Origin: Chiloscyllium plagiosum | Taxonomy: Eukaryota | Length of the DNA: 64,000 nucleotides | Assembly: GCF_004010195.1 (NCBI RefSeq) | Contig: NC_057718.1 | Span: 896,298-960,297 of the forward strand | Direction: 5' to 3' | Part shown: in pieces, positions 1-64,000 of the stretch | Layout of the letters: the number at the start of each line of letters is the position of its first letter | Numbering within the stretch: position 1 is the first letter of the stretch | Program-made: the position numbers and the translations under genes | Notes under the pieces: generated by a model | Told to the model about the DNA's origin: nothing | The model's database searches: none | Seen by the model: only the letters and a program-made list of their open reading frames with translations

Positions 1-222
1 CTGAGGGAGTGCCGCACTGTCGGAGGGTCAGTACTGAGGGTGTGCCGTACTGTCGGAGGGTCAGCAGTGAGGGAATGCCGCACTGTCGGAGGGTCAGTGC
101 TGAGGGAGTGTTGATCTGTCAGTACTGAGGGAGTGCCGCACTGTTGGAGTGTCAGTGCTGAGGGAGTGCTGCACTGTCGGAGGGTCAGTGCTGAAGGAGT
201 GCTGCACTGTCGGAGGGTCAAT
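1..222. repeat. 33-bp minisatellite (ctgagggagtgccgcactgtcggagggtcagta)
   Basis: About 6-7 degenerate tandem units, cut by the window start. Confidence 0.9.
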
Positions 223-696
223 GATAGACATGAGCTGCATTGTTTCAAATGGCTGTTCACAGAATCAGAATTATTATGGTGCAGAAGGAGGCCATTCGGC
301 TCATTGTGCCAGTATCAGTTCTATTTCCCAGTGCCAATCTCTTGCCATTTCTGCATATCCCTGAACACTTTTTCTGCCCAAATCAGCACCCAATCCCCTC
401 TTGAATGCTGAGGTCTCCATGGAGGAACTGAAAGTCTCCTGATGGCCTGGCCAGTACCCTTCCCTCAAAATACGTTAAAGCTGATAAACAGCTCTTTCAC
501 TCCTCCTCATGTGTTGGATGTTGCTGTGTCTCAGATGTGTGAATGATGAAGGTCACTGAAGCGTTAGTTTATACTTTCTCCAGAAGTTCTCCCATTCCTC
601 CAGGTTACTCCAATGCTGCCACCTCCGTATTCCCCTCATCCCCCAAGCCAATGGTACAGTTATCTGATTGTCTTCCAACCCCTTGTGTTTTTTTAG

Positions 697-876
697 TGAA
701 TAGTGTCCCTTGGTTGAAGGAGAGCTCCAGGCGGAACAGCCACACTTTCAACTGCCGGATGTTGGTGCGAGGACTTGAGGAGGCAAATGCAGACAGTCAG
801 GAGAAGAGGCAGCAATATGAAATGATGCAGTGTTTTTCTGTCTCTCAGCCTAAGTCCATTAAGGAGGAAGGCAACG
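697..876 (+). CDS. NCOA1: NCOA1/SRC-1-like internal exon (PAS-A C-terminal part)
   Basis: ttttag| acceptor and G|gtaagt donor; 180 nt, phase 1-1. Encodes [23 protein letters not shown]...[16 protein letters not shown], matching the p160 motif [12 protein letters not shown]. Confidence 0.93.
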
Positions 877-1039
877 GTAAGTAGATTTTGGAGAACAGGC
901 TGGACGTGATGTTGGTTGGATGGTTGGGAATTGGTGGAATTCACCTTTTCACCCATTTCTCGCCATATTCCCTGTCTGCCAGCTAATCAGATGTTGTTGG
1001 GTCAAAATCCTAGAATTCCCTCCCTTTTTGTTGTACTTC

Positions 1040-2395
1040 ATCAAGGACATGGTGTCGCTAGCATTTATTGCCCATCCCTGTTGTAGTGAGCTGCCTTCTT
1101 GAATTACTGCAGTCCATGTGATGAGCCCTTCGGGGAGGAATTCCAGGATTTTGACTCAGCCACAGTGAAATAATCATGATATATTTCCATTTCAGGATGT
1201 TGACTGGCTTGGAGGGGAACTTTCAGGGGGTGATGTTCCCTTGTATCTGCTGCCCTTCTCCGTTTGGAAGGTGCTATCTATAGATCTTTATTTGGTGTAT
1301 TTCTGCAGTGCATCTTGTAGTTGCTGCCACCCTTGGGCGACTGTCTTTGGCGAGTTTGCACATTCTCCTTGTGCCTGCGTGGGTTTCCTCTGGGTGCTCC
1401 GGTTTCCCCCCTCAGTCCAAAGATCTGCAGGTTAGGTGAATTGGCTATGCTAAATTGCCTGTTGTGTTCAGGGATGTGTAGGTTGGGTACATTAGTTTTG
1501 GGAAATATAGAGTAATAGGGTAGGGGAATGGGTATGGGTGGGATATTCTTTGGAGGGTCGGTATGGACTTGTTGGGCCAAATGGCCTGTTTCAACACTGT
1601 AGGCATTCTATGATTCTATGATAATACACACTACTGTTACTGAGTGTTAGTGGTGGATGGAGTGGATGTTTGTGGATATGGTGCCAGTCAAGTGGGTTGC
1701 TTTCTCCTGGATAGTGTCAAGCTTCTTGATTGTTGTTGGAGCTATACCCATCTAGGCAACTGGGAAGTATTCCATCACACTCCTGATTTGTGCCTTGTAG
1801 GTGATGGAGAGACTTTGCAGAGTCAGGAGGTGAGTTACCCACTGCAGTATTCTTAGCCTCTGACCTGTTCTTGTAGCCACTGTGTTTATGTGGTGAGTCC
1901 AGTTGAGTTTCTGGTCAATGGTAACTCAAAGAATGTTGGTAGTTAGGTATTTAAGTGATGGTAAAACCACTGAATGTCAAGGGCTGGTGGTTAGATTATT
2001 TCTTACTGGAAATGATCATTGCCTGGCAAGTGTGTAGTGTGAATTTACTTGCCACTTGTCAGCCCTATCCTTGAAATTGTGTAGATCTTGTTGGCACTTG
2101 AACATGCACTGCTTCAGTAGTTGTGAATGATGCAGAATATTGTGCAACCATTGGCGAACATCCCCACATCTGACCTTATGATGGAAGGAAGGCCAATGAT
2201 GAAGCAGCTGCAGATGGTTGGACCTAGGGCACTACCCTGAGGGACTCCTGCAGCGATGTCCTGGAGCTGAGCTGAGTGACCTCCAGCAACCATAACCACC
2301 TTCCTATGTGCCAGGTATGACTCCAACCACCAGAGAGTTTGCCCCAACTCCAGTTTAATTAGGGCGCCTTGATGTCACACTCATTTGAATGGTCT
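1040..2395 (-). mobile_element. Decayed CR1/L2-group LINE 3' portion
   Basis: Minus ORF 2114-2347 reads AGVPQGSALGPTICSCFI (RT); same family as 49690-51365. Confidence 0.75.
1327..1622 (+). mobile_element. 5'-truncated V-SINE/HE1-type SINE nested in the LINE
   Basis: V-domain-like gggtttcctctgggtgctccggtttcc...agtccaaaga; CR1-type (ttctatga)n tail. Confidence 0.75.
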
Positions 2396-3030
2396 TTACA
2401 GAAAGTGGATAGGGGAGGGGAGGAAACTATATTTCTGGTGGTGGGGTCTGTTTGTAGGTGGCAGAAATGGTGGAGGATGATGCGTTGTATAAGGAGGTTG
2501 GGGTGGAATGTGAGGATGGGGGGGGTGTTCTGTCCTTGTTGCGGTTGGAGGGGTGGGGTTTGAGGGCGGGGGTGGAATTTGAGGGCGGAGGTGCAGGAAG
2601 TGCATGAGATGCGTTGAAGGGCATCTTCAACCACATGGGAGGGGAAATTGCTGTCTCTAAAGAAGGAGGCCATCTGCTGTGATCTGTGATGGAACTGGTT
2701 CTCCTGCGAGTAGATGCAGCAGAGGCGAAGGAATTGGGAATATGGAATAGAATTTTTGCAGAAGGTAGGGTGGGAAGAGGTGTCATCCAGGTAACTGTGG
2801 GAGTTAGTGGGTTTGTAGAAAATATCAGTGTTGAGTCAGTCATCGTTGATGGAGATGGAGAGGTCCAGCAAGGGGAGAGAGGTGTCAGAGATGGTCCAGA
2901 TGAATTTAAGGTCGGGATGGAATGTGTTGGTGAAGTTGATGAACTGGTCAACCTCCTCGTGGGAGCACGAGGTTGCACCGATGCAATCATTAATGTATCA
3001 GAGGAAAAGGTGGGGAGTGGTGCCAGTGTA
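2396..3030 (-). mobile_element. Penelope-like element fragment (RT C-terminal part)
   Basis: Homologous to 53435-54161 and 16571-17107; MASFFRDSNFPSHVVEDALQRIS. Confidence 0.75.
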
Positions 3031-3431
3031 CCTTCTCCTTTAGTGCATTGTTTAATTCCCTCCATAATGACACTGTGGGGCTACCTGTAGCACATGGATT
3101 GCAGCGGTTCAAGCAGGCAGCTCATCACCAACTTTTCAGGAACAACAAGAGATCTACAGCAAATGCTGCCCCAGCCACTGATGCTCAATTCTCAAGAATG
3201 AAAAAATGGAACAAAAAACGCTGTTTTAGGAAGCCTAAGGTAAAGCTAGCATTTGCAGAGAGCCGGAGATCTGCAGGAGAACTGTACCTGCAGTACATAT
3301 GTACCACTGTCAGTGGAGGGGATAACTCATTCTTTGGGGAGAACCAGCTACAGTCTCATACTTTTCTTTTTGCTGGTAATTGATGGGCATCCATCTGATT
3401 CTAAAGGCTGTTTGTTTGCATTGGTCAACAG

Positions 3432-3527
3432 ATCTGCAGTCCTGTTTGATTTGCATAGCCCGCAAATTGCCGAAACCCCAGCTTGCTCCTGTGCCTGAGA
3501 CATTCATCACTAAACAGGACACAACAG
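3432..3527 (+). CDS. NCOA1: NCOA1-like internal exon (PAS-A/PAS-B linker)
   Basis: aacag| acceptor and G|gtaagg donor; 96 nt, phase 1-1. Encodes DLQSCLICIARKLPKPQLAPVPETFITKQDTTG. Not in the ORF track; read by hand. Confidence 0.92.
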
Positions 3528-3952
3528 GTAAGGACAGACACTCTGACAAAGGATAGGTGCAATACTTTGATCTGAAGTGTATATGTAGAATGCTGAAGTG
3601 GGGAGAACAGAACCTAGACATTCGGAATAAGGGGGAAAGGAGAATGAGTATGCAGTGTTATTGGGGAATCCTTGCAATAGATTGTGTCAAATGCAAAGAA
3701 AAGAAGGGAAGGAAGTTAAATAATGGAAGAACTTGAGAAATGGGAGCAGGAGTAGGCCATTCAATGCCTCAAGCTTGCTCTCCAGTTAGATTATGACTGA
3801 TCTGATTGTGGCCTCAACTTTACATTCCTGTCCATCCCTCACAAACTTCAAACCCCTTGCCAATCAGAAATCTGTCCAATGCAGCCTTGAGTATTTCAAT
3901 TGCCTTGCTTCCATTGCTCTCTCAAGGTAGAAAATTCTAAACACTAATGACC

Positions 3953-5475
3953 CTGGATGTGGGTTTGCTCGCTGAGCTGTAAGGTTCAGTTTCAACATTT
4001 CGTCACCATACTAGGTAACATCTTAAGTGAACCTCCGGATGAAGCACTGGTGGTGTAGCCTGCTTTCTATTTGTGTTTGGGTTTCCTTGGGTTGGTGACA
4101 TCACTTCCTGTGGTGACACTATTTCCTATGGTGATGTCATTTCCTGTTCTTTTTCTTAGAGGTGGTAAATGGGATCCAAGTCAATGTGTTTATTGATAGA
4201 GTTCCAGTTGGAATGCTATGCTTCTAGGAATTCTCATGTGTGACTCTGTTTGTCTTGTCCTAGGATGGATGTGTTGTCCCAGTCGAAGTGGTGTCCTTCC
4301 TCATCTGTATGTAAGGATACTTGTGAGAGTGGGTCATGTTGTTTTGTGGCCAGTTGATGTTCATGTATCATGGTGGCTAGTTTTCTGCCTGTTTGTCCAA
4401 TGTAGTGTTTGTTACAGTTCTTGCAAGGTATTTTGTAAATGATATTAGTTTTGCTTGTTGTCTGTATAGGGTTTTTCAATAGCTGCTGTTTTAGTGTGTT
4501 GGTGGGTTTGTGGGCTACCATGATGCCAAGGGGTCTGAGTATTCTGGCAGTAATTTTTGAGATGTCTTTGATGTAGGGGGGAGCGGCTAGGGTTTCTGGA
4601 CGTGTTTTGTCTGCTTGTTTGGGTTTGATGCTGAGAAATCGATGGACTGTGTTCATTGGGTACCCGTTCTTTTTGAATACACTGTGTAGGTGATTTTCCT
4701 CTGCTCTATGTAGTTCCTCTGTGCTGCAGTATGTGGTGGCTCGTTGAAATAATGTTCTGATGCAGCTTCGTTTATGGATGTTAGGATGATTGCGTCTGTA
4801 GTTCAATAATTGGTCCGTATGTGTTGTTTTCCTGTAGATGCTGGTTTGAAGTTGCCCATTGGCTGTTGGTTCTACTGTGACATCTAGGAATGGTAGTTTG
4901 TTGCTGTTTTCCTCCTTTTATTTTATGCCAGTAAGGGTATTGTTGATGGTCTTGAAGGTTTCTTCTAATTTGTTTTGTTTAGTGATGACAAAGGTGTCAT
5001 CCACGTAGTGGACCCAGAGTTTGGGTTGGATGGTTGGCAGAGCTGTTTGTTTGAGTCTCTGCATTACTGCCTCTGCTAAGAACCCTGATATTGGAGATCC
5101 CATGGGTGTTCCATTGGTTTGTCTGTAGGTTTTGTTGTTGAAGGTGAAGTGGATGGTAAGGCATAGGTCCACTAGCTTGATGATACCGTCCTTGCTGATG
5201 AAGTTGGTGGTGTTTGGTGTATGTGTCTTTGGTAGTTCTAATAATGTAGTCAGTGTTTCCTTGGTTGATGTTGATGTTGATGGATGTGAACAGGGCTGTT
5301 ACATCAAAGGAGACCATTATTTCGCCCTCTTCTATCTTGGTGTCTTTGGTCTTCCGGAATTCTTGGGTGGAGTGGATGGAGTGGCGTGAGTCTTCTACTA
5401 TTGTTTTAGTCTTTGGTGTAGCTCCAAAGAGGTGTTTTTCTGACTGGAGGTCTGCGACCAGTGGTGTTTGCAAGG
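3953..5475 (-). mobile_element. Penelope-like element (RT plus GIY-YIG endonuclease), frameshifted
   Basis: SFDVTALFTSI, GTPMGSPISG and YVDDTF RT motifs; IIYKIPCKNCNKHYIGQTGR GIY-YIG; degenerate hammerhead-like motif at about 3983-4035. Confidence 0.9.
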
Positions 5476-5937
5476 ATTAGTACAGAAACTACTATTGTTT
5501 GTCATATTTATAAATGGTTTGATTAGAAATGTCGATGGTCTGATTAGTAAGTTTGGAGATGACATGAAAGTTGGTAGACTTGTGGATGGTGAGGAAGGAT
5601 ATCAGAGGATGCAGTGGGATATAGATCAGTTGGAAAGTTGAGCAGAGAAATGGCAGGTGGAATTTAATCTGAACAAGAGTGAGATGATGTATTTTGGGAG
5701 GTCAAATGCAGGAGGAAAGTATACAGGAAATGGCTGAGTCCTCAGGAGCATTGATGTTCAGAGGGATCTTGGAATCCAAGTCCATAGTTTCCTGAAAGTG
5801 GCAACACAAGTGGATAAGGTGGTAAATTAGGCATATGGCACAGTCATGGCATTGAGTATAACATTTGGCAAGTCGTGCAGCAATTTTATAAGGATTTATA
5901 AAGGCCACATTTGGAGTTTTGTTCTGGATGTAGAGGT

Positions 5938-6640
5938 TATTATGACACAGGGGAAACCCTTCTGCTAATTTATACCAGACACACAACAGAAAATCTCATC
6001 TTGCCTCGTAATCTGTTAAAGTGAGAGTGACAAAGGACTACCCAAATTCCATTACGTAAAGAAAAACAGTTTATTCTTTAACTCCAAGAAGAGGACATTA
6101 ACCAACAACTGTGTACACTGTAGGCCTCCTTTGTCTGATCGATTTATCTACCTCCCACTGTACAAAAATATACTGATTCGATAAGAATCTCGATTATGAT
6201 TACAAAATTCAAGTTTCAAAACCAGCCAGCTGTCAATCTTCCTCTGTAGAGTTTTTGGTGTCTTTTCTTTGGTCTTCTGTTGCACAGGTCTTTCATTGAT
6301 AAAGGTACCTTTCAGAGAGTGGGTCTGTGGGCAGTCTATATTGGTGCTCTTTGCCTCTCTGGCTAGCTGTTCAAAATACCTGATTTTTATTCCCCAAAAC
6401 ATCAGATTGCCTCATTGGTTTGATGTCATCAAAACAGTAAAATTCAAATTCAATTATGTTTTTATACCTTGGGGCATAAACCGATTGGCGAAATTCGAAT
6501 TGTTATGGGACATAGCACCTCAGCTCAGTTATTTGTTTCATAGCTAAATGTTGCAGTTTTCAATTTTTCAGCGCACTCTGCTTGCTAGGTCCTTGCCAGC
6601 TTTCACTCTCCCTTAACCCTTCACTCTCCCAAGCCTACGT
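5938..6640 (-). repeat. 3' LTR of the Gypsy element
   Basis: Colinear with 11762-12446; adjacent PPT-like ttaagggggg on the minus strand (6641-6650). Confidence 0.85.
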
Positions 6641-7226
6641 CCCCCCTTAAGAAAAAAGTGAACCATCATAATGAAAAGATGGTTTCATTTTATTTCTATT
6701 TCTTAACCATGTTACCATGACATACACAGGACTTTAATCTAAGTTCATATTAACTTCTGCCCACATTTATATAATGTTGGTATCTATTCAATCTCATCTA
6801 TACTTTATCAGCAAAATCCATGATAACACATCTGCTATTGCATTCTTACAACCTGCAATATGTATGAATTGTAAATTAAAAGTCTGTAACATAAGACTCC
6901 GATGAAATAATCTCATGTTCTTGTCTTTAAATCATTCCAAGAATGTAAGTGGATTGTGATCTGTGTACAGAACTGACTCTGACACATAGCTCGTGAAATT
7001 CTTTTTCGATCGGAGGGTATTTTCTCTGGTGGGTGTTGAGTTTCTTTGAGAAATAACTAACTGGCACAAAATTACATCATCATCTTCCTGTAGCAGTATA
7101 GCTGCAATTCCTATGTCACCAGCATCAATTGCAACTTTGAAGGGTTTCAAAAAGCTTGATGTAGCTAAAACTGGTGCAGTGGTTAGTACTGCTTTTAAAT
7201 TGTCAACTGCCTCCTGGTATTGTTCT

Positions 7227-7364
7227 AGGCGAAAGTGGGTACTGCAGTTGCTGGAGATTAGAGTCAAGATTAGAGTAGTGCTGGAAAAGCACAGCAGGTC
7301 AGGCAGCATTTGAGGAGGGCAAAAATCGACATTTTGGGCAAAAACCTTCATCAGGAATGAGGGC
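7227..7364 (-). mobile_element. Short PLE-derived hammerhead-type element inserted in Gypsy pol
   Basis: TSD attgttct at 7219-7226 and 7365-7372; minus strand reads ctgatgaaggtttttgcccaaaatgtc (degenerate core). Confidence 0.8.
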
Positions 7365-10300
7365 ATTGTTCTGTCCACCGAAATATTGTGTTCTTCTTTA
7401 GCAAATCTGTTAATGGTACCACTACGCTACTGAAGTTTGGAACAACTTTCCGGAAGAATCCACTGAGTACCTCCTTCTTTGAGGTTGGTCATGGAAATTC
7501 CTCGATGGCCTTCGTCTTTGCATTCCATGGGGTCAACCTTCCATGACCGATGTTCTGTCCCAAGAACGTCACCTCTGCTTTCGCAAATTCAGTTTTGTTT
7601 CTCATAATCAGTCAAAGAGCTATGCCAACTGTACCATGTGACCTTCCCAGGATTCACTAAGGTCACTACATCGTCCAAATAGACTGCACAGTTTGTTAAC
7701 TCAATCACAACTCTGTTCATGAGTCTTTGGAATGTGACAGATGTGTTCTTCATTCCAAAAGACATCACTTTGAATTGATATAGCCCATTTGGGGTTACAA
7801 ATGCAGAAATTTCTTTGGCTTTGTCTGATTAAACGTATCTGCCAGTAACCATGCAGTAGGTCCAACTTCGGAATGTAACTGGCTTATCCAACTTTCTCGA
7901 TACAGTCTTCTAATCTCGGTATTGGGTATGAGTCTGATTTTGTTACGGCATTGACCTTCCGATAGTCCACACAAAATCGTTGAGTCCTGTCAGGTTTTAG
8001 AACTAAGATGATCAGCGAACTCCACTCGCTCTGACTTGGTTCGATGATATCTTTGTTGAGCATGGCCTCCACTTCCTTCTAGACCTGTCTGGCTTTGAAA
8101 GGATTAAGCCGATCGGGGTGTAGTTTTATTGGAACAGCATTCCCTATGTCTACCTCATACACAATAGCATTAGTCCTCCCCATCTTATTCCTGCATATAT
8201 CCTCATACTGCTGTAACAAACCTTTCAGCTGCATTCTTTGCTCCTGAGACAGATAGTAAACTAAGCTATCCCACTCCTCAAGGCCTTCCTTATTGTTTAA
8301 CATATTTTGAGGTACATCAAACTCCACAACTTCTGGATTTGATTCCTCACTCTGCAGGGCAGTAACTAACACCTGTTTCTCCAATTCTTTCTCTCTAGTA
8401 TAATAAGGTTTCAAAATATTCACATGACATACCTGATGCAGTTTTTTCCTGTCTGATTCTTAACCGGATATTTCACTTGTCTCAACGTTTTTTCAATTTG
8501 ATAGGGGCCACTAAACCTAGCTTTGAAGGGATATCCTATCACTGGTAGCAATACTAATATGTCATCTCCACGGGAAAACTTCCAAATTGCAGAGACTTTA
8601 TCTGCCACCTGCTTCATTCTATGCTGTGCTCTCGTTCGATGCTGTTTAGCTAACTTACCTACACGATTTAATCTCTGCCTCACCTTAGATACATAATCCA
8701 AGTGTGAGACCTCCGACTTTGGTCCTGTCAATTTTTCTTTAATTAATTTCAAAGGGCCTCTCACTTCATGTCCGAATATTAACTCAGAGGGAGTGAACTG
8801 AGTAGATTCGTTTGGGGCATCTCTAATGGTAAACAGTACGACTGAGATAACTTTATCCCCATCATTCTGTTAATCCTGACAGTACGCTCTTAATATAGTC
8901 TTCAGGGTCTGATGCCAACTTTCCAAAGCTCCCTGGGATTCAGGATGATGCGCACTTTAAATCAAGAGCTTTATACCTAAGCTATCCATGACTTCCTGAA
9001 ACAGCCTAGTGGTAAAGTTTGACCCTTGGTCTGACTGAATCTCTCTGGGTAGCCCATACCGTGTGAAGAAAGCTACTAACTCCTCTACCACCTTTTTTGT
9101 CTTCACACTCTGTAATGGAATTGCCTCCGGAAATCTGGTAGACACATCCATTATGGTTAACAAGTATTGGTTCTCAGTTTTAGTTCTCAGGAGGGGACCT
9201 ACACAATCAATTATAACCCACGTGAAAGATTCTTCGAATGCCGAAATTGGCAACAAATGTGCTACTGCCTGTGGCTTACCTACCATTTGGCATGTATGAC
9301 ATGTACGGCAAAAGTTAGCCACATCCTTTTGCATTTCATGCCAATAAAAATGTTTTTGTATCTTAGTATTGAGTCTTTCGTATAACTAGGTAACCTCCTA
9401 CATTAGTTCATGTGCTACCTGTAACACTTACTGTCTGTATGCTACCGGCAACACAATCTGGTGCACTTCGGCCCATTTCTCCTCTGCACTAACCTGCCGT
9501 CGTCTCCATTTTCATCTTAGAATTCTATTTTTGAGATAATAACCCTCAGGAATATTCTCTGCCTCCTTTTCTGAGTACTCATCAACATATGTATGTTTTA
9601 TTGTCTCGTCTTTCTGTTGTATGACCCTCAGCCTATTCAGACTTTTCCTGTACCATTACGTCAAACACAGTGTCTGTTAACTGAACCTGAACTCCTTCAT
9701 CTTTCTCTTTAGTTCTTGCTTCGTGCTATGACTTATGATAGTTGGATTTTGTTGCAACACAGTCTGGAAAAACACCAGGGCATTTTTCTTTTAACTCCTC
9801 AGTTCCCTGGTCTTCCTTGGGCTTTACCACAACAAGGGGTGTCACTCCCACCTTGGACCCTGCTAAATTGTTCCCAAATACTAACTGGATTCCTGGAAAT
9901 GACACTGTTAATCACTCCCACTGTTCTTTCCCAGTCTTGAGTTGGCAATCCAACTTGATCTTACATAGGGAAACGCTACATTTCTGTCCATCTATCCCGA
10001 AAATTACCACTCTGTCGGGTAACAGGTCAGAAAGTGTGCAAATATGTTCATCTCTTACTGTTAGAGACTGGTTAGATTCTGCATCTCTCAAAATTATAAC
10101 TTTGTGCCCTTCTCCCCCTGTGCTTTCTGAGTAAACTTTACCCACAGAGGCAAATTCTTTATGGAGGTCAGGCACTAGCTCCATGCCCAATCCCTGTCGT
10201 GGCTGTGCACTCTCCTGCAGCTCCTCAATGTTTCTTGGGGTCTCCTTCACTACTTTCACTAATGCCACTGGCTTAGCTTCTTTTACCACATCTTTTCCCA

Positions 10301-11303
10301 CACTTTCTGGCAGTGAGATCACCTTTTCCCAATGCCCTGCTGAAACCACCGGCACTGTGATTTTCTGTGTCCCACTCCATTATAGTGAAAACCCCTGAGG
10401 CCTTTCACCACCTTTCTACCCTGTTGGGCTTCTTTTATGACCTGTGGTAAACACTTACCAGTTTTCTCTACTCTTTGTTTCATAGCGTAGGATCTCCCCT
10501 TCTTCCAACTTCCAGCCCTCCACAGGATGAAATTCTTGCCGGAAGCTTGTCTTATGCATCAATATGTATTCATCTGCTAATTATTGCTCTTCTCACTTCC
10601 TGAACTTTCTGTAGATCCATATGAATTCTTAGCATCTCCGGAAGTGAGTTTTTAAACTCCTCCAGCAGAATAATCTCTCTTAGAGCCTCAAATGTCCTAT
10701 CTATTTTCAAAGCACAGACCCATCGATCAAAATTACTATGTTTAATTCTTTCAAACTCAACAGAAATGTGACCTGGTTCCTTTTTTGTGTTTCTGAACTG
10801 CTGCCTATATGCTTCTGGTACCAATTCATATGCACTTAAAATAGCCTGTTTACCTTCTTCATAATCTCTTGACCCCCTTGTCTGTCAATGCTGCAAATAC
10901 CTAATTACCTCTGCCTACCAATTTAGTCTAAACTAGCCTTGCACAAATCCTCGGACCACTCCATCTGCCTTGCCAATTTTTCAAATGAAATAAAGAAGGC
11001 TTCAACATCTTTAGAGTTTTAACATATTGTATATGCCACTACCTTCTCTCTTCATCTCCATCCTGTTAACTTTGCTGACTAAGTTGCAATTTCTGAAGTT
11101 CAAACTCTCTCACCATTTCTCTTTGTCTTGTCTCTTTTTCTCTCTCCCCTTTTTCTCTCTCTGCTTAGCTAAGAAGCTTCTCTCTTTATTTTTCCTCTTT
11201 CTCTTTCTTCTCTCTCTCTCTCTCTCTACCCCTTTGATTATCTTCTCACTCCATTTTTCTCAATTGTAATTTAAATTTTTCTAACTCTACCGCACTTGTC
11301 TGT

Positions 11304-11397
11304 TCCTGATGAAGGGCTTTTGCCTGAAACGTCGATTTTTGTGCTCCTTAGATGCTGCCTAACCTGCTGTGCTTTTCCAGCACCACTTTAATCCAGA
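11304..11397 (+). mobile_element. Short PLE-derived element with hammerhead-type core, inside the Gypsy gag region
   Basis: CTGATGA-agggc-tttt-gcct-GAAAC-GTC from 11306, followed by the shared gatgctgcct...cttttccagcaccac tail. Confidence 0.75.
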
Positions 11398-11761
11398 CCC
11401 CTGTTTCTCTGACACACCTAAGTGTTTGAGTAATTTCAGCTTTACTTTTGTCCTTGGTTAAATCCAATTCTAACCTCTTTGCTAATTCTAAAAGTAAGGT
11501 CTTTTTTTTTCTTTCTAAACTTTCTTGGCACATTTAGGAATCATTTTCTAAACCCAGAACCTCTTTAGCAATTTTCAGAACCATTTCTCTCACTTTTAAT
11601 TTCACCAACCACAAATAACCGAAATTAACCAAATTGTCTCACCTTTGTTTATATAAAGATCAAGGACATGAGCTGGCAAGTGTCTAAATCTGCAGAATCT
11701 GTCCACGTCTCAGACTGGATCTGTCTAAACATGTCCAAATCATGATCCCGAGTTCCCAAAC

Positions 11762-12446
11762 TGTTTTGACACTGGGTAAACCTCTCTGCTAATTTAAACC
11801 AGACACATAGAATAGCTCATCTCGCCTTGTAATCTGTTAAAGTATGAGTGACAACGAACTCCAAATTCCACTATTTAAAGAAAAAATAACAGTTTATTCT
11901 TTAACTCCATGAAGAGAACATTAAACAACAACTGTGTATACTGTAGGTCTCATTTGTCTGATCGATTTATCGACCTCCCACTCTCCAACAATATACTGAT
12001 TCGATAAAAACCTCGATTAAGATTACAAAAAAAAATTCAAGTTTCAAAACCAGCTAGCTTACAATCTTCCTGTGTAGATTTTCTGGTGTCTTTTCTTTGG
12101 TCTTCTGTTGCACAGGTCTTTCATTGATAAAGGCACCTTTCAGAGAGTGGGTCTGTGGGCAGTCTGTATTGGTGCTCTTTGCCTCTCTGGCTAACTGTTC
12201 AAAATGCCTGATTTTTATTCCCAGAACATTGGATCGTCTCATTGGTTTGATGTCAAAACAGTAAAGTTCAAATTAATTTGGTTTTAGTATCTTGGGGCAT
12301 AATTTTAACTGGCTAAATTTGAATTGTTGTGGGACATAGCAGCTCAGCTCAGGTATTTGTTTCACAGCCAAATGTTACATTTTAAAATCTTTCAGCACAC
12401 TCTGTGCTTGCTAGTCCAGTTTTCACTCTCCCTCCACTTCATAACA
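11762..12446 (-). repeat. 5' LTR of the Gypsy element
   Basis: tgttttgac...cataaca termini; followed on the minus strand by degenerate PBS-like tgggaactcgggatc. Confidence 0.87.
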
Positions 12447-13791
12447 GGGCCTTGAAGAGGGTGCAAAAGAGGTTTACCAGGATGCTGCCTAGATTGGAGT
12501 GTATTAACAATAAGCAGAGTTTGGATACATTGGATTGTTTTGCAATAGCGTTGGAGGTTGAGAGACCACTTGATAGAAGTATATAAAGTTATGAGGGGCA
12601 TGAATAAGAGGGATAGTCAGAGTATCTTTCCTAGTGTTGAAATGTCAAATACGAGGCGCATAGGTTTAAGGTGAGAAGGGAAAAATTTAAAGGAGATTTA
12701 CGAGGTAAGTTTTTTACACAAGGTGGTAGGTGCCTGGAATGTGCTGCCAGGGGAGGTGATAGAAACGATATGTTAGCAAAGTTTAACGGGCATTTAGACA
12801 GACACATGAATAGGCCGAGAATAGGGGGGTATGGACCATGGAAAAGATTACGTTAGTCTGCTGCATAACAATTCCTACCCTCCCACCTCCCCCCTCCCCC
12901 CCAACCACCATCCTGCAGCTTCTACACTTTGATAGAAACTTTAGTACATTGGAATATTGAGCTACTATTCTTGTCCTTCTTTCAACTGTGTCTCAGTAAT
13001 TCCAACAATATCATACTTCTATGTGCTGATTAAAGCTCAGAGTTCAAGTTTGATCTTTAATCCCGTCAATTTCCCAACAGCTTTTCCCCTGCTCATACTG
13101 ATTTCCTTTATTTTCTCTCTCTCACTTGACCATGTGTTCACCAACAGTTTTGGAACATAACTTGTGTCTTTCTTTGTGAATACAGAACCAAAATGCATTA
13201 TGTGCTTAGTCTGCCTCCTCTTTCGATCCCGTAATAACTTTCCAGTTTCTGGCAGTAAAGACATTTCTCTTCATTAATCATTTTCTGTTCACATAACCAT
13301 GGAACCCTGGCTGTCTTTTCTCATCAAGCTTTCTCTCTAACCCTGCTTTCCCCTGTTAACCAATCCCTTTTTTCTCCTCTGCTGCAATGCTGTCTGCGGG
13401 ACACACTTCCCAGTCTTTGTTCCAACCTAGAGTCTGTTCTGCTTTTCATGGTTGATCTTTGTTAATTCTCTCTAACCATTTTTAGTTGGTTTCCCTTAAT
13501 ACCCTTGTCCAAAAATAACCATTCAGCTTCAGTTTTGAAATTTGCATCTGGCCCCCAGCAACCAGAGCCCTTTGGGAAGATTGTCAGAAACATCTGTTTC
13601 TGTTAATCGAGAAGCAGTTGGTGTTCCACTTCTAGAGGGCTTAGCTTCAATATTAAGATGGTGCCTCCCTATTTTGGACACTCAGAAGAAATAATTTCTC
13701 TTTTCCCCCAAATAAATACAAGATCTCAAATAGCTCTTATAACTTCTATGCAAAATAGAGTTCAAGGCTAGTTTATTCAATCAATCAGTCC

Positions 13792-14608
13792 TGTTAGGAC
13801 ACGGAGGCAGAACCCTCTGTTAAATAATCTAAGTGCCCAGAAAAGCTGGTCTCGCCTCATAATCTGTTAAAATATGAGGGACAGAGAACTTCCAAATTCC
13901 ACTATTTAAAGAAAATAATGTCAATTTATTTTCTAACTCTGAAAGAGAACATCAAACAAAAACAATTCACAAATCTAAGCCCTCCTTTCTCTGAACTGCT
14001 TACTGTCTGCCTCGAACTCTATAACAAAATGCTATTCCAATAAGATACTTATTAAAATTGCATCAACTTAATTTCAAACTAATCTCTGTCGTCTTCTGTG
14101 TTTTCACTCTTCCAGCTGCTGACCTCCCTGGGTTCCCCTCTTTGTTTTTACTGTCAGTGTGTTTCTCATGAAACAGTACCTTTGATAGAGAATATTTTCT
14201 TATTTCTTTGAGAGCAAGGTGTTAGATGGGTAATGAGCTCTCCAGGATTTTTTCTCTTTTTCTACGGCAGATCTCTGGCCAGCTTTCAAAATGTGCACTT
14301 TCTTATCCACCGCCCCGCCCAGCATCGGATCTACCTATTGGTTTGATGCTGGCAAAACAATAAATCCAAACTCAATAGGGTCTTAGTATCCTGGGACATA
14401 ATTTAAACTGATTGGTTAAATTTGAATTATTGTCAAAACAGCAGCCAAACTCAAGTATCCATTTCACAGCCAAATGTTATATTAATTAAAATTTTCCAGT
14501 ACACTCTGGGACTGCCATCTAGTCATATACATAGCTGCTTGTAAGCCCTGAGTACAGAACAGCATTCTATCTCTTAAAGGTACAGTACATGGCTTCAACT
14601 TCATAACA
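13792..14608 (-). mobile_element. Solo LTR related to the adjacent Gypsy LTRs
   Basis: tgtta...taaca termini; 4-bp TSD gtcc (13788-13791 and 14609-14612); shares blocks such as aatctgttaaa and ccaaattccactatttaaagaaaa with 11762-12446. Confidence 0.88.
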
Positions 14609-15196
14609 GTCCTCATAATTGAATCTTTCATCCTTCTTTCCTTTCTGATGAGGGGTTCTTGTGGTGCACTGGTAATATTGCTAGGCGCTTATCGACTATG
14701 GTGTTAACTGTTAACTGTGGTTGTTTGGTTTTTCTACTTTTTAGTAAGAAGGTCTGTAATGTTTAACTTTTTTACTTTGTTTTCTTTAATTTTTCTGTTT
14801 TGTACCAAAATTCTGTACCTAGATCCATTTGTATCTAGGATCGTGCTGTAAGTGGTGATTATAAGCATTCACTATTCTCATGTGAGTACATTTGACAGTA
14901 AACATAATTCAAGCCAGAAAGTCCATGTCCCACTTGTCCCAGAGGGGAGTCATAGCACTGTCTTGAGCATCCCAATACCATTTCTATGGTACAGTGAGCA
15001 GTACTGAATATGGGTCACCAGATGGTATTTCACCAGAGCTCTTGTTAATCTGGACACTTGCAGTTCTGTCTATTCCAGCTCCCTTCAGGTGATGGGCACA
15101 GTTAAAATCTCCATTTTAATTATTATGCATGATTGTATTTGGGGTTCAAGTTGGGGTTGAGGTTTGATTGTATTAAACTCTCTTATTTTGTTTTAG

Positions 15197-15337
15197 GAAA
15201 GATTATTTCTATTGATGCAAGCACTCTACGGGCCTCAGCAAGAGTGGGCTGGGAGGATCTGGTCAGGAAATGTATCTATGCTTTTTTCCAGCCACAGCAA
15301 CGGGGATCCTCGTATGCTAAACAGCTGCTCCAGGAAG
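15197..15337 (+). CDS. NCOA1: NCOA1-like internal exon (PAS-B first half)
   Basis: ttttag| acceptor and G|gtaggt donor; 141 nt. Encodes KIISIDASTLRASARVGWEDLVRKCIYAFFQPQQRGSSYAKQLLQE; GWEDLVRKCIYAFFQP is NCOA1-type. Confidence 0.95.
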
Positions 15338-15388
15338 GTAGGTAATCATTGCTTGTTCTTAACTACTGGACAGTGATCTGGACAGCAG

Positions 15389-17355
15389 GGAGAAAATGAG
15401 GGCTGCAGATGCTGGAGATCAGAGTTAAAAAGTGTGGCACTGGAAAAGCACAGGCAGCATCTGAGGAGCAGGAGAGTCCACATTTCGAGCATAAGCATTT
15501 TGTCAGGAATGTGGGGCTGGCTGAAGGGGGCTGAGAGATAAATGGGAGGGGAATGGGGTGGCGGGAAGGTAACTGGGAATGCGATAGGTGGATGAAGGTG
15601 AGAGGTGATGGTGATCGGTCAGAGAGGAGGGTGGAGTGGACAGGTGGGAAGGAAGATGGGCAGGTGGGACAGTTCAAGAGGGTAGTGCCGAGTTGGAGGG
15701 TCAGATCTGAGATAAGGTGGGGGAGGGGAAATGAGGAAGCTAGTGAAATCAACACTGATTCCATGGGAGCTGAAGGGCCGCAAGGTGGAAGATGAGGTGT
15801 TCTTCCTCCAGTTGTCGGATCGCTAGGATTTAGCAGTGGAGGACCTCGGGTCTTGCATGTCCTTGGTGGAGTGGGAGGGGGAGTTGAAGTGTTCAGCCAC
15901 AGGGTGGTGGGGTTGTTTGTTGCGTGTTGTGACGAGGCTGCTCATTCCGGCAAGGTGATGTCATCCTTGATTTTTGCTTGAGGTTGTAAACGGCCCAGAC
16001 TCTGAAAAGTTTGAGAGTTTGGATAGATTTTAGGGCCCATTTTTTACAGCTAACAGATACTGCCTCAGACAGAAGACTTTCAAGTTAAAAAAACTTGTGT
16101 AATGAAAGGGGAGTGGCCAGTTCAGCAGCAGCATGTTTGAAGGAAGGCTGTCGGAAGCAATCCAGCCTGATTCTCGCTCTTGCTCACTCTAACTTCAAGT
16201 GTGTAAGTCTTTGTTGGTTTTTACTTTTTGTGCCAAGGGGTGTTTATTGGGATTGTTGCATGTATTTTGGAATAGCATTAAGTCCGAATAGCCTCAGTGT
16301 TCGGATAGGATAAGTTTTCTATTTTCTGGTCTATGTGTTTCATACTGTAATTTTGTGAATAAATTCTGTTTTGTTTAAAAACTAAGTCAGCTGACCAGCT
16401 AATTCTCGGCAGGAAAATCCACTATACACTTAAGTAAATCAAATAGCAAAGCTAGGGTCTGGACTCTCAGTTTAAAATGTTTTGAGGGGTCGGGCCTGAT
16501 CCATAACAGTGTGTCCTGGCGATGTTCTCTGAAACATTCCGCAAGTTGACGTCCTGTCTCCCCAGTGTAGTTGATCAACTTCTCAAACACCTTTCACCCT
16601 GACCTCAATTTCACCTGGACCATCTTGAAAACACCTCCTTCTCTTTCCTGGACCTCCGCATTTCTATTTCTAGTGACTGACTCAACACGGGCATCTACTT
16701 CAAACCCACTGACTTCCGCAGCTATCTGGACTACACCATCCCCCCTCCCCCTTTCCAATCACAGCAAGGACACCTTTCACCACACAATCTCTGGATACAA
16801 CGCTTCATCCTTCGCCATTTCTGCCATCTACAGTCAGATCCCACCACCAGAGATATATTTCCCTCCCCACGCCTTTAAACATTCCGCAGAGACTATTCCC
16901 TCCGTGACTCCTTCATTAGGTCAACGCTCCCCCACCAACCCACCATTCCCTTGCCACCGCAACAAGTGTAAAACCTGCCTACCCCCCTCCTCCCATCTCT
17001 ATTCAAGGCTCCAAAGGATCCTTCCATATCCAGCCGAGATTTTCTGTACCTCCAAACACCTCATCACTGTACCTCCAAACACCTCAATGTGGTCAACTCT
17101 ATGTTGAGGACACAGGACACCAATTTGTGGAATGCTTCAGAGAACATCTCTGGGGCACACGCACTAAACTAACCCATCGCCCTGTGACCGAACACTTGCA
17201 TTCCCAGCTGCCTTGCACCCCCAGCCATTTATCTCTCAGCCCCCTTGTGGTTCTCCCACATTCCTGATGAAAAGCTTTTGCTTGAAATGTTGACTCTCCT
17301 GCTCCTCAGATGCTGTCTGACTGGCTGTGCTTTTCCAGCACCACATTTTTTGATT
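15389..17355. mobile_element. Penelope-like element with an inverted 5' segment
   Basis: 15389-16570 is the terminus plus GIY-YIG end on minus (YTGETGRQLAECFREH). 16571-17355 is RT end, GIY-YIG and terminus on plus. Interrupted by a solo LTR. Confidence 0.78.
15928..16508. mobile_element. Solo LTR (second family) nested in the PLE
   Basis: tgtgac...ataaca termini; TSD gtgt at 15924-15927 and 16509-16512; contains aataaa. Confidence 0.82.
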
Positions 17356-20119
17356 CAAATCACAGCAATTCTCCATTAAATTCCCTTTTTGTTATGTCAC
17401 CTCTGATTCTTATGGTGATTACTTTCCACCTGTATTCCCTCGTTAAAGATCCTTTTGTCATTAAAAACAGTTTCTCCTTACTCTATCTAATCTTTTCATT
17501 CAAATCTCCTCTCAACTTTCATGGCCTGTGTTCTCCAACCTCCTTGTATGACTGAATCCTCTTCCCTCACCAGTCCTTTGTTATTTCACCGAACAGTGCC
17601 CCACTGTCAACATCCTTGATATTATCATTGTCCAGAAACCCCTTTGGACTCACCATATAAACACAGGCCATGGCTACAAGAGCAGGTCAGAGGCTAGGAA
17701 TACTGTGGTGCATAACTCACCTCATGACTCCCCAAAGTCTACATAGCATAAGTCAGGAGGGGGGTGGGCTGGTGGAATATTCTACATTTGCCATGATGGG
17801 TGCAGCTCCAACAGTAATCACAAAGCTTGACACCACTCAGGACAAAGCAGCCCGCTTGATTGGCACTACATCCACAAACACTCACTCCGTCCACCACTAA
17901 TGTTCAGTGTATGCAAACACAAGATGTATTGCAGAAATTTATCAATGGTCTCCTTGTTGGGGAGGGTTTGAATTAATGTGGCAGGGGGATGGGAACCAAA
18001 TAAAGAGGTTAGTGGACAGTAAGGAACTTGATAATTAAGTCAGCGTGACTAAGGAGAAGAGTAGGCAGGGAGCAGATGATGAACGCAAAGGCTCTTGTGA
18101 TCTGAGATGCATTTGTTTTTAGGCAAAAAGTGTACTGTAGTAGGTAAGGGAGATGAACTTAGGGCTTGGATTAGTACTTGAGAGTATGATGTTATTGCTA
18201 TTACTGAGACTTGGTTGAGGGAAGGGCATGATTGGCAACTAAATATCCCAGGATATTGATGCTTCAGGCCGGATAGAGAGGGAGGTAAAAGGGTTCGAGG
18301 AGTTACATTATTGGTCAGAGAGGATATCGCAGCTGTGCTGAAGGAGGGCACTATGGAGGACTCGAGCATTGAGACAATATGGGCAGAGCTCAGAAATAGG
18401 AAGGGTACGGTAACAATTTTGGGTCTATATTACAGGCCTCCCAACAGCAAGCATGAGATAGAGGTACAAATATGTAAACAGGTTATGGAAAGATGGAGGA
18501 GCAACAGGGTGGTGGTGATAGGAGATTTGAATTTTCCCAACATTGACTGGGATTCACTTAGTGTTAGAGGTCTAGATGGAACAAAATTTGTAAGGAGCCT
18601 CTAGGAGGGTTTCCTAGAGCAGTATGTAAATAGTCCAACTTGGGAGGGGGTCATACTGGACCTGGTGTTGGGGAATGAGCCTGGCCAGGTGGTTGAAGTA
18701 TCAGTAGGGGATTACTTTGGGAATACTGATCACAATTCCGTAAGTTTTAAAATACTCATGGGCAAAGAGGAGAGTGGTCCTAAAGGAAGAGTGCTAAATT
18801 GGGGGAAGGCCAACTATAGCAAAAATTGGCAGGAGCTGGGGAATGTGGATCGGGAGCAGCTGTTTGAGGGTAAATCCATATTTGCTATGTGGGAGGCTTT
18901 TAAAGAGAGGTTGATGAGAATGCAGGACAGACATGTCCCTGTGAAAATGAGGGATAGGAATGGCAAGATTAGGGAACCATGGATGACAGGTGAAATTGTA
19001 AGACTTGCTAAGAGGGAAAAGGAAGCGTATGTAAGGTCTAGGTGACTGAAGACGATGAAGCTTTGGAAGAATACCTGGAAAGTAGGACCAATCTGAAACA
19101 AGTGATTAAGAGGGCTAAAAGGGGTCATGAAATATCTTTAGCAAACAGGGTTACAAAAAGTCCCAAAGCCTTTTATTCATATATAAGGTGAAAGAGGGTA
19201 ACGAGAAATAGGGGCCACTCAAGGACAAAGGAGGAAAGTTATGCGTGGAGTCAGAGAAAATAGGTGAGATTCTTAGTACTTGGCATCTGTATTCACCGAG
19301 GAGAGGGACGTGATGAATGTTGAGGTTAGGGATAGATGTTTCATTACTCGAGATCAGGCCGGCATAAGTGTTAGGTAATCTAAAAGGCATTAAGGTGGAC
19401 AAGTCCCCAGGTCCAGATGGGATCTATCCCAGCTTACTGAGGGAAGTGAGAGAGGAAATGGTTGGGCCTTAACAGATACCTTTACAGCAACCTTGAACAC
19501 GGGTGAGGTCCCCGAGGACTGGAGAATTGCTAATGTTCCCTTGTTTAAGAAGGGTAGCGAGGATAATCCAGATAATTATAGACTGGAGAGCCTGATGTTA
19601 GTGGTAGGAAAGCCACTGGAGAAGATACTGAGGGAAAGGATCTATTTACATTTGGAAGAAAATAGTCTAATCAGTGATACGCAGCATGGTCTTGTACAGG
19701 GAAGGTCATGTCTTACCAACTTAATAGAATTCTTTGAGGAAGTGGTAAAGTGATTGATGAGGGAAGGGCTGTAGATGTCATTTACATGGACTTCAGTAAA
19801 GTGTTTGATAAGATTCCCCATGGTAGGCTTATGGAGAAAGTGAAGTCACATGGGGTCCAGGTTGTACTAGCTAGATGGATTAGGAACTGACTGGGCAACA
19901 GAAGACAGAGTAGTAGTGGAAGGGAGTTTCTCAAAGTGTCGAACTGCAATCAGTGGTGTTCCACAAGGATCTATGTTGTTTATGATATAAATAATGATCT
20001 GGAGGAAGGTATAGGTGGTCTGATTAGTAAGTTTGCAGATGATATGAAGATTGGTGGAGTAGCAGATGGTGTAGGAGACTGTCAGAGAATGCAGCAGAAT
20101 ATAGATAGATTGGAGAGTT

Positions 20120-22668
20120 AGAACTTAGAACATTACAGCGCAGTACAGGCCCTTCAGCCCTCGATGTTGCGCTGACCTGTCATACCAATCTGAAGCCCAT
20201 CTAACCTACACTATTCCATGTACGTCCATATGCTTGTCCAATGACGACTTAAATGTACTTTGGCAAATCTACTACCGTTGCAGGCAAAGCATTCCATACC
20301 CTTACTACTCTCTGAGTAAAGAAATTACCTCTGACATTTGTCCGATATCTATCACCCCTCAATTTAAAGCTATACCCCCTCGTGCTCGCTGTCACCATAC
20401 TTGGAAAAAGGCTCTCCCTGTCCACTCTATCTAACCTTCTGATTATCTTATATGTCTCTATTAAGTCACCTCTCAACCTTCTTCTCTCTAACGAAAACAG
20501 CCTCAAGTCCCTCAGCCTTTCCTCGTAATACCTTCCCTCCATACCAGGCAACATCCTAGTAAATCTCCTCTGCACCCTTCTCAAAGCTTGCACATCCTCC
20601 TTCTAATGCGGTGACCAGAACTGTACACAATACTCCAAGTGCGGCTGCACCAGAGTTTTGTACAGCTGCAGTATAACCTCATGGTTACAGAACTCAATCC
20701 CTCTATTAATAAAAGCTAAAACACTATATGCCTTCTTAACAACCCTGTCAACCTGGGTGGCAACTTTCAAGGATCTGTGTACCTGGAAACTGAGATCTCT
20801 GCTCATCTACACTACCAAGAATCTTACCATTAGCCCAGTACTTTGCATTCCGGCTACTCCGATCAAAGTGAATCACCTCACACTTGTCCGCATTAAACTC
20901 CATTTGCCACCTCTCAGTCCAGCTCTGCAGCTTATCTATATCTCTCTGTAACCTACAACATCCTTTGTCACTATCCACAACCCCACCGACCTTAGTGTCG
21001 TCTGCAAATTTACTAACCCACCCTTCTACGCCCTCATCCAGGTCGTTTATAAAAATGACGAACAGCAGTGGATCCAACATCGACCCTTGCGGTACACCAC
21101 TAGTAACTGGACTCCAGGATGAACATTTCCCATCAACCATCACCCTCTGTCTTCTTTCAGCAAGCCTATTACTGATCCAAACTGCTATATTTCCCACTAT
21201 CCCATTCTTCCGCATTTTGTACAACAGCCTACTGTGGGGAACCTATCGAACGCTTTGCTCAAATCCATGTACACCACATCAACCGGTTTACTCTCATCTA
21301 CCTGTTTGGTCACCTTCTCAAAGAACTCAATAAGGTTTGTGAGGCACGACCTACCCTTCACAAAACCGTGCTGACTATCCCTAGTCAGCGGCATGGTGGC
21401 ATAGTGGGCAGCACGGTGGCACAGTGGTTAGCACTGCTGCCTCGCAGCGCCAGAGACCCGGGTTCAATTCCCGCCTCAGGCGACTGACTGTGTGGAGTTT
21501 TCACATTCTCCCCGTGTCTGCGTGGGTTTCCTCCGGGTGCTCCGGTTTCCTCCCACAGTCCAAAGATGTGCAGGTCAGATGAATTNTTTCTAGATGATTA
21601 TAAGTCCTATCTCTTATAACATTTTCCAACACTTTACCAACAACTGAAGTAAGGCTCACTGGTCTATAATTACCAGGATTGTCTCTACTCCCCTTCTGGA
21701 ACAGGGGAACCACATTTGCTATCTTCCAGTCTTCTGGCACTATTCCTGTAGACAATGACGATTTAAAGATCAATGCCAAAGGCTCGGCAATCTCCTCCCT
21801 GGCTTCCCAGAGGATCCGAGGATAAATCCCATCCAGACCAGGGGACTTATCCATTTTCACACTCTGCAGGATTTCTAATACCTCCTCCTTGTGAAGCTCA
21901 ATCCCACCCAGTCTAGTAGCCTGTATCTCAGTAATCTCCTCGACAACATTGTCGTTTTCTAGAGTGAATACTGTTGAAAAGTATTCATTTAGTGCTTCCC
22001 CTATCTCCTCTGACTCCACACACAACTTCCCACTACTATCCTTGATTGGCCCTAATCTTACTCTCGTCGTTCGTTTATTCCTTAAATACCTGTAGAAAGC
22101 CTTAGGGTTAACCTGTTCATATCCGCCAACAACTTCTCATGACACTTATTCAAGGAAAAGCTACTTATCTCGGACACACAGTAGCTTTTCCTTGAATAAG
22201 CTCCACATTTCTAATGTGCCCATCCCCTGCAGTTTATCCCCTGCAGTTTCCTTCCCCATCCTATGCTTCCTAAATCTTGCCTAATTGCATCGTAATTGCT
22301 TTTCCACCAGCTGTAACTCTTGCCCAGTGGTATATACCTATCCCTTTCTATCACCAAAGTAAACATAACAGAATTGTGGTCGCTGTCATCAAAGTGCTCA
22401 CCTACTTCCAAGTCGAACACCTGGCTGGGCTCATTGCCCAGTACCAAATCTAATGTGGCTTCGCCCCTTGTTGGCCTGTCTACATACTGTGTCAGGAAGC
22501 CCTCCTGCACACACTGAACAAAAACTGACCCATCTATTACACTCGTACTATAGTGTTCCCAGTCAATATTTGGATAGTTGAAGTCCCCCATGACAACTAC
22601 CCTGTCTCTCTCACTCCTATCGAGAATCATCTTTGCTATCCTTTCCTCTACATCTCTGGAACTATTCG
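20120..22668 (-). mobile_element. Nested CR1 LINE (antisense)
   Basis: RT motifs SGVPQGS and SKFADDTK on minus; TSD gagtt at 20115-20119 and 22669-22673. Confidence 0.9.
21388..21585 (+). mobile_element. tRNA-derived V-SINE/HE1-type SINE, cut at an assembly n
   Basis: A box tggcacagtgg, B box ggttcaattcc, V domain gggtttcctccgggtgctccggtttcctcccacagtccaaaga. Confidence 0.85.
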
Positions 22669-24164
22669 GAGTTGGGCGGAGAAATGGCAGATGGAGTTCA
22701 ATCCGGGAAAATGCGAATTGATGCATTTTGGAAGATCTGATTCTAGAGTGAACTATACGATAAATGGAAGAGCCCTGAGGAAAACTGATGTACAGAGAGA
22801 TCTGGGTGGTCAAGTCCATTGTTCCCTGAAGGTGGCAATGTAGCTCGATAGAATGGTCAAGAAGGCATATGGCATACTTTCCTTCATCGGATGGGGTGTG
22901 GAGTACAAGAGTTGGCAGGTCATGTTACAGTTGTATCGGACTTTGGTTCAGCCACATTTGGAATTCTGTGTACAGTTCTGGTTGCCACATTACTCAAAGA
23001 GTGTGAATGCTTTTGAGAGGGTGCACAGGAGGTTCACCAGGATGTTACCTGGTATGGAGGATGCTAGCTATGAAGAGAGGTTGAGTAGATTAGGATTATT
23101 TTCATTAAAAGGATGGAGATTGAGGGCGGACCTGATTGAGGTCTATAAAGTCATGAGAGGTATAGACAGGATGGATAGCAAGAAGCTTTTTCCCGGAGTG
23201 GGGGACTCCATTACTAGGGATCACGAGTTCACAGTGAGAGGGGAAAAGTTTAGGGGAGATATGTGTGGAAAGTTCTTTATGCAGAGGTTGGTGGGTGCCT
23301 GGAACGTGTTGCTAGCAGAGGTGGGATAGACGGGCACGAAAGCATCAATTAAGATGTATCTACACAGATACATGAATGGGTAGGGAGCAGAGGGATACAG
23401 ACCCTTAGAAACTAGGAGACAGGTTTAGATAGAGAATCTGGATCAGCGGAGGCTTGGAGGGCCGAAGGGCCTGTTTCTGTGCTGCAATGTTCTTTATTCT
23501 TTGTTCTGAGACAGCACCTCCCAAACCCTCAAAGCACAAGGGCAGCTGGTACCTAGAAATACCACCACCTGCAAGTCCCCTTTAAGGCAGTCACCATCCT
23601 GACTTGGAAATATGTTGCCATACCTTTTCTGTCACTCGGTCAAAGTTCTGGAATTCCTTCCCTAAGGACTGGACTGTAGCAGTTCAAGAAGGCAGCTCAC
23701 TACCACCTTCTCAAGGGCAACTAGGGTTGGTCAATAAATGCTGGTTTACGTTCCAGAAGTGAATAAAAAAAATCCATCAAGTTAGTTCAGCATAATTTGC
23801 CTTTCAGAATATAAGAACTAGGAGCAGGAATTCTGTCCCATGATCGTGACTGATCTCCTATCAGCCTCAACTGCCTTTTTCTTAGTGCCCTGCTTAACTC
23901 TTCAATCCGTTACTAATTAAAAATCTATCTTGTCCTTTTTATACGGTGGGACGGTGTCTGCTGCAGTCTGGCACAGTGAATTCCACAGATTCATAACCCT
24001 TTGAAATAAGTAATTCCTCCTCATCTCTATTTTAAATCTGCTACCCCCTTAGCCTAAAACAATAACCTCTCGTTCTAGATTGTTCCACATGGGAAAACAT
24101 TCTCTCGATGTCTGGTTCCATGATCCATTAACAGATACACGTTGGCACTTTATTGTTACTGGCC

Positions 24165-24505
24165 ATTTTTTCTATTCATTCATGGGATGAGGGCAACGCT
24201 GGCTAGGCCAGCATTTATTGCTCATCCCACAGAGCAGTTAAGAATCAACCACATTGCTGTGGGGCTGGAGTCACGTACAGGCCAGACGAGGTAACTCCTT
24301 ACCTAAAGGACAATGTAATCCAGATGGCTTTTTCTGATAACTGACAGTGGTTTCATGGTCATCTTTACACTCGTAGTTCTAGATTTTTATTGAATTCAAA
24401 CTGCACCATCTGGCATGGTGGGATTTGAACCTGGGTCTCCAGAACATCATTGAGGGTCTCTGGATTAACAGTTCAGCAATAATACTACTAGGCCATCACC
24501 TCCCC
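24165..24505 (-). mobile_element. tRNA-derived SINE with LINE-like tail (other copies about 25340-25660 minus and 55000-55365 plus)
   Basis: Minus strand has tggcctagtag (A-box-like) and ggttcaaatccc (B box); tail gcaataaatgctgg shared with the LINE at 49690. Confidence 0.7.
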
Positions 24506-25944
24506 TTTTCCAAGTTTTCCATTTTCCAAGTGAAAATTTATTTTGTCACAAATTAATGTCTCTAAAAGGAAGTATGTGAAATTTCAGTTAGACCTCAGCG
24601 ATAGTGTGTGTCCAGTTCTCTGCATCATAGCTTAGGAAGGATGTGAATGCTTTAGATGGACTGTTGGGAAAAAAAATTCTCAAGAATCATTCCAGGAATG
24701 AAGAACTTCAGTTTTAAAGCTATATTTGAGAAGCTTGTACTCTTAGAGAAGGTTTTACAGAGGTGTTCAAACCCCATAAGAATCCAGACAGAGTAATTTG
24801 GAACAAGCTGTTCCTATTGGTGGAAAGATGGAGAGTGAGAGGGTGCAGATTTAGAAAACTTTCTCATGTATTGAATGAATCAGGTCTGGAATACACTGCC
24901 TGAGAATGTAATGTAGGCAGGCTTAGTTGAGGCATTCAAGAGAGTGTTGGATAATTAATTGAAAAGGAAGACTACAGGATCACAGGGAGAAGATGGGGAA
25001 GTGGCTCCTTTTAGTGAGCCAACACAGACGCATGGGTACGAATGGCCTCCTTTGGTGCTGTAACTATTCTGTAAACTCCTCGTGTTTGATTTTTATGGTA
25101 AGGAATTCTCTATCAAATCCTCATTCAGCGTCCTCTCCGGTGAAACTAACTGCAAACTACAGATTTACCTTTAGCTGAAATACCCACCCTACCCCCCCGC
25201 CGCCCAAAAATTGCCTTTGTGGTCTCTCACTGTAGCTACCCTTTCTTTAATGACTTTGTTACAATGTGTGTAGGCTAGACTGCATGTTGGTAAGTTTTCT
25301 TTCCTGAAAGGAGTTAGTGCACTGAAAAGGTTATGATTTTTTAAAATTCATTGATGGCTAGGTCAGCATTTATTGTCCATCTGTAATTGCCCAGAGGGCA
25401 GCTTGAATCACCCACATTGCTGTGGGTCTGGAGTCCCATTTCCTCCTTAAAGGACCTTAGTGAACCAGATGGGTTTTTCCAACAGTTGACAATGGTTTTG
25501 TTAAACTCTTAATTCCATATTATTTCAGAATTTAAAAAAAAATTATTGAATCCAAATTCCACCATTTGCCATAGAGAGATTTGAGCTCAGGTCCCCAGGA
25601 TATTACCGACGTCTCTAGATTAATAGTTTAGTGAGAATAACACTAGGCCGTTATCGCTCCTTAGCATGATACCAGTTTTTGTCACCATTTTATTTCAAAC
25701 AAATTGAGTTCTAAAAGACAGTTGAAGGGATTATGTCCACAGTGTGAGAGGTGTGTCTCCATTGTATCATTCTGTGGTCTCTCTGTAATAATTTTGCACT
25801 GTTATGCTTCACTGGAAAATAGGAGCATGTTGAAAATCAAGACCCACAATTCCTAGATTCATCACAAAAATTCAGGATTTTACAGAAGTACACAAAATTC
25901 CCCAGTTTATCAGTGTTTTAGATTCAGGTTGACAGAACATAGGA

Positions 25945-26210
25945 GTACCTTCCCACACCCTCCTCTCTGACTTATCACCTCCATCCCCACCCCCATTCAC
26001 CTATTGTACTCTTTGCTACCTTCTCCCCAGCCCCACACCCCCCATTTATCTCTGCACCATGGAGGCTTCCTGCCTCTATTCCTGATGAAGGGCTTTTGCC
26101 CGAAACGTTGATTTTCCTGCTCCTCGGATGCTGCCTGACCTGCTGTGCTTTTCCAGCACCACTCTGATCTAAACTCTGATTTCCAGCATCTGCAGTCCTC
26201 ACTTTTGCCT
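25945..26210 (+). mobile_element. PLE terminal fragment with hammerhead-type core
   Basis: TSD agaacatagga at 25934-25944 and 26211-26221; CTGATGA-agggc-tttt-gccc-GAAAC-GTT from 26082. Confidence 0.85.
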
Positions 26211-26828
26211 AGAACATAGGAATAGTTGAGAGTGTGTAAACCATTCAGCCCCTTGAGCTTGCACCGCCACCCAATGAGATCATGGCCAATCTGTGGCTGA
26301 ATTCCATATACCTGCTTTTGGCTCATATCCCTTAAAAACTTGCTGAAAAATGTATCTGTCTCAGATTTAAAATTAATAACTGATCGAACATGGACCAGGT
26401 TTCTGTACTCAACAGGAATTCCTGTTCATTACAAATAAATAGATTCCAACTACAAGGAAATAATTTTGACATTTAACTTAGAATTCTGGGTAATACTAGA
26501 TGGAGGACGGGAAAAGTTTCTGGCTATAACTGCTGCTCCTTTTCTGAGGTATTTTAAGTTTTGGAGGTGATTTCCTCAAATTCCAGGAGCAGCAATTACT
26601 GTTTTATATGCTGTTGCATTGTTTTGGAACTTTGGAGAGAAAAAAAGTAAAAAAAAACAGCACTTTTAAAAGGGAGACGAACAGACAAAGGAAGGATATG
26701 GTGAGGTCAGTGCAGAAGAGAGAGAGATAGAGAGAGAAAGAAACCCACACTGCTAACTGATACAGCAGTAAACCTGCGCAATTATTGCCTTTGCTGTTTG
26801 TATTCATGTATCGCTTGACATCAGTTTG

Positions 26829-26926
26829 CTTTATTCCTGATGAAGGGCTTTTGCCCGAAACTTCGATTTTACTACTCCTTGGATGCTGCCTGAACTGCTG
26901 TGCTCTTCCAGCACCACTAATCCAGA
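26829..26926 (+). mobile_element. Short PLE-derived hammerhead-type element
   Basis: TSD atcagtttg at 26820-26828 and 26927-26935; ctgatgaagggcttttgcccgaaacttc. Confidence 0.8.
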
Positions 26927-27184
26927 ATCAGTTTGTGTCTGGGAAAATTAACAAACAGTGAAATTCACAACTAATCTTGGAGGAACCTGTTTGGGAGAGG
27001 TCACAGCACAGAAACAGACAAGCGAATAAGTGAATATTTTAAGCGTGGCCTTACAGTGAGTCTGCAGTAGTGAGTAGAGTGGGTTCTTCCTTGATTATGT
27101 TTTATTGAGATATGTCTCTTGATTAAACTTAAAATATAAGCATAAGTATTAATTTAATCTGGAGCAGTGTTTTGTAGAGGAATT

Positions 27185-29128
27185 AGACTAAGAATAAGTT
27201 GAAGTTCTAAATTGGAGAAAGGCCAATTTTGATGGTATTAGACAAGAACTTTGAAAAGCTGATTGGGGTCAGATGTTCGCAGGTAAAGGGACGTCTGGAA
27301 AATGGGAAGCCTTCAGAAATGAGATAAAGAAAGTCCAAAGACAGTACATTCCTGTTAGGGTGAAAGGAAAGGTTGGTAGATATTGGGAATGCTGGATGAT
27401 TAAAGAAATTGAGGATTTGGTTAAGAAAAAGAAGGAAGCATATGTCAGATACAGAAAGGATAGATCGAGTGAATACTTAGAGTATAAAGGCAGTAGGAGT
27501 ATACTAAAGAGGGAAATCAGGAGGGCAAAAAGGGGACATGAGATAGCTTTGGCAAATAGAATTAAGGAGAATCCAAAGGGTTTTTACAAATACATTAAGG
27601 ACTAAAGGATAACTAGGGAGAGAATAGGGCCCCTCAAACATCAGCAAGGAGCTGATTTGTGTGGAGTCGCAGAAAATGGAGGAGATACTAAATGAGTATT
27701 TTGCATCAGTATTTACTGTGGAAAAGGACATGGAAGATATAGAATGTAGGGAAATAGATGGTGACATCTTGGGAAAATGTCCATAGTACAGAGGAGGAAG
27801 CGCTGGATGTCTTGAAAAGCATGAAAGTCAATAAGTCACCAGGACCTGATCAGGTGTACCCTACAACTCTGTGGGAAGCTAGAGAAGTGATTGCTGGGCC
27901 CCAATCTAAGATATCTGTATCATCGATAGTCATAGGTGAGGTGCCAGAAGACTGGAAATTGGTTAATGTGGTGCCACTGTTTAATAAGGGTGGTAAGGAC
28001 AAGCCAGGGAACTATAGACCAGTGAGCCTGTGTTGGGCGGAAGATGTGATCTATATGGACTTCAGTAAGGCGTTCGACAAGGTACCCAATGGGAGACTGA
28101 TTAGCGAGGTTCGATCTCATGAAATACAGGGGGAACTAGCCATTTGGCTACAGAGCTGGCTCAAAGGTAGAAGACAGAGTTGTGGTGGTGAAAGGTTGTT
28201 TTTCAGACTGGAGGCCTGTGACCAGTGGAGTGCCACAAGGATCGGTGCTGGGTCCTCTACTTTTCATCATTTATATAAATAATTTGGATGTGAGCATAAG
28301 AGGTACAGTTAGTAAGTTTGCAGATGACACCAAAATTGGAGATGTAGTTGACAGCGAAGAGGGTTACCTCAGATTACAACAGGATCTGGACCAGATGGGC
28401 CAATGGGCTGAGAAGTGGCAGATGGAGTTNNNNNNNNNNNNNNNNNNNNNNNNNNNNNNNNNNNNNNNNNNNNNNNNNNNNNNNNNNNNNNNNNNNNNNN
28501 NNNNNNNNNNNNNNNNNNNNNNNNNNNNNNNNNNNNNNNNNNNNNNNNNNNNNNNNNNNNNNNNNNNNNNNNNNNNNNNNNNNNNNNNNNNNNNNNNNNN
28601 NNNNNNNNNNNNNNNNNNNNNNNNNNNNNNNNNNNNNNNNNNNNNNNNNNNNNNNNNNNNNNNNNNNNNNNNNNNNNNNNNNNNNNNNNNNNNNNNNNNN
28701 NNNNNNNNNNNNNNNNNNNNNNNNNNNNNNNNNNNNNNNNNNNNNNNNNNNNNNNNNNNNNNNNNNNNNNNNNNNNNNNNNNNNNNNNNNNNNNNNNNNN
28801 NNNNNNNNNNNNNNNNNNNNNNNNNNNNNNNNNNNNNNNNNNNNNNNNNNNNNNNNNNNNNNNNNNNNNNNNNNNNNNNNNNNNNNNNNNNNGCTCTGAT
28901 CTCCAGCATCTGCAGTCCTCACTTTCTCCAGCAGAGGAAGTGGTAGAAGCTGGTACAATTGCAACATTTAAAAGGCATTTGGATGGGTATATGAATAGGA
29001 AGGGTTTGGAGGGATATGGGCCAGGTGCTGGCTGGTGGGACTAGATGGGGTTGGGATATCTGGTCGGCATGGAGGGGTTGGACCGAAGGGTTGTTTCCAT
29101 GCTGTACATCTCCATGACTCTATGACTC
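27185..29128 (+). mobile_element. CR1 LINE ORF2 fragment spanning an assembly gap (28430-28891)
   Basis: YMDFSKAFDKVP, SGVPQGSVLGPLLF and SKFADDTK; (ctatgact) tail near 29120. Confidence 0.85.
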
Positions 29129-29221
29129 TTAAGCTAAATCCCCCTACACATACATACAGACACAAAAAATGGTGGTATGGATACAACTCAGTTCAATGCA
29201 CCTTGTTCACAGATTTGCTTT

Positions 29222-32200
29222 TGACTTGTCCCGGATAATACATTGCCTCTCGGGTGCTAGGGTCAGGGATGTCTCTGGTTGAGTCTACAGGATTCTTAAG
29301 GAGAAGAGAGAGAAGCCAGAAGCCGTGGTACATATTGGTACCAATGACATAAGTAGGGAAAAGGGATAAACGCCTGGAAAGACAATGTATAAAGTTAGGT
29401 TGGAAGCTAGAAGGCAGGACGAACAGAGTACTCATCTCCGGATTGTTACCAGTGCCACGGGGCAGTGAGGCTAGGAATAGAGGGGGAGTGTAGAACAATT
29501 GGCTGCAGGGTTTGTATAGGAGGGAGGGCTACAGACATGTGGATCATTGGGATGCCTTCTGGGGAAGGTGGGAACCTGTACAAGAGGGACGGGTTGCGCC
29601 TGAACCGGAGGGGTACCAATATCCTGGATGGGAGATTTGCTAGAGCTCTTCAGGAGGGTTTAATGAGATTGGCCGGGGAATGGAAACTGAAGCTACAGAT
29701 CTGAGGATGGAGTAGGTAGTGTACAACCAGATTCAGCGTGTGGGGGGTCCGTCAGGAAGGATAGACAGTTGATAGGGCAAAGGTGCAGTCAGTGTGATGG
29801 GTTGAAGTGTGTGTATTTTAACGCTAGCAGTATCAGGAATAAGGGTGATGAACTTAGAGCATGGATCAGTACTTGGAATGATGATGATGTGGCCATTACA
29901 GAGGCTTGGATATCACAGGAGCAGGAATGGTTATTGGATGTTCTGGGTTTTAGATGTTTCAAAAAGAATTGAGGCGGGGGGGTTGGAGTGTAAAAGAGGT
30001 TGGGGAGTGGCATTGCTAATCAGGGATAGTATCACAGCTGCAGAAAGGGAGGTTGTTGAGGAGGGTTTGTTTACAGAGTCAGTATGGATGGAAGGCAGAA
30101 ACAGGAAAGGAGCAGTCACTTTATTGGGAGGTTTCTACAGGCCCCCCAATAGCAACAGAGACACAGAGAAGCAGATTTTGGAAAGGTGCAGAAATAACAG
30201 GGTTGTTGTCATAGGTGACTTTAACTTCGTCAATCTTGATTTGGAGCCTCCTTTGTTCAAATAGTTTGGATGGAGCAGACTTTGTCAGGTGTGTTCAGGA
30301 AGGATTCCTGACTCAATCTGTAGATAGGCCAATTAGAGGGGAGGCCAGATTGGATATGGTGCTTGGCAATGAACCATGCCAGCTGTCAGATCTCTCATTG
30401 GGAGAGCATTTTGGTGATAGTGATCACAACTCCATGACTTTTACTGCAGTCATGGAGAGGGATAGGAGCAGATGGTACGGGAAATTTAATTGAAGGAGGG
30501 GGAATTACAATGTTATTGGGCAGGAACTGGGGCGCCTAAATTGGGAACAGATATTGTCAAGGAAATGAATGACAGAAATGTGGAGGCTGTTTATGGACCA
30601 CATGCTGATAGGGCTGGACATTTGTCCCACTGAGGCAAGGAAGGAACCTCGGGTGTAGAACATCTCGTCAAGAGGAAGAAGGAAGCTTACTTAAGGTTGA
30701 GGAGACAAGGATCAGATAGGACTCTAGCGGGTTACAAAGTAGCCAGGAAGGAACTGAAGATTGGACTTAGAAGAGCTATAAGGGGGCATAAAAAAGCTTT
30801 TGGGGCTGGGATTAAGGAAAGCCCTAAGGCGTTCTACACTTTTGTGAGGAACAAGAGGATGGCCAGAGTGAAGGTAGGGCCGATCAGGGGTAGTGGAGGG
30901 AACTTGTACCTGGAGTAGGAGGAGGTAGGGGAGGTTCTTAACGAATTCTTTGCTTCAGTACTGACTAGTGAGAGGGACCTTGTCGTTTGTGAGGACAGCG
31001 TGAAACAGGCTGTTATGCTCAAACAGGTTGATGTTAAGAAGGAGGATATGCTGAAAATTTTGAAAAACATAAGGGTAGATAAGCACCCTGGGCCAGACAG
31101 GATATATCCAAGGTTACTACAGGAAGCAAGGGAAGAGGTTGCTGCGCCTTTGGTGATGATCTTTGCATCCTCACTGTCCACTGGAGTACTGCCAGATGAT
31201 TGGAGGGTGGCAAAGATTATTCCCTTGTTCCAGAAAGGGAATAGGGATAATCCTGGGAATTAATCCCAGTCAGATTTATTTCTGTGGTGGGCAAATTATT
31301 GGAGAGGATTCTAATAGGCAGGATTTATGCTTATTTGGAAAAGCATAGTTTGATTAGAGATAGTCAACGTGGTTTTGTGAGGGGCAGGTCATGTTTTGCA
31401 AGCCTTATTGAATTCTTTGAGGATGTGACAAAACACATTGATGAAGGTAGAGTGATGGATGTGGTGAATGTGAATTTTATCAAGGTGTTTGACGAGGTTC
31501 CCCATGGTCGGCTCAGTCTGAAAGTAAGGAGGCATGGGATACAGGAAAATTTGACTGTCTGGATACAGAATTGGATGGCCCATAGAAGACAGAGTGTGGT
31601 AGTAGATGGAAAGTATTCAGTCTGGAGCTCGGTGATGAGTGGTGTTCTGCAGGGATCTATTCTGAGACCTCTGCTCATTGTGAATTTTATAAATGACTTG
31701 GATGAAGAAACGGAAGGATAGGTTAGTAGGTTTGCCGTTGACAGGAAGGTTGGTGGAGTGGTGGGTAGTGTGGAGGGCTGTTGTAGGTTGCAACAGGACT
31801 TGACAGGGTGCAGGATTGGGCTGAGAAGTGGCAGATGGAATTCAACCTGGAAAAGTGTAAAGGTCGAGTTTTGGAAGGTCACATTTAAATGCAGAATACA
31901 GAGTTAAAGGCAGAATTTGTGGTGGTGCGGAGGAACAGAGAGATCTTGGGGTCCATGTCCATAGATCCCTCAAAGTTGCCACCCAAGTTGATAAGGTTGT
32001 TAGAAAGGTGTGTGTTTTATTGGCTTTCATTAGCAAGGGGATTGAGTTTAAGAGCCCCTACTAGGCTATGCTGTAGCTCTATAATGCCCTGGTCAGTCTA
32101 CACTTGGAATATTGTGTTCACTTCTGGTTGCCTCATTGTAGGCACGATGTGGAAGCTGTAGAGAGGGTGCAGAGGAGATTTACCAGGATGCTGCCTGGAC

Positions 32201-32630
32201 TGCAGGGTGTGTCTTAAGAAAGGTTGAGGGAGCTAGGGCTTTCTCATTGGAGCGAAGAAGGATGAGAGGTGACTTGATAGAGATCTTTAAGATCATGAGA
32301 GGCACAGATAGAGCGAATAATCAGAAACTTGTTTCCAGGGCAGCAATGGCTATCACAAGAGGGCATAAATATAAGGAGATTGGAGGAAGATTTAGGAGAG
32401 TTATCAAAGGTAGATTCTTTACACAGAGTGGTGGGTGTGTGGAATGCACTGCCAGCCGTGGTAGTCGAGTCAGATACATTTGGGACATTAAGTGACTCTT
32501 GGATAGGCACATGGATGATAGTAAAATGTAGGGTATGTAGGTTAGTTTGATCTTAGAGCAGGATAAAAGGTTGGCACAACATCAAGGGCCGAAGGGCCTG
32601 CACTGTGCTTTACTGTTCTATATTCTAGGT
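29222..32630 (+). mobile_element. Near-complete decayed CR1 LINE with ORF1 esterase remnant
   Basis: ORF1 SGNH-like remnants (VVHIGTNDI, YKRDGLRLNRRGTNIL), then APE (FYRPPN, GDFNF, SDHNS), RT and 3' tail. Confidence 0.88.
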
Positions 32631-32734
32631 TCTCATGCTCCTCAATCTTCCTTCTCCAGGTTGGAAGGTAAAGGGTGATTTTGACACGTACAGTCTGAGT
32701 TATTGGGTTCAAAGCCACAACTTACAGCAACTGA

Positions 32735-35700
32735 TGTAGGGAGGTACCCCCGCTGAAGGGAGGTAAACACGCTGTAGGGAGGTACCCCCGCTGAAGGGAG
32801 GTACCCCCGCTGAAGGGAGGTAAACACGCTGTAGGGAGGTACCCCCGCTGAAGGGAGGTAAACCCGCTGTAGGGAGGTACCCCCGCTGAAGGGAGGTACT
32901 CCTGCTGAAGGGAGGTAAACACGCTGTAGGGAGGTACCCCCGCTGAAGGGAGGTAAACCCGCTGTAGGGAGGTAAACACGCTGTAGGGAGGTATTCCCGC
33001 TGAAGGGAGGTAAACACGCTGTAGGGAGGTACCCCCGCTGAAGGGAGGTAAACACGCTGTAGGGAGGTACCCCCGCTGAAGGGAGGTAAACACGCTGTAG
33101 GGAGGTATTCCCGCTGAAGGGAGGTAAACCCGCTGTAGGGAGGTAAACCCGCTGTAGGGAGGTACTCCCGCTGTAGGGAGGTAAACCCGCGCTAGGGACG
33201 TACTGCTGCTGTAGGGAGGTAAACCCGCGCTAGGGACGTACTGCTGCTGAAGGGAGGTACTCCCGCTGAAGGGAGGTAAACCCGCGCTAGGGAGGTACTG
33301 CTGCTGAAGGGAGGTACTCCCGCTGAAGGGAGGTAAACCCGCGCTAGGGACGTACTGCTGCTGAAGGGAGGTACTCCCGCTGAAGGGAGGTAAACCCGCG
33401 CTAGGGAGGTACTCCCGCTGTAGGGAGGTACTCCCGCTGAAGGGAGGTAAACCCGCGCTAGGGAGGTACTGCTGCTGTAGGGAGGTACTCCCGCTGAAGG
33501 GAGGTAAACCCGCGCTAGGGAGGTACTCCCGCTGTAGGGAGGTACTCCCGCTGAAGGGAGGTAAACCCGCGCTACGAGGTACTCCCGCTGTAGGGAGGTA
33601 CTCCCGCTGAAGGGAGGTAAACCCGCGCTAGGGACGTACTGCTGCTGTAGGGAGGTACTCCCGCTGAAGGGAGGTAAACCCGCGCTAGGGAGGTACTCCC
33701 GCTGTAGGGAGGTACTCCCGCTGAAGGGAGGTAAACCCGCGCTAGGGACGTACTGCTGCTGTAGGGAGGTACTCCCGCTGAAGGGAGGTAAACCCGCGCT
33801 AGGGAGGTACTCCCGCTGTAGGGAGGTACTCCTGCTGTAGGGAGGTACACCCGCTGAAGGGAGGTACTCCTGGTGAAGGGAGGTAAACCCGCGCTAGGGA
33901 GGTACTCCTGCTGTAGGGAGGTAAACCCGCGCTAGGGAGATACTCCTGCTGAAGGGAGGTACTCCCGCTGAAGGGAGATACTCCTGCTGAAGGGAGGTAA
34001 ACCCGCGCGAGGGAGGTACTCCCGCTGTAGGGAGGTAAACCCACGCTAGGGAGATACTCCCGCTGAAGGGAGGTACTCCCGCTGAAGAGAGGTACTCCCG
34101 CTGAAGAGAGGTACTCCCGCTGAAGGGAGGTACTCCCGCTGAAGGGAGGTAAACCCGCACTAGGGAGGTACTCCCGCTGTAGGGAGGTAAACCCGCACTA
34201 GGGAGGTACTCCCTCTGAGGGGAGGTAAACCCGCGCTAGGGAGATACTCCCTCTGAGGGGAGGTACTCCCGCTGTATGGAGGTACTCCCACTGTAGGGAG
34301 GAAAACCCGCGCTAGGGAGGTACTCCCGCTGAAGGGAGGTAAACCTGCGCTAGGGAGATACTCCCGCTGTATGGAGGTACTCCTGCTGAAGGGAGGTAAA
34401 CCCGCGCGAGGGAGGTACTCCCGCTGAAGTGAGGTAAACCCGCGCTAGGGAGGTACTCCCGCTGAAGGGAGGTAAACCCACGCTAGGGAGGTACTCCCGC
34501 TGTAGGGAGGTAAACCCGCGCTAGGGAGGTACTCCCGCTGTAGGGAGGTAAACCCACGCTTGGGAGGTACTCCCGCTGTAGGGAGGTAAACCCGCGCTAG
34601 GGAGGTAAACCCGCGCTAGGGAGGTACTCCCGCTGTAGGGAGGTACTACCGCTGTAGGGAGGTAATCCTGCTGAAGGGAGGTACTCCCGCTGTAGGGACG
34701 TACTCCCGCTGTAGGAACGTACTCCCGCTGTAGGGACGTACTCCCACTGTAGGGACGTACTCCCGCTGTAGAGAGGTAATCCTGCTGAAGGGAGGTAATC
34801 CTGCTGAAGGGAGGTACTCCCGCTGTAGGGACGTTCTCCCGCTGTAGGGACGTACTCCCGCTGTAGGGACGTACTCCCGCTGTAGGGAGGTACTCCCGCT
34901 GTAGGGAGGTAAACCCGCGCTAGGGAGGTACTCCCGCTGTAGGGAGGTAAACCTGCGCTAGGGAGGTACTCCTGGTCTGTTCAGGTTTCAGCTATCTTTC
35001 CTTGCAGAGAAAAGACCTATCCATATTAAACTTTAATGACTGTATGGAGGTACTCCCGCTGAAGGGAGGTAAACCCGCGCTAGGGAGGTACTCCTGGTCT
35101 GTTCAGGTTTCAGCTATCTTTCCTTGCAGAGAAAAGACCTATCCATATTAAACTTTAATGACTGTATGGAGGTACTCCTGCTGAAGGGAGGTAAACCAGC
35201 TGTAGGGAGGTACTCCCGCTGAAGGGAGGTAAACCCGCGCTAGGGAGGTAAACCCCGCGCTAGGGAGGTAAACCCGCGCTAGGGAGGTACTCCTGCTGAA
35301 GGGAGGTACTCCCGCTGAAGGGAGGTAAACCCGCTGTAGGGAGGTACTCCCGCTGAAGGGAGGTACTCCTGCTGTAGGGAGGTAAACCCGCGCTAGGGAG
35401 GTACTCCTGCTGAAGGGAGGTACTCCCGCTGAAGGGAGGTAAACCCGCGCTAGGGAGGTAAACCCGCGCTAGGGAGGTACTCCCGCTGAAGGGAGGTACT
35501 CCCGCTGAAGGGCGGTAAACCCGCGCTAGGGAGGTACTCCCGCTGTAGGGAGGTAAACCCGCGCTAGGGACGTAAACCCGCGCTAGTGAGGTACTCCCGC
35601 TGAAGGGAGGTAAACCCGCGCTAGGGAGGTACTCCCGCTGTAGGGACGTACACCCGCTGAAGGGAGGTACTCCCGCTGTAGGGAGGTAAACCTGCGCTAG

Positions 35701-37098
35701 GGAGGTACTCCCACTGAAGGGAGGTACTCCCGCTGTAGGGAGGTAAACCTGCGCTAGGGAGGTACTCCCGCTGAAGGGAGGTACTCCCGCTATAGGGAGG
35801 TAAACCCGCGCTAGGGAGGTACTCCTGGTGAAGGGAGGTACTCCCGCTGTAGGGACGTACTCCCGCTGTAGGGAGGTACTCCTGCTGTAGGGAGGTACTC
35901 CCGCTGTAGGGAGGTAAACCCGCGCTAGGGAGGTACTCCTGCTGTAGGGAGGTAAACCCGCGCTAGAGAGATACTCCGGCTGAAGGGAGGTTCCCCCACT
36001 GTAGGTAGGTAAACCCGCGCTAGGGAGGTACTCTCGCTGTAGGGAGGTAAACCTGCGCTAGGGAGATACTCCTGCTGAAGGGAGGTACTCCCGCTGTAGG
36101 GAGGTACTCCTGCTGAAGGGAGGTAAACCCGCGCGAGGGAGGTACTCCCGCTGTAGGGAGGTAAACTCACGCTAGGGAGATACTCCCGCTAAAGGGAGGT
36201 ACTCCCACTGTATGGAGGTACTCCCGCTGAAGGGAGGTACTCCCGCTAAAGGGAGGTACTCCTGCTGAAGGGAGGTACTCCCGCTGAAGGGAGGTAAACC
36301 CGCGCTAGGGAGGTACTCCCGCTGTAGGGAGGAAAACCCGCTGAAAGGAGGTAAACCCGCGCTAGGGACGTACTGCTGCTGTAGGGAGGAAAACCCGCGC
36401 TAGGGAGGTACTCCCGCTGTAGGGAGGAAAACCCGCGCTAGGGAGGTACTCCCGCTGAAAGGAGGTAAACCTGCGCTTGGGAGGTACTCCCGCTGAAGGG
36501 AGGTAAACCCGCGCTAGGGAGGTACTCCCGCTGAAGGGAGGTAAACCCGCGCTAGGGAGGTACTCCCGCTGTTGGAGGTACTCCCGCTGAAGGGAGGTAA
36601 ACCCGCTGAAAGGAGGTAAACCTGCGCTTGGGAGGTACTCCCGCTGAAGGGAGGTAAACCCGCGCTAGGGACGTACTGCTGCTGTAGGGAGGTACTCCCG
36701 CTGTAGGGAGGTACTCCTGCTGAAGGGAGGTACTCCCGCTGTAGGGAGGTACTACCGCTGTAGGGACGTACTCCCACTGTAGGGACGTACTCCCGCTGTA
36801 GGGAGGTACTACCGCTGAAGGGAGGTAATCCTGCTGAAGGGAGGTACTCCCGCTGTAGGGACGTACTCCTGCTGTAGGGACGTACTCCCACTGTAGGGAC
36901 GTACTCCCGCTGTAGGGAGGTACTACCGCTGAAGGGAGGTAATCCTGCTGAAGGGAGGTACTCCCGCTGTAGGGACGTACTCCCGCTGTAGGGACGTACT
37001 CCCACTGTAGGGAGGTAATCCTGCTGAAGGGAGGTAATCCTGCTGAAGGGAGGTACTCCCGCTGTAGGGAGGTACTCCCGCTGAAGGGAGGTAATCCT
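32735..37098. repeat. 19-bp minisatellite, about 4.4 kb (gctg[a/t]agggaggtactccc and gcgctagggaggtaaaccc variants)
   Basis: More than 200 tandem units with interspersed variants and two internal 68-bp interruptions. Confidence 0.97.
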
Positions 37099-37169
37099 GG
37101 TCTGTTCAGGTTTCAGCTATCTTTCCTTGCAGAGAAAAGACCTATCCATATTAAACTTTAATGACTTGG

Positions 37170-38720
37170 TGAAGAAACTGAGAGCATGTTGATAAGTTTA
37201 CAGATGACATAAAGACAGGTGGAGGGGCCTGTAGTGTTGAGGAAGGCTGCAGAATGACTTGGATGTCTTAGGAGAGTAAGCAAAGAAATGGTTAATGGAA
37301 TACTATGTGTCAACGTGTGAGGTTATACACTTGGGTAGGAAGAATAGAGGCATAGACTCTTTTCTAAACCGGGAACGGCTTCAGAAATATGTAGTGCACA
37401 TGGACTTGGGAGTCCTACTTCAGGATTCTCATGGTTAACATACAGGATCGCTTGGCAGTGAAAAAGGCAAATGCAATGTTAGCATTCATTTCAATAGGGC
37501 ATGAATAAATGAGCAGAGATGTCATGCTGAGGCTGTATAATGCTCTGATCAGACCACATTTAGAATACTATGAGCAGTTTTGGGCCCCGTATCTAAGGAA
37601 AGATAGTATGACAATTTATTGTCACTCGCATTTATGAACATACAGTGAGATGTGTATAGGTTGCAACAATTCGGTGGCATTTAATTACAGAAATTATAAA
37701 AAGAAATAATTGAGCCAATGTTAGGACAAAGTTCATCTTTTGTTCCCTCGGTGGCTCCTGGGTTAATGGAGTGTCTACAGGACACTATTGGCAAAGCTGT
37801 CCCTGAAGTTGCCAAAGCGAGGATTTCCAGACCAGGCCAACACGCTGCCATCGCCAAAGTTAACACCGATGTCATTGCATCGCTGCCATAACAAGGAGGG
37901 ACAGACCAGACCCACTGAGTCACCAACACTGAAGCCACTGCCAAGGGGGATGTAGCAGACCCACCGACGCTGAACCTTCTGCAGCCACTATGGCCATGAG
38001 GAATGGACGTCTGGATCCAGCAGGCTGCTGCTGCAGCAACAGCCCTGAGCAACCACCTTTCTTCACCACAACTGCAGAAAAGAAGAAAAGGTGAACTTTG
38101 ATGCAAAAGAGAAATAAAGAAGCAAAACAAAAAAAGCAAAGTTGAATGTGGCCGGCTGGAGGAGCCGGAGCGTTAATGTAAAAAGTCCCAACACTTTCTA
38201 CCGTGCTGCCACCATCTTGAAAAATGTGCTGGTGTGGGAGAGGGTCTAGAGATGTTTAGAAGAATGATTGTGGGGCTGAAAGACTTGTCATTATGAGGAG
38301 TGGTTGAGGTCACTGGGTCTGTACTCGGAATTTAGAATGATGACGGGCGATCTGATTGATTGATTGAAACTGACAATACTGAGAGGCCTGGATAGAGTGG
38401 ATGTGGAGAAAATGTTTCCATTATTAGGAGAGGCTAGGACCTGAGAGCACAGCCTCAGAGTGAAGAGCTGACCCTTTGGAACTGAGATGAGGAATTTCTT
38501 CAGCTAGAGAGTTGTGAATATGTAGAACTCTTTATCACAGAAGACTATGAAGACTAAGTCATTGAGATTTAAGATGGAGTTTGATAGGTTCTTGATGAAT
38601 AAGGGGATCAAGGATTATGAGAGAAGGCAAGAGAATGGGATTGAGAAATATATCAGCCGTAATTGAATGCCAGAGCAGACTTGATGAGCAGAGTGGCCTA
38701 ATTCTGCTCCAAATTGTGAG
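37170..38720 (+). mobile_element. Old CR1 LINE 3' fragment, interrupted at about 37603-38225
   Basis: aagtttacagatgacataaag (KF-DD-K) and typical CR1 3' blocks on both sides of the interruption. Confidence 0.7.
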
Positions 38721-39237
38721 GTTTTAAAGGACAGTGATAATGCTGCTTTCTGTCCACAGTTCATGCTATACTTGGTGTATTTCTCCAGCATTTTCCATTT
38801 TTCTGTTGCAGATTTCCAGCATCCACAGTCCTTTGTTTTATAATTGAGTCAGTAATCTGCTTTGAAAAAGTACAACAATGCCTTCCTCCACACCTGCAAG
38901 TTCCCCTCCAAGCCATTCACCATCTAAATTAGAAATATATCGTCATTTCTTCACTGTCATTGGGTCAAAATCCTGGAACTCCCTCCCTAATGACATGGTG
39001 AGGCTGTCTACAACACATGCAGCGATTCAAGAAGGCAGCTCACTACCATCCTCTCAAGGGCATCTATGGATGGGCAATAAATGCTGGCCAGCCAATGACA
39101 CCCATTTCACATGAGTGAATTTAAAAAAGAAATTATTTGGTTTTTAAAACAGTCCTTTTCCCATTTCAGTCCACACGGTCTTTATACTGGCTGTATCATG
39201 TTTCTGGTTCTGATACCTTGTTTTAATTCCTCCACAG

Positions 39238-39385
39238 TCCTGAGAAATGGAACAGCAGTGAGTGGGTTTTACCAATTCTCTCTGAGTGATGGTACAGTCC
39301 TGGGAGCTCAGACCAAGTGTAAGCTGTGTTACCCTGCCAACGTGGACACATCACCCATCATCATAAGCATGTACAGCATATACAG
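39238..39385 (+). CDS. NCOA1: NCOA1-like internal exon (PAS-B second half)
   Basis: ccacag| acceptor and AG|gtgggc donor; 148 nt, phase 1-2. Encodes VLRNGTAVSGFYQFSLSDGTVLGAQTKCKLCYP...SIYR. Confidence 0.92.
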
Positions 39386-40300
39386 GTGGGCAGTGTGTGC
39401 TTGCCACCTTTCCTGCGCAGGTTTGTGTTTCAGGCAAAGGACAAGTTGAGGAGATACCTCAGAGCTAAGCAGAATGGGCAGTGGTGGGGGCGGGAGGTGG
39501 GGGGATGCATCTGTACCTTCTAGGTCTGAGGTTCTTTAGGGACTTAATTGGATTAATGTGTGGAAGAATGGCCATCTTGTGGTCAACAGGAAAAATGTTG
39601 AAGAGCAAACAAGATGTACTTAATTGATCTTTGCAACTATTTACAGGTTGTAAGATTCTCTTTACATTATCGTAATGACTTGGGAAGACCCATCCGAAGG
39701 TCTCTTCTCCCATAAAATCCTGTTTTAGTCTCTCACTAAGTCCTTGTGACATCGTCACAGTGGGCAGTGCTTACCGCACACAATCCCTTTAACCCTTTCA
39801 GACCCACATGCAAACAGTGAACATGAGAGTGAGGGAAGGATAGGTGACAGGGGATTGTGGGAATAGACTTGTATTTATTTTAAAAATTGTTGATGGGATA
39901 GAAAGCAGATGACAAATAAATGGGAATGGACAGAACGCAGATAAGTAGGGTTCCTTGTAGGAAAATGTGAAGTCATTCACTTTAGTCAGACAGGATAAAA
40001 CAAGATACATTCTAAACAGTGAGAGATTGGAAACAGTGGAAGTCGAAAGAGTTGGCCGGATGCACTGATCATTACAATGTAATGAACAAATACCGACAAA
40101 TAATCAAAAAGGCTTATAGAATGCTGGTCATTTTGTTTCAAGGACTGAAATACAAGGGGGGTATGTTTCATCCATACAAAGTCCTGGTTAGACCACACCT
40201 GGAGGTAGTCAGCACACCTCGGGAAGGAGATCTGAGAATAGAGGGTGGTCATGTACATTTACCAGTGTGAAAATTAATAACTAGGATTTTCCAATGCTCT

Positions 40301-40456
40301 AGGCAGAAGTGAGTACTGCAGATGCTGGAGATCAGAGTCAAGATTGGAGTGGTGCTGGAAAAGTCTTCATCATTCCTGAGGAAGGGCTTTTGCCCAAAAT
40401 GTCGATTTTGTTTCTCTGCTCCTGACCTGCTGTGCTTTTCCAGCACCACTCTAATC
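40301..40456. mobile_element. Partly deleted palindromic PLE-derived element
   Basis: TSD ttttccaatg[c/t]tct at 40287-40300 and 40457-40470; inverted arms gtggtgctggaaaag / cttttccagcaccac; degenerate ctgaggaagggcttttgccc core. Confidence 0.8.
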
Positions 40457-40798
40457 TTTTCCAATGTTCTGTCTGTTTTTCTCTTCTTGTAACCCTGTCT
40501 TCGACAAACTTTTGTTCATGCTTTATCTCTTGCTTTGGCTCACTGCCTCTCTGATGTACCCTATGCCCTCTCTTGCATGCTCCAGTCTCTGCCTAACTTT
40601 GTTCTCACTGCAGCGCTCTCTCTCTTTCTCTCTCTGCTGCGCTCTTGCCTTCTACCCAACTTGCACTTGCTGCACTGTCATTCTCTGCGTTATCTCTCTC
40701 TCTCTCTTTCACCCCTTGCCAACACTCCTTTCTTATCGTTTGGTTTGAGATGGGATGCATTTGCAGTGCAATTGTTGACAATATGCTTCTCTCTCTAG

Positions 40799-41951
40799 GA
40801 ATCAGAACCTGGTCACTTCTCAGCAAAACCTCGTCGCTGGGTCTTCATTAACACAGGCAGAGAACAGCACTGTCAAGCCAACGCTGGCATCTCCCTCCCA
40901 CAGCACAAACAGCAGCATTTCTGAACTTGATTTCAGCTTGTCACCTGGCTCCCGTCTAGGCATCAATGGTGCCAGCAATCCCTCGAACCTGGGCTTCTTG
41001 TCCGGAGTGCAAGTGGGAGCTTCTGGTCCTGTGAATCAGGACTCATCAATCTCTCAGAGCCCCAAACACAGCAGTTCAGGGATTACCCCACCAGTCCCAG
41101 GCTTTATAACGCCCAGAGCACTGGGCAATTCTAGGCACTCTTTTCCCCCGAGTGCAGCACATGTCCCATCAACAGGTAGGCACCCCTACCCTAACTCCAG
41201 TTGCAATGCCTACCCTTGCCCTTTCCCCAGTTCCAACTCTAAACCAAATCCCAACTCCAATCTTCCCCTTCAGTCTCTCCAGGTACTGAGTGAGGGCAAC
41301 AGGGTGCCTGTAAGTTTCCCTGGCACTTCAAGTGCACAGAGTGCACCAGTGTATCAATCTTTGCCTGCTGTGACAAAAGTGGCAGCACTGGACTCCAAGA
41401 CTGTGCTCCCAGGGAAAGTTGGGGACAACCTGAGCTTTGAACACTTGGGGAACAGCTCAGCACCTGCATGTGTGGGTGAGAGGCCAACTGACACTGACAG
41501 CAAAACTCTCCAGGACGACAATGTAAAACTGGTGGAACTGTTGACCAGCAGCCAGGAACAAACCAGACCATGTGAGCTAGACACAGGGAGCAAGGGTAAC
41601 CTCTCTCTTCCCACAACAAGTGCTCCGTGCCACACGTTACACACTAGCTCCTTGACAGAACGCCACAAAATCCTGCACCGCCTTCTGCAGCAGGAGGGAT
41701 CTCCCTCTGACATCCCAGCAATGCTGCTTCCTCAAGATAGGAAGGAGGTTGCTCGGTGTGGTCAGGAGGGGGAAGGGCCCAGGAGAAAGGATGTGAAGGA
41801 TCACCAGTTGCTGCGTTACCTGCTGGACAAGGATGAGCCCACAACTCCCGGCCTCAGTCTGGACGATGTGACACTGAAGTCGGAGCGCCCCAGTGGTTTC
41901 GGAGACTGTGCACTTGGCCTCAAGAAAGGCCCTCAGGACAAGCTGGAGCAG
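40799..41951 (+). CDS. NCOA1: NCOA1-like large exon with nuclear receptor interaction domain (three LxxLL boxes)
   Basis: ctctag| acceptor and CAG|gtgagc donor; 1153 nt open, phase 2-0. S/P-rich, with LVELL (41529-41543), HKILHRLLQ (LHRLL 41673-41687) and KDHQLLRYLLDKDE (LRYLL 41811-41825). Confidence 0.95.
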
Positions 41952-42741
41952 GTGAGCTGAGGGATGTGGGAGAGCGGGGCTGGTGGTGGGACTAGGGTGA
42001 CTCTGGGACGTGTGGTCTGGTGATAGGTTTGCTGTGAGAGTGAAGGGCATGTGAAGAGCTGCAATTGGAGTTGAGGTTTGTGGTTTTACAGAGAGGAGGT
42101 GGTTACATAAGAGGTTAAAGCAAGAGCCAGTGACTTGAGGGCAGTTATCTGGAAAATAGCAGAGCAAACAAGTAAGGTTCTGTATTCAGGAGACATAGTG
42201 GTTGAATGAACAGGCAGGATGGCTATGATTTAGTGCAGCATATGAATGATTCATTTTGGTAGGAAGATTGAGGAGAGAAAATATAAAATATAGGAGCAGA
42301 ATTAAGCCATTTTGCCCATTGAGTCTATTCCACCATTTAGTCGTGGGCTGATTTTTTTTTCTTGCCTTCTCCCTTGCTAATCAAGAATGTGCTAACTGTC
42401 GCAGTTTAAAATAGCTGTAGGAGCAGAGATCTGAGGGTACATGGTCACAAATTTTTGAATGTGGCAAAACAAATAGAGAAAGCTGTTAGAAGCATGTGGT
42501 ATCCTTGCCTTTATAAACAGAGGCATAGAGCAAAAAGCAAGGAAGTTATGATAACCCTTTTCAAGACACTGATTAGGCCACAGCTGAAGGGTTGTGCCCA
42601 GGAACATAGATTGGACCTTCAAGAGCTATCATAGGAACAATGATTAAATGACTACCCGGTGAGCTATTTGATTCAAGGGTAAGGCTAATAGAATGCTGGC
42701 CTTGATCTCAGGTGGCCTGGAAGACATAGAGAAAGGAGTTA

Positions 42742-43862
42742 GAACATAGAACAGTACAGCACAGTGCAGGTCTTCAGCCCTCATGTTGTGCTGACCTTTT
42801 ATCCTTCTCTAAGATCAAACTAACCTACACACCCTACATTGTACTATCATCCATGTGCCTATCCAAGAGTTACTTAGATGTCCTTAATGTATCTGACTCT
42901 ACTACCACTGCTGGCAGTGCATTCCATGCACCCATCATTCTCTGTGGAAAGAAGCTATGTCTGACATCTCTCCTAAACCTTCCTCCAATTACCTTAATAT
43001 TATGTCCCCTTGTGATAGCCATTTCTGCCCTGGGAAAATATCTCTGGCTATCCACTCATCATCCACTATGCCTCTCATCATCTTGTACACCTCTATTCAG
43101 TCACTTCTCATCCTTCTTCTCTCTAGTGAGAAAAGCCCTAGCTCCCTCAACCTTTCTTCATAAGACATGCCCTGCAATCCAGACAGCATCCTGGTAAATC
43201 TTCTCTGCACCTTCTCTGAAGCTTCCACATCCTTGGTATGATGAGGCAACCAGAACTAGACTCAATGTTCCAATTGTTGTCGAACCAGGACTTTATAGAG
43301 CTACTGTATAACCTCACAGCTCTTAAACTCAATTCCCCTGCTAACGAAGCCAGTTACCCCATATGCCTTCTTAATAACCCTGTCAGCTTGGGTAGCAAAT
43401 TTGAGGGATCTATGGACATAGACCCCAAGAACCCTCTGTTCCTCCACATTGCCAAGAATCCTGCTTTTAACCCTGTAATCTGCATTCAAATTCGACCTTC
43501 CAAAATGAATGACTTTCCAGGTTGAACTCCATCTGCCACTTAACAGTTCTTCTGCATCCTTTTAATGTCTCATTGCAACCTACAACAGCCTCCACACTGT
43601 CCACCACGCCTCCAACCTTTGTGTCATCAGCAAACTAATCCATCCTTCCACTTCCTCACCCAAGTCATTTATAAAAATCATGAAGAGCAGAGGTTCCAGA
43701 ATGGATCCCTATGGAACACCACTGGTCACTGAACTCCAGGCTGAATACTTACCATCTACCATCACCCTCTTCTATGGATCAGCCAATTCTCTATGCAGAC
43801 AGTCAGATTTCCCTGTATCCCATGCCTCCTTACCTTCTGAATTAGCCTACCATGGGGAACCT
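42742..43862 (-). mobile_element. CR1 LINE 3' fragment
   Basis: Minus-strand CR1 ORF2 C-terminal motifs (GAWNALP) and agaacatagaac tail. Confidence 0.85.
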
Positions 43863-46379
43863 TATGTTTCTTTGCAAGTCTGATGATACCCTATGTGAAG
43901 AGTATACATGGCAACTTAGCCCCATCTATCAGCTTATTTCTTTATATTTGCAATATTTGTGTAAGAAAAGCTTTGAAATCTGGATTGATGCCCAGCCTCC
44001 ACATCACTTTTGGGGAAGGAATTCTGCACTTTCACTTTCTCCATCCAAAGGGACAATACCCAGAATTCAGTGCAGTATCTCATATGTCCAACTAGAATTC
44101 TCAAGAGCCTGAAACCGAACTTCCATTTCCCCTGGACTTCAGCTCCTTTATTACAATGGTCTCATTAATTATGCTGTCCGTGAAGTTTAGTGACATCTAG
44201 GAATCTTTTGGCCTTGGAAGAAGTGCAACATGCATTCACCCAGTTGAATGCTAGTGATGCCAGGACGAAAAGTGTTAAATCATGAGTAAGGTTTATCGCG
44301 ACTGCAATACAAAATTAGGATTAGGAATAAGAGTGGCTATTCAGTGTTTTGACCCTTATTCTCCATTTGATAAGATCACAGCAGAATCTGGTTTGGGGCA
44401 CAATTCCAATTTCGTGTACCCTCAAAACTCTTGAATCTTATATCTGTTGAAAATCTAACTCTTACTTTCTGGGGAAGAGACTGCCGGAACTAGTGATCCT
44501 AAAACTTAAGTTTTGAAAGTTGATTGAGTTGCTTTGTTCGAGGTGATAAAGGAAATCTATCGCATTGATAGCAAGAAATTATTCCTTTTGAAGGAGTCAA
44601 ATTCTGGGAGCATAGAATCTTAAAATTGTAGCCAGCACCTTTCAGGGTGATGTCAGAAACTGCTGTTTTTTTAATTCAGTCATGGGATGTGGGCCTTGCT
44701 GGCTGGACGATTTATTGCCCATCCCTAGTTGCCTTATAGAAGGTGATGGCGAGTTGCTTTTTTGGACCGCTGCAGTCCCTGTGCAGTCGATAGCTTTTCC
44801 CATGAAGAATAAGAGGTACATTTCAGTAAGAAGAGGAGGGGAGTGAGTATAGTTAAATGACATTATTTGAAAAGAGAATGCAAGAAGAGGGGGACTCAGC
44901 AATGAACAAATCTGTCAAGATATCAGGATAAGTTAATAAAGCAGATGGATCCTGGGATTTGTATATGGAGACATTAGAGTACATGCTAAATTTTTATAAA
45001 GCAATAGATAGGTCCTGGCTGCAATAATCTATTTTGGGCACTAGATTTTTGGAAGGATGGAAAGGCTTTGCATAGGGCATAGAGGAGGTTTTACTAGAAT
45101 AGTTCCAGTCTGAAGGATTACAGCTACACAGTTGGAGTGGAAAAGTTGCAATATTCTCCACAGGTGGTGAAAACTAAGAATATTTGAAAGAGGTGTTTCG
45201 AATCATGGAGGATTTAGAATAATGAAAAGAAACTGTTTCCAATGGGCAAAAGGTTGATAACCAGGCACACAGATTTTAAAGGAAAGCAAAATATTGCAGC
45301 TGCTTGAAATCTGAAACAAAAATAGAGAATGCTAGAGAAACTTATCAGGTCTGGCACCATCTGTGGAGAGAGAAACAGAGTTTACATTTCAAATCAGATG
45401 ATGACTGTCACTAAATGGGAAGTGAAGATTGTGGTTTCAATCGAAACAGAAAACCAAAGAACTGTGGATGCTGGAAATCAAAAAAAAAATCAGAAATTGC
45501 TGGAAAAACTCAACAGGTTTTCCAGCATTTGAGGAGGGAAAGCAAAGTTAACGTTTTGGATCAAGTGACCTTTCATCAGAACTGGTTTTTAAATCTGTTA
45601 TCAGAAGGGGAGAAGGGGGGAATGTGAAAAAGATGGGTGGGTGCTCAGCAATGGATATGAAAAGGGAAAAAATGGTCTCACCCTGTTGAAAGCAAAGTCA
45701 ACAAGAGATAAACCTGACACATTTGGGTGGGGATGGATTGGGGCTTTGTCATCAAAATGAGTATTAGAGGTCTTGCTGTGAAGTCCAAGAATGCATAAGT
45801 GGAAAATGAGGTGGTGTTCCAATAGCTTGCATCGAACTTCAGTTCCCGTCTAACACTTCCACATTGGGCCTGCTACAGTATTCCAATGAAGTGGTGTATT
45901 GAAATGTCAAACAACTGGAAAGTCAGGGTAGTTCTTGCAGATATTGCAGATGTATTCTGCAAAGTGGTCACCTAGTCTGTATCTGGTCTCGCCAATGTAA
46001 AGCAGACTGCATTTGAGCGGTGAATGCAGGAGACCAGATTGAAAGAAATACAAGTACAATGCTGCTTCACCTGGAAGATGTGTTCGTGCCTTGGACATTG
46101 AAGAGGGAGCATGTAAATGGACAAGTGTTACATCATCTGCAATTGCATGGGAAGGTGCCATGACAGGGTGAGGAAGTGTTAGAAGTGATGCCAGAGTGAA
46201 CCAGATGTCACCAAAGGAAACTGACATTGGAGTGAGGAGATGGCGTGTTTGGAAATACCATCTTGCCTTAAGTGGAGGAAAAGGCAGAAGATGATCCTTT
46301 CAACGCAGAGTCTAATGGGGTGGAAATTGAGGACAAAGGTAATCATATAACTGATCTTGGAAGGAGTGAGGGCAGAGGA

Positions 46380-48225
46380 TTGAGGAGTATACGTGCTGTA
46401 GGAAAATGCTCGAGGGAAATCAGGAGGACAAAAAGGGAACATGAGAGAGCTTTGGCAAAGAGGGTTAAGGAGAATCCAAAGAGATTATACAAGTACATCC
46501 AGGATAAAAGAGTAACTAGGGAGAGAATACGGCCCCTTAAAGATCAACAAGGCTGTGTTGAAGGGGATTCTAAAGTCTGTGTGTAGAACCACAGGAGATA
46601 GATGAGATACTAAATGAGTATTTTGCATTGGTATTTGGTGTGGAGAAAGATATGGAAGGTGGAGAACTTGGAGAAAGAAATAGTGATATCTTGAAAAGTG
46701 TCCATATTACAGAGGAGGAGCAGCTCAATGTCTTAAAACACAAAAGTGGACAAATGCCCAGGATCTGATCAGGCATATCCTAGAACTCTATGGCAAGCTA
46801 GGGAAGTGATTGCTGGGACCCTTGTTGAGTTATTTTTATCATTGATAGCTGTTAGTGAGGTGCCAGAAGACTAGAGATGGCTAATGTGATGCCATTATTT
46901 AAGAAATGTGGTATGGAAAAGCCAGGGAACTATAGACCGATGAGCCTGACATCAGTGGTGGGCAAGTTGTTGGAGGGGATTCTAAGGTCTACATGTATTT
47001 GAAAAGACAAGGAGTAATTAGGGATCATCAACACGGCTTCATGAGTGAGAAAACATGTCTCACTAACTTGATTAATGTTTTTGAACAAGTGACAGTAAAG
47101 ATTGATGAAGGCGGGGGTGGACATTATCTGTGTGGACTTCAGTAAGATGTTCAGTAAGGTTCTGCATGATAGAATAGTTAGCAAGATTAGATCATGTGGA
47201 ATCCAGGGAGAGGTAGCCATTTTTGGGTGCAGAATTGGCTTGAAATAGGAGACTGGATGGAAATGGAGGGTTTTATTTCCTGACTGGATGCCTGTGACTA
47301 GCAGTGTGCTGCAAGGTTTTGTTTTGGGTTCACTGCTTTTTGTCATTTATATAAATGATTTGGATGCAAATATAGGAAATATGGTTAGTAAGTTTACAGA
47401 TGACATCAAAATTGGTGGTATAGTGGACAGTGAAGAAGGTTATCTAAGAGTACAGTGGGACCTTGATCAAATGGGCTGAGGAGTGGCGGATAGAGTTTAA
47501 TTTAGATAGATATGAGATATCACATTTTGGCAAGGCAAATCAGGATGTATGCAGTTAATGGCAGGGTCCTGGGGTGGTATTGCCCAACAAAGACACCTAG
47601 AGGTACAGGTTCATAGTTCCTCGAAGGTGGAGTAAGAGTTGGACAGGATAGTAAAGAAAGTGTTTGGTATGCTTGCCTTTATTGGTCAGTGCATTGAGTG
47701 TAAGAGTTTGGATGTCATGTTGCAGCTGTACGAGACATTGGTTCGGCCACCTTTGGAGTACTGCATTCAGTTCTGGTCTCCCTGCTACAGGAAAGGTGTT
47801 GTCCAACTTGAAAAGGTTTAGAAAAGGTTTACAAGGATGTTGTCACAGTTGGAGAGGCTGAAGAAGCTGGGGCTGTTCTCCCTGGAGTGTTGGAGGTTGA
47901 GGGCTGACCTTAGAGGTTTATGAAATCATGAGGGGCATGGATAGGATAAACAGACAAAGGTCTTTTTCCCAGAGTAGGGAAGTCCAAAACTAGGGGGTAT
48001 AGGTTTAAGGTGAGAGGGGAAAGATATAAAAGGGAGGTAAGGGGCAACGTTTTCACGCAGAGGGTGGTGTGTGTATGGAATGAGCTCAGAGGAGGTGGTG
48101 GAAGCTTGTAGAAATACAACATGTAAAAGGCGTCTGGATGGGTACATGAACAGAGAGGGTATTTGGTCGGCATGGAAGAGTTGGAACAAAGGGTCTCTTT
48201 CAGTGTGATACAACTCTATGACTCT
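46380..48225 (+). mobile_element. CR1 LINE ORF2 fragment
   Basis: KENPKRLYKY, YINDLD, SKFTDDIK and EYCIQFWSP; ctatgact tail. Confidence 0.85.
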
Positions 48226-48371
48226 TAGTGCAGGATTGGGGTGATACATAGCTGAGACACGTGTCAAACCTGATGGGGGGAGGTGGAAGCCCTTGGTTGA
48301 GGAAAAAGCAGGACATATTGGAGACAGCCCAATGATAGTTGGCATCATTGGAACAGATGTGATGGGGACAG

Positions 48372-49089
48372 TACAAAGAGATCTGGGTGTTCTTGTGCAC
48401 CAGTCAATGAAGGTAAGCATGCAGGTACAGCAGGTAGTGAAGAAGGCTAATAGCATGCTGGCCTTCATAACAAGAGGAATTGAGTATAGAAGCAAAGAGG
48501 TTCTTCTGCAGCTGTACAGGGCCCTGGTGAGACCACACCTGGAGTACTGTGTGCAGTTCTGGTCTCCAAATTTGAGGAGATCAGAACTGCTATTGAGGGA
48601 GTGCAGCGTAGGTTCACAAGGTCAATTCCTGGAATGGCGGGACTACCTTACGCTGAAAGACTGGAGCGACTGGGCTTGTATACCCTTGAGTTTAGAAGAC
48701 TGAGAGAGGATCTGATTGAGACAGATAAGATTATTAAAGGATTGGACACTCTGGAGGCAGGAAACATGTTTCCGCTGATGGGTGAGTGCCGAACCAGAGG
48801 ACACAGCTTAAAAATACGGGGTAGACTATTTAGGACAGAGATGAGGAGAAACTTCTTCACCCAGAGAGTGGTGGGTTTGTGGAATGCTCTGCCCCACAGG
48901 GCAGTGGAGACATAGTCTCTGGATTTGTTTAAGAAAGAGTTGGATAGAGCTCTCAAGGATAGTGGAATCAAGGGTTATGGAGATAAGGCAGGAACAGGAT
49001 ACTGATTAAGGATGATCAGCCATGATCATATTGAATGGTGGTGCAGGCTCGAAGGGCAGAATGGCCTACTCCTGCACCTATTGTCTATT
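48372..49089 (+). mobile_element. CR1 LINE 3' end
   Basis: LVRPHLEYCVQFWSP and GLWNALP; TSD gacag at 48367-48371 and 49090-49094. Confidence 0.88.
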
Positions 49090-49689
49090 GACAGAGAAAC
49101 TAGGAGATTGGAATGGAGTCCCAACAGAAAACAGGGTGTGAGGTAACTTTGGGAATCAGTGGGCTTGTAATAGATATTGGTGGACAGCCTATCCTCAGAA
49201 ATGGAAGCAGTGAAATCATGGAAAGGAAGGGAAGAGTTAGACATGGACCAGGCGAAAGTGAGAAAAGGTAGGAAGCGAAACGTGAATTTTTCCCAATTCC
49301 AGATGAGAGTGGGAAGAAACACTGAAGAGATCATGAATGTATTGGAGTAGGAATTATTGATGGGTGCCCAAGTAGGATTGGAACAAGGAGTGTTTTGCAT
49401 ACCCACCATAGCTCAGACCCGTGTGGTTGGCCACAGCTACAGCTTTGATCTGCACAAAGTAACGTGAGTTAAAGGAGAGTCTGCTGAAGTGAGAATGAGT
49501 TCAGTCAAGTGAAGGAGGGTGGTGGAAGGGGCTTGTTCAGCCCTCTTTTCAAAGAAGAAGCAGAAAGCCTTCAGACAATGCTGCTAGGGGGTGGATATGG
49601 AGGAGGATTGCTTATCCATGATGAAGGTGAGGCAGCTACAGCCAGATAATTGAAAAAAAGCATCAGAAAGAAACACTAATGTAAGTTTA

Positions 49690-51365
49690 TTTATTTATTC
49701 ATTTTTGTGGGATGTGGGCATTGCTGGCTGGTCAGCATTTATTACCTGTCCCTAGTTGCCCTTGAGAATGTGGGGGTGAGCTGCCGTCTTAAACCACTGC
49801 AGTCCATGTGCTGTGTGTTGACCCACAATGCCATTAGGGAGGGACTTCCAGAATTTTGACACAGTGACAGTGAAGGAACGACGATATATTTCCAAGTCAG
49901 GATGGTGAGTGGCTTGAAGGGAACTTGCAGGGGGTGGTGTTCCCATGTACCTGCTGCCCTTGTCCTTCTAGGTGGAAGTGGTTGTGGGTTTGGAAGGTGC
50001 TGTCTGAGGAACTTTGTATTTCTGCAGTGTATCTTATAGATAGTACACACTGCTGTTATTGACAGTCAGTCATAGAAGGAGTGGATGTTTGTGGATGCAG
50101 TGCTATTCAAGCGGTTGTTTTGTCCTGCATGGTGTCAAGCTTCCTGGGTGTTGTTGGAGCTGCACCCATCCAGGCAAGTGGGGAGTATTCCATCACACTC
50201 CTGACTTGTGCCTTGTAGATGGTGGACAGGCTTTCAGGAACAAGGAGGTCAGTTACTCATTGCAGTGTCCCTAGTCTCTGACTTGCTGTAGGAGCCACTG
50301 TGTTTATATGGTGAGTCCAGTTCAGTTTTTGGACTCCCAGGGTGTTGATAGTCGGGGATCGAGTGATGATAATACCATTGAATGTCAAGGGACAGTGGTT
50401 AGATTGTCTTTTATTGGTGATGGTCATTATCTGACATTTGTATGGCACAAATGTTACTTGCCACTTGTCAGCCCAAGCCTGGATATTACCCAGATCTTGT
50501 TGCATTTGAACATGGACTGCCTCAGTATCTGAGAAGTTGTGAATGGTACTGAATATCGTGCAACCATCGGTGAACAATCCCATTTTTGACCTTAAGATAG
50601 AGGGAAGGTCATTGATGAAACAGCTGAAGATGGTTGGGCCTAGGACACTCCCCAGTGGAACTCCTGCAGAGATGTCCTGGAGCTGAGATGACTGACCTTC
50701 AACAACCACAGCCATCTTCTTATGTGTCAGGTATGACTCTAACCAGTGGAAAGTTTGCCCCCTGATACCCATTGATTCCAGTTTAACTAGGGCTCCTCAG
50801 TCGAATGCAGCCTTGATGTCAAGGGCTGTCCCTCTCCCCTGCCCTCCCCTCTGGAATTCAGCTCTTTTGTCCATGTTTGACCCAAGGCTGTAATGAGGTC
50901 AGGAGCTGAGTGGCCCTGGGGGAACCCAAACTGGGCGTCACTGAGCAGGTTATTGCTGAGCAGGTGCTGCTTGATGGTACTGTTGGTGACACCTTCCATG
51001 ACTTTATTGATGAACGAGAGTAGACTTATGGGGCAGTAATTGGCCAGGTTGGATTTGTCCTGCTTTTTATGTACTGGGCATACCTGGGCAATTTTTCACA
51101 TTGTTGGGTAGATGCCAGTGTTGTAGCTGTACTGGAACAGCTTAGTAGGGGAGTGGCAAGTTCTGGAGCACAAGTCTTCAGTACTATTGCCAGAACATTA
51201 TCAGAGCCCATTGCCTTTGCAGTATCCCAGTGCTTCCAACTGTTTCTTGATCTTACGGGGAGTGAATCGAATTGGCTGAAGACTGGTGTCTGTGTTGCTG
51301 GGGACCACTGGAGGAGGCTGACACCGATCATCCACTTGGCACTGATGACTGAAGATTGTTGCGAA
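49690..51365 (-). mobile_element. CR1/L2-group LINE RT and 3' end
   Basis: AGVPLGSVLGPTIFSCFINDLPS and QAWADKWQVTF; tail ends in aataaataaataaa on minus. Confidence 0.85.
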
Positions 51366-52501
51366 AGTGGGAAGAGACTGAACAAGAGTGGGGAAAAAGG
51401 AAGAGTCAAGATGCAGAGAAATAAAATCACTGGGGCATGTACAGGTTGAAACAATGGGTCTGCCAGAGCTGTCCTGGTTTTGGATTTTGGGAACAAGGTA
51501 GTGGGGTGTGCAGGCCTGGGGTAACTGTGAGGTGGGAAGCTGTGAAGGGAAGATTGCGAAAGGTAGATGAGGTCAGTGACAGTCCTGGTAACAGCTGTTT
51601 TGTGGAACACCTCCACTCTGCGCACAAGAATGATCCTGACCTTCCCATTGCTTGCCATTTCAGTAAATCATCTTGCTGCCATGGTAACAAATCCAAGCTG
51701 AGCCAGCTACAGGTGTTGCAAGGAAGCTGAATGTAAACTGTAGAAATACCACCTCATTTTCTCCTTCAGCATTTTACAGCTTCTAGGATTCAACATTAAA
51801 CAATTTCAGAGCATGACCTCTGTCCAACAATTGATTACATCCCCACCCAGCCATCCCTGACATTATCTAATTTGTGACTTGTTGACTTTGCTCTCAGCAG
51901 AGCTGACCTGTTTTCTCCTTTTCTAACCTAGCTCCAATGATGCTGTCAGACCTGCTAAGTTTTTCCAGCACTTTGTTTTCATTTCCCAAACTTGAAGTAT
52001 TGACTCCTGTCCTTTTAATTGCTGGAGGAATGAGCTGAGTGAAGCATGAAAAGCTACATTTCCTTCAGTAGAGATTAACTTCAAGGAGTACCTTACAAAC
52101 TTTCTACAGCTCAGAAACAGGCCTTCTGGGCCAACATATCAGTGCTTCTGTTGTACTCCTCATGAGCCATGTCCCACCTTATTTCATTAAAGGTTAAGTT
52201 GCCATAGTCTTCTCATTAGAGAGAGAGGGGGGGGATCTGGTGGTGGTTTAACCTGAGGATCACCATGCCCCGAGAGAGGAGAGGTTGAGAAGGAAGGTCC
52301 TTCATGGTAACCTCATTAAACCTATCAGCAAAGGCTTATATTCCTTTCTCCTCCATTGTAGAGGCATAATGAAATCAAATAGTTTGTAAGAGCTTTTTGC
52401 TTGCTGAAGTTACAGTCTTTAGAAGTGTACGAAACACTGAGGGGTTTGCTGGCTGAACTAATGGAATGAGATGCTCTTTAAACCCCTGCCACCTTCTTCA
52501 G

Positions 52502-52673
52502 TTCACAGAGCTTGATCACCTGTTACCCACTTTGGAGGAAGCAGCCCAGTTACAAAGCAACTGCCAGTCCAGTGCAGCTAATAACGGCCTGACGTCGAGA
52601 GGTGGGAAGAGGGAGCAGCTTTTGGACCCACTTCACTCCAACAGCGTCACCAGGACACTTCAGCGCCTCAAGG
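52502..52673 (+). CDS. NCOA1: NCOA1-like internal exon
   Basis: cttcag| acceptor and G|gtatgt donor; 172 nt, phase 0-1. FTELDHLLPTLEEAAQL resembles NCOA1 FDQLLPTLEKAAQL. Confidence 0.88.
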
Positions 52674-52702
52674 GTATGTCACCAATGCTGTTCTCCTGCT
52701 AA

Positions 52703-52931
52703 GGAGAAAGTGAGGTCTGCAGATGCTGGAGATCAAAGTTGAAACTTTATTGCTGGAACAGCACAGCAGGTCAGGCAGCATCCAGGGAACAGGAGATTCG
52801 ACGTTTCGGGCACAGGCCCTTCCTCAGGAATGAGTCATTCCTGAGGAAGGGCCTGTGCCCGAAACGTCGAATCTCCTGTTCCCTGGATGCTGCCTGACCT
52901 GCTGTGCTGTTCCAGCAATAAAGTTTCAACA
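52703..52931. mobile_element. Palindromic PLE-derived element with 15-bp TSD
   Basis: TSD ctgttctcctgctaa at 52688-52702 and 52932-52946; perfect inverted arms 52738-52833 and 52835-52930. Confidence 0.92.
52837..52872 (+). ncRNA. Putative minimal type I hammerhead ribozyme (mirror copy on minus at 52796-52831)
   Basis: attc-CTGAGGA-a-GGGC(ctgt)GCCC-GAAAC-GTC-gaat: stem I attc/gaat, stem II, palindromic ACGT stem III and a GUC cleavage triplet. Confidence 0.7.
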
Positions 52932-52967
52932 CTGTTCTCCTGCTAACTCAAATCCTGTAAGTTTGAT

Positions 52968-54161
52968 GAGAAAGTGAGGACTGCAGATGCTGGAGATCAG
53001 AGCTGAAAATGTGTTGCTGGAAAAGCGCAGCAGGTCAGGCAGCATCCAAGGAGCAGGAGAATCGACATTTTGGGCATAAGCCCTTCTTCAGGAATGAGGA
53101 AAGTGTGTCCAGCAGGCTAAGATAAAAGGTAGGGAGGAGGGACTTGGGGGAGGGGCGTTGGAAATGCGATAGGTGGAAGGAGGTCAAGGTGAGGGTGATA
53201 GGCCAGAGTGGGGGTAGGGGCGCAGAGGTCAGGACTGTGGCTGATGTTCTGATTATGTTCTGTTAATCTTTGTTCATTCATACCATAGGTTCATACGAAG
53301 TTTCATAATCGACAGGCACATGCTCCTGGCAGTGACACCTCCTGTCTTAGCTTCTCATACGATGGCAACACCCTGGCCTCACGTGGTGGTATGTGTCTGT
53401 TTCTGTACATATAAATATGTGCCTCGTAAGTACTGCGCAAGTGTTGCACCTCCTGCGGTTGCATGGGAAGGTGCCGGGAGTGGAGGTTGGGTCGGTGGGG
53501 GGTGTGGGTCTGACAAGGGAGTCGCGGAGGGAGTGGTCTCTACGGACAGCTGATAGGGGAGGGGAGGGAAATATATTCTTGGTGCTGGGGTCTGTTTGGA
53601 GGTGGCGGTAGTGACGGCGGATGATGCGCTGTACATGGAGATTGGTGGGGTGGTAGGTGAGGGCCAGTGGGGTTCTGTCCTGGTGGCGATTGGAGGGGCG
53701 GGGTTCAAGGGCGGAGGAGCGGGAAGTGGAGGAGATGCGGTGGAGAGCATCGTCGATCACGTCTGGGGGGAAATTGCGGTCTTTGAAGAAGGAGGCCATC
53801 TGGGCTGTTCAGTATTGGAAGTGGTCCTCTTGGGAGCAGATGCGGCGGAGACGAAGGAATTGGGAATATGGGATGGCGTTTTTATGGGGGCAGGGTGGGA
53901 GGAGGTGTAGTCTAGGTAGCTGTGGGAGTCGGTCGGTTTATAGTAAATGTCCGTGTTGATTCGGTCACCCGAGATAGAAATGGAGAGGTCTAGGAAGGGG
54001 AGGGAGGAGTCTGAGACGGTCCAGGTGAATTTGAGGTCGGGGTGGAAGGTGTTGGTAAAGTGGATGAACTGTTCAACCTCCTCGTGGGAGCACGAGGCAG
54101 CGCCGATACAGTCATCGATGTAGCGGAGGAAAAGGTGGGGGGGTGGTGCCAGTTTAGCTGC
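52968..54161 (-). mobile_element. 5'-truncated PLE carrying a foreign segment of about 200 bp
   Basis: TSD gtttgat at 52961-52967 and 54162-54168; FLRYIDDCIG and DIYYKPTDSHSYLDY; terminus at 52968-53234; GIY-YIG region missing and replaced by about 53235-53434. Confidence 0.88.
53289..53388 (+). pseudogene. WDR70: Orphan WDR70-like exon copy with splice sites, embedded in a Penelope-like element
   Basis: T-rich tract and ccatag| acceptor; G|gtatgt donor; 100 nt. Reads VHTKFHNRQAHAPGSDTSCLSFSYDGNTLASRGG, close to recalled vertebrate WDR70 (VHPKFHYKQAHDSGTDTSCVTFSYDGNVLASRGG). No other WDR70 exons seen. Confidence 0.8.
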
Positions 54162-54384
54162 GTTTGATCCCCACACTCCTGGCACCATCATAACTTTCTC
54201 AATCCCCTCCCTTGCCTTTCAAATCTCTTTGTCTCAATGGGGGAAATATTTTGGATTAGTCTTACTGGAGACAAATGTGGCTTGTTTTAATTGCCTCTGT
54301 TTTTATACTTTTGTGTCTAAAAACAAGTGTTGTCTATGATCGATTTGCTCCTTTGTTAAACTCAGTTTCTCTCCTTGTTGGAAG

Positions 54385-54493
54385 GTTTACCAGAGCTGGA
54401 CTCGGGACTCAGGGGCCAGCAGCTCTCCATGCCGAGGACAGAAGGCCAGCAGTCCTGGAGCAACACAAGCAGGACAGGCAGCAATGAGGATGG
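54385..54493 (+). CDS. NCOA1: NCOA1-like internal exon
   Basis: Pyrimidine tract then gaag| acceptor; GG|gtgagc donor; 109 nt, phase 1-2, bridging both neighbours in frame. Encodes GLPELDSGLRGQQLSMPRTEGQQSWSNTSRTGSNEDG (LPEL start as in NCOA1). Confidence 0.78.
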
Positions 54494-55559
54494 GTGAGCA
54501 GAGATGGTCAACCTGGAACTATGGTCAGGGAGCACCAATTGTGACGGTTAGAGCAGGGAAGCTGAAACGGTAAACTGAGGGACAGGATGATTTGTAATGC
54601 TGTGGTTTTGGCAAAAGTGAATGACTGAATATTTCATGTGCTTTTTGGATGATAAGGAAGTACTTTAATTGTTGTTAAATTTCCCAGAGACTGAATGGTC
54701 CTGAGCTCTTTCCTTGCTCTGTCTGATTACTGATTTGAACTTGGATAACTGTAGCAGTGGAAGCTAAACTTGAAGTCCCTGAGCTGAGGAGAGATAAATT
54801 AACTGGGGACTCTGGTAAGAAATGTTGGCTTAGCTTGTGATGTCAGCATTTCCACAAACAAATAAAAAAAATCTCCTGTTTATTCTTCAGAGATGTGTTT
54901 GATCATCTGCTGTAAAGCTCCCTATACGCACACTCCTGCTAATGGAGTTTGTGGGTACTGTGACAGCGTGTCAGGTTCTCACTGAGTGTCCAAGCAAGTG
55001 GGGCAGACAATGGCCTAGTGGTATTATCACTAGATCATTCATCCAGATAATGTTCTGGGGAGCAAACGCAGAAATTGCTGGAGAAACACAGAAGTTCATG
55101 CAGCATCTCTGGAGGGAAAACAGTTAGTGTACTGAGTGCAGTGACTCTTCTTTGAGATGGTCACTGGATTCAAATCTCATCATGGCAGATGGCTGAGTTG
55201 AATTCAATTTTTAAAAAAATCTGGAAACTGCTGTTCTTATCTTGTCTGGCCTAGATGTGATTCCAGACCCACAACAACATGGTTGACTATTAATTGTTCT
55301 CTGGGCAATTAGGGAGTGGCAGGACATGTCTGGCCAACAACACCCAAATCTGGTGAATGACTAAAGAAAACTGACTGTGGTTTATTGTGATTGACTTGTT
55401 GGGATTCCTGACCTTGACTATTTTAAGGCTCTTCAGCTTCGGTGACAGTGAGAACCTGGCAATACCTGGCTGTGATGTTACCTTGTTGACCCCTTTTGTC
55501 AAGTAGTGCTGCATGTTGCAGTGTAATGGCACTAATAGGCACTCCTGCTGCTTTCTCAG

Positions 55560-55728
55560 CTCTGGCTTCAGCACCCAAATGGACGAGCTGCTGTCTCCTC
55601 CAACAAGTACTGAAGGACGGAATGATGAGAAAGCACTCCTTGACCAACTTGTGTCATTCCTCAGCGCCAAAGATGAAGTGGAGCTCGTGGAAATTGACAA
55701 GGCTCTTGGAATTGACAAACTCGTTCAG
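55560..55728 (+). CDS. NCOA1: NCOA1-like exon, CBP/p300-interaction (AD1) region; GC donor
   Basis: ttctcag| acceptor. Encodes STQMDELLSPPTSTEGRNDEKALLDQLVSFLSAKDEVELVEIDKALGIDKLVQ, followed by CAG|gcaagt. Confidence 0.93.
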
Positions 55729-55790
55729 GCAAGTCAACCTCTCAGATAAAATCAAAATGCTAGAGAAACTCAGCTGGTCTGGCAGCATCT

Positions 55791-56742
55791 ACATAGAACA
55801 TAGAACAATACAGCACAGAACAGGCCCTTCGGCCCACGATGTTGTGCCGAACATTTGTCCTAGCTTAAGCACCCATCCATGTACCTATCCAATTGCCGCT
55901 TAAAGGTCACCAATGATTCTGACTCTGCCACTCCCACAGGCAACGCATTCCATGCCCCCACCACTCTCTGGGTAAAGAACCCACCCCTGACATCTCCCCT
56001 ATACCTTCCACCCTTCACCTTAAATTTATGTCCCCTTGTAACACTCTGTTGTACCCAGGGAAAAAGTTTCTGACTGTCTACTCTATCTATTCCTCTGATC
56101 ATCTTATAAACCTCGATCAAGTCACCCCTCATCCTTCGCCGTTCCAACAAGAAAAGGCCGAGAACTCTCAACCTAGCCTCGTACGACTTCCTCTCCATTC
56201 CAGGCAACATCCTGGTAAATCTTCTCTGCACCCCCTCCAAAGCTTCCACATCTTTCCTAAAGTGAACTAAGAACCCTACCGTTAGCCCTGTATTCCGCAT
56301 TCTTATTTGTTCTTCCAACCTCACACTTGGCAGGGTTGAACTCCATCTGCCACTCCTCAGCCCAGCTCGCATCATATCTAAGTCGCTTTGCAGCCGACAA
56401 CAGCCCTCCTTACTATCCACAACTCCACCAATCTTCGTATCGTCTGCAAATTTACTGACCCAGCCTTCGACTCCCTCTTCCAAGTCATTAATAAAAATTA
56501 CAAACAGCAGAGGACCCAGAACTGATTCCTGCGGAACTCCACTTGTAACTGGGCTCCAGGCTGAATATTTACCATCTACCACCACTCTCTGACTTCGACC
56601 GGTTAGCCAGTTCTCTATCCAACTGGCCAAATTTCCCTCTATCCCATGCCTCCTGACTTTCCGCATAAGCCTACCATGGGGAACCTTATCAAATGCCTTA
56701 CTAAAATCCATGTACACATCTGTACACATGTACACTAAAATC
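55791..56742 (-). mobile_element. CR1 LINE 3' part with internal deletion
   Basis: ORF 55860-56735 has DFSKAFDKVPH and SKFADDTK; TSD catct at 55786-55790 and 56743-56747. Confidence 0.9.
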
Positions 56743-57049
56743 CATCTGTAGAAAGAGAAACAGAATTAACATTTCTTTAGAATCCTGTGTATGACCTGTC
56801 CTGGGAGTGTTCGATGGTAAACAGTGTAGAGGGAGTTTTACTCTATATCCAACTGCATGCTATACCTGTCTTAGAACAAGAACATGGAACAGGCCTTTCA
56901 GCCCACCATGACTACGCCAAAAGTGATGCCATTTCTGAACTAATCCCATCTGCCTGTATATGGTTCATATCCTTCTATTCCCTGCCTGTTCATGTTAAAA
57001 AGCCTCTTAAATGTTGCTATCCTGTCTGCTTCTGCCACCTATCATCCAG

Positions 57050-57876
57050 ACAGTCCTCCACTGCCCCACCTCCATCCCCGTTCCACTGCTCTAAACCCTC
57101 ACCCACAACAAATGCAATAAGGCCAGAGTCCCTCTTGTCCTCACCTACCACCCCACCAGTCTCTGCATTCAACGCATCATCCTTAAACACTTCTGCCAAC
57201 TCCAACTAGACCCTACCACCAAGATCATCTTCCCCTCTCCTGCCTTCCGCAAAGATCGTTCCCTTCTACAGTCCTTGGTTTGCACCACCCTCCCCACCAA
57301 CGCCCCTGAACCCCCAGGTACCTTCCTCTGCGACCGGAAAATATGCAAAACATGGTGGCACACCAGCCCCTCACCTCCATCAGGGCCCCAAACAGTCCTT
57401 CCAGGTGAGAGAGAGGTTCACTTGCCTCTCCTCCAACTTAGTTTATTATATCAGGTGCTCCCAACGTGGTCTTTTCTACGTCGGGGAGACCGAACGTAAA
57501 CCTAGGGAACGGTCCGTCGAGCATCACATCCAGGCCTGCAGGAGCCAACCAGCCCTCCCAGTCACTGCCCATTTCGATTCCCTTTCCCATTCCCTTTACG
57601 ACATGACTGTCCTTGGCCTCCTCCATTGCCACAACGAACCAAACCGCAAATTGGAGGAACAACACCTCATCTTTCGTCTGTGCAGCCTACAGCCCAGAGG
57701 ACTCAACATTTGAGTTCTCCCATTTCAAATAACCTCCCTTCCCTTCCCCGACTCCCTTCCCAGCCCCTCCCCCTCCCTTCCATTTCACCCTGCCACCTAC
57801 CAGATCCATTCCTTCCATTGACCAACCACGTCGTACCCTCTACTTGCCTCTACGTATCCCCACCTCACCACCCTGC
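57050..57876 (+). mobile_element. PLE fragment with GIY-YIG, running into a gap (57877-58703)
   Basis: NLVYYIRCSQRGLFYVGETERK and RKLEEQHLIFRL. Confidence 0.85.
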
Positions 57877-58703
57877 NNNNNNNNNNNNNNNNNNNNNNNN
57901 NNNNNNNNNNNNNNNNNNNNNNNNNNNNNNNNNNNNNNNNNNNNNNNNNNNNNNNNNNNNNNNNNNNNNNNNNNNNNNNNNNNNNNNNNNNNNNNNNNNN
58001 NNNNNNNNNNNNNNNNNNNNNNNNNNNNNNNNNNNNNNNNNNNNNNNNNNNNNNNNNNNNNNNNNNNNNNNNNNNNNNNNNNNNNNNNNNNNNNNNNNNN
58101 NNNNNNNNNNNNNNNNNNNNNNNNNNNNNNNNNNNNNNNNNNNNNNNNNNNNNNNNNNNNNNNNNNNNNNNNNNNNNNNNNNNNNNNNNNNNNNNNNNNN
58201 NNNNNNNNNNNNNNNNNNNNNNNNNNNNNNNNNNNNNNNNNNNNNNNNNNNNNNNNNNNNNNNNNNNNNNNNNNNNNNNNNNNNNNNNNNNNNNNNNNNN
58301 NNNNNNNNNNNNNNNNNNNNNNNNNNNNNNNNNNNNNNNNNNNNNNNNNNNNNNNNNNNNNNNNNNNNNNNNNNNNNNNNNNNNNNNNNNNNNNNNNNNN
58401 NNNNNNNNNNNNNNNNNNNNNNNNNNNNNNNNNNNNNNNNNNNNNNNNNNNNNNNNNNNNNNNNNNNNNNNNNNNNNNNNNNNNNNNNNNNNNNNNNNNN
58501 NNNNNNNNNNNNNNNNNNNNNNNNNNNNNNNNNNNNNNNNNNNNNNNNNNNNNNNNNNNNNNNNNNNNNNNNNNNNNNNNNNNNNNNNNNNNNNNNNNNN
58601 NNNNNNNNNNNNNNNNNNNNNNNNNNNNNNNNNNNNNNNNNNNNNNNNNNNNNNNNNNNNNNNNNNNNNNNNNNNNNNNNNNNNNNNNNNNNNNNNNNNN
58701 NNN

Positions 58704-59260
58704 GCCTGCCTTGCTGTGTTCTCCCAGCCTCCTGATGCTGCCTGCCTTGCTGTGTCCCTGTCCCTCCTGATGCTGCCTGCCTTGCTGTGTCCCTGTCCCT
58801 CCTGATGCTGCCTGCCTTGCTGTGTCCCTGTCCCTCCTGATGCTGCCTGCCTTGCTGTGTCCCTGTCCCTCCTGATGCTGCCTGCCTTGCTGTGTCCCTG
58901 TCCCTCCTGATGCTGCCTGCCTTGCTGTGTCCCTGTCCCTCCTGATGCTGCCTGCCTTGCTGTGTCCCTGTCCCTCCTGATGCTGCCTGCCTTGCTGTGT
59001 CCCTGTCCCTCCTGATGCTGCCTGCCTTGCTGTGTCCCTGTCCCTCCTGATGCTGCCTGCCTTGCTGTGTCCCTGTCCCTCCTGATGCTGCCTGCCTTGC
59101 TGTGTCCCTGTCCCTCCTGATGCTGCCTGCCTTGCTGTGTCCCTGTCCCTCCTGATGCTGCCTGCCTTGCTGTGTCCCTGTCCCTCCTGATGCTGCCTGC
59201 CTTGCTGTGTCCCTGTCCCTCCTGATGCTGCCTGCCTTGCTGTGTTCTCCCAGCCTCCTG
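58704..59260. repeat. 35-bp tandem repeat (cctgatgctgcctgccttgctgtgtccctgtccct)
   Basis: 14 apparently identical units at 58731-59220 plus partial flanking units. Confidence 0.95.
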
Positions 59261-59314
59261 TTTGTCTCCCACTCTCTTGGCAGCACGTTCAAGGCATCTA
59301 CCACTCTTTGTGGG

Positions 59315-59762
59315 GGTGAGGGATTTGAGAGTGTGTGTTGGAAAACACAGGTCAGGCAGCATCTAGAACATAGAACATAGAACATAGAAGAATACAGCGC
59401 AGTACAGGCCCTTCGGCCCTTGATGTTGCGCTGATCCAAGCCCACCCAACCTACACTAACCCACTATCCTCCATATGCCCATCCAATGCCCGCTTAAATG
59501 CCCATAATGAGGGAGAGTCCACGACTGCTACTGGCAGGGCATTCCATGAACTCACAACTCGCTGAGTAAAGAACCTACCCCTAACATCTGTCCTATACCT
59601 ACCCCCCCTTAATCTGAGGAGCAGGAGAATCGATGTTTCAGGTATAAGACTTTCATTAGGAATCCCTCATTCCTGATGAAGGGTTTATGCCTGAAACTTC
59701 GATTCTCCTGCTCCTCAGATGCTGCCTGACCTTTTGTGCTTTTCCAGCACCACACTCTTGAC
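59315..59762. mobile_element. Palindromic PLE-derived element interrupted by a CR1 3' end (59365-59611)
   Basis: Inverted arms around aggaatccctcattcct; ctgatgaagggtttatgcctgaaacttc core; atct duplication around the CR1 piece. Confidence 0.78.
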
Positions 59763-60184
59763 CCTTTCATCTTAAACCTATGTCCCCTACGTTTAATGTG
59801 TCCACCCTGAGAGAAAGCTTCTGACTACCTACCGTATCCATTCTTTTCATAACTTTATATACTTCTATTAGGTTGAAAACAATTCAGCTTTGTCCAACCT
59901 CTCCTTGTAGGTAATACTCTTTCAATCCAGGCAACATCCTGGTAAACCTCATCTGTGTCCTTTCCAAAACCTCCATAACCTTCTGATGACCAAAGCTGCA
60001 CACAGTATTCCAAATGTGGCCTAACCAAAGTGTTATTCAGCTGTAAATGACTTGTGAGCTTTGATACTTAGTGCCCCTACCAGTGAAGGCAAGCATGCTG
60101 AATGTCACCTTTCCTGCCTTTTCCACTTGTCTTCGCACTTTCAGAGAGCTATGGACTTGGACCCTAAGATCTCTCTGTATATCA

Positions 60185-60590
60185 ATGCTCTCAAGGATCG
60201 TAGGAGTGTTTGATGGAAGTAGTGTAGAGGGATCTTTACTTTCAGTTTAAAAGAGGAGAGAGAGCTGTACTCTGTATCTAACTCTGTGCTGTAGAAGAAT
60301 AATGGAACCATTACACTCTATCTAATGCTGTGCTGTCCCTGTCATGGGTGTGTTTAATGGGGGACAGTGTACAGGGAGTTTTATGTTCAATTTAAGAATA
60401 GACGGTAGTTTAGTCTGTGTCTAACCCTGTGCAATCTATGCCCTGGGAGTGTATGATGGGGACATTGTGGAGGGAGCTTTGACTTCAGCTTAAAAGACTA
60501 CAGGAAGCTTTATTCTGTATCTAACCCTGTGCTGTTCCTGTCCTGGGAATGTTTAAATGGAACAGAGAGGGAGCATTACTTTCAGTTTTT
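60185..60590. repeat. Degenerate tandem repeat (ctgtatctaaccctgtgctg...gggacagtgtagagggagctttact); related copy about 56785-56870
   Basis: About 4 diverged units. Confidence 0.65.
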
Positions 60591-62674
60591 AGTCTGCAGA
60601 TGACACAAAAATAGGTGGAGTTTCCAGGTAATGTTGAGGAGATGGGAATAGATTCCAAATGAGAAAAGACATTCCAGCAATTGAACTCATGAATGACCAT
60701 GGAGAATATTGAAAAGGTCAGATTTGGCATGGAATTTATCCAGCAGACTAAGGGGTCTTGCACTGTGTAACTGTGTGGCATTGCTGCTTATTTGGCAGAG
60801 CAAGCATTGCTCCCTGTGCAACTTGGTGCACTTCTTAATTATTTGACAGGTTAAGTTTCAGTAGATTTTAAGAAAAATCCTGTTGGTGCCATTTGAACCC
60901 TGTATTGGAAACCGATCTAATTATTCTTCCTTTTCTTTAGAGTAAATCTCTAATTTCTCTGAGAGATGATAATCTCCAGGCATACAGAAATGACTGAGTT
61001 GTGACCCCATTGATTCTGTAAGGATTGTGCCAACTGCAGAACTCTGCCAGCTACCCCACCAGCATTTACCAGGTTGGTGGGTGAAAGCCCATGAGTTGGC
61101 CATTCACAACTTGGGGATGAATTTGCCTTCTGCTATGGAAGCTGGAAAAGTCACTTAAGTGGGACAGTCACAGATGAAGGGGACTTATGCCTCCCACCCT
61201 TGTTCAAAAACCTTAGATGAGCAGTTGGAAGCTTCATAAAAAAGAAAAGAATTGCAGATGCTGTAAATCAGAAATTAATGGAAGATCTCAGCAGATCTTG
61301 GCAGCATCTGTGAAGAGAAATCAGAGTTAATGTTTTGGGTCCAGTGACCCTTCCTCAGAACGAGTGGAAGCTACAAATCCATAAAGGCAGTTTGCACTTG
61401 AAGGCGCAATCTGTCTGTATCTGAATTTGAAGTTTTGAATATGCGAAAATTAAGACTTGACTTTGCTAGAAGAGAAATGCAGTTGAGATTGCTTTTCCAT
61501 TTCCAGGCTGTGCAGAGTGATGCAGTAATCATGCATGATGTTGTTTATTTTGTGTCACTTGTTAGAATGTGGTAGATAGACCAGTTTTTGTGGAGTAGAA
61601 CCTGTTTTTTAAAAAATATATATATAATGATTTAGGGCTGCTGTAATGTCTGGAGGATTCTGTATGAAATCTGTGTACTGTCATGGTGGTGGGTATATCC
61701 GCTGAGTTGGGAAGTTGATTTGCAGATGCTTTGTCCCCTGTATAGGCGACATCTTCAGTAATGTGAAGCCTCCTGTGAAGTGCTGCTGTACTGTGTCTGC
61801 TGGAATTTATTTGATTCTGTTGCTGCTGCTTCAGTTGCTGGTTCTGGTTGTTTACTGTAGCGGCCAGTATATTGGGTCCAGGTCAATGTGCTTGTTGATG
61901 GAGTCCATGGATGAGGGCCATGCTTCTAGGAATTCTCTGGCTGTCCTCTGTTTAGCTTCTTCTATGATCGTTGTGTTGGCCCAGTCAAATTTGTGGTTCC
62001 TGTCATCTGTGTGCACCTGAGCTACAAATCTTTACACAAACCTTGAATGTGTATACTGTAATCACGGAATAGTCAATAGCTGCTGTTCACTTACAATTAG
62101 AAACACCTGGACCAGCTAGCAGTGGATAAAGTCTTTTAACTCCAGCGTGAGACCATTAATTGGTCATCTTATTATATTCTTTGTCCGACATAAAATACCC
62201 GCTTTGCCCATAAGTGCAGTAGATGTCTCTCACGACCCTCCTCCTCTGTTTCCTCTCTTCCATTCTTGTTGGTATCTAATGTCCAACATTCTAACTCATC
62301 TCAAATCCCCATTCTCATTTCATCCCTGGCTCTCACTAATCTGCATTGGCTTCTTGGCCAGAAACACCTTAAATTTTAAATTCTCATCTGTGTCAACGTC
62401 CCTTCCTGTGACACAGACTGACTTCTTCCTCTGGACCTTTGTCACTGAATTGTCCCTGCTGCCTTTCTGACCAATTTTACCTAGTTTTGTGGAGACTGAG
62501 GATCAAACGTGGAATTTCTGGATTGTTTTAATTTTACCAGCTGAATTCCAAAAATATATTTTATATAATTCTGACACATTTTTCTGGAATTGCCTTCTTG
62601 TCCTAAATAAGCAAGTTAAAATTTACAATCTGATAAAAAACATCTGAGTCCGTTTCCACAAAAATGTAATTACG

Positions 62675-64000
62675 CGTGGGAAATCATGTCTCACTAACTT
62701 GAGTTTTTTTGAAGAAATAATGAAGGGGATTAATGATGTCAAAGCAGTGGACATGATCTATACAGACTTTAGTAAGGTGTTCGACAAGGGTCTGTATGGG
62801 AGCGTGTTTGGCAAGATTAGTTCACATGGAATACAGGGAGAACAAGGCATTTGGATACAGAACTGGCTCGAAGACTGGAGGCCTGTGACCAGTGGTGTGC
62901 CACAAGGATTGGTGTGGGTCCACTGCTTTTTGTCATTTATATAAATGATTTGGATGTGAACATAGGAAGTATAGTTAGTAAGTTTGCAGATGACACCAAA
63001 ATTGGAAGTGCAGTGGACATTGAAGAAGGTTACTTCAGAGTACACCGGGACCTTAATCAGATGGGCCAGTGGGCTGAGGAATGGGAGATGGAGTTTAATA
63101 TAGATAACTGTGAGTTGCTGCATTTTGGAAAGGTAAATCAGGGCAGGACTTATACACCTAATGGTAAGGTCCTAGAAGTGTTACTGGAGTGCAGGTTCAT
63201 AGTTCCTTGAAAAGGAGTTGCAGGTAGACAGGATAGTGAAGGAGGTGTTTGGTAACTCCTTTATTGGTTAGAGCATTGAGTGTAGGATTTCTTTGAGAAG
63301 GTGACCAAACAGGTAGATGAGAGTAAACCGGTTGAAGTGGTGTATATGGATTTCAGCAAGGCGTTCAAAAAGGTTCCCCACAGTAGGCTATTGTACAAAA
63401 TGCGGAAGAATGGGATTGTGGGAGATATAACAGTTTGGATCAGTAATAGGCTTGCTGAAAGAAGACAGAGGGTGGTGGTTGATGGGAAATGTTCATCCTG
63501 GAGTCCAGTTACTAGTGGTGTACTGCAAGGGTCGGTGTTGGGTCCACTGCTGTTCGTCATTTTTATAAACGACCTGGATGAGGTTGTAGAAGGGTGGCTT
63601 AGTAAATTTGCAGACAACACGAAGGTCGGTGGAGTTGTGGATAGTGACAAAGGATGTTGTAGGCTACAGAGAGACATAGATAAGCTGCAGAGTTGGGCTG
63701 AGAGGTGGCAAATGGAGTTTAATGCGGACAAGTGTGAGGTGATTCACTTTGGTCGGAGTAACCGGAATATAAAGTACTGGGTAATGGTAAGATTCTTGGT
63801 AGTGTAGATGAGCAGAGAGATCTCGGTGTCCAGGTACACAGATCCTTGAAAGCTGCCCACCCAGGTTGACAGGGTTGTTAAGAAGGCATACAGTGTTTTA
63901 GCTTTTATTAATAGAAGGATCGATAGATATAGGACAGATGTCAGAGGTAGTTTCTTTACTCAGAGAGTAGTAAGGGTATGGAATGCTTTGCCTGCAACGG
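62675..64000 (+). mobile_element. Two abutting CR1 RT fragments (junction near 63288)
   Basis: The RT core occurs twice: SKFADDTK at about 62980 and SKFADNTK at about 63600. Confidence 0.88.

Follow-up and report, generated by a model that had tools for sequence, protein, structure and literature searches.

A perfect hammerhead-bearing palindrome in a shark NCOA1 intron is very likely a short Penelope-like element insertion

The window analysed here is a stretch of 64,000 nt of contig NC_057718.1 of the bamboo shark Chiloscyllium plagiosum, numbered from its first letter. It contains coding exons of NCOA1, among them a large upstream exon whose product is 100% identical over 373 aa to Chiloscyllium plagiosum NCOA1. 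The exon beside the feature of interest (coding bases 52511-52672) is genuine NCOA1 as well (Table 1). Its donor GT stands at 52674, and an insert of 229 nt (52703-52931) begins after 29 intron nt, the distance from the exon that an earlier note on this DNA had given. The host intron extends from 52674 to about 54384 and the next exon from about 54385. An NCOA1 intron also holds a 4.4-kb GC-rich, 19-bp-based satellite at 32735-37097.

Table 1. Coordinates of the features discussed, in window numbering (PLE, Penelope-like element; TSD, target-site duplication; RT, reverse transcriptase)
Feature	Position	Strand	Remarks
NCOA1 coding exon	52510..52673	+	54/54 identity to NCOA1 residues 760-813 (P0057)
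Left TSD copy, 15 bp	52688..52702		15/15 with 52932-52946
PLE tail, 35 nt; element 3' end	52703..52737	-	on left arm only; homologous to 52968-53001
Left arm, 5'-truncated pseudo-LTR copy	52738..52834	-	hammerhead core 52827-52800; element sense on -
Right arm, pseudo-LTR copy, inverted, without tail	52835..52930	+	96/96 complement of left arm
Minimal type I hammerhead, no stem III loop, palindromic ACGU	52837..52872	+	predicted cut after C52868
Lone A	52931	+	matches neither tail nor left flank
Right TSD copy	52932..52946		15/15 with 52688-52702
Older separate copy, family 3' end with tail	52968..53214	-	82/96 identical to arm
Broken PLE ORF fragment (RT end, thumb, Cys linker), same family	53434..54140	-	outside the insertion
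Older head-to-head insertion	40307-40459 (within 40287-40470)		tail left; 13/14 TSD; centre partly deleted; left arm mostly missing
Older head-to-head pair	59326-59757 (to 59760)		no clear TSD beyond 7 nt

The insert consists of a 35-nt tail, two 96-nt arms separated by one base and a final lone A (35 + 96 + 1 + 96 + 1). The exact arms around a single G and the perfect 15-bp TSD that the earlier note had described both held up: the arms (52738-52833 and 52835-52930, centre G52834) are reverse complements at 96/96 positions, and the direct repeat around the insert matches at 15/15. With loops of up to 29 nt, the runner-up perfect inverted repeat in the window has arms of 21 nt only. At 22145-22200, two perfect 21-bp inverted arms flank a spacer of 14 nt. 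A TSD of 20 bp with two CpG decays was considered and rejected, since a contig of a related organism (organism B) agrees with the left flank as far as 52687, and the additional right-hand bases are part of the arm. The noted anatomy is correct, but the locus is not singular, as the head-to-head arrangement occurs twice more in the window.

Each strand carries a hammerhead core with stems I and II and an extra A before stem II, as had been noted, and we could locate every box on both strands. On the plus strand, stem I (52837-40/52869-72) is followed by the CUGAnGA box (52841-47), the extra A (52848), stem II (52849-52/52857-60), GAAA (52861-64) and GUC (52866-68); the minus-strand motif (52827-52800) is its mirror. 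All core bases and a 4-bp stem I are retained. At up to two mismatches the motif has 7 matches in the window and 0 in 100 shuffles, and scans of metagenome contigs and viral contigs returned 0 and 0. The proposed assignment to the minimal hammerheads of PLEs is borne out by the core boxes, stems I and II, the extra base and the palindromic positions 15.2-16.2, all of which are present; the extra base before stem II and palindromic 15.2-16.2 define the minimal hammerhead in the excerpted text of Cervera and de la Pena (2014; PMC4209133). Like the metazoan PLE hammerheads of that text, the shark motif has a type I core without a stem III loop, its extra base lies between 9 and 10.1, followed by G10.1-C11.1, and stem I is short. 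Its stem II has 4 bp, compared with 7-8 bp in the Schistosoma families, and the excerpt names no shark family (PMC4209133). The covariance-model search suggested in the earlier note did not recover the motif: none of the 6 Rfam matches with E values of 10 or below was a hammerhead, and there were 0 matches at gathering score, as expected for a motif without stem III. Rfam miRNA and snoRNA matches lay far below their gathering scores and were rejected, including a miRNA precursor (mir-513, 33.4 bits versus 72.1) that is a generic hairpin match. The description of the hammerheads as back-to-back is right in that both are present; they lie on opposite strands, however, so that one transcript contains one ribozyme and its antisense and no cis dimer can form within it. 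Opposite-strand pairs about 100-700 bp apart were already known from the same excerpt (PMC4209133), whereas just 13 nt separate the shark motifs, each of which masks the other.

The repeat unit is the 3' end (pseudo-LTR, pLTR) of an abundant PLE encoding RT and a GIY-YIG endonuclease (EN). BLAST of the left part gave many matches in the window, from which 13 stretches were aligned; weak partial matches and one piece consisting of tail alone, next to an N gap, were set aside. The hammerhead region is present in 12 of these 13 stretches, corresponding to 10 insertions. In one long copy (15936-15389, minus strand) the unit lies 3' of the GIY-YIG C-terminus, and in another (16571-17351, plus strand, with the unit at 17259) it lies 3' of RT and linker matches, each time in the same orientation as the coding match. 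The RT homologues are shark and ray proteins, several of which carry RVT_1; two distant matches also carry GIY-YIG. With Pfam, 3/6 fragments and the peptide of the exon gave no match, and the GIY-YIG matches all scored under the cut-off. Between RT and EN, a Cys motif occurs in the 53347-53808 frame and in many of the homologue matches, and a Zn-finger-like Cys motif in this position is common to Neptune and Nematis in the excerpted account of Craig et al. (PMC8557442); the shark motif points to one or the other. The insert is very likely a maximally 5'-truncated, dead-on-arrival EN+ PLE, probably of Neptune type, in an NCOA1 intron. Non-PLE sequence (53215-53434) separates the older neighbouring pLTR copy from its RT fragment. 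A second PLE family is represented by fragments at 4234-5476 (minus strand), whose endonuclease region differs and is 24% identical to P0001.

Three of the 10 family insertions in the window are head-to-head, each with a different centre. The left arm of the pair at 59326-59757 is interrupted by another repeat at about 59364-59613, and its 5' ends, at 59664, are unequal (-4 and -9). Two long PLE 3' fragments facing outward at 15389-17351, with a junction near 16549-16571, may represent a fourth composite insertion, for which no TSD was found. By eye, the ends of 8/12 arms with a hammerhead lie about 3-10 nt upstream of the CUGA box; 4 arms extend further and 0/12 start at the predicted cut site. 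The TSDs of the tailed copies at 7219, 26211, 40291 and 52688 contain AGAACA or AGAGCA in element sense, and these four cases may reflect a preference of the endonuclease. A 35-bp tandem array (58704-59245; 15.5 copies, 98%), with a unit similar to a portion of the pLTR arm, adjoins an N gap 3' of a GIY-YIG fragment (57210-57710). Elsewhere in the genome, the joints listed include tail-to-tail inverted family joints (window positions 52702 / 52968; 48, 6 and 7 contigs) and 33-nt tail duplications.

Parts of the stretch are present in 20/24 of the sequencing runs listed, and contigs from four runs were aligned to it; word shares were not used to call presence or absence, because paralogues supply arm words. 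Mismatch-free contigs of run X3 cover the left junction (52300-52725) and the right junction (52908-52990), and one of X5, a separate study, covers the left junction (52646-52725). These contigs extend 23 letters into the repeat, under the 31-letter rule of the mapping, and no contig among those listed spans the palindrome centre. The X5 contig has a depth of 4, compared with 9-12 in the flanks, which is too thin for calling polymorphism within organism A. A contig of 284 nt from organism B (run X10) follows 52461-52687 with 2 differences and then leaves the reference, with 57 letters remaining versus about 59 expected for an empty site. We infer that the insertion is absent from organism B; the empty-site joint was not among the best 15 of 382 joints. 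Of the bases rarely seen in 10 other window copies, both arms carry all 11, and the 3 CpG of each arm are intact. Together with the 96/96 arms and the organism B contig, these CpG agree with the young non-coding insertion proposed earlier, and the insertion indeed looks young. Relative to the older neighbouring copy, arm-like contigs have a depth of 0.099 and 0.071 in organism A and of 0.0024 in B, a 23-41-fold enrichment that, as summed contig depth and not copy number, suggests a recent subfamily burst.

In the NCOA1 pre-mRNA, the insert is predicted to fold into a hairpin of -223.9 kcal/mol (z -28) whose duplex starts 64 nt past the donor. Masking of the ribozyme by this hairpin, as the earlier note anticipated, is what the models give: forcing the ribozyme fold costs +64.7 kcal/mol, and the pairing probabilities of stems I and II are below 0.001 in 4/4 pre-mRNA prefixes. 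In such predicted folds, 10 nt of the left arm suffice to abolish stem I. The ribozyme is thus predicted to be locked unfolded inside the hairpin. Folding the core freely as two strands yielded a non-hammerhead duplex and was uninformative. Donor accessibility was higher with the insert than without it in local folds, which are unreliable for this purpose. An effect on the nearby donor had been suggested, but the annotated NCOA1 proteins of three related sharks, compared within a cluster of 4 members whose fourth is partial and without this exon, are each 1333 aa long with an identical junction at exon 52510-52673, and nothing points to altered splicing. Long duplexes in introns are targets of ADAR, which makes editing of the hairpin plausible. 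Most likely, the insert is removed with the intron by splicing and has no function for the host.

The formation of PLE insertion products is still described as undefined in the available part of Craig et al. (PMC8557442). We give somewhat better than even odds to twin priming of both nicked target strands. The element's GIY-YIG endonuclease would make staggered cuts in the target, 15 nt apart; reverse transcription would be primed by the top-strand end at a distal start, the tail end at 52703, and by the bottom-strand end at a proximal start 35 nt further in, at 52930. The two cDNAs would halt at -7 and -6 relative to the CUGA box, be joined head to head and then be filled in. Loose ends of the family in three contig sets form, among the best 18 of 1301, a pile at 52968 (324, 293 and 85 contigs) and, among the matches listed, a second at 53001-53006 (61-128 contigs). 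Transferred to the insert, the piles fall at 52704 and 52737-52742, where the two arms have their outer ends, and they are 33-38 nt apart. An Anolis PLE protein, PAc of Poseidon, is described in the excerpt of Frangieh et al. (PMC11167929) as cleaving and extending both target strands from two RT starts separated by the tail, with uncleaved hammerhead RNA as template; the steps proposed for the shark element would be alike. The shark element, unlike PAc, belongs to a different clade (Cys linker), and its target resembles the tail at 9/13 positions, whereas PAc primed in vitro at non-homologous sites in the excerpted experiments (PMC11167929). Our literature search, judged by titles, returned no title on twin priming for PLEs.

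The main competitor of twin priming is a fold-back, in which a single cDNA primed itself at its 3' end and was copied back over 96 nt; either an endonuclease nick at the boundary of the tail or pairing of tail sequence with the target overhang would then have resolved the product. We consider it doubtful, despite several points in its favour. It accounts for the perfect identity of the arms, including the 11 shared rare bases, self-priming was proposed and favoured for such junctions by Arkhipova (2013; PMC3846280, as excerpted), and the tail would be the product of EN-mediated resolution as outlined in part of PMC8557442. The target (52931-52943) matches the tail start in register at 9/13 positions, a level reached by 166 of 125,320 window 13-mers in a post hoc comparison, which fits microhomology resolution; either twin priming or fold-back can use this match, and as a family rule the similarity is absent, by eye, at 40457 and 59757. 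Identical arms would be expected from one RNA template and from a homogeneous young subfamily alike. A 1-nt spacer cannot form the loop that folding back demands, however, and a 3-nt loop would need two bases that are untemplated upstream in the long window copies; the central G52834 is the next templated base in family copies. Solo tail-less copies stop at the same proximal site without a mirror arm, and the unequal ends at 59664 offer no closing pair for a fold-back.

Other explanations fare worse. That the palindrome is a non-autonomous mobile unit, MITE- or retrozyme-like and copied whole, would suit its compact, TSD-flanked form and the richness of arm-like contigs in organism A, yet the three head-to-head pairs of the window differ in centres and subfamily sequences, tandem units, which define non-LTR retrozymes in the excerpt of 10.64898/2026.07.22.740005, are lacking, and the whole transcript would be a closed 96-bp duplex; we regard this as improbable. 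Similarly improbable is a host-relevant RNA that tunes NCOA1 splicing, be it an intronic hairpin that is edited or processed or an active ribozyme. The perfect duplex so close after the donor, the action of ADAR on such structures and the intact core with its 4-bp stem I speak for it. It is opposed by the unchanged junction and protein length in related sharks, the predicted masking, the probable absence of the insertion from a close relative and the behaviour of minimal hammerheads in vitro, for which the excerpt of PMC4209133 reports no monomer cleavage and low dimer cleavage. An assembly or library fold-back artefact, to which the unspanned centre might point, is extremely improbable in view of the 15-bp TSD, the one-sided tail at family-typical ends, the junction contigs from two studies and the older pairs of the same design elsewhere in the window. 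Our preferred reading, a dead-on-arrival PLE insertion in an NCOA1 intron, has as a whole a probability of roughly 0.8.

The earlier note had missed that a palindrome with a one-sided 35-nt tail is a PLE insertion anatomy already described (PMC8557442 and PMC3846280, in excerpt). Craig et al. (PMC8557442) report PLE insertions with an inverted 5'-truncated copy and a 30-40-bp tail on one end, Arkhipova et al. (PMC3846280) inverted pLTRs accompanied by a TSD and a tail, and Schostak et al. (PMC2377424) PLE insertions in a like inverted arrangement, each in the portion consulted here. As in these EN+ PLE insertions, the shark locus shows head-to-head 5'-truncated copies, a tail on one end, a TSD and a junction palindrome. 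The features of an EN+ PLE are found together in it: a 3' end belonging to an RT + GIY-YIG element, an inverted 5'-truncated copy at the 5' end and the one-sided 35-nt tail. It differs from the EN+ insertions in those excerpts in that it has no ORF and the palindrome is the entire insert, and its TSD measures 15 bp compared with 8-10 bp in the rotifer PLE examples given there. Non-LTR retrozymes (bioRxiv 10.64898/2026.07.22.740005) are similarly non-coding, hammerhead-bearing and PLE-derived; assignment to them was rejected, because the excerpted definition requires at least two head-to-tail hammerhead units and the locus has one head-to-head pair without a tandem array. The literature searched contained no paper on this shark PLE family, which Repbase or Dfam may already hold. 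The insertion is real, but it is a described kind of PLE insertion with a described kind of ribozyme motif.

As one among many PLE stubs in the genome, the locus itself carries little weight. Its value is that a PLE insertion product can be seen in it cleanly and free of mutations, and it might serve as a marker specific to the species. Provided that perfect hairpins of this kind are common in introns, editing in shark transcriptomes could find major substrates in them. The arms begin with TCATTCC, which we take to fit the Initiator consensus. It is tempting, if tentative, to read the stubs as an in vivo record in which both strands use one short RNA for priming, from two starts separated by 35 nt, the cDNAs run off at a transcription start site just upstream of an uncleaved hammerhead, and a tail-like target can guide proximal priming. 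If this were true, comparing the junction sequences of many young copies in sharks would suffice to tell twin priming from self-priming.

Follow-up and report, generated by a model that had tools for sequence, protein, structure and literature searches.

Exons can be shuffled between genes by LINE-1 3' transduction and by the capture of gene fragments in Pack-MULEs or Helitrons. In the rearrangements known as FoSTeS and MMBIR, a stretch of a few hundred bases is copied from a remote template, on which a 3' end has primed through short homology, before synthesis switches back, and this leaves a deletion together with a templated insertion in either orientation. The human templated sequence insertions of class 2 (TSI or TSIP; Onozawa and Aplan) measure 73-414 bp, with a median of 191 bp; their donors are reported to be distant loci, introns included, and their junctions to show microhomology and microdeletion (PMC5110952). 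Intron-containing host genes are reported to have been captured between the terminal repeats of Penelope elements in the rotifer Adineta vaga (PMC3846280).

The locus analysed here lies in an intron of NCOA1 in the shark Chiloscyllium plagiosum, where a Penelope-like element (PLE) is interrupted by a complete exon of another gene, WDR70, with both of its splice sites and the adjoining edges of its introns. All positions are those of the window, i.e. the whole stretch of 64,000 nucleotides (64 kb) that was analysed, and the features of the intron are collected in Table 1. Proteins of Chiloscyllium, Hemiscyllium and Stegostoma gave the best matches to the window.

Results

The NCOA1 intron and its two insertions

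The host gene was identified by a 393-aa open frame at 40779-41960, which matches the Pfam family SRC-1 and whose PDB matches are NCOA1/SRC-1 chains in 12 cases out of 12, and by a PAS_11 exon (Pfam) at 39099-39449. Contigs of four public runs (X1, X5, X9 and X15) were placed on 52300-54800 at a likeness of at least 90%. X1 comes from organism A, taken as the species of the window, whose flanks show 0 differences from it, and X9 from organism B, a sister species; X15 was taken as RNA-like, which is a guess, though one of its contigs carries a GT..AG joint. This contig (record 9), 2653 nt in length, covers 52499-52672 and continues directly at 54384, skipping the WDR70 pseudo-exon, which is in the sense orientation with respect to NCOA1 and sits in an NCOA1 intron of 1.7 kb. 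When both PLE-derived insertions and their duplications are subtracted from this intron (52674-54384), about 250 nt are left.

The insertion that lies apart from the WDR70 segment is a non-autonomous hairpin built of two PLE 3' tails; the main PLE is some 20 nt away. Its arms are at 52704-52834 and 52835-52943, and it has a 15-bp duplication of its own, CTGTTCTCCTGCTAA, at 52688-52702 and 52932-52946. The near-perfect palindrome that it forms could itself provoke breaks or fork stalling.

Several other repeats were seen in the window. The NCOA1 intron upstream of the PAS-B exon holds a GC-rich minisatellite of 4.4 kb (32735-37097; unit of 38/57 nt, about 76-114 copies, 80% matches), which yields long spurious open frames on the minus strand. 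A further PLE copy, with a GIY-YIG frame (57210-57713), is followed by an N run (57877-58703) and, directly after it, by a 35-nt tandem array (58704-59245; 15.5 copies, 98% matches). Another N run (28430-28892) ends exactly at a PLE tail (28893-28928) that is identical to 52968-53003 at 36/36 positions.

Table 1. Features of the NCOA1 intron that carries the WDR70 exon copy, in window coordinates.
Feature	Position	Strand	Evidence
NCOA1 exon upstream of the element-bearing intron	52502-52673	plus	X15 record 9; acceptor cag 52499-52501, donor GT 52674-75
NCOA1 intron, 1711 nt, GT..AG, almost wholly two PLE-derived insertions	52674-54384	plus	joint in X15 record 9 and sequence
Hairpin dimer of PLE 3' tails, separate insertion	52704-52931		self-BLAST to 52968-53098 in both orientations, 88% and 84% identity
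7-bp target-site duplication gtttgat, left copy	52961-52967		read in sequence
PLE, 5'-truncated	52968-54161	minus	minus-strand ORFs and 7-bp target-site duplication
PLE 3' tail, non-coding end of the element	52968-53234 (267 nt)	minus	matches other PLE tails of the window
WDR70 intron 3' end, pyrimidine-rich, ends in AG	53235-53288 (54 nt)	plus	lies within the 213 nt matched by donor contigs
WDR70 exon copy, 100 nt, open	53289-53388	plus (strand of NCOA1; antisense to the PLE)	protein matches
WDR70 intron 5' part, starts GTATGT	53389-53447 (59 nt)	plus	donor contigs match to 53447
Junction microhomology, 10-13 nt, GCGCAAGTGTTGC, common to the WDR70 donor and the CNTC-coding sequence of the PLE	53435-53447		donor contigs match as far as 53447; similarity to other PLE copies begins again at 53435-53438
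PLE reverse transcriptase (RT), C-terminal part (YIDD motif onward), and CCHH-like linker	53448-54161	minus	5'-truncated, at least one frameshift; protein alignment
7-bp target-site duplication gtttgat, right copy	54162-54168		read in sequence
Next NCOA1 exon, start only	54385-54493	plus	RNA-like contig ends at 54493; AG at 54383-84

The foreign segment matches WDR70 donor contigs

The protein search for the exon made use of the 41-aa stop-to-stop frame of the window. The 33-aa translation of the exon aligns end to end with residues 365-397 of human WDR70 (E 2e-11), and the copy is identical at 34/34 amino acids to WDR70 of C. plagiosum, C. punctatum and Hemiscyllium ocellatum, with one residue different in Stegostoma. 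Its splice signals are an AG at 53287-88 and a GTATGT at 53389-94. The string GTAAGT, which resembles a consensus donor site, occurs at 53427-53432, within the stretch of WDR70 intron that follows the exon and 39 nt past the true GTATGT, and is probably fortuitous. No other WDR70 exon was found in the 64-kb window by tblastn, and self-BLAST showed 53235-53434 to be single-copy within it.

A contig of X1 (record 5, 1522 nt) matches 53235-53447 with its positions 1011-1223 and shows 0/213 differences; outside the match, its remaining 1010 nt and 299 nt are unlike the window and lie on nothing in the stretch. A contig of X9 (record 25, 1526 nt) matches within identical limits, with three differences (at 53276, 53280 and 53363). 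Two observations, the exon itself and the way in which the C. plagiosum WDR70 model P0002 reads through the same donor site and the same first 15 intron bases (GGMCLFL), make it most likely that these contigs represent the WDR70 gene itself. P0002 is a partial model; in the region of residues ~358-405, where it reads through, it also lacks the next exon (DDTIKTWDMRNF...), which is found in the C. punctatum and H. ocellatum proteins, so that the donor locus has probably been misannotated. The donor has been retained, as donor contigs were found in both species.

These matches bear out the core of the initial annotation, which had described a WDR70-like exon with intact splice sites and retained intron flanks, antisense to a PLE that has a 7-bp target-site duplication, lacks GIY-YIG and lies in an NCOA1 intron. 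It had also asked whether the intron flanks would align to the parent locus, as they do over 213 continuous nucleotides, and had deduced an unspliced template, either genomic DNA or pre-mRNA, in agreement with a donor match that covers the exon and both flanks. As for the limits of the segment, the start proposed at 53235 stands and the end at 53434 (about 200 bp) does not, since the donor match runs to 53447. The WDR70-derived stretch is thus 53235-53447, i.e. 213 bp made up of 54 nt of intron, the 100-nt exon and 59 nt of intron.

The host element is an old, deleted PLE copy

The first minus-strand ORF of the PLE contains ...FLRYIDDCIG...DIYYKPTDSHSYLDYTSSHP, and the ORF past the frameshift contains ...LTYHPTNL...GTFPCNRRRCNTC. 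Their counterparts in P0181, a relative of 795 aa in which RVT_1 occupies residues 324-466 and GIY-YIG residues 702-786, are residues 440-524 and 550-670; the RT fragment is 48% identical to P0181 over residues 440-524 (E 3e-24). RVT_1 is matched by the relatives P0181, P0132 and P0182, and a Pfam search with the RT fragment by itself returned zero matches. The truncated element begins within RT, at the YIDD region. It retains a linker of the CX2-5CxxC type (CNRRRCNTC, which aligns to P0181 661-670), and its PLE homology ends at the CNTC motif, at the point where the relatives run on into GIY-YIG. Seven relatives were aligned, among them five database proteins and one in-window copy; 5/7 go past C-x-x-C into the GIY-YIG region (...FTCTS.NVVY.I.C....Y.GET..RL..R..EH) and 2/7 end before it. 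GIY-YIG is absent from the copy at 52968-54161 and present in the relatives P0130, P0116, P0181 and P0182; the copy is a deleted one from an endonuclease-bearing PLE family.

Its tail is similar to PLE tails elsewhere in the window (15390-15630 and 26205-25959, by self-BLAST). The 3' terminus of the family was set independently at 52968, exactly where 781-1214 contigs per DNA run, and 203 in the RNA-like X15, depart from the window. The copy departs from the family letter at no fewer than 10 listed positions, at which the family letter was seen in 62-128 contigs per DNA run (X1, X5). Because it is frameshifted and carries these differences, we consider the copy to be old. An Rfam search of 50000-57000 found no hammerhead family at E <=0.1, its sole match being a chance, miRNA-like one to the palindrome; a string resembling CUGA..GAAAC..GUC was spotted by eye.

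Junctions of the patch

At the left junction (53234/53235), other PLE copies read ...GGTCAGGA followed by AGAAGAAAGA, and the window reads ...GGTCAGGA followed by CTGTGG. PLE homology stops at 53234 and the junction is blunt. At the right junction the donor and the element overlap in the microhomology listed in Table 1, which is the reverse complement of the C-N-T-C codons. A PLE copy in X15 (record 10) matches from 53435 and the older in-window copies from 53438; beyond 10 nt, the PLE origin of the motif comes from this one X15 contig, and the 13-mer was not found in the older PLE copies of the window with up to two mismatches. An overlap of 10-13 nt would be far beyond chance for a randomly captured fragment and would be expected if microhomology chose the template. 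At least 125 codons of the PLE ORF, together with some 3' non-coding sequence, are missing at the patch. The ends of 53235-53447 have neither poly(A) nor a target duplication of their own, on which grounds a LINE-type transduction or class 1 insertion was rejected.

Among the 31 contig pieces listed, from a set with 328,801 others, none has at least 31 letters on both sides of 53234/53235 or of 53447/53448; this speaks neither for nor against the junctions, and the evidence for both is the assembly itself. At the protein level, a near-length search with a 153-aa ORF returned 16 PLE fragments (best 74% identity), 0 of them with the junction, and an exact look-up of seven junction-spanning ORFs in a large predicted-protein collection gave 0/7. 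An assembly or library artefact, in which a piece of WDR70 was misplaced into a very abundant and hard-to-assemble repeat, would account for this lack of bridging contigs and proteins, and also for the identity of the patch to its donor. The gaps of the assembly, moreover, sit at PLE tails (N runs 28430-28892 and 57877-58703; single N at 21586). The donor-type contig of X1 is unbranched and continuous over all 213 bp, so that a second context for this sequence was not kept in the X1 contigs. Contigs show presence, not absence, and such a contig could reflect an artefact, a young insertion that is polymorphic, or the loss of the second context when the graph was cleaned beside a very abundant repeat. 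We nevertheless think an artefact unlikely. A blunt joint combined with a 13-nt overlap would be unlike the products of overlap or k-mer assemblers, and an internal 213-bp piece of a unique 1.5-kb contig would need two misjoins, both to the same PLE copy and at points collinear with each other. In addition, real repair events bear the signature seen here, namely a deletion with a templated insert and microhomology (PMC5110952).

Copy number and relative ages of the PLE and the patch

Within the exon, at 53363, X9 has a single contig, which is its donor contig, and the depth of X1 is that of its donor contig (record 5) alone, as against 62-128 contigs in the PLE parts. The segment is thus not part of a normal repeat consensus, which the initial annotation had named as a possible objection, and the two best-read runs, X1 and X9, show no sign of an amplified PLE/WDR70 chimera in their depth at this position. 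At 53276-80, X9 again has one contig and X1 shows a second contig; X5 has further depth at all three places (53276, 53280 and 53363). Over 53308-53391, in the exon, the depth of X5 is 915-1374 (1374 at 53363); the corresponding figures are 8-19 for X1, X9 and X15 and 34 for the neighbouring part of the intron. The X5 depth may possibly come from a contig running into a repeat, or from transcript-derived material.

A contig of X9 (record 31) starts 24 nt inside the truncated 5' end of the PLE and runs through the duplication into the flank. Since it crosses the PLE/flank junction, the sister species carries this truncated insertion too. The flanks of organisms A and B differ at 11/388 and 26/663 positions (X9 records 24 and 31), i.e. 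at 37/1051 or 3.5%. If the patch were as old as the PLE, about 3.7 changes would be expected in an unconstrained copy, and about 5.2 in the copy and the donor lineage together; 0/213 were seen. By our own arithmetic, the probability of 0 differences in a patch of PLE age is ~0.005-0.02, a figure that assumes equal neutral rates and no gene conversion, which from the donor would erase differences, and that covers only 213 nt. Because the patch is 0/213 from its donor while the PLE junction is common to a sister species at ~3.5% flank divergence, the patch arrived long after the PLE and is much younger than the frame in which it lies.

This difference in age weighs heavily on the possibility that WDR70 was captured during PLE retrotransposition, with the RT leaving its PLE template, copying ~200 nt of WDR70 and returning via the 13-nt homology, so that one event would have produced the PLE, the patch and the target-site duplication. 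Such an event would explain why the patch lies between collinear parts of one PLE within one duplication, and one blunt and one microhomology junction are what reverse transcriptases can make. A precedent also exists in the Adineta vaga PLEs, for which intron-containing host DNA between terminal repeats is reported (PMC3846280). Yet the sister species, at ~3.5% flank divergence, has this junction of element and flank as well, and the patch still shows 0/213 differences, with the low probability given above; the PLE copy is old, with its frameshift and 10 or more listed departures from the family letter; and no further copies of the chimera were seen at 53363, where X9 has a single contig and X1 donor-only depth. 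Capture in the course of retrotransposition is for these reasons highly improbable, and the PLE-associated exon shuffling suggested by the initial annotation, in the sense of capture by the element, is not supported by these findings.

That the window might hold the native WDR70 locus, flanked by two unrelated PLE fragments, has the perfect WDR70 identity of the exon as its sole point in favour and can be dismissed with near certainty: no other WDR70 exon lies in the 64 kb, NCOA1 exons stand on both sides on the same strand with an RNA-like contig spliced across, the donor contigs diverge at 53235 and 53447, and one 7-bp duplication frames both PLE parts.

Discussion

Our analysis suggests that the WDR70 segment is probably a microhomology-primed templated patch that was laid in the course of break or replication repair, in the manner of the human class 2 templated sequence insertions. 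The signature is not that of retrotransposition: the deletion, the distant intact donor, the combination of a microhomology and a blunt junction, and the lack of poly(A) and of an own duplication around the templated insert all point to a repair patch, and the preference of the initial annotation for break repair fits with them.

The donor and the extent of its match are established, as are the overlap at one junction, the blunt join on the left, the age difference between PLE and patch, and the missing GIY-YIG. On this basis we infer a break, an order of steps, a direction of priming and an RNA or DNA template, as follows. A break or stalled fork would have arisen in the GIY-YIG region of an old, 5'-truncated and already dead PLE within this short intron of NCOA1. 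A 3' end of DNA whose last bases were the PLE sequence ...GCAACACTTGCGC (minus strand) could then have annealed by 10-13 nt at a point 59 nt into the WDR70 intron, with the sense strand of WDR70 serving as the template, either as pre-mRNA or as single-stranded DNA, and the nascent strand becoming the minus strand of the window. Extension by ~200 nt would have copied the exon and then 54 nt of the intron upstream of it, after which the released end may have been sealed, by a blunt join, to the opposite side of the break in the PLE tail. The 125 or more codons of the PLE ORF and the 3' non-coding sequence that are missing would have been lost in this repair, and the PLE would simply have been the place of the event. 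A patch of ~200 nt copied in trans is long for fill-ins of the polymerase-theta type, which counts against this explanation.

An unspliced template fits pre-mRNA and DNA equally. The initial annotation had argued against a sense pre-mRNA template on the grounds that the exon is antisense to the PLE. We do not find this argument compelling, since the template would be the WDR70 sense strand if the microhomology was the priming site. A more specific and tentative version of the repair patch, for which we would claim a modest chance at best, is that the broken end was primed by 13 nt on WDR70 pre-mRNA and that ~200 nt were reverse-transcribed, which would have delivered a splice-competent sense exon without any transposon machinery, very recently and possibly as a variant that is still polymorphic.

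The effect of the patch on NCOA1 is likely nil or mildly harmful, because the 100-nt pseudo-exon would shift the reading frame and the sole RNA-like contig seen skips it. If the junctions are real, the locus provides a clean and datable vertebrate case of a repair patch that has moved an intact exon with both of its splice sites into an intron of another gene, a route to exon shuffling that is rarely caught before it decays. It also calls for caution, in that a foreign segment inside a retroelement has not always been captured by that element; here the PLE frame and its exon cargo differ in age.

Among the systems to which this locus can be compared, LINE-1 transduction, Pack-MULEs and Helitrons likewise deliver an exon of one gene into another. 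Unlike their products, however, the shark patch has no poly(A), no mobilisation driven by an element and none of the geometry of readthrough into flanking sequence. With FoSTeS/MMBIR it shares the outcome of a deletion and a templated insertion obtained via short homology. In that case the templates are DNA and often nearby, whereas the donor here is another gene and an RNA template is equally possible; in human, NCOA1 and WDR70 are on different chromosomes.

The captured genes reported from Adineta vaga resemble the shark locus in that host DNA with introns is enclosed by a PLE, and the PLE in turn by a target duplication. The captured rotifer DNA moves with its element, whereas the shark frame is older than its cargo and there is no sign that the chimera has been copied. 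We regard the WDR70 patch as a fresh instance of an already known kind of event, and PLE-mediated exon capture as unlikely.

Set beside the class 2 templated sequence insertions, as reported for human cells and genomes, the shark patch has a similar length of ~200 bp, a distant donor that has been kept intact, an unspliced template, microhomology at a junction, loss of recipient sequence, and neither poly(A) nor a duplication of its own. It departs from them in being found in a germline assembly of a shark and inside a retroelement, in the unusual length of its microhomology (10-13 nt) and in a recipient deletion of several hundred bases. It further differs in what was transferred, namely a complete exon with both splice sites, placed in the sense orientation in an intron of another gene.
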